A stretch of 62,799 nt of DNA, the filler included, from Hausera hauseri (taxonomy: Eukaryota), in assembly GCA_046269625.1 (NCBI GenBank). It is 11 parts of 11 records of this genome, joined end to end, with 100 filler letters (N's around TTAATTAATTAA, not from the genome) between each part and the next. Parts side by side here need not be neighbours in the genome. Positions count along the whole stretch, not along the records: positions 34,922 to 41,404 come from JBJURY010094876.1; positions 41,505 to 45,944 come from JBJURY010580890.1; 9 more parts are not named here. One strand, given 5' to 3'. Both the position numbers and the translations under genes were made by a program. The notes beneath the pieces are model-generated. The model saw only the letters and a program-made list of their open reading frames with translations. It did no database searches and was not told the origin of the DNA. Positions 1 to 62,799 of this stretch are shown here, piece after piece (the first letter of the stretch is position 1; every line of letters starts with the position of its first letter).

Positions 1-1230
1 GCGTTTGACACCATTCACAACATCCATCACCCTGGATCAAAAGCCACAGCTCGCTTATTGAGCAGTAGAGTTTGTTGCCCTTGCATGCTCAGCGACATAA
101 AGCGGTGGACAAAAGAATGTTCACTTTGCCAACAGTACAAAGTCAACAAGACTCTACAGCCCCCAATCCTACACTATCCTACTGATTCATGGTTCGAAAC
201 CATCCATATGGACATAGTAGGACCATTTACCGAATGTAACGGATATCAGTACATCCTAACCATTCTCGACAGGAAAACAAGGTGGCCCGAAGCCATTTTA
301 ATCCGTCAAATAACAACGCAAAGCGTTGTGGCTGTATTGCTGAATACATGGATTTCTCGGTTTCGAGTATCTAAAAACATTATAACAGAAAAAGGTACCC
401 AATTCGAATCAGCCATGTTCATCCAGTTGACAAAATCGCTTGGTTCCAATCACATACATACATCACCCTAACATTCACAGGCGAACGGCTTGATTGGACG
501 ATTTCATCGTACACTCAAATCATCCCTACGAATTCTTTGTCATGACAACAAGAATTGGCTGGATGCCTTACCCATAGTACTATTAGGATGGAGAAACACT
601 CCAAACACTAGCACTGATGCCTCTCCGGCACAACTATTATTTGGTTCCCACCTTACATTCCCACAAAATCTGGTGCGAAATGAGGAAGTAACTTCAATTC
701 CTGCTCTTAACCAAGCCCGGAAGCATTTCCTTCCAATAGACACGAACATTGCATTCCACAATAATCACAAAAAAACAATCATGCCCAAGAATCTACGAGA
801 TGCATCCTTTGTCTGGTTCAAAAGCCAACAAAGACACGGTTTTGAACGGTACTATACGGGCCCTCACAAGCTCATAGAAATCACTGTGCACAACGCCAAA
901 ATACTGCGAGATAATGAGAAATATATAGTTTACTTGTCGAATGTAAAACCCGCATTCGGCTATCACGATTCCAATATCAAAGATCCTATCAAACAAAACG
1001 TACCCAGCATGTCAGAAGTAGACAAGCTTCTTCAAAACTACGACAGAATTGATTCATTCAATATGGACACTTTAGTAGCCTATAACCCAACCCCAGTCCA
1101 ACCTGAAACAAATATTGCTCCAACGCCAATACTTCCGGAAACGAAACGTACGACCATAAGTAGCCAAACCCCTGCCGCACCGGTGTCGAGTCGCACCAGG
1201 AGTGCATCAAAGGTACCCCAACTTCACTGA
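1..1230 (+). pseudogene. Ty3/Gypsy retrotransposon integrase (3' end of pol), decayed
   Basis: Frame 1 reads HNIHHPG...CSLC (HHCC zinc finger), FETIHMDIVGP, ILTILDRKTRWPEAI, TEKGTQFES (degenerate SDxGxQF) and HTSP*HSQANGLIGRFHRTLK. In-frame stop at 469-471; catalytic residues altered. Confidence 0.92.
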
Positions 1231-1294
1231 AGTCCTATCGTAACGAAACAGCGAATGCCTGATTGCGCGCAACATGTACGTCGCATCAAAGCAG

Positions 1295-1583
1295 GTGGGG
1301 ATCAAACCCACAGTGTCGAATTGACACTAGTTCATACCGCTTTTTATACGCGACGGGCACGCCACACACAACCAGGCGTGCACAGTTTTGAAGTTGTAAA
1401 CGTAGTAAAACTATCGACACACAAAACCTATCGACACGGCCTACCTCGATACCATTCACTTAAATGCCTGGTTGCACACAGCATAAACGCTGCAACAAAA
1501 CAAGTGGGGATCAAACCCACAGTGCCATAACCGGCACTAACTCATGCCGTCTTTCATAGGCGGCGAGTACGCTACATACAACC
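1295..1583. repeat. Diverged ~90-bp direct repeat, two copies 209 bp apart, downstream of the integrase
   Basis: GTGGGGATCAAACCCACAGTG at 1295 and 1504, each followed by alignable sequence ending ...ACAACCA. Confidence 0.75.
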
Positions 1584-2480
1584 ATGCTACGTGCACAACT
1601 TGAATCACGTGCCAAATCAACAAACACTCTAGCACTACCAAAAAACGTGTTTCTCATGCATAGTCGAGAGCATAAAATGCCGTCTACCATGGCGCATCAA
1701 ACAAACTCGCCGTATAATCTATCAAACATCGGTTCGAATATGACACGGTTAGCAAGTCATTCCACAACCGTTGTCCTATTACGGAACTTGCATTTTCTAC
1801 AACACTGTTGTCATTTCGTTGTCGGCCTTTGACATGAAAAATCTACCGAGCAGACGAAACATTCCATCCCGATCTGAACACATGCGGAATTTCGCTTCCC
1901 ATATCGCCAAAACCAACCAGTCCTTCCAAACGTTTTAACAACGTGAAATTACTGTAATATTCCACGATAAAACCTCTGTATTTTGAAATTTCTATTTTAA
2001 AATTATTTTTCCAAACTATAATGTGTAAAAGGAGGCAGTAAAAATATAAAATTTCATAGGAGGCATTTTTACATAAGTGCAACAATGTACAAGTACCGGA
2101 GATAATCCCTGCCTCATTAAAAATAAACGAACTTCCCAAAAGCTTTTTATACAATTTTTGAAATAAAACTGCCACTCACCTCATGAAATCTATTCTCTAC
2201 TTTATAAATGTTGTAAAACTTAATTGTCAATGATTAACTTTTTTCTCAACTTGTTTTTTCCTGCGCAAGCGTATACTTTCCGTTTATTTGGTCCAATTCC
2301 AAACTGGACAATATACATTATAATTGGAGATGTACCTCCAATAGCGTGAACAAGGACATTTCTTAGAGCCCAATAATGGACGGCACCTTTCCATTTTACA
2401 GAATACTACATTTTGTCTTCAAAATAGACCGAAATATTGAATAAGGGATATTATAAACGATTTCAGTAAAATATAGGATT

Positions 2481-3347
2481 TTAAGCAAGTGTCAAATAAT
2501 AACCAATAAAATGAAAATTACGTTTGAACAAAATATTTGATAATTTCAAATCCCGGTGACAAATACCTTTCTTATTCATGTATACTTCTGCTTTGAGAAT
2601 CTGGGTCAAAATGTCTATACGATCAAGAAACGATAGCTGGTGAAATTTCAACAATTCCTCTAAATTTCCCTTTATTCTACACAAAAACAAATAAACGATC
2701 GATAAACGCACAATTTCCACCGTTCCAAAACGATAGGTGTGAAACCAGAATGTTCAACATTGGGACAGTGGCTCATAAAAGTCGGATCACTACAGATTTC
2801 CGCTTTGCAACTGCCGATATACTGGACAATATTCGGATGGCTGCGTAATGTCAGAAAAAATTTCCTTCATCCTATGAGTTATCGTAATTCAAATAATCGG
2901 GTACAAATTTGTAACGTTTCATAACCAATAGTGATTCTAATAAATCTAAATAAAATTCATGAATTCAATGAAATTTACCATAATTCGCATCACCTATATT
3001 CACAACAACTGCATTACAGCCTCTACTCAAATGTTTCCCAAGAATCAATGACTTCCTTGTGATTTTGATTTTAGAACTGATAAATCGTCGTTGAACACCT
3101 TTAATAAATTTCGTGTAATTTATTTTATTCGGTTGTCTACAATTATAAATAAAAAATTCAACATGTACAAAAATGGAAAACTCAATCGAAACGTGAGTCT
3201 GTTATCATATAGTAAACCTGCATAACGTCTTATTGTTGATATCGAACTGTTGATGAGACGTAATCGTTTTGGAAGATTCTGCTTTCTTGTATAGCGAAAT
3301 ACATTCAACGTCAATTTCTGAATTTCTGGAATTAACCTATGAACCAT
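2481..3347 (-). pseudogene. Protein kinase, PINK1-like (tentative), split by short introns and probably decayed
   Basis: Minus-strand pieces in kinase order: Arg-rich N-terminus plus hydrophobic segment (3120-3347), LGKHLSRGCNAVV (Gly loop, ~3004-3042), LVMK, HPNIVQ with a ~25-aa insert, IVLE..GNL across a 35-nt GT-AG intron (2677-2711), then GICHRDLKLSNILF. The frame breaks near 2870 and no DFG motif was found. Kinase call is firm; PINK1 subfamily is inference. Confidence 0.6.
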
Positions 3348-4956
3348 AATAATTATGATAATTTAGTTTCATTCCTAAAATACTGAACGCAGACATTAAT
3401 GTTGAGTTAGGAATTATCGTTAAACTGTACCTGTTATGTAATCACATTACAACTCAAACCAAAATATTCAAAAAACCAATGTCTACAAAAATTCAGCAAG
3501 CGGCTCGTTGAAAAGAAATTGGTTCCTAATTGGTTTTTAACATGTGTATGGTGTAATCAGCAAAAACAAAACAGTACCTCATACAGATTAAGTTTTGGAT
3601 ATTCGACACAGAACTGACACCTGAATCAAACAAAATCTGGTATCAAACTTCGAAATTTAATCGATGAAGATAAAAGTTAAAAACCAACTCTTAATTTGAA
3701 TGTTCAGGACAGATAACCACAGATATTGCATTCGTAAATTGTGACTCAATTATTTATCAAATGTTTTGTGAAAACCTCGGCTTTTTGTATTTTTGGATTT
3801 GTGGCTAATCAACGCAAAATAAAAAAATATGAATGTACGCCAATCTGAAATATAAATCTATATACCAATATGCACATTAAACATTTGATCAATTCACTCT
3901 ATCGTATTAATTTAATTTACAACATTGACATGCGTTGTTATTTACATATTTTTCATTTACTTTCTTACCCAAAATACTATTTTTTAAGTATTTGAAAATG
4001 ATACGGTAATAACAATTGAACCGAGATTTTTTCTGAAAGAATTTTTTCAACTTTGGTCAGTATACTTTCTGAAAGACAAATAAACAAATAAATAAGTCAG
4101 TTGTATATTGTCAAATCGAACGTCCGAGTTTCGACAAAAAACGAATCATGTCGAATATAAAATATGAAATCTGGAATCGTCAATAGTATATCTGCAACAG
4201 GAACATGAGAAAATGTTGAAATTATTGCACAATTAAGTTCAAGATTTACAGATCAAAAATTCCGATGTGAATTTTCAGAATGCTTCAGAATGTCATGGAT
4301 GAGTTGAACGTGTCCGATTACGAAATGTTTAGAAATCTTGGACCAACAAAACTGTATAGATTTATCTACAATATCTAAAGAATATAAAAACAAATAGTGC
4401 AAATAATTACCACAAAAAATTCAGAGTCGTTACTTAGTGAACAAAAAATCAAATAGTGCATAAAATTACTGAATATTTAAACAAATTTTGAGGTTTTATA
4501 AATATGTAATTTTCACAAGTCTTATTCCGATCATAAGTAAAACAGGTAACGTCAAAAAAATTATAAATTTACTATTAATTAATAATCAGCAAATAAATTG
4601 GTCTCAAGCAAGTTTTATTCGTACTTGAAAATTTATCCAGTCGTATGGATGAACTCACAGTAAGTAGAACAAAAACATCAGTTTTAATAGGGGGTATTTT
4701 TTAAAAATGACCTGTAAGTCGAATCTCAAAATTTCTCCACTGCAATGATATTTCCAACGAAACCATAGATTTTTTTCCGCCATCAAATTGACGGAACTGC
4801 ATTTACTCAGCTAAAAAGAAGTCGATCTCGTTGAAATGGGCATTGGCACCATTGGTGCTCGGAAGAAATTGTTGTATTGGCAAATGGTTACAATTTGCAT
4901 TCAGTCCCAAAATCAGTTACGTAAACTTTAAATTAAAATCAGTATGTTAATTTTTT

Positions 4957-4990
4957 CTGGCAGGGGAGTATTGTAAGGTTCTACCTTACA
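4957..4990 (+). other. Candidate polypurine tract and start of an LTR
   Basis: CTGGCAGGGGAGTAT followed by TGTAAGG, resembling Gypsy PPT/TG junctions. TGTAAGG-ttcta-CCTTACA is a short inverted repeat. The other LTR end was not found. Confidence 0.35.
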
Positions 4991-5896
4991 AAAAAATATT
5001 AAATTACGAAAACACTCAAAATTAAAACCTCAAAAATTAATATCACGGAATCGATCAAATAAAATTAAAAACCACGAATTCAAAATATTTTTCCCTTGAA
5101 GTTTTAAACACCAAAAAATAGTAACAAAACCATGGATTTGCCCAACACCAAACCAAAAAAATATGAAAAAATTAAAAAAGGCAAATAGGGAATTGCAAGT
5201 GCTGGGGCTATCAGCACCTGGATTCAACAAAAATAGTACAAAAACAAAGCTGTGGATTTGAACTCATTTGTTTAAATCCACAGTTTAAAGCCTGCAGAAA
5301 ATTATTCAAAAAGTAAAAGCAACACGACTCCAAAACTGCTAGAAACCCAAAAAAGGAATCCATCAACCAGATCAACGAAACCCGGCGAGCCAATCGTCCG
5401 GAATGATACAAAGGCTATCCCAGCCGATGCAACAACCCAACCAAACGCCACCCTTGGTGAAACGAAGACATTACCGACTCCGGAGTATTGCATTCCCAAG
5501 ATACCCCGATCAATACACGCCGAAGCGGGCAATAACACCGACCGCCGCGTCGCCTTACTGGAACAAAGTCGATCGGAAGAGCGGCAACGCGCAGCCCGAC
5601 AGAATACCGTCCCACGCGGCAGACGACGTCGCGACACCAACAGGCAAGCCCCGTGCCGATGCTATTCGAATTTTCTGAAAGTAAGGGAGCTGCTACAATG
5701 GAGCCGTTTCGTACGGCACTTAACCAGGCTAGGGCAATACGACCCCTGCGCTTTACCGACGACCACGCTTCATCGGTTCTACGAGATCGGAGAAAATTGA
5801 CGCCTTTTCGACTCGTCGGTTTTCCTGCCGGTCTTCCTAAGACTGATGGCGGCCTCCGACCGCCTCTACGAATCCGTGGCTCCATCTAAGAGCTAG

Positions 5897-7981
5897 TTGA
5901 TTCCGGACCAGAGGAACTCTGGCTCACGGCGGGTCAGGGCGTACAGCTCCGGCACGGACGACCAACCAATTCCCCCTCGTCGATTTTTCAGGACCGCACC
6001 GTCTCTATTCTCCACGGAAGAGTGTCACTCGTCGGCAGACGACGATTGTAATGTTAATAAACATTATGATTCTTATGCTGTTGTTTTCTACCAATTTTTT
6101 ACATTCGTTTTTTCTTACTGTTTTTTGGTTACGATGTTGCTAAATAGGGTCAGGGACTGTAATAAAGCAGTAAGTACTAAAATGATGGCAGAGGTTACCG
6201 CATTCACGCCCTTCAAAACAAACTCAGCCGTTGAAATCAATCCGGCTCAAACACTGCACACAGCAGTTCATAACAGTCGGGCTAAAATTCAGCGTAATGC
6301 TATTGAAACCAATCTGGCTACACTCACTCACTTCACCAAACGTGATCAGACAAAACCCGATGACAATATTTTCAGCGCGGCTATCATTCAGGCAATCACG
6401 AGTGGATTTGAACAAAAGTCGAAGCCTGAACGTGCAAACCAGGTTTTACGCACCAACACAGTCAAATCGGCACACGATTCCAATGACACAACAAAACCGC
6501 AAGTGATGCCATTTTTCATACGCGGATTATGCACCACGAAAGCGTATCGTTTCTTGACACACATGTCTGTTAAGTCAATGCTACAACAGCTCGCCATTTC
6601 ATATCCGGACCACATTTTTTCACACAATACGAAAATTTTGCGTCCATGGGATAGTCCAATTTCGGATCATTTCCCTACAAACAACGCGACACTGCTCGCT
6701 ACTCCCAGACTAAAAGGAGGCGTTGACGACCACACGCCAGACAAAAAAGATAAAACTGCATCATCAGCACCGGCCAAACCTCCCAAACTAGCATGTCCAA
6801 CCTTCTTCATAGGTTCGGACGGAACTCCATTGACGTGGTTTCATGTGTTTGAAACATGGGCTACTCAATGCAGCATCACAGGCCAACTAAACAAGGCTTT
6901 AACACTCATTCAGTACGTGCAGCCAACAACGCTCGCAGCCATAACGGATCTGGACACGCTATTGTCAGAAGAAAACCGTTTGACAAAATCAAAGCAGCCA
7001 TATGCAAAGCATATCTGCCGTCCCAACAGGACCAGTTCAACTTGGTCTTTACCAAGCGACAGACAGGGAATATGAAACCTTCTGCCTTGCTTCAAAAGTA
7101 ACGCTCAGATTTGAGCAATGCTGAGTTAAACCTCCACACCAACCAGCACATACTACGGCGATACTTCCTGAGTAGCCTGCCCAACCAAATCCAAGCGGCA
7201 CTTGTGCTATTACCGTCCGATACCACTTTGGACGATATGGCACCAAAAGCCGACAAAATACATGAGTGAACCAAAGGCACCGTAGAATCCGCTCCAACGA
7301 AAAACATCTACTCCACCACGACGACCCAGAAAAATCAGCTGGACACCATTATCGTTGTATTTCAGGCACTTGTAACGCACAAGAATCTGCCAGTTAGAAA
7401 CAAACCGTCATCTCGGCGCCAATCCCCCAAGAGAAAGAAAGGCAAATTTTCCAAAATTTGCCATTTCCACACACGATTTGGCGAATTCGCCTACAAATGT
7501 TACCATGGTTGTCAATTCGACAAGCCATCTGAAAACATGAAAATGCAAGACACTTGAATTTATCACAACCATTTCGGTCCAGATGCAAAAATCTGTTGAC
7601 CCGGCTACAAATTTCACAAGCCATCAAAAAATAAATGGGCCCAGACGACCAACGGCACGTCGACTGGAAACCCAATCACCACAACTGCCATATACAAATA
7701 CCGAACGCATTGTCGATGCTATTTTCACCCTCGAGGCGAAGCCACTACACTCTGACATCTGGAAACAACTCGATTTTCTAATCGACACTGGTGCAGCTTT
7801 ATCGTTGATACCTAGCGCATACGCTAGACCTACGCTGGTCTCGCATGCATCGCTCAAAGATGCCAATAGCACGCGCATAGCAACCACATGTACACTGTAC
7901 CTAAAATTTCACCTACAAGGCCGACCATACGCTTGGTCATTCATATTGGCCGATGTCATGCAACCAATCCTTGGTTCTGAC
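5897..7981 (+). mobile_element. Ty3/Gypsy gag (DUF7041-like) plus aspartic protease, frameshifted and truncated at the contig end
   Basis: PKLACPTFF...TWFHVFE...SITGQLNK; KPFDKIKAAI...TGNMKPSALL; FLSSLPNQIQAAL...MAPKADKI; ICHFHTRFGEFAYKC (zinc knuckle); protease FLIDTGAALSLIP...ILADVMQPILGSD. Confidence 0.9.
6506..6721 (+). CDS. Ubiquitin-like domain (72 aa) ending RLKGG, in frame at the N-terminus of Gag
   Basis: MPFFIRGL...SVKSMLQQLA...DHIFSHNTKIL..DSPISDHF..NNATLLATPRLKGG aligns by eye with ubiquitin MQIFVKTL...TIENVKAKIQ...QRLIFAGKQL..DGRTLSDY..ESTLHLVLRLRGG. Confidence 0.7.
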
Positions 7982-8081
7982 NNNNNNNNNNNNNNNNNNN
8001 NNNNNNNNNNNNNNNNNNNNNNNNNTTAATTAATTAANNNNNNNNNNNNNNNNNNNNNNNNNNNNNNNNNNNNNNNNNNNN
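7982..8081. other. Artificial contig spacer; identical spacers at 12605-12704, 16671-16770, 29428-29527, 34822-34921, 41405-41504, 45945-46044, 50307-50406, 54391-54490, 58505-58604
   Basis: 44 N + TTAATTAATTAA (stops in all six frames) + 44 N, repeated ten times. Confidence 0.99.
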
Positions 8082-11000
8082 GGAGTTGTATTAATCGCAA
8101 ACTGCGTTCCTTCTAGGAATTCATCCCAATCCTTTTGGTCTTTTGCCACTACTGTTGACAGTATGCAAAGGACTGTCGTGTTCATTCGTTCGACCATCCC
8201 ATTACATTGTGGGTGGTATGCGGTAGTAGTTTAACGTTCAATTTCGAATATCTTGGTAATTTTTTTGAATAATTCGCTTGTGAAGTTCCTTCCTCTATCT
8301 GTTAAGATTTGCTCTGGTGGTCCGTATCTGCAGATAATCTTCCCTACCACTGCGTCGGCTAATGTTTCCGCTTTTTGATCCAACAGTGCCACCAGTTCGA
8401 CAAAATGCGCCAATCGATCCACGCATGTTGGAATGTATCTGTTGTTTTTATGCGTTTTGGGTAAAGGTCCTACTATATTCATAGACATAGCCTGCATTGG
8501 CCTATCCGGTACGTTTATGTGTTTTAATTCTGCTACGTAGCCTTGCGTTTTCTTTTGTTTTGCCGTGCAGACTTCGCATGCTCCTACCCAATTCTTTACA
8601 TCAATATAGATACTCAGCCAATAGTATTTATTTAATATTCTTTCCTGTTTTCTTCCAAGGCATATGTCCGGCTAAGTATGAATCGTGTTCTGCCATGAGT
8701 ACTTTGATACGCAGTCATTTTGGAATAACTATCAGTCTTTTTCCTTTTCGCTCGTAATATAAGATATTATCTTGATTTGATGCATAATATTTATGTTCGT
8801 GTTTCTGTAGATGCTTTTTCAGTTGCCGTCTTTTCGGTATTTTGTCGTTTTGTACGAACTTGATAATCTGCTGAATAACCATGTCTTTAGCTTGCTCCGC
8901 TGTAATTCTAATTGCCTTATCTAATATTAAAGTTCTTTGCCGTTCGATCAACTGTTCGAGTTGTGGTTTCTTTAGTGTGGCGATGGAACTCGTTTTTGTC
9001 TTTAATCTTGATAATGCGTCGGCATCCACGTGTTTGTTACGGGGTTTGTATTGAAATTCAATGTTATATCGTGAAATTTCCTCCATCCAACGGTTTAGTC
9101 TACAGGTTGGGTTGTTAGCTCGTCATTTTAATGTCGTAACTGCTTTGTGATCAGTCACTATGATAATCTTTTGTCCGTAGACGTAGACATTAAAGTGTCA
9201 AAATGCTTCTTTAACTGCCAATGTTTTCAATTCGGTGACCGAATAAGTTTTTTCCGTTTTCTTCAATGAACGTCCACCATAAGCTTTTGGATGTTCTAAT
9301 TCTTCGTCTTCGCGTTTTTGAGCTAATTCTTATCCTATGCCTTCTTTGCTTGCATCTGTTTTAATGATGAATGGTAGGTTAAAATCCGGGTATCTTAAAA
9401 CTGGTTCTCTTGTCAGAATTTTCTTCATCTCATCGAATGCTTTTTGCTCCATTTCTGTCCATTTCCACTTAGTTCCTTTTTTGAGTAGACGATATAGTGG
9501 AGCGTTAATTTTGGAGTTGTCTGGTACATAAGTGGCATAATACCCGCATAGGCCTAACCAATGTCTTAATTTTTTTTGATTCTGTGGTTCCATACAATCA
9601 GATATTTTATTTAATAGCGATTTATCCGGCTTCCATCCTCCTTCTCCTACTATGTGTCCGAGGTTCAATACTGCGTTTTGTGCCAATTTGCATTTCTTTG
9701 GATTTAGTTTTAATCCTGCTTGTTCCAATTGCATGAGTGTATCGTCAATATCCTCTGTTTTTGATGCTATCATCACGTTGTCTAAATATGCGAAAGCATG
9801 ATCAAGTCCCATGAGCATTTTATTCATCATTCTAGTAAAAATGGCTGGTCCTGTCGTGATGCCGAAAGGCATAACATTAAATTCTTATACGCCATCGTGT
9901 GTTTTGAATGCTGCTTATAACGATCTTCTTCTTCAATTTCCACTTGCCAGTATCCTGATTGTAAATCGAGAGTGGTAAACCATTTCGCTCTTGAAAGTTT
10001 ATCTAATGCCTCTTTTACTGACGGTAGTGGAAACGAGTCTTTCATTATCAGCGTATTCAATGCCCTGTAATCTATACAAAATCGGTTTTTTGTGGTTCCT
10101 TTCTTTTTAACCATTAGAATGGGTGAGTACTATTACCGATAAATTGGTCGAATTATGTAAGCTTTTAACATTCGCTTTACTTCTTTAGTTATCTCCGGTC
10201 TTAATGACTGAGGAGGTGGATACCACTTGGGCATTTTATGTTCCTCTAAGTCAATTTCGTCATTTGAGCCAGGTTTCTTCCTCAATGGAATTGTTAATCT
10301 CAGAGCCTTTGCTATGCCTATATCTTCTTTATTTTGCGCTATTATAGACCGGAATTTACACAGTAATTCATAGAATTTGCAATACGCCTCAAGGAAGAAT
10401 TTAGTTTCAACATGACATGGAAATTCAGCACACTTATATGGTTTCTCTTCTATCGTTATCGCCGATACTCTGCAAGTGTGACCTAAAGTAGTATTAGCGT
10501 GCAATCTCACTGAATTTGGTGCATTGTTTACTAATCTGATAGGTATTTGTCCCATTACTACTTTACATAGAATATTACTAAGCATGAGTTTTGGATCGAT
10601 ATTCTCTTGAGGTTCGAAATAATCTGGCAAATCTTCATCCTGTCGAATCTGTACGAAAATTATCATTTCCGTTCTAGGCAAAATGCCTTCATCTACTGGA
10701 ATCCATACCTCGTCCGATTTCCTTTCCCTTATTACTTTTGTCCCTTATTTTGGTTCGAGTTCAATTAACTTTCCGTTTTGCACATCGATTGCCATACCCG
10801 GTATCTGTTTCAATATATCGCAACCTAATACTACATCGTCTGTTAACGGGTCCATTATCGTAAATTCGTGTTGAAGTGCTTGACCCATCATATAAACAGT
10901 AGAAGTCTATTTATATTTTGGCTTCGATACTTGTCCAAATGCTCCTACGCTACCTGGATCCGATAATGCGGGTGGACATAGCTGGTCTCGTAATGTGGTT

Positions 11001-11110
11001 GGTATTGCTTCATATTCTATAAATGATTTTTCTGATCCTGTGTCAACTAACGCATACATTTCCCAATCTTCTATGTGTATTTTAGTGAAGGGCCTCTCTT
11101 CTGCTACCTT
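8082..11110 (-). mobile_element. Ty3/Gypsy pol (PR-RT-RNaseH-INT), decayed, copy A
   Basis: YALVDTGS; RFCIDYRALN, LDLQSGYWQV, MPFGI, FAYLDNV (YLDD altered); FIIKTDASKEGIG; ADALSR; MSMNIVGPLP, ILTDRGRNFTS, TAYHPQCNGMVER. Many stops and frameshifts. Confidence 0.95.
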
Positions 11111-11518
11111 TCAGTAGCAATTTGACACTATCTTTGACTGTTTTATAGTAGAGACTCTATGTCCATTTATCGTTATCTCTGGCGACGAAATAATATCTTG
11201 CCTTAATTGTCCTAATTCTCCATTCGGATACAAGTCGTTGTTTGTTATTTCAGTAACATGGCTGTCAATGAGCGGTTCCTGTAATAGTGAGCCTGAGATT
11301 GAACATAGTTTTGGGTTCTCCAAAATTGTTGATTTTGATTCTATGTGACGTGGTATTCTTTTTGAATATAACTTCCCGTGGTCGTTTTCTGTTGGTCCTT
11401 GACTTATAGCGCTCATTTTTCGTAGTACTACAGAATGTTTTGGTTTCTCGCAAGGATCCTCATAATTAATAGGTTTTTGATAGATTTCGGATCTATATGA
11501 TACTATCGATTTGCGGTC

Positions 11519-12604
11519 TCAGTCTTCATATATTGGTGCTGTTGGCGGCATAATGGGCAACGGTGCGTTAATCACTGAGTAAATATTGTGCATCCTGATT
11601 CTGGAACGCACTTCTCCTCCCTTAGGCTTGTCATCATCTAAATCATCCTTTCGTATTGCTGTTTTCTTATTTTTACGTCTATACAAAATCGGGGGCTTTC
11701 CTCGCCGTTTTCTATTATAATACGCGACGTGGCATTCTACGTCATTCTTCCATCGATTTTCTTCGTAGGCCTTTAGCATTTTCCCAAAAGGCGTGATAAT
11801 TGCAGTCAAAATTTTGCAGAAAAATCCTGTTAATGTGAATATTTCGTATCCTTTTATAATAGCCTGAATTACTGCTTTAAATAGTTGGACTAAGAAGTAG
11901 ATAGCTAAAAATCCAAATGCGACTTGTCCGAAAATCAAAAATCTTCCCCCCCATTTTATACAGTATTTCTGATGTTCCCCTTTGTTAGTGGTTAGCACCT
12001 ATTAACGATTCCCATTTCGCTTGAAAGGGGGTATTGTCCATGACCATTGACATGGCCCGATTCAGTTTATACGTTCGTCGTAGCGGAAATGCTAAGAATT
12101 GCCCAAAGGCTCCTATGTCCTTTGGCCTATAAATTCCTTTGTTGACTGTATCCTCGAATTTATCTACCGATAGTCCTTTGATTAGATTCCTTCCAGTTAG
12201 TTTGCTAAGGTCTGCGATGGTACCTCTATTGGTAAGCTTATCCAGTCCGTACTGCTACGTCGAAACATAATCTCGTTCAAGCTCGTTTTGCATTCTTTCA
12301 GTATTGTTGGTTCAGTTGAGTTTGCCAATAATACTCTAGTGAGTGGCATTGCTAGTCTGGGCATGTTCTCATAGATGACAGGTAATTCCTGCATACATAT
12401 TTTCTCTTCTACATTGTTCAGTACGTCTCTTTTTTCGCATTAGTAAGTTAGGAGAACTTCTCCAGTAACTCGTCCGAAAACACCTTCTTTCCTTGGTTTA
12501 ATTGGTCATGCCAATTCTGGGTTGGCATAAATTAAGGCCAGTTTGGTTGTCATGACTTCAGTATCTAATTTGCAGTCATTTGTTATTATTTTGTGGTATA
12601 GCTC
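11519..12604 (-). pseudogene. Chuvirus-like (class III) envelope glycoprotein, C-terminal half with TM and tail, copy A
   Basis: LYHKIITNDCKL..ANPELA..GRVTGEVLLTY.C; CMQELPV..MPLTRVL; FLIFGQVAFGFLAIYFLVQLFKAVIQAIIKGY. These match the chuviral G pattern (C.LE...AGEV...C; CYxELPV..L.PxTRIL; FG...AG..AI..I..LIK..I..GY). Confidence 0.8.
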
Positions 12605-13013
12605 NNNNNNNNNNNNNNNNNNNNNNNNNNNNNNNNNNNNNNNNNNNNTTAATTAATTAANNNNNNNNNNNNNNNNNNNNNNNNNNNNNNNNNNNNNNNN
12701 NNNNGAAAAAATAAAATATACTATATATTTGTAGTATGTTTATTTAGTTATCCGTTACACACATTAATCTTGCGTTTTGATTGTATTTTTGTTCTTATTC
12801 AGAAATTTATTAGTTATTGGTGAAAAAGTCGCAGTAGTAAAACAATGTCCCTGAGCAACTGTTACATAACATGAATAAGTCCAATGTTGAATGTATGAAT
12901 AGTTTAGGGACAGACTGCTTTACTATTACAATTGCGTGCAAATTCTCAATCAAATGTGTTCTTAAAAGGAAACCTAGTGTCCCGATGTGAGAAATATGAA
13001 TACAAATCAATTT

Positions 13014-16000
13014 TTATACTATAAAGAGCCTATCATTGATGATTACCTCTGCTAACGTCAGCTGAAACATTCGGAGTTTATCGAATTCATACGACCAAAA
13101 CCTAACTCGGTTCCTCTCGGGAAACCTCATGGCACAGAAAAACAGCACAATATTCGCAGTGAGGGAGTCGCTAAAAGACGATACAAAATACTGATCGACC
13201 ATTCGAATGTAGAGGTCATTGAACGACACCTCACCAATTCTATCGACGAGATTCAATTCCGACAAATCGGACAGATATTTTTCCACGAAATGTTTCGTGA
13301 TATATTGTGGTAGTCCACTCAACACCTCGGTAAGGTCCGTCGGAGCCAGTGCACAGAGTAGCCGATGAAGGCCGACAGTTTTGTTCGTTTTCTCGTCGAC
13401 AAATTGGCCGTTCTCGAGAAACATAATGAAACAGAGACAGTCAATGACCGACGAGAAATTCAATGTGTTGTTTGATTGCAGCTGGCTGTCTTGTTTTGCG
13501 TAATAGGACTTTATTATTGTGTCATACCATGACGTTGGCAAGAGATATTCATCGACAGATCGTCCGTGGGCTAACAAGTCAGACGAGCATTCGGTGGACC
13601 GCAAATTCCGATGACAATCGATATAGGCCATCATCAATCGGGGAATGGTATCAATCAGACGACATCTGACTATATCGGGAACAGAGTAAGACAATGCAGC
13701 AATAATACTAGGTTCGCAAATGACGGACGTGAACAACAGTTGGCCGACGGAATAGAGTGATGGTCCTAAAAGGGGGAGTATTTTAATGGCAGATTTGTAC
13801 ACGAATCCCATGGACTGGGGGAAATCCCCATTCATACAATGACACAATTCAATGACAGTCAGGATTACGTGACTCATCGTTTCTAATTCCAACTGAGTGG
13901 ATGCTGCGTAAGGGGACGACGATGGGACAACAAGATTTGGCGGACAATTCGCTACGCGATTCAAATACAATTTCAAAGTAGCTGCCGTGAAAATTCTATC
14001 GATTAAGTGGAAATTCAACAGACTGGCGGGCGGTAATTTGCAACGTAGCATGGCCAGAATTGCGTGAGTTACTGCAGACAGTAATTGAATGTGTGGGTGA
14101 AGATAGATTTTATGGGGTTTCGTGTCGATGAATTTCGGATTGCGCGTCTGCACGGCCAACGGCGCACAGTTACTCAGAAGATTATCGACATCGACTTTAA
14201 TGAACTGCATACCCGAATGACGGTGGCAATAACCCAGAATGGTATTCTGTGCAGCTGACTCTAATAAATTGTCCACCATACCGGATTCAATCAGAGGCAC
14301 TAGCAGGTCGTTCCAGAATTTCGTTGCAGTTTCAAATACCGTTCTAGCGATTTGTTTGCATTCATGTTCGAAATAGACAGTTTGCAAATGAATGAGTGTG
14401 CTCAATAACGATTCGGGAATGTTTGTCGAAACCAAATTGCCAATGATGATTGATCGCAATGAATGAATAGTTTCCGTGAAATGCGCCATTAAATCGGCTG
14501 GTACTATTGTGTTGCTCGTGATGAAGGCAATGAAAAATGTTGCCATGGATTCTGCAAGTGGCGCAAAATCTGAGCGTTCAATACAACCGACGATCTCACC
14601 GAGCAACGCGGGCAAAATGACAGTTATCGGACCGGAATGTATATTCCGCTGAATCATGATGCTGATCAAACGAATGGCTTCTACACGCACAGCAGTATCA
14701 AACGATGACTCAGTAACGATCGGGTAAATTGCAGTAACAATCGACTGATCTCGAGTGAGTTTGTGTGCAAGTGACTGGCTTTGTTGACAGAGAATACGCA
14801 CTAATTTCAACATGGATCCAGTGCTGTCAGTTACTTTCAACACGTGTTTATTGACGAGTAATTTCATTAGATTCTCATTTTGATTGCACAATTCATTGGC
14901 TGTCTCCAGACAATGTGCTGCCACCAACTGGAGTATTTCCAGGAGCTTGGTTTCGATGGCCATCGTTAAAACGACGTTGGAAACCGTCAGTAACCAAGAA
15001 ATACGAGTGAGAAAGTGGGTTTTAAAAACGAGGCAAAAAATGATATCTTCTGCCATAAGGACGTCATCTTGAATTTGAGTCCGTTCGGATGCATCAACAT
15101 TCTGTCGATAACGGTTTTCAATTGTTGCTGACTTGGACATATAACGAGAAATGGAAAAGTTCAGTTGACAATTCGGCCAAGAGAATACAGACCGTTCAGT
15201 ACATTCCTCATTAGGAACAATGATGGCATGCATCAGTGTAATGGCATCGACGAGATGTTGTTGACGAATTCCAGCATCGTCAAAAATCCATCGTGCTAGA
15301 AATACGATGCCGCAATCAATAAGAGCCTGTGTTACTATAGGCATGTTCAACCAATGAACGTGGTCTAAAGAATTGGATTTTCGAAGAATATTTATCAGTG
15401 TTTCAACAACCAAATGTCTTTGTTGTGCAAATGCACTACGTGCCAACCAAAATAACTCACTGATTGTGTAACCATCTCGACCCGGTTCTTCGCCATGATG
15501 TCGTAATGAATCAGAAAATATGTCAGATTCGGAATTATGCCGTAATGCTTCTTTCATTTCCTTTTCTTCCTCGGTTAATTCTGTACCATCATTGGGATCC
15601 ATTATACTTCCGTTAATATGGAATCTGATGCGAACCGACTTGGCCTTTTCTGATTTATCGTCAATGTATCGCATCCATTCCAATTTATCTCGTTCGACAT
15701 AATTCATATTGAGATACTTATCATAATCGGATATGGGCAGAAATGATAGATCATCGTCGTTTTTATCAGCTGATGTGTCCATTTTTTCAACAGTTTCTGG
15801 TGGTTCTTGACAAATTCTTTTTAATTCTGACAGAAATTGAACATCCTTTGACGTTTTCTCTTTTCGTTCTTTGTTTCGCTTGGCAATATCGTTTGCCAAT
15901 TTTTCTTCTTGTTCCTTGCTTCGTTTGGCAATCAAATTTTTCATTCCCATTAATGTTTCGGGTTTAATAGAATTAAATAATTCTCCTCTAAGTTTGACAA

Positions 16001-16253
16001 TTTCGTTTGCAGATAATCCGTGAAAAGCCTCATTTCTATTCTGAATTTGCGTCATTTCCTCAACAGGGTCATAATTAGAATCAGTCAGTTGATTTGGCAC
16101 AGGAGTTTCGTTGACAATGTGAGAGACCTCATTGTCAAAATGTTCTGTTTTCTTTCGATTGAACGGTGAAACGACTTTCCCACTAGAATTTCGATTACAA
16201 GCATACAGTGATAAGTGCTCCGGCTTCGAAGAAGGCTTAAGCTCTGATTTCAT
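13014..16253 (-). CDS. RPAP1: RNA polymerase II-associated protein 1 (main exon; further 3' exons likely)
   Basis: 1079-aa ORF with an RPAP1_N-like segment (GLSANEIVKLRGEL), the RPAP1_C signature RF..G...LRHHGEEPGRDGYTISELFWLARSAFAQQR, a helical ARM-like middle and YFVSSFSDSLTAN near the C-terminus. Confidence 0.9.
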   Translation of the reverse strand: MKSELKPSSKPEHLSLYACNRNSSGKVVSPFNRKKTEHFDNEVSHIVNETPVPNQLTDSNYDPVEEMTQIQNRNEAFHGLSANEIVKLRGELFNSIKPETLMGMKNLIAKRSKEQEEKLANDIAKRNKERKEKTSKDVQFLSELKRICQEPPETVEKMDTSADKNDDDLSFLPISDYDKYLNMNYVERDKLEWMRYIDDKSEKAKSVRIRFHINGSIMDPNDGTELTEEEKEMKEALRHNSESDIFSDSLRHHGEEPGRDGYTISELFWLARSAFAQQRHLVVETLINILRKSNSLDHVHWLNMPIVTQALIDCGIVFLARWIFDDAGIRQQHLVDAITLMHAIIVPNEECTERSVFSWPNCQLNFSISRYMSKSATIENRYRQNVDASERTQIQDDVLMAEDIIFCLVFKTHFLTRISWLLTVSNVVLTMAIETKLLEILQLVAAHCLETANELCNQNENLMKLLVNKHVLKVTDSTGSMLKLVRILCQQSQSLAHKLTRDQSIVTAIYPIVTESSFDTAVRVEAIRLISIMIQRNIHSGPITVILPALLGEIVGCIERSDFAPLAESMATFFIAFITSNTIVPADLMAHFTETIHSLRSIIIGNLVSTNIPESLLSTLIHLQTVYFEHECKQIARTVFETATKFWNDLLVPLIESGMVDNLLESAAQNTILGYCHRHSGMQFIKVDVDNLLSNCAPLAVQTRNPKFIDTKPHKIYLHPHIQLLSAVTHAILAMLRCKLPPASLLNFHLIDRIFTAATLKLYLNRVANCPPNLVVPSSSPYAASTQLELETMSHVILTVIELCHCMNGDFPQSMGFVYKSAIKILPLLGPSLYSVGQLLFTSVICEPSIIAALSYSVPDIVRCRLIDTIPRLMMAYIDCHRNLRSTECSSDLLAHGRSVDEYLLPTSWYDTIIKSYYAKQDSQLQSNNTLNFSSVIDCLCFIMFLENGQFVDEKTNKTVGLHRLLCALAPTDLTEVLSGLPQYITKHFVEKYLSDLSELNLVDRIGEVSFNDLYIRMVDQYFVSSFSDSLTANIVLFFCAMRFPERNRVRFWSYEFDKLRMFQLTLAEVIINDRLFIV

Positions 16254-16770
16254 GATAGGTTCATTTGAAAACGGTCTTTCCTAAACATCCTTTCAGAATT
16301 AATCTTTAAATAAAAATTTACAATAATTTTGGCATCTTTATTTGACTTAATATTGACTCCAATCATTAATTATTGACTCCGAAAGTAATGTGGTTGGAAA
16401 ATTTCAAAAAAAAAAGAAAATATTTCTGTAAAAAACCGTGTGAATGATTCGTTAGTGTCGAGTTTCAACTTGTAAAAATCTTACAAAAATTTTCAATTCA
16501 AATTTTATTATCAAAATTCCAATAACAAAACAAAATATATGTAGTATAGTTTCAAAATAATTGTCATTTTTAGGAATTCTAAATCCGATATATTTATTTG
16601 TTATTTCAGTATATCATTGGGCAAATATGATTTTCTTGGTAAAACCGATACGTGAATTAAATGGTTAATCNNNNNNNNNNNNNNNNNNNNNNNNNNNNNN
16701 NNNNNNNNNNNNNNTTAATTAATTAANNNNNNNNNNNNNNNNNNNNNNNNNNNNNNNNNNNNNNNNNNNN

Positions 16771-19700
16771 ATGGTTTGGTCTTTCGTGCCCTGGTCTTCA
16801 GTGATATGGTCCTTCATGGCGTGGTCTTCCATGGTGTGGTCTTCTATGGTGTAGTCTTCCATGGTGTGGACTTTCATGTTGTGTTCTTTTGTTATGTTGA
16901 TTTTCATAGTGTGGCTTTCCATGGTGTAATCTTTCATGGAGTGGACTTCCATTATGTCATCTTTCATGGTGTGTTATTTCATGATATTCTTTTATGGTGT
17001 TGTCTTCCATGGTGTGGACGTTCCTGGTGTGTACTTTCTTTATGTTGGTTTTCGTGATGTCGTCCTCTATGGTGTGGTCTTTCATTGTGTGGTTTTCCAT
17101 GGTGTGGTCTTCCATGTTGTTGTCTCTCATAGTTTAATCTTTCATGGTGTGGTCTTCCATGGTGTGTTCTTTCATGGTGTTGTCTCTCATAGTGTAATCT
17201 TTCATGGTGTGGTCTTCCATGGTGTAATCATTCATGGTGTGGTGTTCTACGGTGTAATCTTTCATGGTGTAATATTCCATGGTTTGTTCTTTCATGGTGT
17301 AATCCTTCATGATGTTGTCTTTCATGTTGTGGTCTTTCATTGTGTGTTCTTCCATGGTGTGGTCTTTCACGGTGTAATCCTTCATGCTGTGGTCTTTCAT
17401 GGTGTGGTCTTCCATGGTGTGGTCTTTCATGGTGTGGTCTTCCATGGTGTGTTCTTCCATGTTGTGGTCATCCATGGTGTGGTTTTCCATGGTGAGGTGT
17501 TTCGTAGTATGGTGTTCCATGGTGTAATCTTTCATGCTGCGGTCTTCCGTGGTGTAATCTTTTATGGTGTGGTCTTTCATTGCGTGGTGTTCCATGGTGT
17601 AATCTTTCATGGTTTGGTCTTTCGTGCCCTGGTCTTCAGTGATATGGTCCTTCATGGCGTGGTCTTCCATGGTGTGGTCTTCTATAATGTAGTCTTCCAT
17701 GGTGTGGACTTTCATGTTGTGTTTTTTCGTTATGTTGATTTTCATAGTGTGGCCTTCCATGGTGTAATCTTTCATGGAGTGGACTTCCATGATGTCATCT
17801 TTCATGGTGTGGTCCTACGTGGCCTGATATTCAATGGTGTGGTACCTCATTGTGTGACTTTCTGTGGTGTGGTCTTCCATGGTGTGTTCTTTCATGGTGT
17901 GGTCTCTCATCGTGTAATATTTCATGATGTGGTCATCCATGGTGTGGTCTTCCATTGTGTGGTCTTTCATGGTGTGTTCTTTCATGATATTCTTTTATGG
18001 TGTTGTCTTCCGTTGTGTGGACTTTCCTGGTGTGTTCTTTCATTATGTTGATTTTCATGGTGTGGTCTTCCATGTTCTGGTCTTCCATGGTGTGGTTTTC
18101 TATGGTGATGTGTTTCATAATGTGGTGCTGCATGGTGTACTCTTTCATGGTGCGATCTTCCATTGTGTAATCTTTTATGGTGTGGTATTTCATTTCGTGG
18201 TTTTCCATGGTGTAATCTTTCATGGTTTGTTCTTTCGTGCCCTGGTCTTTAACGATTTGATCCTTCGTGGCGTGTTCTTCCATGATGTGGTCTTCTATGG
18301 TGTGGTCTTACATGGTGTGGTCTTCCATGGTGTAGTCTTTCGTGGCCTGATATTCAATGGTGTGGTACTTCATGGTGTGTTCTTTCATGGTGTGGTCTTC
18401 CATGGTGTGGTCTTTCATGGTGTGGTCTTCCATTGTGTGTTCTTTTATGGTGTAATCTTTCATGGTGTGGTTTTTTATAAAATTCTTTTATGCTGTTGTC
18501 TTCGATGGTGTAGACTTTCATGGTGTGTTCTTTCATTATGTTGGTTTTCATGATGTGGTCCTCCATGGTGTGGTCTTTCATTGTGTGGTCTTCCATGATG
18601 TGTTCTTCCATGGTGTGGTCTCTCATCGTGTAATTTTTCACGGAGTGGTCTTTCATGATGTGGTCTTCCATGGTGTGGTTTTCCACGGTGTAATCTTTTA
18701 TGGTGTGGTGTTTCATGGCGTGGACTTCCATGGTGTAATCATTCATCGTGTGGTCTTCTACGGTGTAATCTTTTATTGTGTAATATTTCATGGTGTGGTC
18801 TTTCATGACGTGGTATTCCATGGTGTGGTCTTCGATGGCGTGTTCTTCCATGGTGTGTTCTCCCATGGTGTGGTCTTTTATGGTGTAATCCTTCATGGTG
18901 TGGTCTTTCATCGTGTGATCTTTCATAGTGTGGTCTTTCATGGTGTGTTCTTCCATGGTGTGGTCTTTCATGTAGTAATCCTTCATGGTGTGGTCTTTCA
19001 CGATATTCTTTTATAGTGTTGTCTTCCATGGTGTGGACGTTCTTGGTGTGTACTTTCTTTATGTTCGTTTTCGTGATGTCGTCCTCCATGGTGTGGTCTT
19101 TCATTGTGTGGATTTCCATGGTGTGGTCTTCCATGTTGTTGTCTCTCATAATGTAATCTTTCATGGTGTGGTCTTCCATGGTGTGGTCTTCCATTGTGTG
19201 GTCTTTCATGGTGTGTTCTTTCGTGATATTCTTTTATTGTTTTGTCTTTACTGGTGTGGACTTTCCTGGTGTGTTCTTTCATTATCTTGATTTTTATGGT
19301 GTGGTATTCCATGGTGTGGTCTTCCATTGTCTGTTGTTCCATTGTGTTGTCTTTCATCGTGTAATCTTTCGTGGTGTAGTCTTTCATCGTGTGGTCTTAT
19401 ATGGTGTGGTCTTTAAAGGTTTTGTCTTCCATAATGTGGTCTTCGATGGTGTGGTCTTCGACGTTGTGGTCTTCCATGTTGTGGACTTCCATGTTGTCTT
19501 CTTTGATTATGTTTATTTTCATGGTGTGGTCTTCCATGGTGTGGTCTTCTATGGTGTAATTTTCCATGATGTGGCCTTTCATGGTTTGGTCTTCCATGGT
19601 GTGGTCTTCTATGGTGTAGTCTTCCATGATGTGGACTTTCATGTTGTCTTCTTTGATTATGTTTATTTTCATGGTGTGGTCTTCCATGCTGTAATCTTTC

Positions 19701-22700
19701 ATAATGTGGTCTTTCATGGCGTGGTCATCCATGGTGTGTTCTTCCATGGTGTGGACTTTCCTGGCGTGTTCTTTCATTATGTTGGTTTTCATGATGTGGT
19801 CCTCCATGCTGTGGTCCTTCATTGTGTGGTCTTCCATGGTGTGGTCTTCCATGGCGTGGTAGTCCATGGTGTGGTTTTTTATGGTGACGTGTTTCTTAGT
19901 GTGGTGTTCTATGCTGTAAACTTTCATGCTGCGGTCTTCCATGGTGTAATCATTCATGGTTTGGTCTTTCGTTCCCTGGTCTTCAATGGTATGGTCCTTC
20001 ATAGCGTGGTCTTTCATGGTGTGGTCTTCTATGGTGTAGTCTTCGATCGTGTGGACTTTCATGTTGTTTTTTTTCATTATGTTGATTTTCGTAGTGTGGT
20101 CTTCCATTGTGTATTCTTTCATGGTGTAGTTTTTCATGACGTGGACTTTCTTGGTGCAATCTTTCATGGTGTGGTCTTTCGTTGCCTGATATTCAATGGT
20201 GTGGTACTTCATGGTGTGGTCTTCCATGGTGTGGTCTTCCATGGTGTGGTGTTCTGTGGTGTAATTTTTTATGATATGGTCTTTCGTTCCCTGGTCTTCA
20301 ATGGTATGGTCCTTCATGGCGTGGTCTTCCATGGTGTGGTCTTCTATGGTGTAGTCTTCGATCGTGTGGACTTTCGTGTTGTTTTCTTTCATTATGTTGA
20401 TTTTCGTAGTGTGGTCTTCCATTGTGTATTCTTTAATGGTGTAGTTTTTCATGACGTGGACTTCCTTGGTGTAATCTTTCATGGTGTGGTCTTTTGTTGC
20501 CTGATGTTTAATGATGTGGTACTTCATGGTGTGGTCTTCCATGTTGTGGTCTTTCATGGTGTGGTCTTCCATGGTGTGGTCTTCTATGGAGTAGTCTTCC
20601 ATGGTATGGACTTTCATGTTGTGTTCTTTAATATGTTGATTTTCATGGTGTGGTCTTCCATGCTGTAATCTTTCATGGTGCGGTCTTCCACGGTGTAATC
20701 TTTCATCGTGTGGTGTTCTGCGGTGTAATCTTTCATGGTGTAATCTTTCAGGGTGTAATCTTTCCTGGTGTGGTCTTTCATGGCGTGGACTTCCATAATT
20801 CAATCTTCTATTGTGTGATTTCCCGTGGCCTGAAATTCAATGATGTTGTACTTCTGGTGTGGTCTTCCGTGGTGTGGTCTTCCATGCTGTGGTGTTCCAT
20901 GGTGTGTTCTTCCATGGCGTGGTCTTTCATGGTGTAATCTTTCATGGTGTGGTCTTTCGTACTCTGGTCTTCAATGGTATGGTCCTTCATGGCGTGGTAT
21001 TCCATGGTGTGGTCTTCTATGGTGTAGTCTTCAATGATGTGGACTTTCATGTTTTGTTCATTCATTATGTTGATTTTCATAGTGTGGTCTTCCATTGTGT
21101 AATCTTTCATGGTGTGGTTTTTCATGACGTGGACATCCATGGTGTAATCTTTCATGGTGTGGTCTTTCGTTGCCTGATATTCAATGGTGTGGTACTTCAT
21201 GATGTGTTCTTCCATGGTGTGGTGTTCCGTGGTGTAATCTTTTATGATATGGTCTTCCATGGTGTCGTTTTTCATGGCGTAGTTTTCCATGTTGTGGTCT
21301 TCCATGATTTGGTCTTTCATGGTGTGTTCTTACATGGTGTGGTCCTTCATGGTGTGGTGTTCCGTGCTGTAATCTTTCATGATGTGGTCTTTTATGGTGT
21401 GGTCTTTCATGATGTTTTCTTCCATATTGTGGTTTTCTATGGTGTAGTCTTCCATTGTGTGGACTTTCATGTACTGTTCTTTCATTATTTTGATTTTCAT
21501 GGTGTGATCTTCCATGCGGTAATCTTTCATGGTGCGTTCTTCCACGGTGTAATCTTTCATGGTGTGGTCTTTCATGGCCTTGTCTTACATGGTGTAATCT
21601 TTCATCGTGTGGTGTTCTACGGTGTAATATTTCATGGTGTAAACTTTCATGGTGTGGTCTTTCATGACGTGGTATTCCATGGTTCAATCTTCCATGGTGT
21701 AGTCTCTCGTGGCCTGATATACAATGATGTGGTATTTCATGGTGTAGTCTTCCATGGTGTGGTCTTCCACGGTGTGTTCTTCCATGGTGTGTTCTTCCAT
21801 GGTGTGTTCTTTTATCGTGTAATCCTTCATGGTGTGGTCTATCATCGTGTGGTCTTCCATGGTGTAATCTTTCATGGTGTGTTCTTTCGTGGCCTGATAT
21901 TCAATGGTGTGGTATTCCATGGTGTGTTCTTCCATAGTGTGGTCTCTCATCGTGTAATCATTCATGATGTGGTCTTTCATCGTGTGGTCTTCCATGGTGT
22001 GGTATTACATACTGTGGTCTTTCATTGCGTGGTCTTCTATGGTGTAATCTTTCATGGTTTGGTCTTTCGTGCCCTGGTTTTCAATGGTATGGTTCTTCAT
22101 GGCGTGGTCTGCCATAATCTGGTCTTCCATGGTGTAATCTTACATGGTGCGTTCTTCCATGGTGTGGTCTTTCATGCTGCGGTCTTCCATGGTATAATCT
22201 TTCCTGATGTGGTCTTTCATGGCGTGGACTTCCATGGTTCAATCTTCCATGGTGTGGTCTCTCCGGCCTGATGTTCAATGATGTGGTACTTCATGGTGTG
22301 GTCTTCCATGGTGTGGACTTTCATGTTTTGTTCTTTCATTATGTTGATTTTCATGGTGTAGTCTTCCATGCTGTAATCTTTCATGGTGCGGACTTCAACG
22401 GTGTAATATTCCATGGTGTGGTCTTTCGTGGCGTGGTCTTCCATGGTTCAATCTTCCATGGTGTGGTCTCCCGTGGCCTGATATTCAATGATGTTGTACT
22501 TCTGGTGTGGTCTTCCGTGGCGTGGTCTTCCATGCTGTGATGTTCCATGGTGTGTTCTTCCATGGCGTGGTAGTTCATGGTGTAATCTTTCCTGGTGTGG
22601 TCTTTCATGGCGTAGACTTCCATAATTCAATCTTCCATGGTGTGGTCTCCCGTGGCCTGAAATTCAATGATGTTGTACTTCTGGTGTGGTCTTCCGTGGC

Positions 22701-25700
22701 GTGGTCTTCCATGCTGTGATGTTCCATGGTGTGTTTTTCCATGGCGTGGTCTTTCATGGTGTAATCTTTCATGGTGTGGTCTTTCATCGAATGGTCTTCC
22801 ATGTTGTGGTCTTTCATGGAGTGGTTTTCCGCGGTGTAATCTTACATGGTGTGGTTTTTCGTGCCCTGGTTTTCAATGGTATGGTCCTTCATGGCGTGGT
22901 CTTCCATAGTGTGGTCTTCTATGGTGTAGTCTTCCATGGTGTGGACTTTCATGTTTTGTTCTATCATTATGTTGATTTTTATAGTGTGGTCTTCCATGGT
23001 GTAATCTTTCATTGTGTGGTCTTTCGTGGCCCGATATTCAATGGTGTGGTACTTCATGGTGTGGTGCTCCATGGTGTGTTCTTCCATGGTTTGGTCTTTC
23101 ATAGGGCAATGTTTCATTGTGTAATGTTACGCGATGTAATCTTTCATTGTCTGGTCTTTGATCGTGTGGTCTTCCATGGTGCGGTCTTACGTGGTATGGT
23201 CTTTTGTAGGAAATGTTTCATGGTGTGGTGTTACGCGGTGTTATCTTTCATGGTGTGGTTTTGCATGGTGTGTTCTTCCATGGTGTTGACTTTCATGTTG
23301 TGTTCTTTTATTATGCTGATTTTCATGGTGTGGTCTTCCATGTGTGGTCTTCCATCGCGTGGTCTTCCACAGTGTGGTCTTCCATGGTGTTGTCTTTAAA
23401 GGTGTTGTCTTCCATGGTGTGCTCTTCCGTAGTGTGGTCTTCCACTGTGTGGTCTTCCATGTTGTGGTCTTCCATGATTTGGTCTTTTATGATGTGGTCT
23501 CCCATGGTGTGGTCCTTCATGGTGTCGTGTTCCGTGGTGTAATCTTTTATGATGTGGTCTTCCATTGTGTAGTCTTTCATGGTGTAGTCTTCCTTGGTTT
23601 GGTCTTATATGGTGTAGTCTTCAATCGTGTGGACTTTCATGTTGTTTTCTTTCATTACGTTGATTTTCATGGTGTGTTCTTCCATGCGGAACACTTTCAT
23701 GGTGCAGTCTTCCACGGTGTAATCTTTCATGGTGTGGTCTTTCATCGTGTGGTCTTCCATGGTATTGTCTTCCATGGTGTGTTCTTCCATTTGTGGTCTT
23801 TCATGTTGTAAACTTTCATGGTGTAGTCTTTCATCGTGTGGTCTTCCATGATGTGGTCTTTCATGGTGTGGACTTTCCTCGTGTGTTCTTTCATTATGCT
23901 GGTTTTTATGATGTGGTCCTGCATGGTGTGGTCTTTCATTCTGTTGTCTTCCATGGTGTGGTCTTCCATGTTGTGGTCTTCCATGGCGTGAACTTTCATG
24001 TTGTGTTCTTTCATTATGTTGATTTTCCTGGTGTGGTCTTCCATGTTGTGGTCTTCCATGGTGTGGACTTTTATGTTGTGTTCTTTCATTATGTTGATTT
24101 TCATGGTTTGGTTTTCCATGCTGTAATCTTTTATGGTGCGGTCTTCAACGATGTTATTTCATGGTTTGGTTTTTCGTGGCGTGGTCTTCCATGGTTCAAT
24201 CTTCCATAGTGTGGTCTCTCGTAGCCTGATATTCAATGATATGGTACTTTATGGTGTGGTCTTCCATCGTGTGGTCTTCAATGGTGTGTTCTTCCATTTG
24301 TGGTCTTTCATGGTGTAAACTTTCATGGTGTAGTCTTTCATCGTGTGGTCTTCCATGATGTGGTATTTTATGGTGTGGACTTCCATAATGTAATATTTTA
24401 TGGTGTGGAGTTTCGTGGCCTGATATTCAATGATGTGGTACTTCATGGTGTGGTCTTCCATGGTGTGGTCTTCCATGGAGTGGTCTTCCTTGATGTGAAC
24501 TTTCATGTTGTGTTCTTTCATTATGTTGATTTTCCTGGTGTGGTCTTCCATGGTGTGGTTTTTCATGCTGTGGTCTTCCACGGATTGGTCTTCCCTGTTG
24601 TGATCTTCCATGGTGTGGTTTTCCATGGTGAGGTGTTTCATAATGTGGTGTTCCATGGTGTAATCTTTCATGCTGCAGTCTTCCATGGTGTAATCTTTCA
24701 TGGATTGGTCTTTCGTGTCCTGGTCTTCAATGGTATTGTATTTCATGGCGTGGTCTTCCATGGTGTGGTCTTCTATAGTGTAATGTTCCATGGTGTGGAC
24801 TTTCATATTGTGTTGTTTTATTATGTTGATTTTCATAGTGTGGTCTTCCATGGTGTAAACTTTCATAATGTGGTATTTCGTGGACTGATATTCAATAGTG
24901 TGGTACTTCATGGTGTGGTCTTTCATCTTGTGGTCTTCCATGGTGTAATCTTTGATGTTGTGTTCTTTTATTACGTTGATTTTCATGGTGTGGTCTTCCA
25001 TGATGTGGTCTTCCATGGTCTAAACTTTCCTAATGTGTTTTCACATTATGTTGGTTTATATGTTGTGGTCCTCCATGGTGTGGTCTTTCATGGTGTAATC
25101 TTTTGTGGCCTGATATTCAATGGTGTGGTACTTCATGGTGTGGTCTTTCATCTTGTGGTCTTCCATGCTGTGGACTTTGATGTTGTGTTCTTTTATTACG
25201 TTGATTTTCATGGTGTGGTCTTCCATGGTGTTGTGTTTAAAGGTGTTGTCTTCCATGGTGTGGCCTTCCGTGGTGTGGTATTCCAATGTGTGGTCTTCCA
25301 TGTTGTTGTCTTCCATGATGTGGTCTTTCATGGTGTGGTCTTCCATCGTGTGGTCCTTCATGGTGTGGTGTTCCGTGGTGTAATCTTCCATGATGTAGTC
25401 ATCGATTGTATGGTTTTTCATGGTGTGGTCTTGCATGGTGTAGTCTTATATGGTGTAATTTTCAATGGTGTGGACTTTCATTTTGTGTTGTTTCATTATG
25501 TTGATTTTCATAGTGTGGTCTTCCATGATGTAATCTTTCATGGTGTGGTCTTTCGTGGCCTGATATTCAATAGTGTGGTACTTCATGGTGTGGTCTTACA
25601 TGGTGTGGACTTTCATGGTGTGGTCTTCCATGGTGTGGTCCTTCATGGTGTGGTGTTCCGTGGTGTAATCTTCCATGATGTGGTCATCGATTGTATGGTT

Positions 25701-28700
25701 TTTCATGGTGTGGTCTTCCATGGTGTAATCTTTCATGGTGTGGTCTTTCGTGGCCTGATATTCAATAGTGTGGTCCTTCATGGCGTGGTCTTCCATGGTG
25801 TGGTCTTCTATGGTGTAGTCTTCAATGGTGTGGAATTTCATGTTGTGTTCTTTCATTATGTTGATTTTCATAGTGTGGTCTTCCATGGTGTAATCTTTCA
25901 TGGTGCAATTTTTCGTGGCCTGATATTCAATGGTGTGGTACTTCATGGTGTGGTCTTCCATGGTGTGGTCTTCTATGGTGTGTTCTTCCATGGTGTGGTC
26001 TCTCATCGTGTAATGTTTCATGGTGTATTCTTTCATATTGTGGTCTTCTATGGTGTCGTCTTACATGGTGTGGTCTTTCATAGGGCAATGTTTCATGGTG
26101 TGGTGTTACGCGTTGCAATCTTTCATGGTGTGGTCTTGCATGGTGTGGTCTTCCATGTTGTGTTCTTTAATGGTGTGGTTTTCCATGGTGAGGTGTTTTA
26201 TAGTGTGGTGTTTTATGGTGTAATCCTTCATTGTGCGGTCTTTCGTTCCATGGTCTTCAATGGTATGGTCCTTCATGGCGTGGTCTTCTATGGTGTGGTC
26301 TTCTATGGTGTAGTCTTCGCTGGTGTGGACTTTCATGTTGTGTTCTTTCATTATGTTGATTTTCATAGTGTGGTCTTCCATGGTGTAATCTTTCATGGTG
26401 TAATCTTTCGTGACCTGATATTCAATAGTGTGGTACTTCATGGGGCGGTCTTCAATGCTGTGGTCTTTCATTTTGTGTTCTTCCATGGTGTGGTCTCTCA
26501 TCGTGTAATGTTTCATGGTGTGGTCTTTCATCTTATGGTCTTCCATGGTGTGTTCTTCCATGGTGTGGTCTCTCATCGTGTAATGTTTCATGGTGTGGTC
26601 TTTCATCTTGTGGACTTTCATGTTGTGTTCTTTTATTATGTTGATTTTCATGGTGTGGTCTTCCATGCTGTAATCTTTCATGGTGCGGACTTCAACGGTG
26701 TAATATTCCATGGTGTGGTCTTTCGTGGCGTGGTCTTCCATGGTTCAATCTTCCATGGTGTGGTCCCTCATTGTGTAATCTTTCATGGTGTGGTCTTTCA
26801 TGTCGTGGATCTCCATAATGTAATCTCTCATGGTGTGGTGTTTCGTGGCCTGATATTCAATTGTGTGGTATTTCATGGTGTTGTCTTCCATGGTGTGGTC
26901 TTCCATGGTGTGGTCCTTCATGGTGTGGTCTTACATGGTGTGGTCTGTCATAGAACACTCTTTCATGGTGTGGTGTTACGCGGTGTTATCTTTCATGGTG
27001 TGGTCTTGCATGGTGTGGTATTCCATGGTGTGGACTTTGATGTTGTGTTTTTTCATTATGTTGATTTTTATGGTGTGGTCTTCCATAGTGTGGATTTTCA
27101 TGCTGTGGTCTTCCATGGTGTGGTCTTCCCTGTTGTGGTTGTCCATTGTGTAATTTTTCATGGTGAGGTGTTTCATAATGTGGTGTTCCATGGTGTAATC
27201 TTTCATGCTGCGGTCTTCCATGGAGTAATATTTTATGGTGTGGTCTTTCATAGCGTGGTCTTCTATGGTGTAATCTTTCATGGTTTGGTCTTTCGTTCCC
27301 TGGTATTCAATGATATGGTCCTTCATGGCGTGGTCTTCCATGGTGTGGTCTTCTTTGGTGTGATCTTCCATGGTGTGGACTATCATGTTGTGTTCTTTCA
27401 TTATGTTGATTTTTATAGTGTGGACTTCCATGGTCTAATCTTCCATGCTGTGGTTTTTCATGTTGTGGTTTTCCGCGGTGTAAACTTTCATGGTGTGTTC
27501 TGCCATGGTGTGGTCCTTTATGGTGTGGTGTTCCGTGGTGTAATCGTTCATGATGTGGTCTTCCATGGTGTGGTCTTTCACGGTGTGGTCTTCCATGGTG
27601 TGGTCTTATATGTTGTGGTCTTCCATGGTGTGGACTTTCATGTTGTGTTCTTTCATTATGTTGATTTTCATGGAGCGGTCTTCCATAATGTTGCCTTTAA
27701 AGGTATTGTCTTCCATGGTGTAATCTTCCATGCTGTGGTTTTTCATGTTGTGTTTTTCCGCGGTGTAAACTTTCATGGTGTGGTCTGCCATGGTGTGGTC
27801 CTTTATGGTGTGGTGTTCCGTGGTGTAATCATTTATGATGTGGTCTTTCATGGCGTGGTCTTTCATCGTGTGGTCTTCCATGGTGTGGTCTTCCATGGTG
27901 TGGTTTTCCACGGTGTGGTCTTCCACGGTGTGGTCTTCCAATGTGTGGTCTTCCATGGTTTGGTATTCCATGCTGTGGTCTTTCATTGTGTATTCTTTCA
28001 TGTTGTGGTCTTTCATGTTGTGGACTTTCCTGGTGTGTTCTTTCATTCTGTTGGTTTTCATGATCTTGTCCTCCATGGTGTGGTATTTCACGGTGTAATC
28101 TTTCATGGTGTGGTCTTCAATGGTGTGGTCTTCCATGGTGTGGTCTTCCATGGTGTGGTATTTCTAGGTGTGGTTTTTCACGGTGAGTGGTCTTCCATGG
28201 TGTTGTCTTCCATGGTGTGGTCTTCCATGGTTTGCTTTTTCAAGGTGTGGTCTTCCATGATGTGGTCTTCCGTGCTTTGGTATTCCATGGAGTGGTGTTT
28301 CATACTGTGGTCTTCGATGGTGTGGTTTCTCACTGAGTAAACTTTCATGGTGTGGTCTTTCATCGTGTAGTCTTCCACCGTGTGGTCTTCCATGGTTTGG
28401 TATTCCATGTTGTCGTCTTCCATGGTGTGGTCTTTCGTGTTGTGTTCTTCCATGGTGTAATCATTCATGGTGTGGTCTTTCATGGCGTGGTCTTTCGTGG
28501 TGTAAACTTTCATGGTGTGGTCTTCCATGGTGTGGTCTTTCATGCTGTGGTGCTTTTTGTTGCAATCGTCCAAGATGTGGTCTTGCAAGGTGCGGTCTTC
28601 CATGGTATTATCTTTCATGGTGTAGTCCTTTATGGTGTGGTCTTCCACTGTGTGCTCTACAATTGTGTGGTCTTCATGGTGTGGACATTCCTGTTGTGTG

Positions 28701-29427
28701 CTTTCATTATTTGGTTTTCATGATGTGGTCCTCTATGGTGTGGTATTTCGCGGTGTAATCTTTCATGGCGTGGTCTTCAATGGTGTGGTCTTCCATGGTG
28801 TGGTCTTCCATCGTGTGGTATTCCATGGTGTCGTCTTCCATGGTGTGGTCTTTCGTGTTGTATTCTTCCATGGTGTAAACATTCATGGTGTGGTCTTTCA
28901 TGGTGTGGTCTTTCGTGGTGTAAACTTTCATGGTGTGGTCTTCAATGCTGTGGTCTTCCATGTTGTGGTCTTCCTAGGTGTGGTTTTTCACGGTGTGTTT
29001 TTGTCCATGGTGTGGTCTTCCATGGTGTGTACTTCCACAATGTGATTTACCATTGTGTGGTCTTTCATGCCGTAATCTTTCATGATGTAGTCCTCCATGG
29101 TGCACTCTTATACGGTGCAATCATTCATGGTGTGGTCTTTTATAGTGTTGTCTTCAATGGTGTGGTCTTCCATGGCGTGGTCTTCCATGGTGTGGTCTTC
29201 CTAGGTGTGGTCTTTCACGGCGTGGTCTCCATGTTGTGGTCTTCCATGGTTTGGTTTTTCAAGGTGTGGTCTTCCATGGTGTCGTCTTCCATGGTTTGGT
29301 ATTCCATAGTGTGGTCTTCCACGGTGTGATCTTTCATGGTGTGGTCTTCAATGGTGTGGTCTTCCATGGTTTGCTTTTTCAAGGTGTGGTCTTCCATGAT
29401 GTGGTCTTCCGTGCTTTGGTATTCCAT
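16771..29427. repeat. 15-bp minisatellite array, consensus CATGGTGTGGTCTT(C/T), ~12.6 kb
   Basis: The whole contig is this unit with point variants. It translates as (HGVVF)n on plus and (MEDHT/MKDHT)n on minus. Confidence 0.98.
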
Positions 29428-29530
29428 NNNNNNNNNNNNNNNNNNNNNNNNNNNNNNNNNNNNNNNNNNNNTTAATTAATTAANNNNNNNNNNNNNNNNN
29501 NNNNNNNNNNNNNNNNNNNNNNNNNNNAAA

Positions 29531-30036
29531 TTGAGAATGTATGAGCTTAATTATATCGAGTTGGAGTCTTATAGGCAACAGTTTAATTGTGAGTTAAATA
29601 TTGTTGCTGGTGACACTGACAGTTTCTTCATTGAATGCCATGGTGTGGACTTACAATCCCAACTGCTACCAGCAATGATAACAAATGAACAGTTAGATAT
29701 ATCTAACTGTGACAAAAGTGATCCACTGTACTCTACTCGTTTCGCTTCTGTCATTGGCAAATTCAAAGACGAAAATCATATGCCCTCAAAACCCAATCCA
29801 AACTAGTGCTCAAGTGCAAAGGAATCAACCTCAAGCAAACAGACTTACTATTCAGTAACTACTTCCAGGCGTAAAAAACCGGTTGCGGCACTATGGTAGG
29901 TCAAGAGCGAATTGGCAGTAAGGACCACCAGCTCATGACCATCACCTCAAAAAAGAAAGCACAGGATCCCTTCGATGACAAACGACACTGGGTTGATAAA
30001 AACCATAGTGTCACATATGGACATTATTCTATTTGA
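29531..30036 (+). pseudogene. Polinton/Maverick-type PolB, C-terminal fragment (family 2)
   Basis: VAGDTDSFF, VIGKFKDE, KCKG, then KKKAQDPFDDKRHW...VTYGHY*, the typical end of this PolB group. Confidence 0.85.
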
Positions 30037-30532
30037 TTGCTTGTATATTAATAACTAGTTATTTCTTGTCATCTTTTTTCACAAATAAGGGGTGGGAATA
30101 GTGAAATCCAGTTGGCCCCACTGCTTCCTGATTGGTCCTCTACTCCCATTGGCAAATTTTTCCTTCACATGATGACGTGTTCGCCTTCCACTGGCTTCCT
30201 TCCTTCCCTGGAGGGGGTTTGGGGCCAAGTCCTCACATCCATCTACTTATGTGCATCGCATGTCGCAAATCTTATTGTTTTATTCGACATCTGCTCCCAG
30301 CAAATCGGATAAGTTTTCAACATTTTGAAATAATGCAAGATTAATGCAAGTAAATGTCGCACTGTATTGATTATTTAAATTTATTGATTTTATTGATCTA
30401 AGTTTTACTTGGTCTTAACCTATATAGCAATTACTTAGTTTTTCTTGGCCTTATCCTCTATCCCACATTACTTGATTAATAAGACAACACGATATTTCTA
30501 TACAACATTTATTAAACAATAAATAACAATAT

Positions 30533-33500
30533 TTACAATGCCACATGTCCATGAGGTAGTTTGTGGATTCCATCTTCAAGACTGTGCCTTTTGTTATCGA
30601 ACCAATCGAGGCTTTACTTCCACAGCGCAACCGTGGCAATCTGATGTTCCCGGGACTGGATCCTCTTTATTTCGCAGACGATGTGAGTTTGTTCCCACAA
30701 CACTCTCAAAATCTACAAAGCCTATGTCTTTAGTTAATGTGACCCTTTGAATTCACTTGGCTCGCTTCTTTACCTGACCACTTACATCGATGGCGTACAT
30801 TTTTGATCTCAACGCAACAAAACGGGTGATAATCTTCCCATTCACCTCTTCTTTAAACTTCCCGAGGACCTTCTTGTTGACGGTTGAGTAATTTTGATGA
30901 TCCTTCGGATAGTCCGAGATATTCACATACTGCGCCAATTTTGCAAACTTTTCAACGACATCATCTATATGGATCTGGTATATGAAACTGTCTGTGTCTA
31001 TGTACATTAACTGGAGCTCCATGAATGTGGGGACCATGATGTTGTAATGAAAGTCGTACATCAAGGTCTTGGATAGATCCAATATGGACATGCCTACATA
31101 TATAAGCTTGTTGAACTCAAGTGATGTCTTAAGCATATTGATGCTCACCAGGTTCTCCGTGTAGATTGTGCTGCTGTGGACGTTGGGCTTAGTGATGAGT
31201 TTCTTTGCCTTCTTCCAGTCACATACCAGCTCAATGTTTATCCGGTTTTGGATGTTCTCCATAATTTTGCCAAAGACCGAGTTGTTATACAGCTTGAATT
31301 GGGCCTTTCGAACTCGTTCCGGGTATTGGCCGTCAACTGGGTATTGAGGCCTATGTATGGACTCAGCCATTTGGACTGGCTAAACTGCAGGGCTCTATGA
31401 ATCCTTATGACTCGGAGTCCATTTTTGATGGCCAGTTGGAGATTTATGTAGTGGGCTACATACCCCTTCTTGTTTTTGAGGTTCCAGAGCCGTTTCTTAT
31501 GCTTATCATTCGGCGGCCTCTTGCTCTCCGGCAGAAAAAGCAGCGGCTCAGGCCTTGTGTGGATGCTATTTGGGTATTCCACATCCACCTCCAGTATGTA
31601 GCCAGTATCTCCATTTGGATCTATAACTTCAATATCCAAGACTTGCTGCTACTCCACCCATTGAAAGTTATCATAGGGCAATGGGTTGCTCATTGCCCAT
31701 CCATATAGATTGTTGGTATCCATGTATGATATATATGAGGATTCCTTGGATGGATCTTAATCTGCCATGTATTTGTTGTTGGACTCGCTGTACCTGTGAA
31801 TGGCCTGGCAGATTCCGCCCCTGATGCCTCTCGCAATCATGAGGACCATATTGTAATCCTTCAAGATCTGGAGCCTTATACCGGTATAGCGGAGCATAAC
31901 TGCCCAAGTCATTCCTGCAGCTGTAAAGAAATGGGCTAGATCTAACTTGTGGCTCTTAAGGGTCACATCCCGGAAGCTTTCCAAGACATCTGTAAGCAAC
32001 AGCACATCTGTGAGGAGAAAGATATCACTGTATTCCCCTATTGTCCTGCACTGGAAGGTCTGCCACACTCTTTGGGCGTGCTCATAGTCAGCATCACTAA
32101 TATGACTGTATGACAACTGACTATAGAAGTCCTCCTTGGCCGGTAATGCATCTTCATCCAGTGCTTTCCATGACGTTATATAGTCATAGGGGAACACTCC
32201 TTTCCGCCTCACCAGGTCAAATGTAATCGGGAGCAACCTCTTCGTCTCCTTGAGCTCATCACCTGGAAGGTTCTTCACGAGGCTGTCCAGTGAAGAGCTC
32301 ATGAAGCGGAAGCTATCAATGAAGCGAAGTCTGATGCGGCCCACATGCTTCATGAAGGTGATGTTGTTCTCACTATTTGGAATCACATCAATGTTCCCTC
32401 AATATTACCCAATTCTCTAACAATGAAGTGGGAATCGTATCCACTAGGATTGTGGAATACCACGGGAACATATGTACGTGTCTTGCAGCGTAAGTTGCAA
32501 CTGTTGCATGCTGCGCCTCGTTATATGCCTGTAAAATGGCAGAGAACCCTAACTTTGTTATTGTTCCATGTGAATGGCTTTCTGCATAAGTAGCATGTTG
32601 ATGCTTTGCGCCATTTACATTTTTCTTGCTGCGACATCACCACGTAGCTCTTATGCTGCTGCAACATGTCTTCAAGTTTGTGGGCATACTGTTCCAGGCG
32701 TCGCATAAAATGTGCTTCTGCATTTACACCCCTGTATAGGTAGGGTTCATTGTCAAGTCCTTTGGCATACATGCAGTATGATGATAACTCATGCTACTCG
32801 TATGCTGTAGTACTGCTTTGCTGTGGATTGGGGCTGCAGTTGTGAACTGGACTGAGGATGGCCTCAAAGTCACAATATATAACAATCGGCACCTTCTGCA
32901 TTTTCTCGAACTCCTTAAATTCCAGGTAATCCTCCTTGGGGAATTCTGCTCGGATGCAATAGTTTGTATTGTAGTAGGTCTTGCGCTCCTCCAGCTTTTC
33001 TGCGGCTGTGTCTCCATTAAAATGGGTAAAGCATCTTTTGCATATTTCCGTCCTTGATTTATGCTTGGATATTTGGGATCCTACGAGGCGCCCAAAATTC
33101 TTGATCATCTAGCAGGAGCAGATCCCTATGATCCTCCAATTTCTCCTTGCACACATGTAAGGGATAAAATTTGTCCTCCTCCAATCAGAAGATGTTGATG
33201 GAGATGTTGTTCAAGCTTTCAAATTTCATGACTTCATCTAGGCTCGGTGGGAATGAAATACAGCTGAAGTTGTATGTGTGCTACACTTTGTTATATATTC
33301 AAACTCGGAAAGCATTATGTTGATTCTGGACTAGTTTTGACAAAACAGAATATCTGAAGCACATGCTGTCCTCATTATGGACGTTGATGCATGCCTTTTC
33401 TTAACTATCCATTCAAAGAGTAGTATGTAGGAGCTGCCTCTCGTGGGACAATACTTGTACACATGCACAAGTAACCCCTTTATTGTTGCTAAAGTCCAAC

Positions 33501-34137
33501 CGCTCTTCTTGTCCTGGCTTTCTTCGGCTTCGCGGATGAGCCTTGAATAGTCCTCTGTAATGATATCCTTAATGTTAGAGAATTTTAATAGTGGCCTGTT
33601 CTTTGTCTTGAAGGCTCTACTAGACAGCTCTCCTTTGACATTGGTGAAGGTGGCTTCCAATTTAAAGTTCACCTTAAGGGCCTTCAGCTCCAACAAGTTG
33701 TCCTGGAGAATGCCTGCTGCCTCCTCCTTTAAATATTCCAGGAATTCATGGAGCGATGTCTGCCCCGCTGCTGCTATGAAGTATCGCCGCACTTTGCTCT
33801 TCAGTGCCGCTACATCAACTGGCCGCTGTCCTTGGCTTTTTGATGGAGCATCTGCTGCTATTTCTGATATGCGTTTTAGTCCTGCATCGGGCCTTGCTGC
33901 TAAAGCAGGCTGTACAACTGGTTGTGCTGACGAAGCAGGATGCTGCTCATTAAATATGACCTTCTTTGACTTTGATGTGAACTCAGTCAAATGATGTTTG
34001 TTATCTTCATAAAACTTCATGTATTCTCCATAACATACAGCCTCACATCCTGGGCAGATAAAATAGATGATCCTATTGAATTTGTGTCCATAATAGCTCC
34101 TCATAGTATTGACAGTTCTAAGGCTTGTATATTGCAT
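30533..34137 (-). pseudogene. Polinton/Maverick (adintovirus-like) protein-primed DNA polymerase B, near full length, decayed (family 1)
   Basis: SGW..., ICKRCFTHF, IYCDFEAIL (ExoI), CYLC..VR..CHFTG.RGAAC..CNL (endonuclease VII-like), FIDSFRFM, KGVFPYDY, RGIRGG, DINNLYGWAMS, KLYNNSVFGK, YIDTDS, LRSKMY, FDNKRH..PHGH. Many frameshifts. Confidence 0.93.
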
Positions 34138-34210
34138 AAGTGCAATACACGTATGAACTGCATCTTTGATTTTCCTTTAAAGTCGTTATTGATATATTTG
34201 CACTGAATAT

Positions 34211-34417
34211 TTATTTTTTCGACTTGATAAAGAAAATCAAGTGATGTTTATGGACATTGTAAAAGTCGTCATAATTGATTTGGCACACTACCTTACATGT
34301 ATGGCATATATAATACAGAACCATGTTGTATAAATGGTCAAAGTACTTCTTCATAATACTGTGACAATTTTCAGGATCGTGGATTTGAACCAAACATTCG
34401 CTGTAAAGTTTGCACAT
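34211..34417 (-). CDS. Cys/His-rich module, first of two tandem copies at the PolB N-terminus
   Basis: YICHTCKVVC..YDDFY..HKHHL..FIKSKK recurs at the start of the next ORF as FICPGCEAVC..YMKFY..NKHHL..FTSKSKK. Confidence 0.55.
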   Translation of the reverse strand: MCKLYSECLVQIHDPENCHSIMKKYFDHLYNMVLYYICHTCKVVCQINYDDFYNVHKHHLIFFIKSKK

Positions 34418-34921
34418 CTAAAAATCAACCCAATTATTTTGAGGAGCACAAATAAAAAACTCACAATTCGTTGAAGTGATTTTTGAAATAATGAAATATA
34501 TTGCCATATCACCATGTAATGCCTCGCTTATTGATTGGTTTTAATGCGCTTTTTGTTTTAATGCATCAATTAAATATATGGCGCCGCCAACTTCAAACAG
34601 GTTTACCTATATGGGAAATTGAATGACGTCATTAGATTCTTCGAATAATGCATGCTTGACCGAATATTCGAGTTCGAATAGCTAAGCATTCGACTTGTAA
34701 GCTCGAATTCGAACATCTGATGCCATATTCCAGTTCAGCATACATGACTTCCTATCCCGCCGCGCTTATAGAATTATTAATTTTCGCTTCACTGGGCTTT
34801 AAATGCACATTTGCTTAATTTNNNNNNNNNNNNNNNNNNNNNNNNNNNNNNNNNNNNNNNNNNNNTTAATTAATTAANNNNNNNNNNNNNNNNNNNNNNN
34901 NNNNNNNNNNNNNNNNNNNNN

Positions 34922-37820
34922 ATTACACTGAGAGTGATACGCGGTAGTTGTTAATCGTTTCTATTTCAAATATCCTGGTAATCTTCTCGAAGAGTTCACT
35001 GGTAAAATTTCTTCCGCGATCCGTTAATATTTGGTCTGGTGGTCCATGTCGACAAATAATTTTTCTTACTACGGCTTCTGCCAAGGTTTCTGCCTTTTGG
35101 TCAATTAACGCTGTCAACTCGACAAAATGAGTTAGTCGGTCAATACAAGTTAAGATGTACTTATTGTTCTTGTGAGTCGTAGGAAGAGGTCCTACTACAT
35201 CCATTGACATGGCTTGCATAGGGATATCCGACACATTGATTGGTTTTAATTCGGCCATGTAGTTTTCCATCCTCTTTTGTTTAGTTCACATACTTCACAA
35301 GCTTTTACCCAATTCTTTACATCAATATAGATAATGGGCCAAAAGTATTTATTCAATATTCTTTCTAATGTCTTCTCCCAGGATATGTGTCCTGCTAAAT
35401 ATGAATTATGTTCCGACATTAGCACTTCGGTTTGTAAACCTTTTGGAATAACTATCAGTTTCCTTCCTTTCCGTTTGTAATATAAAATATCCTTATTGCT
35501 CTTGTCATTTAAGACGCAGTATTTATGTCCATGTCTGTGTAAGTATTTCTTTAATTGTCGTCCCTTTGGTATGATATCCTTTTTAGAAAATTCTATAATT
35601 TGCTGAATAACTTTATCCTTTCTTTGTTCTGTGGAGATTTTAATTGCTTTATCCATCGTTAAGACGCGTTGGCGGTCTATTATTTCCTAAAGTTGACTTT
35701 TCTTCATTACCATGATTGCGCTCGTTTTGGTCTTTAATCTTGATAGTGCATCGGTATCTACATGTTTATTTCCTGGCTTATACTGGAATTCGATATTGTA
35801 TCTAGAGGTTTCTTCGGTCCATCTGTTAAGTCTGATGTCGGGTTATTTGCTCGGCCTTTTAAAGTCGTGACGGCTTTGTGATCAGTGACAATTATAATTT
35901 TCTGCCCGCATACGTAAACGTTGAAGTGTCTAAGTGCTTCTTTTACGGCTAGAATTTCTAATGCGGTAACAGAATAATTTTTCTCGGCACTCTTCAAGGA
36001 ACGTTCTCCATAAGCAATTGGGTATTCTAATTTTTCACCTTTTTTTCTCTGGGCTAATTCATATCCAATGCCTTCTTTACTGGCGTCTGTCATGATTATA
36101 AAGGGTAAGTTAAAGTCTGGGTACCGTAAAACAGATTAGCTTGTTAATATCTTCTTCATCTCGTCGAAGGCTTTTTGTTCGACGTCGGTCCATTTCTATT
36201 TAATTCCTTTTTTAAGTAGACGATATAAAAGTGCATTAATTTTCGAATTATCTGGCACACAGGTGGCGTAATATCCGCACAGTCCTAGCCAGTGCCTTAA
36301 TTCTTTCTGGTTTTATGGTTCCATGCAATCTGATATTTTGTTTAATAACGATTTATCTGGTTTCCATCCTCCTTCTCTAACTATATGGCCAAGGTAGGAT
36401 ACTGCATTCTGAGACAATTTACATTTTTTCGGATTTAATTTCAATCCGGCTTGTTCCAAACGCATCACCGTGTGTTCAATATAATTTAAGTGTTCCTCTT
36501 CTATCCTTGACACTATCATTACGTCATTCAAATATGCAAAAGCATGATCTAATTTCACTAGCATTCTATTCATCATCCTTGTAAAGATGGCTGGTCCGGT
36601 AGTAATACCGAATGGCATGACATTAAATTCATAGACGCCATCATGTGTCTTGAACCGCGTTTTATATCGATCTTTGTCCTCGATTTCTACTTGCCAATAT
36701 CCGGATTGTAAATCCAGGGTGGTAAACCATTTTGCTCCTGATAATCTGTCTAAAGCCTGTTTTACTGATGGTAATAGGAAAGAATCTTTCATCATAAGAT
36801 TATTCAATGCCCTGTAATCAATGCAGAATCGATGTTTCGTAGTACATTTCTTTCTAACAATAAGGATGGGTGAATACCAAGATCTATAACTGGGCTTAAT
36901 TATATCGGCCTTAAGCATCCGTTCGACTTCTTTTGTTACCTCAGGTCTCAGAGAGTGAGGTGGAGGATACCATTTCGTCATCTTCTGATCCTCAAGATCT
37001 ATTTCTTCGTTTGAACCAGGCTTTTTCTTAAGCGGAATAGTCAATTTTAATGCTTTTGCTCTACCAATATCTTCGTCGTCTTTAGCAATGACTGATTAAT
37101 AGCAGCACAGGAATTCATAAAATCGACATGAGGTGGAAATTCGGCATACTTGTAAGGCTTTTCTTCAATAGTTATCGACGACACTATATACGTATCTCCT
37201 AGAGTAGTGTAAGCATGAAGCTTTACGGGGTTCTGTACGTTGTTTGCTATACTGATTGGTATACGACCGGAGTGTACTCTTGTCAGTACGTTACATATTT
37301 GGATTTAATGTTTCCTTTCGTTCAAAATATACCGACTGATCGTCATCTTGCTGAATTTGTGCGTAAATTATTATGTCCGTTCTCGGTGGAATATTTTCGT
37401 CTACTGTTATCCACACTTCTCCAAATTTCCTATCCTTAGCGTTCTTTACTCCTTTATTTGGTCTGATTTTTATTAACTTTCCTGTTTGTAAGTCAATTGC
37501 TATATTTTGTAGTCTTTTTAGTAGATCACATCCGAAAACTATGTCGTCAGTTAATTGTTCCATAACTGCAAATTCGTGACGGAAAAACTGTCCAACTATT
37601 TGAACTTCTGGGTTCCATTTAAACATCGGTTTCGACATTTGGCCAAAAGCTCCTGTACTTCCTGGGTCTTTTATAGATGGTGGGTATAATTGTCCCCTCA
37701 GCGTTTGAGGAATTGAATCATTTTTGATGTAAGACATCTCAGAACCTGTATCGATTAATGCATAAACTTCCCAATCTACAATAATGATTTTGGCGAAAGG
37801 TCTTCCTTCTATTACTGTTC
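34922..37820 (-). mobile_element. Ty3/Gypsy pol (PR-RT-RNaseH-INT), decayed, copy B, same family as 8082-11110
   Basis: YALIDTGS; RFCIDYRALN, LDLQSGYWQV, FAYLNDV; TDASKEGIG, TDHK; H...GH...CEVC; MSMDVVGPLP, ILTDRGRNFTS. Collinear with copy A. Confidence 0.95.
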
Positions 37821-38237
37821 CAAAACAGTTTGATGCAACTTTTTGGCGATTAGTCGCCGATATTTAATGTCCGTTGATTCGGATTTCTGGGCAGGATACT
37901 ATATTTTCCGACAGTTGTTTTAATTCTCCTTTTGGATATAATTCATTGTTTTCTATGTTCAATTCTTCCGTTTCATGTGTACTAATTAATGGTTCTCGAT
38001 CGTTAGTATGTGGTTCTATATTCTGGTAGGTTTTTAACATTGGAATTTCTCAGACAGTTGATCTAGTTTCTATATTCCGAGGTTCTCTCGGGGAATACAA
38101 TATTCTGGGGTCGTCGAGGGGCTGTCGATACACATGTTCCTTAGGACTCCGTAACGTTTCGTTCCTGCATAAGGGTCTTCTAAACTAATTGTCATTTTCT
38201 AGATTTCTGTCTTATATGAACTCATTGATTGTTTGTC

Positions 38238-40311
38238 ACAGTCCTCATAGTCTGGAGCGGTAGGGAGTAGCATATGCAATGGTGATTTAATGACCGAATA
38301 CGTCTTATGTCTGTTTGTTCCTAAAAGTATTTCTCCTCTCTTAGGCTCGTCATCATCTGAATTATTTCTTCGCGTATTAGGTTTTCTAAATTTCTGCTGT
38401 GTAAGAACATAGGCCTTCCTTTCCGTTTACGATTATAATAACCGACATGACGTTCTACATCTTATTTCCATCTATTTTCTTCGTATGTCTTTAAGACCTT
38501 TCCAAAGGGCTTTATGATTGCAGTCAGTATTTTGCATGAAAATCCGCTCAATGTAAATATTTTATACCCATTTATTAATGCTTGGATGACTTCCTTAATC
38601 ATTTGTATCAAAAAATATATTGCTAAGAATCCGCATGCGGCTTGGCCAAAGATCAAAAATCTTCCACAAATTTTGTATAGTATTTCTGTGGTTACTCGCT
38701 GATAATGGTTTATGCCAAGTAATGATTCCCATTTAGCTTGGTATCGCGTGTCATCCACTACAGAGGCCATGGCTCGACTTAATTCATGTGTTTGTTGTCG
38801 CTGAAAAGCGAGAAATTGTCGGAAAGCTTCAATTTCTTTAGGTCTGTACATATCCTTCGATGAGGTGTCTTGAAACTTGTCGTCTATAATTTCTTTTGCG
38901 AGATTTGTTCCCGTTAATTTATTTGGAGAAGCAGTAATACCTCCATTTGGCAGACTAATCCAATCTGTTTCGTTACGTCTAAACATCGGTTCTCCTAAGC
39001 TTGCTTTGCGATCTTTAAGGATTGTTGGTTCAGTTGCATTGTCTAATAGTACTCTAGTGAGTGGCATGGATAACCTTGGAATATTCTGGTAAATAACGGG
39101 AAGTTCACGCATGCAACGTTTTTCTTCAACGGTGAGTGGGACATCTCTTTTCTCACATTCGTAAGTCAATAGTACTTCACCGGTAACTCGACCAAAAATT
39201 CATTCTCTCATAGGAATTATAAGGGATGCCAACTCAGGGTTAGCGTAAATAAGAGGCAGTTTTATCCTCATGATTTCCATATCCAATTTACAATCTTCTG
39301 TTATCATTTTATGATATAACTTGGTTATTCCGACTTGCCCTTTGTAATAGAAATAATCATTACTGTTTTACAGATAATCCTAAATTCGGATATCCTGCGT
39401 TTCTAGTTTATAAGTCTTTGCATTTATTTCTGTTTCTGCGACAAAAATGCCTCATAGTTAATAACGAACATCATTACTTCACAACGAGAAATCATTTCTT
39501 TCTTAATACATTTTAGTCCATGCTGATCAGAGATTAATATAATGGGCGTAGGATGTTCTGATACGACTTCGCGTGTCCTTGAGTTGGTATCGGATTTATC
39601 CAGGTATCGCTTTCCGGTAGTTTCATTAAACTTTAATTCCTTAATTTTGATAAAATTACAGTTTCTTCCAGAGGGAGGTTACCATATTATAACGGAACTT
39701 CTAAAAGCATAGGTTCCGTCTTGTAAATGACACTTTTGATTCTCGGTATATAGTTTAGTGACACTATGGAACATTACTTTCTGTGCTCGCATCTCTGATT
39801 CATAGAAATCCACGACCACTACATTTGCTTGTAATCCTTTTCCGGTGTCGTATTCCGCTCCGTTACAATGTCCTTTATGTATATCTAACCTTCCGACCAC
39901 TACATTGTATGCCCTAATTATCTTTCCTGGTTGCATTTCTAATTCAATACTGTCCCATTGTAATCTTCCTGTCTTCTTAGCATGTTTGCAGTGCTGGCGT
40001 TCTAAGTTCATCGGAATTGGAGGAATTGTTGGTTTGATTACTGAAGAATGTCCGTGTATTAATCCACAGTGAAAAGTGCTTCGAGACCGTCTCAGCATAC
40101 ATTCTATTCCATCTAATGATATCAATTCTTGTTGTTGGTACAGAAAATAATTTTTCTCTCTCGTTTCTAACTTGTGCGGCCTGGCATCTTAGCACACTTC
40201 CAAATCCATTAGGGAATATCTCTGCCCTAGTTTAAACTTATCGCAGTCGTAGACGGCAACAGCGCCTATGTGCCTTATTAGCATCATAAAGGTGAGTAAT
40301 CTGATTAGCCA
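38238..40311 (-). pseudogene. Chuvirus-like (class III) envelope glycoprotein, complete but decayed, copy B
   Basis: Signal-like WLIRLLTFMMLIRHIGA then VAVYDC; C....RSTFHCGLIHGHSS; CKHAKKTG; GHCNGAEY...NVVV; GRVTGEVLLTYEC; CMRELPV; MYRPKEIEAFRQFLAF; TM FLIFGQAACGFLAIYFLIQMIK. Cys and motif order is that of chuviral G. Confidence 0.85.
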
Positions 40312-41037
40312 ATTTGATTCGTTTTTCCGGTTATTATTATCAGTTGTTAGCAAATTATGTAGCATATCTTCCGGCCCATTGGTATTCCTGGGTCGTTTGT
40401 CTTCTTCTTTGTCAAATAGTCTCGATCAATTTACTTCGCAGGGTAGCTTTCTCGCCGCTCTTCGTGATAAGCTTGTAGCTCTATTAATTTCATTCTCTCG
40501 ATTAGGGTTTACCTTGATAGCTAAGTATAGTAATAATTTTCTTAATTCTTCAATGGTGTTTTCTACCATGATCTTTTCGATTACCGATTCGTCGGTTAAG
40601 TTACTTTTCGATAGTTTAAAACGTCAACTTTTCATCATTCTAGCTGCACTGAACATTGCTTTTTCTTTGTCATCTAATGTGTTATTTCGAAAGCTTGAAT
40701 AATTTACAATACGTATTAAATTCTTATTAATTCGTTTAATTCGTCACTGTAAGTGCTGAAAGTAGGAATCGACAATTGTCTGAACTCTCTAATCAATTCT
40801 CTATTATGATCAATTGCCGCTCATGTCTTCTTAAGACTACCGACTGGGCGTTTCTGTCTTGGGACATTGGCTATCATTTCACTCAGCGGCACTAAATTCT
40901 TGTCGTATTGTTCCTTGTCCTCATCCGTTTGTAAATACTCGAAATACATTGCAGCACCTCGGACTCACATGATTTGTCCTACGCATTGTTCCGTCTTGGC
41001 CTTACGCATGGCTTCTTCTTTTGTCTGTTCATTGGCT

Positions 41038-41260
41038 ATTATTACTACTATTTAATTTGTTTCGTCGGGGATAATCCCTACATCTACTAATTGTTCTAAA
41101 TCGTTGAGTATTCTACCTCTAAAGTAAAATTTATAATTTAGCTCATTTGTTCCGCTATTATTTAATAACCATTCTCTTACGTCCCTTACATAGGAATATG
41201 TAGTTAACTCACATTTTTTTCGCACATCCACTCGGATGATACCATTACTTTCATCGTTAT
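41038..41260 (-). pseudogene. Ubiquitin-like domain without diGly, upstream of the glycoprotein
   Basis: Manual translation with one frameshift at the T-run ~41214-41220: ITMKVMV...ELTTYSYVRDVREWLLNNSG...YKFYFRGRILNDLEQLVDVGIIPD..*IVVII. Compare ubiquitin [20 protein letters not shown]. Confidence 0.55.
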
Positions 41261-41941
41261 TTCAGGTTTAGTCCTTAAGATTTTAGAGTATTTCCTTATC
41301 AAAAGTTTCGGCACCGTGCTATAAATTGTATTCTCACTAGATAATTTAGTTAAGGTCGGAATAAGTTGTCTTAACTTACTTTCAGTAATATTTACGTTAA
41401 TTAGNNNNNNNNNNNNNNNNNNNNNNNNNNNNNNNNNNNNNNNNNNNNTTAATTAATTAANNNNNNNNNNNNNNNNNNNNNNNNNNNNNNNNNNNNNNNN
41501 NNNNACAAAGAATAAGAAAAAAACCAAGAGTTTTTGGTAGAGAGAAAAAAAAAAAAGGGTGAATCTTTGTAAAGATATTAAAGGGTTTGTTTCTCTAGAA
41601 TTTTTGTAGATACCTATAACGGTGTCTGACAGAGAAATAATATACTTATAGAGGTTCTTGAAAAGGCTGAGAAAGAAACCTTTATAGAGTTTTTGGAGGA
41701 GCTACTGGTTCTAGGAGAAATCCTAGAGAAGACCTTATCGGCGCATAAGGCAGGTAGATTCTTACAGTTTTGGTTTTTCTAAAACGGGTAACCAGACCTG
41801 TAAGGATAACCTAAAGCCCTTTATAGGAAATAAAGGCCCGTCTTAAAGTAATAGGAGGCAGAGCGATCACAAAGCTGATGTTGTGAATTCTGTGAAGACG
41901 TTTGCAGTCTAAAGCGGATATCCCACCCAATTTCAGAAGAA

Positions 41942-42629
41942 ATGGGTCAAAGTAGCTCCCAGGTCGGATCTCCCCCACAGGGCGAATTGTTTGACTTCAT
42001 GATAACAAAATATGGTAAAAAAAAGTGTGTATGGAGTGAATGAATGGATAAAAAATGGCATTTTTCCTGCAGGCGGCACATGGAAGCTAAATGTTTTGAA
42101 AAGAATAGAAATAGAATTAAAAATCAGAGACATTAAACTGAGAGAGGCAAAACACATACAAACAAAAAGTCTGCTGCAGCTTGAAAAACAGAAAGAATGT
42201 TTGGAATGCTGGATGAAAGAGAGTGACAGCAGAGAGCGAAAGAAACATGCTAAAGAAATGGCTGGGAGTAAAGATAAATCTGGTGTTATTACTGGGCGAC
42301 AGGACAATGCTTCTATCTCTTCAACGCAATCTGAAAATGTTTCTGCTTTTAAGACTGTAATTACAACAGAAAGAATTAAACCACCACCTTATAATTGTCC
42401 TAAAAATTCTTCTTCTGTTCCTGAACATATGTACCCGGACTTGAGCGCGCTGTCCATCTTGGATTCTGACCTTGACGCCTACCCAAATCCACGGCCCCGA
42501 CAAGCGAGAACTCCTTCTCCAACTCGGGACGCAACGTCTGAGCAACCTCTGAAGGAAAAAAAACTGACCTTTCCCCAATACCACCCACACAGACAACTGA
42601 AGCCTCTCAAGCATCAACATCAGCATTAA
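41942..42629 (+). pseudogene. Endogenous retrovirus gag N-terminus (gamma/epsilon-like matrix and late domains)
   Basis: MGQSSSQ myristoylation motif at 41942; frameshift at the A-run ~42017-42024; W..NGIFPAGGTW matrix-like motif; PPPY and YPDL late domains. Confidence 0.7.
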
Positions 42630-42684
42630 CAGCAACACCAACAACTTATATCAAAGAGAAGACTTTTGCCAGCTCCTTCAGAAA

Positions 42685-43971
42685 ATGACGGTGTTGGAGT
42701 TAAGAATGCATTATCTTGAGGAGATGAATGCTTTAAAGGACTCAACATGCGTGCATATCGGGGAGGAGGCTGAGAGGAAAGGTCGGCTTGACGAGGAGAG
42801 GGAATCTGTGTCTGACAGCAAAATGGTATGGAACTCTCTTGGTGCTAAACCAAAAAATCTTTCGGGGAGAATCCAGCTTCTGGACAACAACGAATGGCCA
42901 GAGTTGCAAAGAAATGCTTTTTCTCCGCCAGCGAGGAGAAACACACAACGGCAGGCTGGAATCAAAATAATTGATAAGGCAGACGGAGCAGTAATTCTTC
43001 AAAACAGATTCACGCCACTGGAAGAAATTGGTGAGTCAGCACAAAGTTCTTCTTCTTCTGATATCGGAGAGGGACCTGAGAGGGTCAGCTCAAGACGAAG
43101 ACAAGTCCAGAGAGAGACTTTCAAGAATCAAGAAATGCTGATTATCACAGATAAAATGGTGAATGAGCTCAGATGCTTTTGGAACAAGAAAAAAGTGAAA
43201 GTTCTGAGTTTTGCTGATAAAGTGTCTGATCTCACAGAGAAGATCCTGGAAATCACAGCTGATTATCCAGATCTGAAGACGCTCATCATTCATGCAGGAA
43301 ATGATGAAATTATGGACAGACAGTCAGAAATTCTGAAGAAGAATTTTACTGAGTTGCTGAATGCAATTCAGAATCTCAACATGAATGTGTTTATCAGTGG
43401 TCCAGTTCCGGCAGCCCGAGGAGGGGCTGAAAGATTCAGCAGAATCTTCAGTTTCCATAACTTTTTGGAAAAGTTATGTGCTGACCACTCTGTGAAATTT
43501 GTGGACAACTTTGATCTATTCTGGGAGAGACGACATCTGTTCAAGTCTGATGGACTGACTTTGAATCGATCTGGAGCTGAGTTGTTGTCGTCAAATATCA
43601 AATACTTCGTGAATCAAGTTCCGGCTGGACACAAACAACAGGAGAGTGACCAGGTGAAGGCTGATCCTGAAGGACAACAGGAGCAGACGCAGACAGCAAG
43701 GGAACACACTGTACAAGCTACTGATAAGGCTGCTGCAGAACCAGAGAGGGAGTCACGTCAACCCGTTGAACCGGAAGAGCTGGATTCATCGACGTCACCC
43801 ACAGAGGAACCTGAGAAGGAGTTCCCCCAACCTACAACCAAGAAAAAAGTGTTTCGTGTCGGAGACCACCTTGATGACCCTGTGGAACGAGCAGAGTGTC
43901 GTTTGGACTTTCGCACACGGCTACAGAACCATTATGAGAAGAATAAAAATGGATTCACCTATCCAGGTTGA
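42685..43971 (+). CDS. SGNH/GDSL esterase-like protein of the L2/CR1 LINE ORF1 type, catalytic residues lost
   Basis: LQNRFTPL; LIITDKMV (GDS replaced by TDK); IIHAGNDEI; VFISGPVP..ERFSR; FVDNFDLFW..LFKSDGLTLN (DGLH replaced by DGLT). Confidence 0.85.
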   Translation: MTVLELRMHYLEEMNALKDSTCVHIGEEAERKGRLDEERESVSDSKMVWNSLGAKPKNLSGRIQLLDNNEWPELQRNAFSPPARRNTQRQAGIKIIDKADGAVILQNRFTPLEEIGESAQSSSSSDIGEGPERVSSRRRQVQRETFKNQEMLIITDKMVNELRCFWNKKKVKVLSFADKVSDLTEKILEITADYPDLKTLIIHAGNDEIMDRQSEILKKNFTELLNAIQNLNMNVFISGPVPAARGGAERFSRIFSFHNFLEKLCADHSVKFVDNFDLFWERRHLFKSDGLTLNRSGAELLSSNIKYFVNQVPAGHKQQESDQVKADPEGQQEQTQTAREHTVQATDKAAAEPERESRQPVEPEELDSSTSPTEEPEKEFPQPTTKKKVFRVGDHLDDPVERAECRLDFRTRLQNHYEKNKNGFTYPG

Positions 43972-44059
43972 ATAAAAATTGAATAATATTAACACTTATT
44001 AATTAATAAATAATATTAGTATTCAACTTCGAAGGCCAATCGAAAACCAAACCTGGCTT

Positions 44060-44372
44060 AAGGAGGCGTGATAAATATGAATGTGAGTGTTTAAAGCCTT
44101 CAGATCCCACGGTAAGGGTTAACGGTTTTCTCCTCCCAAGAAAGCTCTGGACATGCCGAAATCGACTTATCACAGGCCACGGTAGATGCGCTGAACTCCT
44201 ACACAAATGGGGATGGGTTGCCTCCCTGGAGTGTGACTGCGGAGCGCCAGTACAGAGCACACACCATCTTATGACTGACTGTGCCAGAGGGTTCGCTGGC
44301 ACTATCAAAGATATATTTGACGTCACTGACGAGGCCCAAGATTGGCTTATTAATTTGGACATAGTGTTATAG
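44060..44372 (+). mobile_element. Non-LTR retrotransposon 3' end (Ingi/Vingi-like C-terminal zinc knuckle)
   Basis: GFLLPRKLWTCRNRLITGHGRC..LHKWG..ECDCGAPVQSTHHLMTDC...WLINLDIVL*. Confidence 0.75.
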
Positions 44373-44449
44373 AGGCAGCATATTTATTATTGATCACGCA
44401 CACTAGAATGAACTCCTGTTTTTTTTCAAACGATATATATATTATTGTT

Positions 44450-44580
44450 ATATATATAAAAAAAAATGAATTGCTGTTCCTTAGTCTCGCTAAAACTCGA
44501 GAACGGCTGGACCGATTTGGCTAATTTTGGTCTTGAATTATTTGTGGAAGTCCAGGGAAGGTTTAAACGGTGAGTAAATA
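44450..44580 (+). mobile_element. 5' end of a non-autonomous Helitron-like element of the insect type
   Basis: ATATATATAAAA..TGAATTGCTGTT..TAGTCTCGCTAAAACTCGAGAACGGCTGGACCGATTTGGCTAATTTT, recognised from memory. No 3' CTAG or hairpin end was located. Confidence 0.55.
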
Positions 44581-46237
44581 TGATAAAAATACTAGGACTT
44601 TAATAAAAACAACAATTTTGTTTTTCCTAGGAATGGTCGATTATTATCAATTAACATCGATGTTTAGAGCTCGATAAACGGCTATCGATGTCATTATCGA
44701 CGTTTTATAATAACAAATTCATGTTTTTGAAACGTGGGTGATCCCTACTTTGTTTCTGTTATAAATTAAAATTCTGAACGCAACCATATTAATAACACTT
44801 GACCACCTATATTTTATCTGTGTTGTATTTAATGTAGATAAATATATTATATTAATTTGTATTGTAAACGAGTTTCAAATTAAAACCGAAGAATTTCATA
44901 TACTCCCAGTGAAAACATATAGTGACTATATATATATTACATTGGAGTGAAAATATTTGAATAAAACTGGAAAAATCGTGCTGAATAAGCCTATTTTCCG
45001 TTCCACAGGGGGGTCAATTTTTTAGCTAAACAAATAAAACACAAGTGTGATGTTTTCAGCTAAACAAGAAATACATGTGTGAAAGTGTATAGTTCCACGA
45101 ACAAGACACATTTGATAGTATATTGTTAAAGAGGAAATGTGCACGTGAAAATTTACAATTGAACTCATAGTACACTCAGTTACACAAATAATACACATAC
45201 CAAAGTTTAGAGCTAGTAAATAATACACGTGTGAATTTGTATAGCCAAAGAAGAGTTACGCATGTGGAACGTTACGATTACCAATGAAACCAAAATACAT
45301 AAAATAATAAAGAAAGAGTTTTTAACTTAGATTCAGATAGCTTAGGGATAATTAGTATCACGGCCATAAATACTACGCTGATAAAAACCTCACAGCACAT
45401 CCACGCTCTGGTATCTGGAAGCAAAAGCCGATAGGAAGATTGCCATTAGTTAATCGTCAGATCATCATCCACCGCACTTCGCACATGTTCTGAAGTGCAC
45501 CAATCTAATCTTTAATATATCCGCTAAGACGCAACCCGTGACAGTTGTACCTTTGTAATGGCTAATTCTTCGTCTTCTGTCACCCAAACAGTGATGTCTA
45601 TCAACAAATAATAACAATTCAATCTTTCTCAATCGTCTTAAATCTTAACATTTCTAACTCAATATAACAATTAACAATGCTTAATATAGCACGTTATTGT
45701 TATAGCACTAGCTTTGCTCTCTGCCTTGGTCTAGTCCTTAATGGCGACAAAGAATCAGTGCTATTATCCCGCTCCGGGAAGCGAGTCCTAAGCAATAACC
45801 CCTTGGTGGTGGGACTTAGGATCTATAATTTAAGGTTTCCTTCAAATCGATGTGAACCTTCATCTTCACAGTTAGGGAATAAGGGGCGGAAACTCTCAAA
45901 GTATGTCAGTCAAGGCAACACTGCCTTCTCGTAGTCATCCTGTTNNNNNNNNNNNNNNNNNNNNNNNNNNNNNNNNNNNNNNNNNNNNTTAATTAATTAA
46001 NNNNNNNNNNNNNNNNNNNNNNNNNNNNNNNNNNNNNNNNNNNNTAGTTTCGGAACGGGTACAGACGAACTGAAATCAAAAAAATGAAAAGTTACAGAAA
46101 ATTAAACCGTAGTCTAAAAGTACAGCACAATAGGCTCTGTGCACATGCGTCCTGAATCTTCCGCTTTGACCGGATGTCGGCATTCCAGTTTCCGGTTTAA
46201 TTCCTGTATCCTGTCATCCCAGAGATAAACAACAAAA

Positions 46238-46870
46238 ATGAGTGTTGCTGCGTCAAATAAACAAAAATATAACGTGCGTGGCAGCTTTAGATTTCAGCCG
46301 ACGGTGTTTGGGTCTAAGGAACACTGTTGTGTGCCGCTTTGCTCGTCTTCAGGTCGCTATAATAGCTGTTTGAGCTTTCACCGTTTCCCTAAGGAGACAA
46401 GCCTTCATTTGTGCTGGCTGCAAAAAATCAGAAGAGAGGGATTTACGGTAACTCCTCACACCAAGGTATGTAGCCGACATTTCCTGGAGAATGAAGTAAT
46501 TACTACAGAAAAGGGAAGACGAATTTTAGCAGCTGGGTCGGTTCCATCATTATTTGAGTGGAACAAATACAGCAGGAAGACACGAGCAGGTGTTTGGGAG
46601 CGCCGTTGTCGACCATCTAATCCAGAACCTGATTCGGCGGATCCAATTGAGGACAATGAACCACCCGTCATGGTACCTATGGTCGTGGACCATGACTACG
46701 GCGCTAGCAGAACCGTGTGTGTTGACCGGGAGCAATATCACAGCATGCTGAGAGAAATTGAGCAACTGAAAGAGCAGCTCCGATCCTGTAGTCTTCAAAA
46801 GCCGTTTGGACTGGAACGTTTTTCTACGTCACCAGAAGACATCAGATTTTACACCAGGTCAGAGTTGTAA
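46238..46870 (+). mobile_element. THAP-domain first exon of a PIF/Harbinger (ISL2EU-like) transposase
   Basis: CCVPLC, FHRFPK, W, VCSRHF, SVPSLF (C2CH THAP); DHDY motif; coiled coil; FGLERF..DIRFYT followed by a GT donor. Confidence 0.8.
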
Positions 46871-47256
46871 AATCTAAATATTACGTTATGCCTCTGAAAA
46901 AAAATGTATACGCTTTGAACTATTGTATATTTTGTCACATTACAACCAAAAACAATTTCATTGTAATTTTCTTTGAGAGACCAACACAAGTACACACTTT
47001 TACTAGTGGAAATGAANNNNNNNNNNNNNNNNNNNNNNNNNNNNNNNNNNNNNNNNNNNNNNNNNNNNNNNNNNNNNNNNNNNNNNNNNNNNNNNNNNNN
47101 NNNNNNNNNNNNNNNNNNNNNNNNNNNNNNNNNNNNNNNNNNNNNNNNNNNNNNNNNNNNNNNNAAAGTGTGGTGTCTCCCTTTTCTGTAACCAATATTC
47201 CTTCAGAAATAGCTTTAATGATTACAAATGACTATGGAGTCCACCCGTGTGTAAAC

Positions 47257-47355
47257 TAGGGATGCACCGATCCACATTTCTTACCTCCGATCCGATCCGA
47301 TACTTACGAACTGGGCATCGGTCGATACCAATACCTTCCCGATCTGATACCGTTC
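47257..47355 (+). mobile_element. hAT-like transposon end
   Basis: TAGGGATGCACCGAT followed by repeated CCGAT/CCGATAC subterminal motifs. Confidence 0.5.
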
Positions 47356-47390
47356 AGGTATATGAGGCTGTAATAAATTAGCCAGCCACT

Positions 47391-48125
47391 AATATCCACT
47401 TTAAAGCAAGGAATAAAAAACATGTTTTGTGTTAGCAGGATTTAATTGTAACTTTGAAACTTATCCAACATTAATAAAACTTACCTCAAGTTGCCTTTTT
47501 GGATGTGCATGAATATATTTGTATACACTGTACTTGTCTAATCTTCTCTCTACAGATTAAATGGCTATTCTGCTTTTGAACCTCATAATTCACCATTTTA
47601 AAGTTTTGAAGTTAAATTCCATAACATTTTTGTGTTATCAATTCAAAGCTATTAATTATTTAGCTGTATTCATCATTTTTGATCATTTATACTTATCAGT
47701 TCAGGCAGTCCTACTGCCCAGGAGGACCGAGAGCCCTCTGACAGCAAGCTGGATCCAGGTGACAGATCAGTATCTGTGGCCAGATTCCTTGGATTCGCTG
47801 CAGGAGATCCTTCTTGGCCCACAGCTATCAGCATCAACAACTCTTGAATGAAACCAGGATGATGAGCTACGACAACACTTAATTTCCCTTTGGAATTAAT
47901 AAAATATTTTTTAATTGAACAAAATATTTACCAATATTAATAATAAACTTCACAAAATTGTACTTTGAATCCATGTTTTTTTCTGTTCTCCTCTCAAGTA
48001 CAATGTGTACACATATATGCATGCATGTCCAAAAAGGCAACTTGAGGTAAGTTTTACTAATGTTGGATAAGTTTCAAAGTTACAATTAAATTCTGCTAAC
48101 ACAAAACATGTTTAAAGTGGATATT
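47391..48125. repeat. Inverted repeat, arms ~47391-47537 and ~47995-48125
   Basis: AAAACATGTTTTGTGTTAGCAG...AAACTTATCCAACATT..AAAACTTACCTCAAGTTGCCTTTTTGGA reappears as its reverse complement. Confidence 0.85.
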
Positions 48126-48706
48126 TAAGTGATTAATTTAAGCAATTTTTTGTTTAAAGTTAATTTATATATTCTTTTAAATAAGGGGCTGATATAAGAA
48201 TTTTTTTCTTCTTTCTGCACTCTTTTCATTCAGTGTTTTGGATATATGATGTCATAGGATTGTAAGATGCAAATAAATAAATAAATAAAAACGCAAAAAA
48301 AAACGTAATTTAATATTTACAACAAAAAAAAGGACCAACAAAACATTGGGAGTGTATATTATGCTGGACTACCATTCATCATACTGCAGATAAATCACAG
48401 GAAAACCAAAACTATTAGTTATTATTATTAAGCTGCAAAAGTGAAAGAAACTGTAGCACGTCAAAAACGAAACTTAAAAACAGTGGAGCAGTCAACCACC
48501 CCGCACCTGCAACAGTGCATGCAACACCGCCCCCTATGGTCACAATATACTGTAGCGGTTACGGGGCGTGGACTGTGTTATGTCTTCCCCATAATGCTTA
48601 GCGGTATGTTAGTGTTCCGGCTGCACCATGAGTGAGATGGAGGTCTGTGATATAGACCTGCCTCAAGACACTTTGCAAGGAAGGTCACAAATGAAAGCTG
48701 TTATGC

Positions 48707-49180
48707 GTGTTCTCCGATTCCTCATGCTACCCCTCAAAACACCCTTATGCATCCCGTACTTTTATCCCTGATCCTAGTTCAAACATGACAGCCATCCACA
48801 CAAAGATTTCAGCTTTGGTTGATAGACAACGAAAGGAGAACTTAGGTTCCTGGAACGACTGCAACCTGGGCTGGCTCTTCGGGAGCGGATGGAAGGCTTG
48901 GTTTATGAAGATAGGTGACTTCTTGTTACTTGTTGTGGTAATACTGATGGTGATCTCGTGTTGTATTGTGCCATTAGTGAAATCTTTAGTCTCCCACATG
49001 TTTTCCACCACACTCATGTCTCTCAACTTGCCAAAAGAGGAGAGCGACACAATTATGATGATTTTGAGGATGAAGACAAATTTGATGATATTAATGTGTG
49101 TACTAATGATGAATAAAGCATTTTTGTTGTTGTTGTTTTGTTTTGTTTTTGGTCTAACGTTTATGATGCATCTGTTGTAA
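48707..49180 (+). pseudogene. Retroviral env TM-subunit C-terminal fragment
   Basis: TFIPD..SNMTAI.., WLFGSGWKAW, TM LLLVVVILMVISCCIVP; directly upstream of a PPT and LTR. Confidence 0.75.
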
Positions 49181-49315
49181 ACTGTGAGTGAGCAGATGTT
49201 GATTTTTACTGCATAGACCTAACTATATTCTATAAAGGTTTTGTATTTTAACCACACGTTTTGCTGCATTTGTGTATTCACCCAAGTGTATTCTTAAAGT
49301 GTTTGATTTTAGAAT

Positions 49316-49798
49316 AAAAGGGAGGAGTGTAACAAATTAAATGTATCATTTATAGTAAGCAAACTTTTATAGTGAATATAACCTGAACACCAGATTGCAT
49401 GTGCAGCCTGAGAGTCCAATCTTATGAAAAGCTCTCTTCTCACTGTGCGGCCTTGTCCTCTTCTGAAATGTACTTGTTAACGATGCTGACTTGGCTAGTT
49501 CCTGGCCCGGAACTCAAGTCCAATGCCTGATCTTATCTGAAGAATACCACCTGTGTGAACATCCTGCCTTCTCAGATAATTCTGTATTAGGAAATGTGTG
49601 TGCATGTTTATGTAACTGAATACCTATAAAAACTTGATGTATCCTTTGTTCGGGGCTCATCACTTGTGCTGCAGGCAGAGGGAGCCTTCGGACGCTTGAC
49701 TTTTTAAAGCCTCCGAATAAAGACTTCCAAGATCAGATCTGATCTCCTTATTTGATCTCAGCAACTTATCTCTCACTGTTTGTTAAAGTTCCACAACA
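49316..49798 (+). mobile_element. Polypurine tract and 3' LTR (LTR ~49328-49798)
   Basis: AAAAGGGAGGAG then TGTAAC; TATAAAA ~49625; AATAAA ~49717; ends TTCCACAACA. Confidence 0.7.
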
Positions 49799-49914
49799 AC
49801 CTCCATTTAAAAATGTAAATATGTGTCAGTCGTGTCTTAAAGCTGCAGAAATCAGCACTTTTAGTTGCAAACTGCATCCAGTAAGACTGAACCAGTCTCC
49901 CAGTTAAACTTCCA

Positions 49915-50306
49915 TTATCCCAGCTGCTGCTCCTTACCTATTCTGTGAAGCTTTGTCTGAGGTTTCCAGTTGATCTTCAGTGTTCTGCGCTGACGATCGA
50001 GCTCTTTCTTGTTCTGGACTATGCTTTTTTCTGGTTCCCAGTGGTTCCTTCCCTCCGTCTCCTGCACCAGTAAGTGCTGTTCTTCATTCTGACCAATACA
50101 GAACTCCTCCTGTTGTGGAGGCTGTGGTTCCTCCTGAGCAGGTTCTGGTTTCTTGTGGTTAATTTCCTCATAAGCAGGTGTCACCATAAATATGTCATAC
50201 TCCTGCTTCAGTGAAAGCTGTTCTTCATCCTGACTGGTACAGATTTCCTCCTGGTCATCTTCAATCTGTGATGGTTCTGGTTCCTCCTGGTCATCTTCAA
50301 TCTGTG
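49915..50306 (-). CDS. Teleost-type C2H2 zinc-finger family gene, N-terminal acidic exon fragment
   Basis: QEEPEPSQIEDDQEEICTSQDEEQLSLKQE..FMVTP and ELDRQRR.L.I.WKPQ.KLHRI followed by GTAAG are hallmark segments of this fish family. The fingers themselves are not in view. Confidence 0.7.
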
Positions 50307-50406
50307 NNNNNNNNNNNNNNNNNNNNNNNNNNNNNNNNNNNNNNNNNNNNTTAATTAATTAANNNNNNNNNNNNNNNNNNNNNNNNNNNNNNNNNNNNNN
50401 NNNNNN

Positions 50407-53400
50407 ATAACGTGACAAATCATATGAAAACACATGACCAATCATATTACATAACGTGACAAATCACCTGATATCACGTGACCAATCATAGGATATAACG
50501 TGACAAATCACTTGTCATCACGTGACCAATCATGTGATATAACGTGACAAATCACTTGACATCACGTGTCCAATCATATGACATAACGTGACAAATCACT
50601 TGACATCACGTGACCAATCACATGACATAACGTGCCAAATCACTTGACATCACGTGACCAATCATATGATATAACGTGACAAATCACTTGTCATTATGTG
50701 AGCAATCATATGATATCACATGAAAAATCATTTGATATCACGTGACCAATCATACGACATAACGTGAAAAATAACTTGACTTCACGTGTGTAGTCATGCG
50801 ATATAATATGACATATCACTTGACATCACGTGACCAATCATATAACATAATTTGACACACCACTTGACATCACCGGAAAAATCATATTATGTAACGAGAC
50901 AAATCATTGATATGACGTGAACAATAATGTGACATAACTTGACAAACCACTTGACATCACATGACTAATCATATGATATAACGTGACAAATCACTTGATA
51001 TCACGTGAGCAATCATATGATATAATGTGACTTATCACTTGACATCACGTGACCAATCATATTATATGATGTGACATATCACTTTATATCACGTGACAAA
51101 TCATATGACATAACGTGACAAATCACTTGATATCACGTCAGCAATCATATGGTATAATGTGACTTATCACTTGACATCACTTGACCAATCATATTATATA
51201 ATGTGACATATCACTTGACATCACTGACCAATCATATGATATAATGTAACAAATGACTTGATTTTACGTTGCCAATGATATGGTATAACGTGACTAATCA
51301 CTTGGCATGACGTGTACAGACACATGATATAACGTGACAAATCGCTTGGTATCACGTGAACAATAATAGGACATAACGTGGCATATCACTTGACATCACG
51401 TGAACAATCATATAATATAACATGAAAAGTCACTTGATATCACGTGACCAAGCATATGACATAAGGTGACAAATGACTTGATATCGCGTGAAAAATCACA
51501 TGATGTAACGCGACAAATCATTTGATTTCACGTGACCAATCATATTGCATAAAGTGACCAATCATTGATATAACGTGATTAATCATATGACATAACGTGA
51601 TAAACCAATTGATATCACGTGACTAATCATATGACATAACGAGACAAATCACTTGATATCACGTGACCTATCATACGACATAACGTGGCAAATCACTTGA
51701 CATCACTTGACCAATCGTATGTCATAACGTGAAAAATCACTTGTCATCACGTGACAAATCATTGATGTCACGTGACCAATCGTATGACATAACGTGACAA
51801 ATCACTTGATTTCAGGTGACCAATCATATGCCATAACGTGAAAAATCACTTGACATCACGCGGGAAAATAACTGGTGTCACGTGACCAATCATATGCTTT
51901 ACGATGACAAGTCACTTGACGTCACGTGACAAGTCATTGATGTCATGTGACTAGTCAAATGACATAACGCGACAAATCACTTGATATCGTGTGAACAATC
52001 ATATGAGTTAACGTGACAAATAACATGAAATCACTTGACAAATCATATGACATAACTTGACAAATGACTTCAGGTCACGTGGCCAATCATGTGATATAAA
52101 GCGTCAAATCATTCGACATCACGTGTCCAATCATATTACATCAGGTGACAAATCACTTCATATCAGGAGACCAATCCTATTATGTAATGTGTTAATGATA
52201 TGATATAACGTTTAAAATGACTTGATATCACGTGAAAATCAGTTGATACCACAAAACCAATCATATGACATAACGTGACAAATCACTTGATATCAGGTGA
52301 ACAATCATATGACATAACGTAACAAATCACTTTTCATCACGTGACTAATCATATGACATAACGTGACAAATCACTTGAAATCACGTGAAAAATCACATGA
52401 TGCAACGTGACAAATCACTTGACATCACGTAACCAATCATACGATATAACATGAAAAATCATTTGATATCACGTGACCAATCATATAACATAGCGTGCCA
52501 AATCACTAGACTTGACGTGACCAAACATATGCCATAACGTGAAAAATCATTAGACATCACGTGAGAAATCACTGGTGTCAAGTGACCAATCATGTGCTTT
52601 AAGGTGACAAATCACTTGACGTCACGTGACAAATCATTAATGTCATGTGATTAGTCAAATGACATAACGCGACAAATCACTAGATATCGTGTGAACAATC
52701 CTATGATATAACGTGACAAATAACTTGAAATCACGTGACAAATCACTTGACATCACGTGAAAAATTAGTTGACGTCACGTAACCAATCATATGATATAAC
52801 GTGACAAATCACTTGATATCACGTGACCAATCATATGACATAACGTGACTAATCACTTGTCTTCACTTGACCAACCATATGACATAACCCGACAAATCAC
52901 TTGATACCACATAAAAATTATTTGACATAAATTATAAAATAACTTGACATCACATGACCCATCATATAACTTAACGTGATAAAAGACTTGTCATCACGTG
53001 GCCAATATTATTTCATAACTTGCCCAATAACTAGACATCAGGTGAACAATCATATGCCACAAAGTGAAAAATCACTGACATCAAGTGACAAATTATTGAT
53101 GTCACGTGACCAATCATATGACATAACGTGATAAATGATTCGACATCAAATACCAATCATATGGCAACCTGACAAATCAATTGACATCACGGAACCAATC
53201 ATATGACATAACGTGACAAATCACTTGACATCACGTGACCAATCGTATGACATAACGTGACAAATCACTTGACATCACGATACCAATTATATGATGTAAC
53301 GTGACAAATCAATTGACACCACATGACCAACCATATGACATAACGTGACAAATAACTTGATATCACGCGACCAATCATATGACATGACGTGACAAATTAC

Positions 53401-54390
53401 TTTATATGATGTCACCAATCATATGGCATATCGTCACAACTCACTTGACTTCACGACACTAATCATATGGTATAACGTGACAAAGCACTTGACATCACGT
53501 AACTAATATTATGATATAACGTGACAAATCACTTGATATCACGTGATTAATCATATGATATAACGCAAAAAATTACTTGATATCACGTCACCAATCATAT
53601 AGTATATCGTGAAAAATCACATGACATCACGTGACCAATCATATGATATAACGTGACAAGTCACTTGACATCACGTGACCAATCACATAATATAACGTTA
53701 CAAATCACTTGACATCACGTGAATAATCATATGAGATAACGTAAAAAATTACTTCGCATCACGTCCTCAATTATATGGTATAAAGTGACAAATCACTTTA
53801 CATCACGTGACCAATTATATGACATAACATGACAATTCACTTGACATCGCGTGAACAATCACATGACATAACGTGACAAATAAGTTGATATCACGTGACC
53901 AATTATAAGATATAACGGGACCAATCACTTGGTAACCCGTCACCAATTATATGGTATAATGTGACAAATCACTTGACATCACGTGACCAATTATATGGTA
54001 TAATGTGACAAATCACTTGATATCACGCGATCAATAATATGACATGACGTGACAAATTACTTGATATAACATCACCAATCATAGGATATAACGTGACAAA
54101 TCACTTGACATCACGTGACAAAACATAAGATATAACGGGAAAAATGACTAGATATCACGTCACAAATCATATGGTATAAGGTGTCAAATCACTTGGCATC
54201 ACGTTACCAATCACATGATATAACGTGACAAATCACTCGGCATCACGTGACCACTCATAAGACTTAACGGGATAAATCACTTGATATCACGTCACCAATC
54301 ATATGGTATAACGTGACAAATCACTTGACATCACGTGACCAATCATATGATGTAACATGACAAATCACTTAACATCACGTGACCAATCAT
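50407..54390. repeat. 44-bp satellite (2 x 22 bp), consensus ATAACGTGACAAATCACTTGAC-ATCACGTGACCAATCATATGAC
   Basis: Period 44 checked at 50521 and 50565; the array fills the whole contig. Confidence 0.97.
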
Positions 54391-54490
54391 NNNNNNNNNN
54401 NNNNNNNNNNNNNNNNNNNNNNNNNNNNNNNNNNTTAATTAATTAANNNNNNNNNNNNNNNNNNNNNNNNNNNNNNNNNNNNNNNNNNNN

Positions 54491-54612
54491 GCATATGATT
54501 TCGGCCGTAGGAAAATCCCCTCTTGATATTCAACGCAGCCCTTACTCTCATCCTTAAATTTGCCTATGACAGAAGCGAAACGAGTAGAGTACAGCGGATC
54601 ACTCTTGTCATA
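54491..54612 (-). pseudogene. PolB fragment (family 2, as 29531-30036)
   Basis: Reverse strand reads DKSDPLYSTRFASVIGKFKDESKGCVEYQEGIFLRPKSY, nearly identical in DNA to 29710-29770. Confidence 0.85.
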
Positions 54613-57600
54613 ATTTTGTTGGTATAGACTAAATCGACTAAACGAACGATAACAGTGATCGATTTAACAATGATATTTATTGACTAACAGTGATCGATTT
54701 AACAATGAAATGATATTCATTATAATAATGTTTTAACAACACGACTTTTATTTTGTTTATGACTTTCATTTGTTCATGACTTTTATTTTGTTTAATATTC
54801 ACTTTAACAATGCTTGGTAAGGTTAACCTTTCTTTTGCCCTTTTGAATTGTTAAACCCATTGATGGGTGCCATGCATTCTGCTGTTATGTGTACATTGTA
54901 AGTGTAACCCGTGTTGCCCATTCAGTGGTCAATGGTCGATGCGTGTGTGAAAAACATTAAATAGTAAAGAAAAAACACTAAGTAGTGAAGCAAAATAAAG
55001 TTAAAGCTCAAATAGTTAAATTAAACATTGATGATCAACCTTAACAATTGAAAACGAACACTTGAAGATGATGTGTGATGATAGGTCTTAACAGTTGAAG
55101 ATGAATAATTGAAAATGATGTGTCAAAAGATTAGCGTCAGCAATTCAAATCAAAACCATTTTTAGAATTGAATTAGTGATGATTTGACTCAATGACTTCA
55201 TATCACAGTGCATATCACCATTTCAACATTAAATTAATGATGACTCAGATCAGCAGTTAGCGTCAAAATGATTTTGAGAATCCATTAAGTTAATAGAAAA
55301 ATTGATAATCAACTGGTATAAATACCAGCTAAAAAATAAATAACCAACCGAAAAATTATATTAGCGCATTCAAGAAAAATATTGAAGAAGTATATCAGAG
55401 TTCAGGTACTGATACCCTTTATAGATTGTCTAAATAATTGTTAATTTTACAGAATAGACAACCGTACAAAGACAAGTAAACTGTTTCAAGAATAATCGAA
55501 ATTAAAACCTCAGCAGATATTGATTTACTTATGGCTACACAGAGAAATCTTATTTCCGAATTCCCAGAAGCCAATAATGGTAAGCTTGAAAATAGTTTAT
55601 ACATGTATCGACCAATTTACCACTGAGTTTATATATATTTGTTAATGCACATATATTGTTGTATAATAAATGATTCCTTAAAGCAAATTCAGAGGACTCG
55701 AAAACAATTATTTAGAATCGCCTTAGAGTCCTGAAGAAAGGAAGTCCGGCATCACTATGGATGATTTATTCGGGTGTTTATAGAAGTTTCGTAATAAGTG
55801 AATTGCAAAGTGACCTACTCCAAAACGTGAGTCCAAAGGATGAATCGCCCGATGTGGACAGGATGTTCAGTAACCAATGCTGTATTGTGCGATTGATCTA
55901 ACTGTTAATGGGAAATTAATTTGGCAATAAAATTTGATGAAGGGAACCGTGATATAAAGAAAGAAACAAGGAGAAATAGATGAAGAGATACGATTCCAAT
56001 GTTCTGTATCGAGGATTCGATCGTTTTGTGCACCGAAGATGGCGAGAAATCATCAGGTTTTCACAGTTTATGATCTGCTGAAATCCGTGATACCAATTTG
56101 ATACCAATTTAATAAAAATATTTCGTCTATGTAGCGCCTTCGAAATGTTTAACATATTGGTCAAGATTTGATATGAACTTGATGATGATACTTTGCTTGA
56201 GTTATCAAAGGGTTTTGGTGTTATGGGGTAATGTTAATCGTTTTTTAGCACGATGCGCTCGCGAAGTTCGTTGAGTAGGTCGAAAAGAACGAATTTTTAT
56301 TGTATTCCACCTCGATGTCCCCTTCATGCAAATATTGTCTCCGCCAATTAAATAGCACATATAGTGAAAAGTGTTGAATCCCAAGTGGTTTTATGTAATT
56401 AAGGAGTGAATTGAGTCTAATGATATCTGCATGGTAACAGAGTATTGCTTTGTGGTTAAGTTGTTTTACCCTTATTTTGGGAATGGTTAGTATGGACCAT
56501 AGTAATAATCAAGGCTAATAGGATGATACCCGTGATATCTTTAGGAAGAGAGTGGAAGCGGCTTACCAGTTAAAAGAAATGTGCAGTGGCGTAAGGCTTG
56601 ATCAGAATAATAAAAGATTGGTTATGGGACGGCCACCCCTTAGTAATGAGTTACAAGCATTACAATTATTAGAATAAAAATTTTGTTCTATTAAGTAATT
56701 AAGGGTAGTCTTGTTCAAAAAATAATATACATAGACTGACACTCGCGATTATAATTCTTTAACAATACAATAGAGCTTAATGAATAGGTGAATATATTCC
56801 TTATAAATCCCTTCTCGTTATTTTATTAGTATCTTCAATGAAAAATGACGCTTTCTGATAGCACCACGATAATTCTCCCCACGATCAACATTTATTTTGA
56901 ATAACGGATTGGATAGAATTGAATCTAATCTCATATATTTCATAAAGGTACGAGTATGATTCGAATTTTAGGGAAATAACACTGATAAAAATTCCGGTCG
57001 TTGCAATATAAATAGTTATTTATTCAATTTATCGTGACTTTTATGGTATGTTAATAGGGAGAGTTCGCATGCTTGTCAAAACCACGTAATCATCTAACCC
57101 GAATCTTTGACTCATTGAGAAGTGATCATTTTTCTAACCTTACATTATAAGATTGGTTAGATAAAAAAATCATACCTGTTCAATTAACAAATCCTAATTG
57201 GGATGCCATCAAGACAGAATGGGAGTTTGGAAAATTAAACGGAAGGAGGAGGTCAATATGACTGGTATAAACGAAATGTTATTGATAGAGATTTAATAAA
57301 ATACGCTTTAGTCGTAATTACTAATAAAAGGTTAGTAATGAACACTGGAAAAGGCTCAACGTAATACTCTGCTAAAATTACTACCAAAGGGGATTAAATT
57401 TATTACGCGCTAAAAGCGTCATAAGAGGCCGATTGAAGTTTCCTGCACAATGGAAAGTAAATTCCATCTCATAGGAGCACCACGTTGGATCATGAGAAGA
57501 TAAGACCTTATTCGCGGGAAGAGTTGAGATATTATTTAGATTGGATGACAGAGTTGATAAGATAACCTAACAAAATAGTTGAGAATTGGGACAGAATACA

Positions 57601-58604
57601 TAGTGAACAAAGGCATATTAAAAGAAATGAAAACCGAATAATAACGGGCGCAGATTACCTTGGTAGTCGGACCGCCATCTAACGAACACACCTTCAGGTT
57701 TTATATGTTGGAGAATTAGACAAAAAGGATGATTCACAATGCAGGAGTTAAACATATTACAAATGGTACAGTAAATGTTCCAAAGGCAGTTGATATCCAT
57801 CCCAGATATAAATACAACCAACAGTAGAAGAGATAATTTAATTGCAACAAAATGCATGAGATAAGTTCCAGACACCACTGTCTGAGGGAGAAAAGCTTTA
57901 AAGGTTGATAAATCCCAGGTTTGAAAACGCCTGGTTAGTGTCTCGGCTTAACACCCTCCAGAGCTCCAGCGTCGGCCGGCCGGTCATCATGACAACTCAT
58001 TTTATTCTCTGCATAATCTCCCACTGTCCTCCAAATAATAGCTGCAGGGAAATTGACAGAATGATCACTGCAGAAGTCGTTCCTGTCCATGTCCTCCTCC
58101 CTCCAACTTCACTGCTTGAACAGACAAATCGTTGAAAGGTTTAAGGATATCGACTTTGTTCTTACTGAAACAAAACAAAGCACAGCACAGCCCTGAAGAC
58201 AATGAACTCCCTGTTGCTCTGACTCCAACTTCAAACACCTATACACAGAACAGAAATGCATAAAATGTCATTTACCACTGAAATTTATTAAGTACAAAGG
58301 CACAGTACAAGACAGAGCTGTTGAGGCTCAGTGGAGATGGTTTTCCTTTGCAGAAACTGGATTGATAATATAGAAAAACTTATTACATCTTGAAGGAAAC
58401 TCAATTATGGATTCAGGGAAGTTGATCTGTTATGTAGAACATACAAGTGTCACTATAGACACAACCGCTGGAGTCAATACGGTGGTCGAAAAATGAGAGA
58501 ACCTNNNNNNNNNNNNNNNNNNNNNNNNNNNNNNNNNNNNNNNNNNNNTTAATTAATTAANNNNNNNNNNNNNNNNNNNNNNNNNNNNNNNNNNNNNNNN
58601 NNNN

Positions 58605-60872
58605 CTTTCGGATAGTCTGAAGTATCCAAATACTGCGCCAAATTTGCAAACTTTTTAAAGACATCATTTGTGTGAATCTGGTATATGAAACTGTCCGTGC
58701 CATGTACATTAGCTGGAGCTCCTTGAATGTGGGGACCATAATGTTGTAATGAAAGTCACACATCAAGATCTTGGATAGATCCAATATAAACATGCCCACA
58801 TATATAGGCTTGTTGAACTCAAGTGATGACTTGAGATTATGGATGCTCACCAAGTTCTCCGTGTAGATTGTGCTCCTGTGAAAGTTGGGATTATCGATGA
58901 GTTTTATTGCCCTCTTCCAGTCACATAGCAGCTCGATGTTTATCCGGTTCCGGATGTTCTCCATAGTTTTGCCAAAGACCGAGTTGTTATACCGTTTGAA
59001 TTGGTCCTTTTCAAACTCGTTTTAGGCATTGGCCCTCAACTGGGTATTAAGGTGTATGTATAAATTCAGCCATTTGAATTAGATGAACTGTAAGATCCGA
59101 TGAACCCTAATGACTCTGAGTACATTTTGGATGGCCTGTTGGAGATTTATATACAGGTTACATACCTCTGCCTGTTTTTGAGGTAACAGAGCAGTTTCTT
59201 ATGCATATCATTTGGCGGCCTCTTGCTTCGGGGAGAAAAGGCAGCTGCTTATGCCTCGTGTGGATGCTATGTGCGTATTCCACGTCCACCTCTAGTATGT
59301 AGCCTGTATCTCCATTAGGACTCATACCTTCAATATCCAGGACTTACAGCTGCTCAACCCATTGAAAGTTATCATAGGTCAGTGGGTTGTTCACTGCCCA
59401 TCCGTACAAGTTGTTGACATTTAGGTATGATATATATGAGGATTCATTTGATGGATCATAATCTTCCATGTTTTTGTTGTTGGCCTCACTGTACTGTGAA
59501 TGGCCTGGCAGATTCCACCCCTATGCCTCTCTCAATCATGAGCACCATATTGTAATTCTCCAAGATCTGGAGTCTTATGCTGGTATAGCGCAGCATAGCT
59601 GCCCAAGTCATTCCTGCATATGTAAAGAAATGGGCTTGATCTAACTTGTGTGTCTTAAGAGTCACATCTCGGAAGCTTTCAAAGACATCAGTAAGCAACA
59701 GCACATATGCGAGGAGATAGATATCACTGTATTCCCCTATTGCCTTTCACTGGAAGGTCTGCCATATCCTTTGGGCGTGTTCATAGTCAGAATCGCTAAT
59801 ATGACTGTATGACAAATCACTATAGACGTCCTCCTTGGCCGGTGCTTTCCATGACGTTATATAGTCATAGGGAAACACTCCTTTCCGTTTCACCAGGTCA
59901 AATGTATTCGGGAAGAACCTCTTTGTCTCCTTGAGCACATCAGCTGGAAGGTTCTTCATGAGACTGTCCAGTAACGAGCTAATGAAGCGGAAGCTATCAA
60001 TGAAGAAAAGTCTGATGAGGATCACATGCTTCGTGAAGGTGATGTACTTCTCCTCTCTATTTGGAATCACATCAATGTTCCCCTCAATATTACCCAATTC
60101 TCGAACAATGAAGTGGGAATCGTAACCACTAAGTTTGTGGAATACCACGGGAACATATGTACATGTCTTGCAGCGTAATTTGAAATTGTTGCACGCTGCG
60201 CCTCGGTGTATGCCTGTAAAGTGGCAGTGATCCCTGACTTTGTGACTGTCCCATGTAAATGGCTTTCTGCATAAGTAGCAGGTTGATGATTTGCGCCATT
60301 CACATTTTTTTTGCTGCGACATCATCATGTAGCCCCTATGCTACTGCAACATGTCTTTAAGTTTGTGGGCATACTGTTTCAAACGCTGCATAAAATGTGC
60401 TGCTGCATTTACACCTCTGTATAGGTAGGGCTCTTTGTCCAGTCTTTTGGCATACATGCAGTATGATAATAACTCATGGTACTGGTATGCTGTAGTACTG
60501 CTTTGCTGTGGATTGGGGCTGCAGCTGTAAACTGGACTGAGGATGGCCTCAAAGTCACAATATATGACAATCGGCACCTTCTGCATCTTCTCGAACTCCT
60601 TGAATTCCAGATCATCATCCTTGGGGAATTCTTCTCGGATGCAATAGTTTGTATTGCAGTAGGTCTTGTGCTCCTCCTGCTTTTCTGCGGCTGTCTCCCC
60701 ATTAAAATTTGTAAAGCATCTCTTGCATATTTCCAGCCTTGATTTATGCTTCGATATTTGGGATCCTACAAGGCGCTCGAAATTCTTAATCCAGATGAAA
60801 TGCCTCGTTTCTCCATCATATAGCAGGAGCAGATCCCTACGATCCTCCAATTCCTCCTTGCACACATGTAAG
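58605..60872 (-). pseudogene. Polinton/Maverick-type PolB, decayed (family 1, as 30533-34137)
   Basis: HFIWIKNF, IYCDFEAIL, VRDHCHFTG, KGVFPYDY, NNLYGWA, NSVFGKTMENIRNR, KPIYVG. Confidence 0.93.
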
Positions 60873-62753
60873 TATTGGAGTATCGGTTGTCCAGCAACTT
60901 CAACCACCCCTGTATTCGATTCGTTGTTTCATTGTAATCAATTTCATTGACGTCATCATGAATGCAAAAAAAGCAAAAACTGTCTCAACCATTTCTGCTA
61001 AACGTCCCTGAATTGCATTGAGGTCATGTGATTGGTTGTCCACCGTTTTTGACGCGAACAAAGCCAAAGTTCCACGTAACTAGAGAAGGCTCTGATTATC
61101 CACAATTAATCGATGAATAGAAGACGATGGGTAGTGAACAATTTTTTTCCACTGAAAAATTAATCTTTTCCCTTATAGAGGAGACATTTGACATGATTGA
61201 TTTAGTGAGATGTCTAAATTATTATCACTTTCGCCGCTTTTATCTTCAATGTTTTGTTCTGGCAGATCGGATTCTGCTGTACTTGGTAACGATTTCGATT
61301 TGATGTCCATTGTTTAAAATTCAATTGTCTCTGATTCGATCTTTATCAACAATATCGAATAAATAATGAGGGCAATGATACACACCGTGAGACATAAAGC
61401 TAGAAATACACTTATCTGCACTTCAAAAAAATATCGTAAAATCATGCAATTAAATAAAATGGTGTAGACGATTATCAATACAAAACCAATTCAAACGAGT
61501 TCGAAAATTTTTTTATTTTTCTTTATCTTAAAACAAAACACTCCTTTGCACACTCAAAAAACGTAACAAAAAAGAGGCCAGCGAATCCGACAGTAATTTC
61601 TCAAAATGAAATATTTTCTCTAATGGCATTTTGATCCAAAATCGTATCATATTTTGATAAACAAAATTTGAGCTTATATCGGAATAAACCAATTTATAAT
61701 ATTGTCTAGCATTACTCATCGGTACAATGTTATATTTAAAGATTTTCAGTAATGACAATGCGGTAAAAATAACAACGATGCTAAAAATATATCAAGTTTT
61801 TTTGGTTAAAATTTTTTTTGCATGATCACCATGACTCAGATACTTGAGCCTATAAAAACTTGCCATTATTAAGGTCCCAATAGACATGGCTTCAAACATT
61901 GATGCAAACGGTAGCATGTATGCTATGAGTTATAGATGAAAAGTCGAATAAATTTCCAATTGATCGGTTAATCCAGGATAGATCAGAAACAGGAATTTTT
62001 GAGATAAAAGTAAAAATAATAAACAACGTCACACACTGGCTGATAAGTAGCATCACGTGATTTGGATTTTTGTGGAATTCATTTGAAAAAAACTCATGTA
62101 AATTAAACTTGAAAAATACTGAGAACAGCTATAATCATTCCGAAAGTACCGGCTACATTATGGTAATCTTTGTAGGCCCATTGAGGAATACATAAGTAGT
62201 CATCGAAACAAGTTGTATTAAATGAAAGAATAGGATCGATTGATATATTTTGTTTGCATGGTATTGGCGTTGCAATTGTATAAATAAGTCCAGTGACTAT
62301 GGTATCGATAGTGTTATTCTTACATACCGTTCTATCACATTGCAAATAATTGCACCGATAATGAAGGACATGGCTAGTAAATTTAAACGTATCAGTAGGC
62401 GGGAGAATGTTTTCCGATGGCTCGGATGTGAATTTCTGTTACTGTGTTTCTGTAAATATAAACTGCGACTGGATCTGTTGGTAAAACATTTGCTGCATTC
62501 CGGACATTTGTACTTTAACATTACCAATTTGTATGAAAACTGAGTAAAAATTCAGTTTTTTAATGAAATGTCCAACAACATGTATTATTTTCGACGTTCG
62601 CCGATTCAACTTCAAATGTTTCAGATGAACTCTACGTAGCTTCTTTCGAGGCAGAAGATCGGTGCCCGCCTATGGGCCCGACGCGGCGGCAACGGAGGCC
62701 CGGCCGTGTTCAACAAAATGGGCCAGAGGGCGCCGGCCGCTACGGGCACCACA
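60873..62753. mobile_element. 1881-bp insertion in PolB with an apparent 5-bp target-site duplication
   Basis: Flanks GTAAG (60868-60872) and GTAAC (62754-62758). The empty site CATGTAAGGGATAAAA is at 33154-33169. The insert ends in CA. Confidence 0.75.
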
Positions 62754-62799
62754 GTAACGGATAAAATTCGTCCTCCTCCAATCCGAAGATGTTGATGGA
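62754..62799 (-). pseudogene. PolB continuation beyond the insertion
   Basis: GGATAAAATTCGTCCTCCTCCAATCCGAAGATGTTGATGGA matches 33162-33202. Confidence 0.85.

Follow-up and report, generated by a model that had tools for sequence, protein, structure and literature searches.

Does the locus hold a viral fusogen, G, joined in frame to the Pol of a gypsy element, and is such an arrangement new? Two copies of the element, A and B, lie on the minus strand of the window (the whole stretch of 62,799 nucleotides of Hausera hauseri DNA that was analysed), and they are 70% identical over 4347 aligned bases (Table 1). Copy A ends inside G on one side and inside the integrase (IN) on the other. Since its contig is truncated on either side, and copy B likewise makes up a whole contig, neither gag nor LTRs could appear.

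Table 1. Positions of the two copies and their parts in the window
Feature	Positions	Strand	Basis or remark
Copy A	8082..12604	(-)	whole contig between assembly spacers
A: G ectodomain, C-terminal half, frame-broken	11960..12604	(-)	PF24664 E 9.5e-12 on 12194-12604
A: G transmembrane segment (TM)	11852..11947	(-)	hydropathy; PF24664 positions 534-603, E 9e-9
A: basic tail and low-structure linker, G and PR in same frame	11111..11850	(-)	third-position excess
A: retropepsin (aspartic protease, PR)	10802..11101	(-)	PF00077 E 2.5e-7, stops read as X
A: beta-rich domain, PR-RT interval	10466..10705	(-)	profile from 7 relatives, E 4e-10
A: reverse transcriptase (RT)	9651..10111	(-)	PF00078 across two frames; break near 9910
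A: RNase H (RH), Ty3 type	9066..9461	(-)	PF17919 E 9.4e-32, PF17917 E 3.1e-28
A: integrase (H2C2 + core), cut by contig end	8082..8644	(-)	PF17921 E 4.1e-6, PF00665 E 5.6e-10
Copy B	34922..41404	(-)	whole contig; reaches from ahead of ubiquitin-like domain into integrase
B: region preceding ubiquitin-like domain in relatives	41267..41404	(-)	4-relative profile E 3.5e-5
B: ubiquitin/SUMO-like domain	41030..41261	(-)	Atlas neighbours PF00240 (0.90), PF11976 (0.89), leads only
B: region in frame with G, site of relatives' BCL2-like domain	40320..40770	(-)	
B: internal hydrophobic signal, just ahead of mature G start	40255..40311	(-)	hydropathy; PF24664 match from 40305
B: full-length class III G	38486..40305	(-)	PF24664 E 2.3e-14 and 8.7e-32
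B: retropepsin	37507..37806	(-)	PF00077 E 3.9e-6
B: reverse transcriptase	36379..36855	(-)	PF00078 E 1.6e-34

The first-pass annotation of this DNA had recognised a chuvirus-like fusogen and a gypsy Pol, and both identifications hold. G is a class III fusogen that matches PF24664 and has a gB/GP64-type fold: the model of copy B's G (pLDDT 87.6) matches a chu-like G at E 4e-17 and herpes gB at E 4e-6. The ectodomain of this copy is split over two frames, and its TM lies at about 38573-38671; in copy A a second, weaker hydrophobic stretch starts at 11842. Pol is assigned to Ty3/gypsy by its PR-RT-RH-IN order and its Ty3-type RT and RNase H. The best PDB match of copy B's RT is Ty3 RT (E 9.7e-41), followed by 8r0s, which we take to be a caulimovirus-type RT (2.9e-33), and by 7kse, presumably a foamy virus RT (2.6e-17). 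The beta-rich domain of copy A occupies the position of the dUTPase-like domain of Burro, a planarian gypsy element discussed below, and has a homologous region in relatives; it gave no PDB match at E < 0.5 and no dUTPase match by sequence. Rfam gave 0 matches. At 13014-16280 the window also contains a host gene, RPAP1, whose Atlas neighbours belong to mixed clusters of eukaryotes.

The fusion itself is best read in copy A, where the ORFs starting at 11998, 11416, 10681 and 10114 share one minus-strand frame, as had been proposed: all four positions are 1 mod 3, and translation agrees. From 11998 to 9950 this frame has 6 stops over 683 codons, whereas the other two have 71 and 47, and none of the 6 is common to copy B. 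The codons of copy B aligned with the stops at 11519-21 and 11111-13 are sense codons and, conversely, the stop of copy B aligned to 11482 is a sense codon in A, just as the annotation had stated. Substitutions between the two copies are in excess at third codon positions in the TM (P 2e-6), PR (P 7e-7) and RT (P 4.5e-14), as well as in the whole linker (11676-11114, P 9.5e-5). From the TM of G to RT, the element was one selected frame in its functional ancestor. Copy A's frame is broken at about 12236-11952 in G, at about 9910 in RT and again ahead of the integrase.

Intact copies of this layout were found among relatives. G, PR, RT, RH and IN form a single ORF in P0003, P0005, P0023, P0044, P0152, P0155 and L001, the last being stop-free over 3426 codons, and P0050 adds one further G-protease ORF by Pfam. 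G runs into a protease motif within one ORF in 9 of the 16 best HMMER matches and in 14 of the 150 matches listed; three top matches (P0007, P0013 and P0015) end 30-75 residues past the TM, without a protease. Of 12 relatives scanned, 11 have one predicted TM on the way from G to the first protease; in P0002 nothing in this interval rises above the threshold. An earlier word-index search with the TM-to-PR stretch of copy A, in which 0 of 1503 candidates among proteins of 1090-3110 aa scored, was weak and is overturned by the HMMER relatives. Viral contigs yielded no relative, either through a piece of copy B (43 stretches) or through alignment A2 (508 stretches), and metagenome contigs yielded at least one locus out of 596 stretches.

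Env in frame with PR-RT thus describes copy A and the intact relatives, whereas copy B is broken: from TM to protease it passes through three frames, which change near 38395-38375 and near 38130. These two frame changes would suit G and Pol as separate products, joined through programmed frameshifting, read-through or splicing, the single frame of copy A being accidental. Also in line with this are the linker stretch 11401-11250, which alone has no codon-position signal (P 0.34), and the 1:1:1 output of a polyprotein, which is unusual among retroelements. However, A and B have no stop in common, their slippery-type heptamers fall at non-matching sites, and in seven relatives the ORF is unbroken from G to integrase. 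The contigs of run X1, which differ in length only near 9910 and 11950 and nowhere from TM to RT, point the same way, weakly, because the pieces are short and filtered. Separate products are very unlikely.

The annotation had also seen no Gag between G and PR, and indeed the CCHC knuckle is absent from all 12 frames of A and B. An ENV-GAG-POL order, with the TM-protease linker as a short unrecognised Gag, would have its parallel in two mite elements, of Medioppia and Oppia, described with a short Gag (PMC13524379), and would suit a linker that is under selection. Against it, the linker has neither a CCHC nor a match to a Gag profile from three intact relatives, whose best hit (E 0.056) lies elsewhere in A, and in relatives a Gag precedes G within one ORF (CCHC in P0003, P0008, P0009, P0012 and P0023; Retrotrans_gag in P0012), so that this order can be given hardly any weight. 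The proposed G-PR-RT-RH-INT polyprotein accordingly stands in part. That the ancestor was in frame is borne out by the codon signal between A and B and by the ORFs of intact relatives; that it began at G is contradicted by the upstream Gag of the relatives and by the ubiquitin-like domain and signal ahead of G in copy B.

The N-terminal part can be followed further in copy B. For the region preceding its ubiquitin-like domain, the best match of the same profile on decoy contigs has E 0.61. The ubiquitin-like domain has moderate support: the family profile gives E 0.021, the best among all searched frames, and there is no Pfam match. Ahead of G, relatives have a weakly supported BCL2-like domain, matched by Pfam in P0007 (E 0.00096) and suggested by a low-confidence model of the upstream part of L001 (mean pLDDT 48.5), for which 40 of 40 listed fold matches are BCL2-family, the best at E 0.03. 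A sequence search for BCL2 against PDB returned nothing, and no BCL2 was detected at the corresponding site of the decayed copy B, where an upstream slice of P0002 gave E 0.12. Ankyrin repeats occur in P0152.

The annotation knew of no description of such an architecture, but one had been published for Burro/GYPSM1, giant gypsy elements of planarian flatworms with env in frame with Pol (PMC6431247, with Grohme 2018 and Jurka 2007 as earlier sources). The layout at this locus is real, but its kind is already known, and the element is a divergent addition. As Burro is portrayed in that paper, it shares with copy A an Env in frame ahead of PR (with mononegaviral fusion-protein homology in Burro), an additional domain between PR and RT and the PR-RT-RH-IN order, and with copy B a ubiquitin/SUMO-like domain upstream of env. 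Decayed Burro copies with stops and frameshifts are reported from Dugesia japonica, and A and B are likewise decayed (PMC6431247). Burro exceeds 30 kb and has an N-terminal Gag (retrotrans_gag and CCHC) in the same ORF, a part that falls outside the cut contigs of A and B; its BCL2, BIR, MATH and ankyrin domains are not seen in the window. The likeness is judged from description rather than from direct alignment with Burro or Schmidtea sequences.

A GAG-ENV-POL order has also been reported from nematodes, bryozoans and flatworms, as has a chuvirus-like G beside gypsy pol, and the errantiviruses in question, with an HSV/gB-type env, resemble the present element in their Ty3/gypsy Pol and in a class III env before Pol; the main text of this source mentions neither in-frame fusion, nor a polyprotein, nor Burro (PMC13524379). 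Six Schmidtea rows of the same study share motifs with the closest relatives of the window element, whereas ten of its nematode C1 rows look, by eye, unlike the clade of this element. Three short motifs taken from those Schmidtea errantivirus rows turned up in 9, 14 and 8 proteins among 18 of the clade and in 1, 0 and 0 among 82 free G; copy B's own G has 0 of the 3. The Anakin elements, whose G likewise belongs to PF24664, are described as having a BEL/Pao Pol with G after the integrase; membership of that group is ruled out by the Ty3-type RT and RNase H and by the position of G upstream of PR. The NERV endogenous retroviruses of nematodes, ascribed to Sacco 2022, reportedly have a continuous gag-env-pro-pol ORF. 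Compared by description only, they too are Metaviruses with a captured RNA-virus glycoprotein before pol, with nematodes as hosts.

A quick G tree was built from 65 of the 137 eligible rows: all protease-bearing ones, 12 chosen others and one in three of the rest. It groups copy B with all its G-PR proteins in a clade of 21 rows (SH-aLRT 98). The 44 other rows are mostly free G of about 650 aa, and P0061, in which DUF5641 is followed by G, is placed among them. This bears on whether a chuvirus gene fragment landed beside gypsy pol by chance, as a non-retroviral EVE that was never part of an element; Jingchuviral G EVEs do often have gypsy fragments alongside, with capture described as unclear (PMC10084718). 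Such an accident is scarcely credible here and is largely refuted by codon selection and the G tree: the same junction was kept under codon selection in two copies 30% apart, and G clusters with fused, not free, G. In addition, related pieces fill 30 of 30 bins in run X1.

The RT tree, rooted at midpoint with no outgroup and hence uninformative, sets copy B apart from its 9 other rows, the best identity being 46%, so Pol gives no proof of descent from the Burro lineage. A Burro-unrelated gypsy Pol could have picked up a G belonging to that clade, through either recombination or a separate capture, perhaps outside the flatworms. Besides this RT position, the undetected BCL2 of copy B, the single protease, the wider spacing of TM and PR (291 residues in A against 120-380 in relatives) and the reported non-monophyly of GAG-ENV-POL elements (PMC13524379) would agree with such an origin. 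It is nonetheless improbable, as the upstream region, ubiquitin-like domain and G of copy B all match the same clade, and long branches such as those of copy B (1.82 and 2.0 in the two trees) are expected of decayed copies.

Most likely, A and B are the dead and decayed remains of a Burro-like GAG-ENV-POL Ty3/gypsy LTR element that made one long polyprotein when alive. Its order would have been Gag, ubiquitin-like domain, helical domain (BCL2-like in relatives), internal signal, class III G ectodomain, TM, tail, PR, dUTPase-like domain, RT, RNase H and integrase. In flavivirus and alphavirus polyproteins, internal signals are used and signal peptidase cleaves. Here, synthesis of the N-terminal part would be cytosolic; the internal signal would then direct G to the ER lumen, with cleavage by signal peptidase ahead of the mature G start. 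The single TM would halt transfer and thereby leave the basic tail (18 K/R among its first 60 residues after 11788 in copy A) and Pol in the cytosol. This topology of a cytosolic N-terminal part, luminal G, one TM and cytosolic tail and Pol is probable. Trimers of G might gather the proteases, and the dimeric retropepsin of the element itself would presumably release Gag, RT/RH and IN at the site of particle formation on the membrane, with Gag, G and Pol produced 1:1:1. A PTAP motif in the linker of copy A (11534-11545) may recruit ESCRT; late-domain motifs vary among relatives (one PSAP, with PPxY/YPxL scattered) and are not conserved, which makes PTAP a weak lead.

Independent data now confirm a diverse clade of gypsy elements in which a single gag-env-pol ORF includes a chuvirus-like fusogen, and add one divergent member to it. 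It is doubtful that the element represents a separate, still abundant lineage of enveloped single-ORF gypsy elements in a non-planarian host, with PTAP, in the tail of G, as its budding signal and Pol anchored in the membrane at either end. Threading and cleavage of the polyprotein and the formation of enveloped particles are no more testable from dead, truncated copies than from Burro in Schmidtea. A two-glycoprotein layout within a single polyprotein was not found in the searched portions of the literature. The more interesting lead is the second signal-ectodomain-TM protein that intact relatives have in frame after the integrase: it would tether Pol at both ends and, if true, would yield a two-glycoprotein virus from one polyprotein.

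The in-frame joining of a chuvirus-like class III fusogen (G) to Pol is a real feature of the gypsy element present here as two decayed copies, A and B, and the structural inference of the first-pass annotation is largely correct. The G of both copies matches PF24664 (Monjiviricetes fusion). A model of the N-terminal half of copy B G, with X at stops (mean pLDDT 87.6), has chu-like virus glycoproteins as its top match (E 4e-17) and, among solved structures, matches herpesvirus gB, thogotovirus Gp and baculovirus GP64, so that the class III assignment stands. G is followed by protease, reverse transcriptase (RT), Ty3-type RNase H and an H2C2-core integrase, which is the gypsy order, and the best solved-structure match of RT is Ty3. 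The linker between the G transmembrane segment (TM) with its basic tail and the protease has no Gag profile match and no zinc knuckle, in agreement with the earlier claim that no gag lies there. The window consists of short contigs strung together with N spacers; both element contigs end within coding sequence, hence gag and LTRs are out of view. Ahead of its G, copy B encodes a hydrophobic signal, a stretch in the frame of G and, with moderate confidence and no Pfam match, a ubiquitin-like domain. Both copies carry a PTAP motif in the tail of G, which is not conserved in relatives.

Features of the window
Feature	Position	Strand	Remarks
Copy A	8082-12604	-	whole contig, the same extent as first annotated
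PTAP motif, copy A	11534-11545	-	also at the matching place in copy B
Copy B	34922-41404	-	contig
Ubiquitin-like domain, copy B	41030-41261		Atlas neighbours in PF00240 and PF11976 clusters; family profile E 0.021
LTR-element piece	472-1230	+	integrase end
LTR-element piece	5897-8029	+	gag-like ORF with protease
RPAP1 gene	13014-16280		1088 codons, intron-free; only 2 close relatives
15-base tandem array	16771-29427		whole contig; strong strand skew, long open frames
Polinton-like pair, 86% alike	30904-33161; 58607-60872		type B DNA polymerase (PF03175) and endonuclease VII matches
SGNH/GDSL esterase-like ORF	42601-43971		E 0.0013
THAP ORF	46229-46870

The two copies are 70% identical across 4347 aligned bases. 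The four ORF starts placed in one frame by the first-pass annotation do share it: of the 683 codons from 11998 to 9950, 6 are stops in the G-Pol frame of copy A, whereas the other two frames have 71 and 47. At all six places copy B lacks a stop, which bears out the claim that the stops of one copy read as sense in the other. Where the copies differ, it is mostly at the third position of codons in this frame; this holds for the TM (P 2.4e-6), tail (P 0.023), whole linker (P 9.5e-5), protease (P 7.3e-7), domain after the protease (P 8.3e-6) and RT (P 4.5e-14). The linker thus once encoded protein in one register with G and Pol, although its stretch 11401-11250 taken alone lacks the signal (P 0.34). 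Copy A has frame breaks within G and within RT. The frame from G to protease, described earlier as broken only by point stops, holds for the register of copy A and the codon-selected linker, but copy B has two frame changes on the way from TM to protease, which had gone unmentioned and counts against a single-register reading of the linker. In run X1, 13,451 of 15,501,002 contigs lay on copy A at a cut-off of at least 85% and reached 30 of 30 bins; depth dropped over the linker, and length differences were listed at two places only, near 9910 and 11950. As these pieces are short and never reach from TM to protease, and depth does not give copy number, they hint weakly at an abundant family sharing copy A's register.

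Intact relatives were sought with the C-terminal half of copy B G in 1.84 billion proteins (HMMER; 235 matches, 150 listed). The same ORF continues from G into a protease motif in 9 of the best 16 matches and in 14 of the 150 listed; among the best 16, three stop 30-75 residues past the TM and four fall short of its end. Relatives with G, protease, RT, RNase H and integrase in a single ORF are proteins P0003, P0005, P0023, P0044, P0152 and P0155 and the locus L001, stop-free over 3426 codons. Several relatives have 2-7 protease motifs, and five proteins have Gag features upstream of G. A BCL2-like domain before G is weakly indicated in P0007 (Pfam E 0.00096) and in the low-confidence model of L001, whose 40 listed fold matches all belong to the BCL2 family (best E 0.03). 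A quick G tree (65 of 137 eligible rows) places copy B, on a long branch, in a 21-row clade (SH-aLRT 98) holding every protease-bearing G; in an RT tree without outgroups, it lies outside the other rows, also on a long branch. P0003 (HBK71150.1), a complete G-Pol polyprotein, carries the database label of a hypothetical protein from a Flavobacteriaceae MAG, probably through eukaryotic contamination.

The architecture, which the first-pass annotation did not know to be described, is already published. Burro/GYPSM1 of planarians has one ORF of about 4900-5100 aa, ordered Gag with CCHC knuckles, Ubi2/SUMO-like (PF11976), BCL2, Env, PR, dUTPase-like, RT, RH and IN, its Env matching mononegavirus fusion proteins (Arkhipova and Yushenova 2019, PMC6431247). 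A later work reports that gypsy elements of the GAG-ENV-POL order, their env being of gB type, occur in Nematoda, Bryozoa and Platyhelminthes, and counts 114 in arthropods that have a chuvirus-like G (Chary and Hayashi 2026, PMC13524379). Three motifs of the six Schmidtea G rows of that work recur in 9, 14 and 8 of 18 clade proteins, whereas 1, 0 and 0 of 82 free G proteins have them. The G of copy B matches none of the three. The window element shares with Burro the in-frame env and, with moderate confidence, the ubiquitin-like domain, and is probably a divergent new member of the Burro-like GAG-ENV-POL elements, most likely working in the same manner. Of the other Burro domains, BCL2 was not detected in decayed copy B, and the domain between protease and RT in copy A matches a profile of that region from seven relatives (E 4e-10) but no PDB entry below E 0.5, so a dUTPase identity is at most a candidate. 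Nematode NERVs reportedly have a single-ORF layout too, in work of Sacco from 2022.

An ancestral membrane-spanning G-Pol polyprotein had been proposed: its domain order, its single frame under selection and the unbroken ORFs of relatives stand, while we infer the side on which Pol lies and its cutting. A cytosolic Gag, ubiquitin-like and helical part would end in an internal signal, luminal G would be freed by signal peptidase, and one TM would bring the chain back to the cytosol. The basic tail fits this one-TM topology, and so does a hydropathy scan of 12 relatives, 11 of which have just one strong hydrophobic segment separating G from the first protease. If a second, weaker hydrophobic stretch at 11842 in copy A also spanned the bilayer, the topology would be reversed, but this stretch has a poor score and includes charged residues. 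G trimers would cluster the proteases, whose dimerisation is required, and Gag and Pol would then be cut free by them at the membrane; in relatives, this cleavage would also place the BCL2-like domain close to a membrane anchor.

Both window copies end within integrase. In P0003, P0005, P0044, P0152, P0155 and L001 (about 9000-10280), the ORF goes on beyond it with another hydrophobic signal and then a putative ectodomain, fibronectin-III-like by eye in some, followed by a C-terminal TM in all except P0044. This region, with no informative Pfam match and no mention in the Burro section of PMC6431247, is possibly a second, attachment-type membrane protein. A further strong hydrophobic segment lies between protease copies, ahead of RT, in L001 (about 4730-5400, with a likely signal and ectodomain before it) and P0152 (about 2088). 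Past its polyprotein, L001 has a separate ORF (10617-12107) with an RNase_T-type exonuclease domain (E 1.4e-5).

As for the rest of the window, the assembly may mix organisms, so the host genes tabulated need not come from the element's host. The SGNH/GDSL esterase-like ORF is reminiscent of LINE ORF1 proteins of fish.

Follow-up and report, generated by a model that had tools for sequence, protein, structure and literature searches.

The window is a 62,799-nucleotide stretch of the Hausera hauseri assembly GCA_046269625.1, in which 11 parts are joined by filler. Positions 34922–41404 make up one entire contig, bounded on both sides by N spacers. Its minus strand, on which all features described below for this contig lie, carries an upstream coding region, a hydrophobic segment, a glycoprotein (G; PF24664), a protease (PR), a reverse transcriptase (RT), an RNase H (RH), and an integrase (IN), in that order (Pfam). 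The Pol order PR-RT-RH-IN downstream of G on the same strand is that of Ty3/gypsy elements. The aspartic protease is at 37507–37806 (PF00077, E 3.9e-6), the reverse transcriptase at 36379–36855 (PF00078, E 1.6e-34), and the RNase H at 35845–36117 (PF17917, E 2.1e-26). The integrase zinc finger and core (34922–35449; PF17921, E 2.3e-18, and PF00665, E 1.4e-13) are cut by the contig end. There is no long repeat within the contig, and the positions of the LTRs and primer binding site (PBS) fall outside both of its ends. Rfam gave no match. Both element ends are missing, and BIR, ankyrin, Smc, and MATH domains had no match in the contig ORFs scanned with Pfam.

The G ectodomain (38660–40260) is of the chuvirus/HSV-gB type. 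PF24664, the Monjiviricetes fusion glycoprotein family, is covered 5' of PR from model position 6 to 599 in three pieces (6–227, E 1.6e-14; 323–361, E 0.061; 372–599, E 1.8e-24), the first of which begins at the hydrophobic segment. The ectodomain is interrupted by stops at 40191 and 39681, a frameshift near 39450, and additional stops. A predicted transmembrane (TM) helix follows at 38603–38659 (19-residue hydropathy peak of 1.84), and then a tail and linker to the protease (37807–38602), which is broken here. None of 1389 candidates matched in a word-index search of the C-terminal half of G against proteins of 430–2000 aa.

A second copy and copy number

A related copy (copy 1; 8082–12604, minus strand) extends from the C-terminal half of G through the integrase (PF24664, E 9e-9; tblastn). 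The aligned portion (8201–12603) has 69.2% nucleotide identity to 34922–41404 over 4469 columns. Differences between the copies at codon positions 1, 2, and 3 number 34, 19, and 123 in RT, 49, 36, and 134 in G, and 46, 41, and 102 in PR. The differences are mostly at third positions, and therefore both copies evolved apart while still coding and decayed only afterwards. In copy 1, a single frame that spans 319 codons and has two stops joins the G TM region to PR. Three stops were compared between the G TM helix and PR (two in copy 1, one in copy 2), and none is common to both; the stop that closes the G frame of copy 2 (34922–41404) is no stop in copy 1. Because both window copies are broken, the single G-to-PR frame is assigned to their ancestor. 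The claim of the sequence-only reading that a diverged second copy with the same G-then-Pol order marks a family and not a misassembly is borne out by this in-frame junction.

Contigs from sequencing runs were placed on the stretch. In run X1, 27,289 contigs match at 80% or better and cover 30 of 30 bins, including the upstream part; X1 may be the source sample and is thus not independent evidence. Run X2 has 1,677 contigs on the stretch. The family is high-copy, upstream region included.

Relatives in public databases

A phmmer search against 1.84 billion representative proteins returned 57 matches with 21–37% identity. These relatives are automatic gene calls and were judged from their protein sequences alone. 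In 17 of the 57, the protein is free of stops and more than 100 residues precede G, which follows a hydrophobic segment. In 31, G is near the N-terminus, and most of these are either short gene calls or G proteins of chuvirus length; nine are without the motif. P0019 has a zinc knuckle, G, PR, RT, RH, and IN all in one frame. Gag markers precede G in P0003, P0012, and P0037, and G shares its frame with RT in P0007, P0008, P0011, and P0063. Some internal matches have unrelated upstream sequence, such as P0031, with MRP-L47 ahead of G. The composite order across relatives, in a single frame, is Gag, helical bundle and ubiquitin-like domain (UBL), Bcl-2-like segment, internal signal peptide, G, and Pol. 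The earlier suggestion that G sits inside a polyprotein of gag-env-pol order agrees with these intact single-frame relatives and with published elements (PMC6431247, PMC13524379).

P0063 is 4844 aa long, contains ankyrin, and is in the size range of the giant Burro elements. It also has C2H2 motifs and, by eye, more hydrophobic segments after the integrase. Two to seven tandem protease-like domains follow G in P0063, P0008, P0009, P0012, P0015, and P0037.

The RT is 39–45% identical to six database polyproteins, and the same polyproteins are the best relatives of both G and RT. Together with the in-frame G-Pol junction of the two 69%-identical copies, this argues against a chimera, either of an endogenized chuvirus-like G beside an unrelated gypsy pol or by misassembly. 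The G family is named after negative-strand RNA viruses (PF24664), and no read or contig spanning the whole stretch was found among the run contigs, both of which would fit a chimera. We nevertheless regard this explanation as extremely improbable, and the sequence comparisons largely refute it.

Putative internal signal peptide

The signal-peptide-like segment at 40261–40311 coincides with PF24664 position 6 and has the highest Kyte-Doolittle peak (2.33 at 40308) of the 420-codon frame 40683–39424. This frame runs from 40683 into G in phase, with two stops before G (40626 and 40428), and coding-like sequence continues beyond two frameshifts (near 40700 and 41215) to the contig end. The in-frame, lesioned coding sequence that had been noted ahead of the hydrophobic segment is therefore real. 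A signal peptidase cut is predicted after the Ala at 40261, and small residues occupy -1 and -3 at the same place in the relatives (-1 is A/G/S in 11 of 17, vs 16% background; -3 is T/A/S/G/V in 17 of 17). We infer that 40311–40261 acts as an internal signal sequence that would be cut by signal peptidase. The start of the PF24664 match at this segment favors the proposed start of G at an internal signal peptide; copy 1, however, is uninformative on the G start because it ends inside G.

Alternatively, the element could be the same but rely largely on a separate start codon or a spliced env transcript for G, the in-frame fusion being incidental. A Met at 40365 is in frame, 38 codons before the conserved Tyr of G, and insect errantiviruses make env from a separate ORF (PMC6431247). 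In the 17 relatives, however, the nearest Met 5' of the cut is 26 to 237 residues away, with no fixed distance, and the upstream domains are in frame with G even across relatives that are just 21–37% alike. A Gag/Env/Pol stoichiometry of 1:1:1 would be unusual, and this was counted in favor of a separate start. Overall, translation of G mainly from its own start or a spliced message appears improbable.

Region upstream of the glycoprotein

Four segments were distinguished upstream of the hydrophobic segment: the C-terminal half of a putative helical bundle, cut by the contig end (41264–41404); a UBL of predicted beta-grasp fold (41040–41265), whose first strands were assigned by eye; a broken coding-like stretch of about 110 codons (40715–41039), recognized by few stops in one frame; and a segment in frame with G (40312–40683), at the Bcl-2-like position of the relatives and Burro. 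Two lesions break the UBL, the frameshift near 41215 and a stop close to its end. A UBL profile built from relatives only ranked 41192–41043 first of 2030 window pieces (E 0.0018), with the next unrelated piece at E 2.1; an initial, less stringent profile reached no better than E 0.089. A profile of the segment common to five relatives, two window pieces included, matched the ubiquilin-2 UBL over its full length (E 6.8e-5). The predicted fold of this segment in P0012 (pLDDT 80.5) is a helical bundle plus beta-grasp that matched ubiquitin and SUMO in a structure search (Z up to 9.6, rmsd about 2). The window UBL piece alone had no ubiquitin match in Pfam or PDB, and in the Atlas the UBL part of P0024 gave leads at 0.82 or below only. 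We conclude from these profiles and predicted folds that a ubiquitin-like domain is present upstream of G at about 41265–41040. A mononegavirus nucleoprotein had been considered for the region upstream of G and was dropped once the UBL and the relatives were found.

The helical-bundle profile, also from relatives only, ranked 41377–41264 first of 2030 window pieces, but with E 1; pairwise z was 4.5 against two of four relatives and about 2 against the other two. Among its structure matches, five of the 50 listed are TND-family (Z 6.7–7.0), amid HEAT repeats of equal or higher Z, and identity with a TFIIS N-terminal domain (TND/IBD) had no support by sequence. No Pfam or PDB match was found for 40715–41039, and none of 25 candidates matched the upstream read-through piece in a word-index search.

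Four relatives have a Bcl-2-like segment directly before the signal peptide. Each match is weak (Pfam E 0.001–0.2 in three of four; Bcl-xL E 0.007), and a BH2-like motif occurs in all four, 52–82 residues before the Tyr of mature G. The predicted fold of the P0003 spacer (pLDDT 45) is of too low quality to allow firm matches; its best Foldseek rows include many from the Bcl-2 family, none better than E 1.2, and the Atlas gave no usable match for the Bcl-2-like part of P0003. In the window, 40312–40683 aligns loosely with P0009 (phmmer, tblastn), ranked 11th with the Bcl-2-segment profile (E 12; pairwise z at most 1.9), and is without the BH2-like GGW motif. Because the segment is nonsignificant alone and is without this motif, Bcl-2 identity is unsupported in this copy.

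What occupies the slot between Gag and env varies among relatives: a UBL, a Bcl-2-like segment, the two together, a segment that by eye resembles an exonuclease, or nothing at all. In P0024, a basic run and Gly-Gly come after the UBL (residues about 1025–1105) and resemble a ubiquitin tail that can be cleaved off; the window UBL does not have this feature. Residues about 115–290 of P0011 resemble a DEDD-type exonuclease by eye and abut the signal peptide and G; they have no Pfam match.

A capsid or zinc knuckle had not been seen in 40312–41404, and none was found here: the CX2CX4HX4C motif is absent from all six frames and Gag profiles gave nothing significant (best E 0.45), although the region does have a recognizable UBL and helical bundle. 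In P0003, P0007, and P0012, which have both the helical-UBL unit and a knuckle, the last zinc knuckle is 196–262 residues before the UBL, whereas here about 43 codons precede the UBL before the contig breaks off inside the helical bundle. Gag is therefore expected past 41404, with the capsid gene most likely a short way beyond the point where the contig stops. The distance from knuckle to UBL can be much longer, since P0024 has the helical-UBL unit with no Gag detected and no Pfam match in about 950 upstream residues. The absence of knuckle and Gag-profile matches from the contig, and of Gag before G within the called proteins P0008, P0011, and P0063, would also suit an element of env and pol only, with its capsid borrowed in trans or lost. 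The contig end inside the helical bundle and the knuckle spacing in the three relatives speak against such an element, which we consider very improbable. Of the two options proposed earlier, a Gag further upstream fits this spacing and an absent Gag is unsupported.

Comparison with known elements

The planarian element Burro has Gag, a Ubi/SUMO-like domain, a BCL2-like domain, an in-frame env related to mononegavirus fusion glycoproteins, and Pol, and is high-copy (PMC6431247). The giant gypsy elements Burro and GYPSM1 go back to Jurka 2007 and Grohme 2018, as described in PMC6431247; in the available text of PMC8532177 and PMC13238120, Burro is mentioned in passing. In Schmidtea, levels of BURRO1 transcripts go up upon smedwi-2 RNAi (PMC8532177). 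The element in the window resembles Burro in its Ubi/SUMO-like domain, its segment at the Bcl-2 position, its in-frame and mononegavirus-related env, PR-RT-RH-IN, and high copy number. It differs in being compact in the part seen, with about 230 codons from the G TM helix to a single protease, in its undetectable Bcl-2 motif, and in the unmatched ankyrin, BIR, Smc, and MATH domains in the contig. This comparison was made with published descriptions of Burro, and Gag, LTRs, and element size lie outside the contig here. A conserved segment at the dUTPase position of Burro, between PR and RT, is common to copy 1 and four relatives and had no dUTPase match in Pfam or PDB. Polyubiquitin matches from the dUTPase search were rejected as a summed-repeat artifact in which no single domain scored better than E 85; the ubiquilin match, by contrast, comes from a single domain.

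GAG-ENV-POL errantiviruses with an HSV/gB-type env are known from Nematoda, Bryozoa, and Platyhelminthes (PMC13524379; Sacco 2022, as cited there). They share with our element the gene order (gag being extrapolated here), the env type, and a Ty3/gypsy Pol. By eye, the N-terminal half of G is far closer to six Schmidtea "Platyhelminthes_C1a" rows than to nematode rows on the same supplement page (PMC13524379). The present copy differs in being broken and would fail the intactness filter of that study. Among the first 30 of the 55 flatworm rows, the only species with ENV-POL env counts above 1 are the five free-living ones (PMC13524379). Neither Bcl nor ubiquitin occurs in the text or seven supplements of PMC13524379, nor polyprotein in its main text.

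Mosquito BEL/Pao elements with a chuvirus-like G (Dezordi 2020, as cited in PMC13524379) have the same glycoprotein family (PF24664-like) on a Pol of another superfamily, and G between Gag and Pol is not reported for them in that account. Cargo ORFs have been described in rotifer elements (PMC5408684, in the part available).

The layout, whose novelty the sequence-only reading had implied, is already published (PMC6431247, PMC13524379), and the element is a compact, broken addition to the Burro/GAG-ENV-POL kind. Its value is modest. It carries the Burro-type architecture of UBL, in-frame env, and Pol over to one more genome, in a family that is compact and high-copy, and it connects two accounts (PMC6431247, PMC13524379) that approach this kind of element from different angles.

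Proposed organization and processing

As judged from sequence, three things are established: the order of domains between helical bundle and IN, homology with relatives encoded in a single frame, and coding constraint. We propose that 34922–41404 is very probably a decayed copy of a Ty3/gypsy LTR element that belongs to the Burro/GAG-ENV-POL kind, has a high copy number, and ancestrally encoded one polyprotein. Counting against this are the undetectable Bcl-2-like domain, the Met at 40365 as a possible G start, and the near-N-terminal G in 31 of 57 matches. The polyprotein of the active ancestor would have comprised Gag, helical bundle, UBL, a domain at the Bcl-2 position, signal peptide, G, TM helix, PR, RT, RH, and IN, the presence of Gag, LTRs, and PBS being extrapolated beyond the contig. 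As is usual in ER targeting, the internal signal sequence would send G into the ER and signal peptidase would cut behind it. The G TM helix would then stop transfer, leaving Pol cytosolic again, and the element's own protease would release Gag and Pol. Output of Gag, Env, and Pol would be 1:1:1 unless adjusted by splicing or decay, and the upstream product would stay membrane-anchored via the spent signal peptide.

This arrangement may be likened to the core-E1 junction of HCV, an internal signal peptide of an RNA-virus polyprotein (PMC5402940, in the part available), where the signal peptide that ends a cytosolic protein leads the glycoprotein into the ER and then stays as an anchor. The two differ in having no homology, and the analogy is one of mechanism only. 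No test of the processing of a one-frame Gag-Env-Pol polyprotein was found in the open-access literature, covered mostly at the level of listings. The conserved predicted signal-peptidase site offers a direct prediction for such processing.

A further, speculative reading, which taken as a whole we think rather unlikely, gives the env signal peptide a second role: once cleaved, it would anchor the upstream Gag-UBL-(Bcl-2-like) product by its tail. In this reading, the compact, high-copy family, whose host may be fish-associated and not a planarian, would have kept the helical-UBL unit and the anchor and lost the Bcl-2 motifs, and the helical bundle might resemble a TFIIS-N/integrase-binding-domain module. 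If so, the capsid precursor would be tethered to the same ER membrane as G, and a membrane-anchored Bcl-2 mimic would be presented.

Other features of the window

The integrase end of another gypsy-like element was identified by eye at 1–1230 (plus strand). A further gypsy-like element at 5897–8029 (plus strand) has a pre-Gag-like stretch that by eye ends in a ubiquitin-like Leu-Lys-Gly-Gly tail, with no ubiquitin match in Pfam or PDB. Broken frames at 29528–34821 and 58605–61000 resemble, by eye, protein-primed DNA polymerase B of the Polinton/adintovirus type. On the plus strand are also an SGNH esterase-like frame (42601–43971; PF13472, E 0.0013), a THAP domain (46229–46870; E 2.4e-15), and an env-like TM fragment (48695–49180; PF07204, E 0.0003). 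The repeats here look fish-like, and the assembly may therefore mix two organisms. A 12.6-kb array of short T-rich repeats (16771–29427) has long FHGVV-type frames on the plus strand and His-rich frames on the minus strand. At 13014–16280 (minus strand) there is a stop-free RPAP1 frame of 1088 codons (PF08620, PF25766) that is 40% identical to a database protein.
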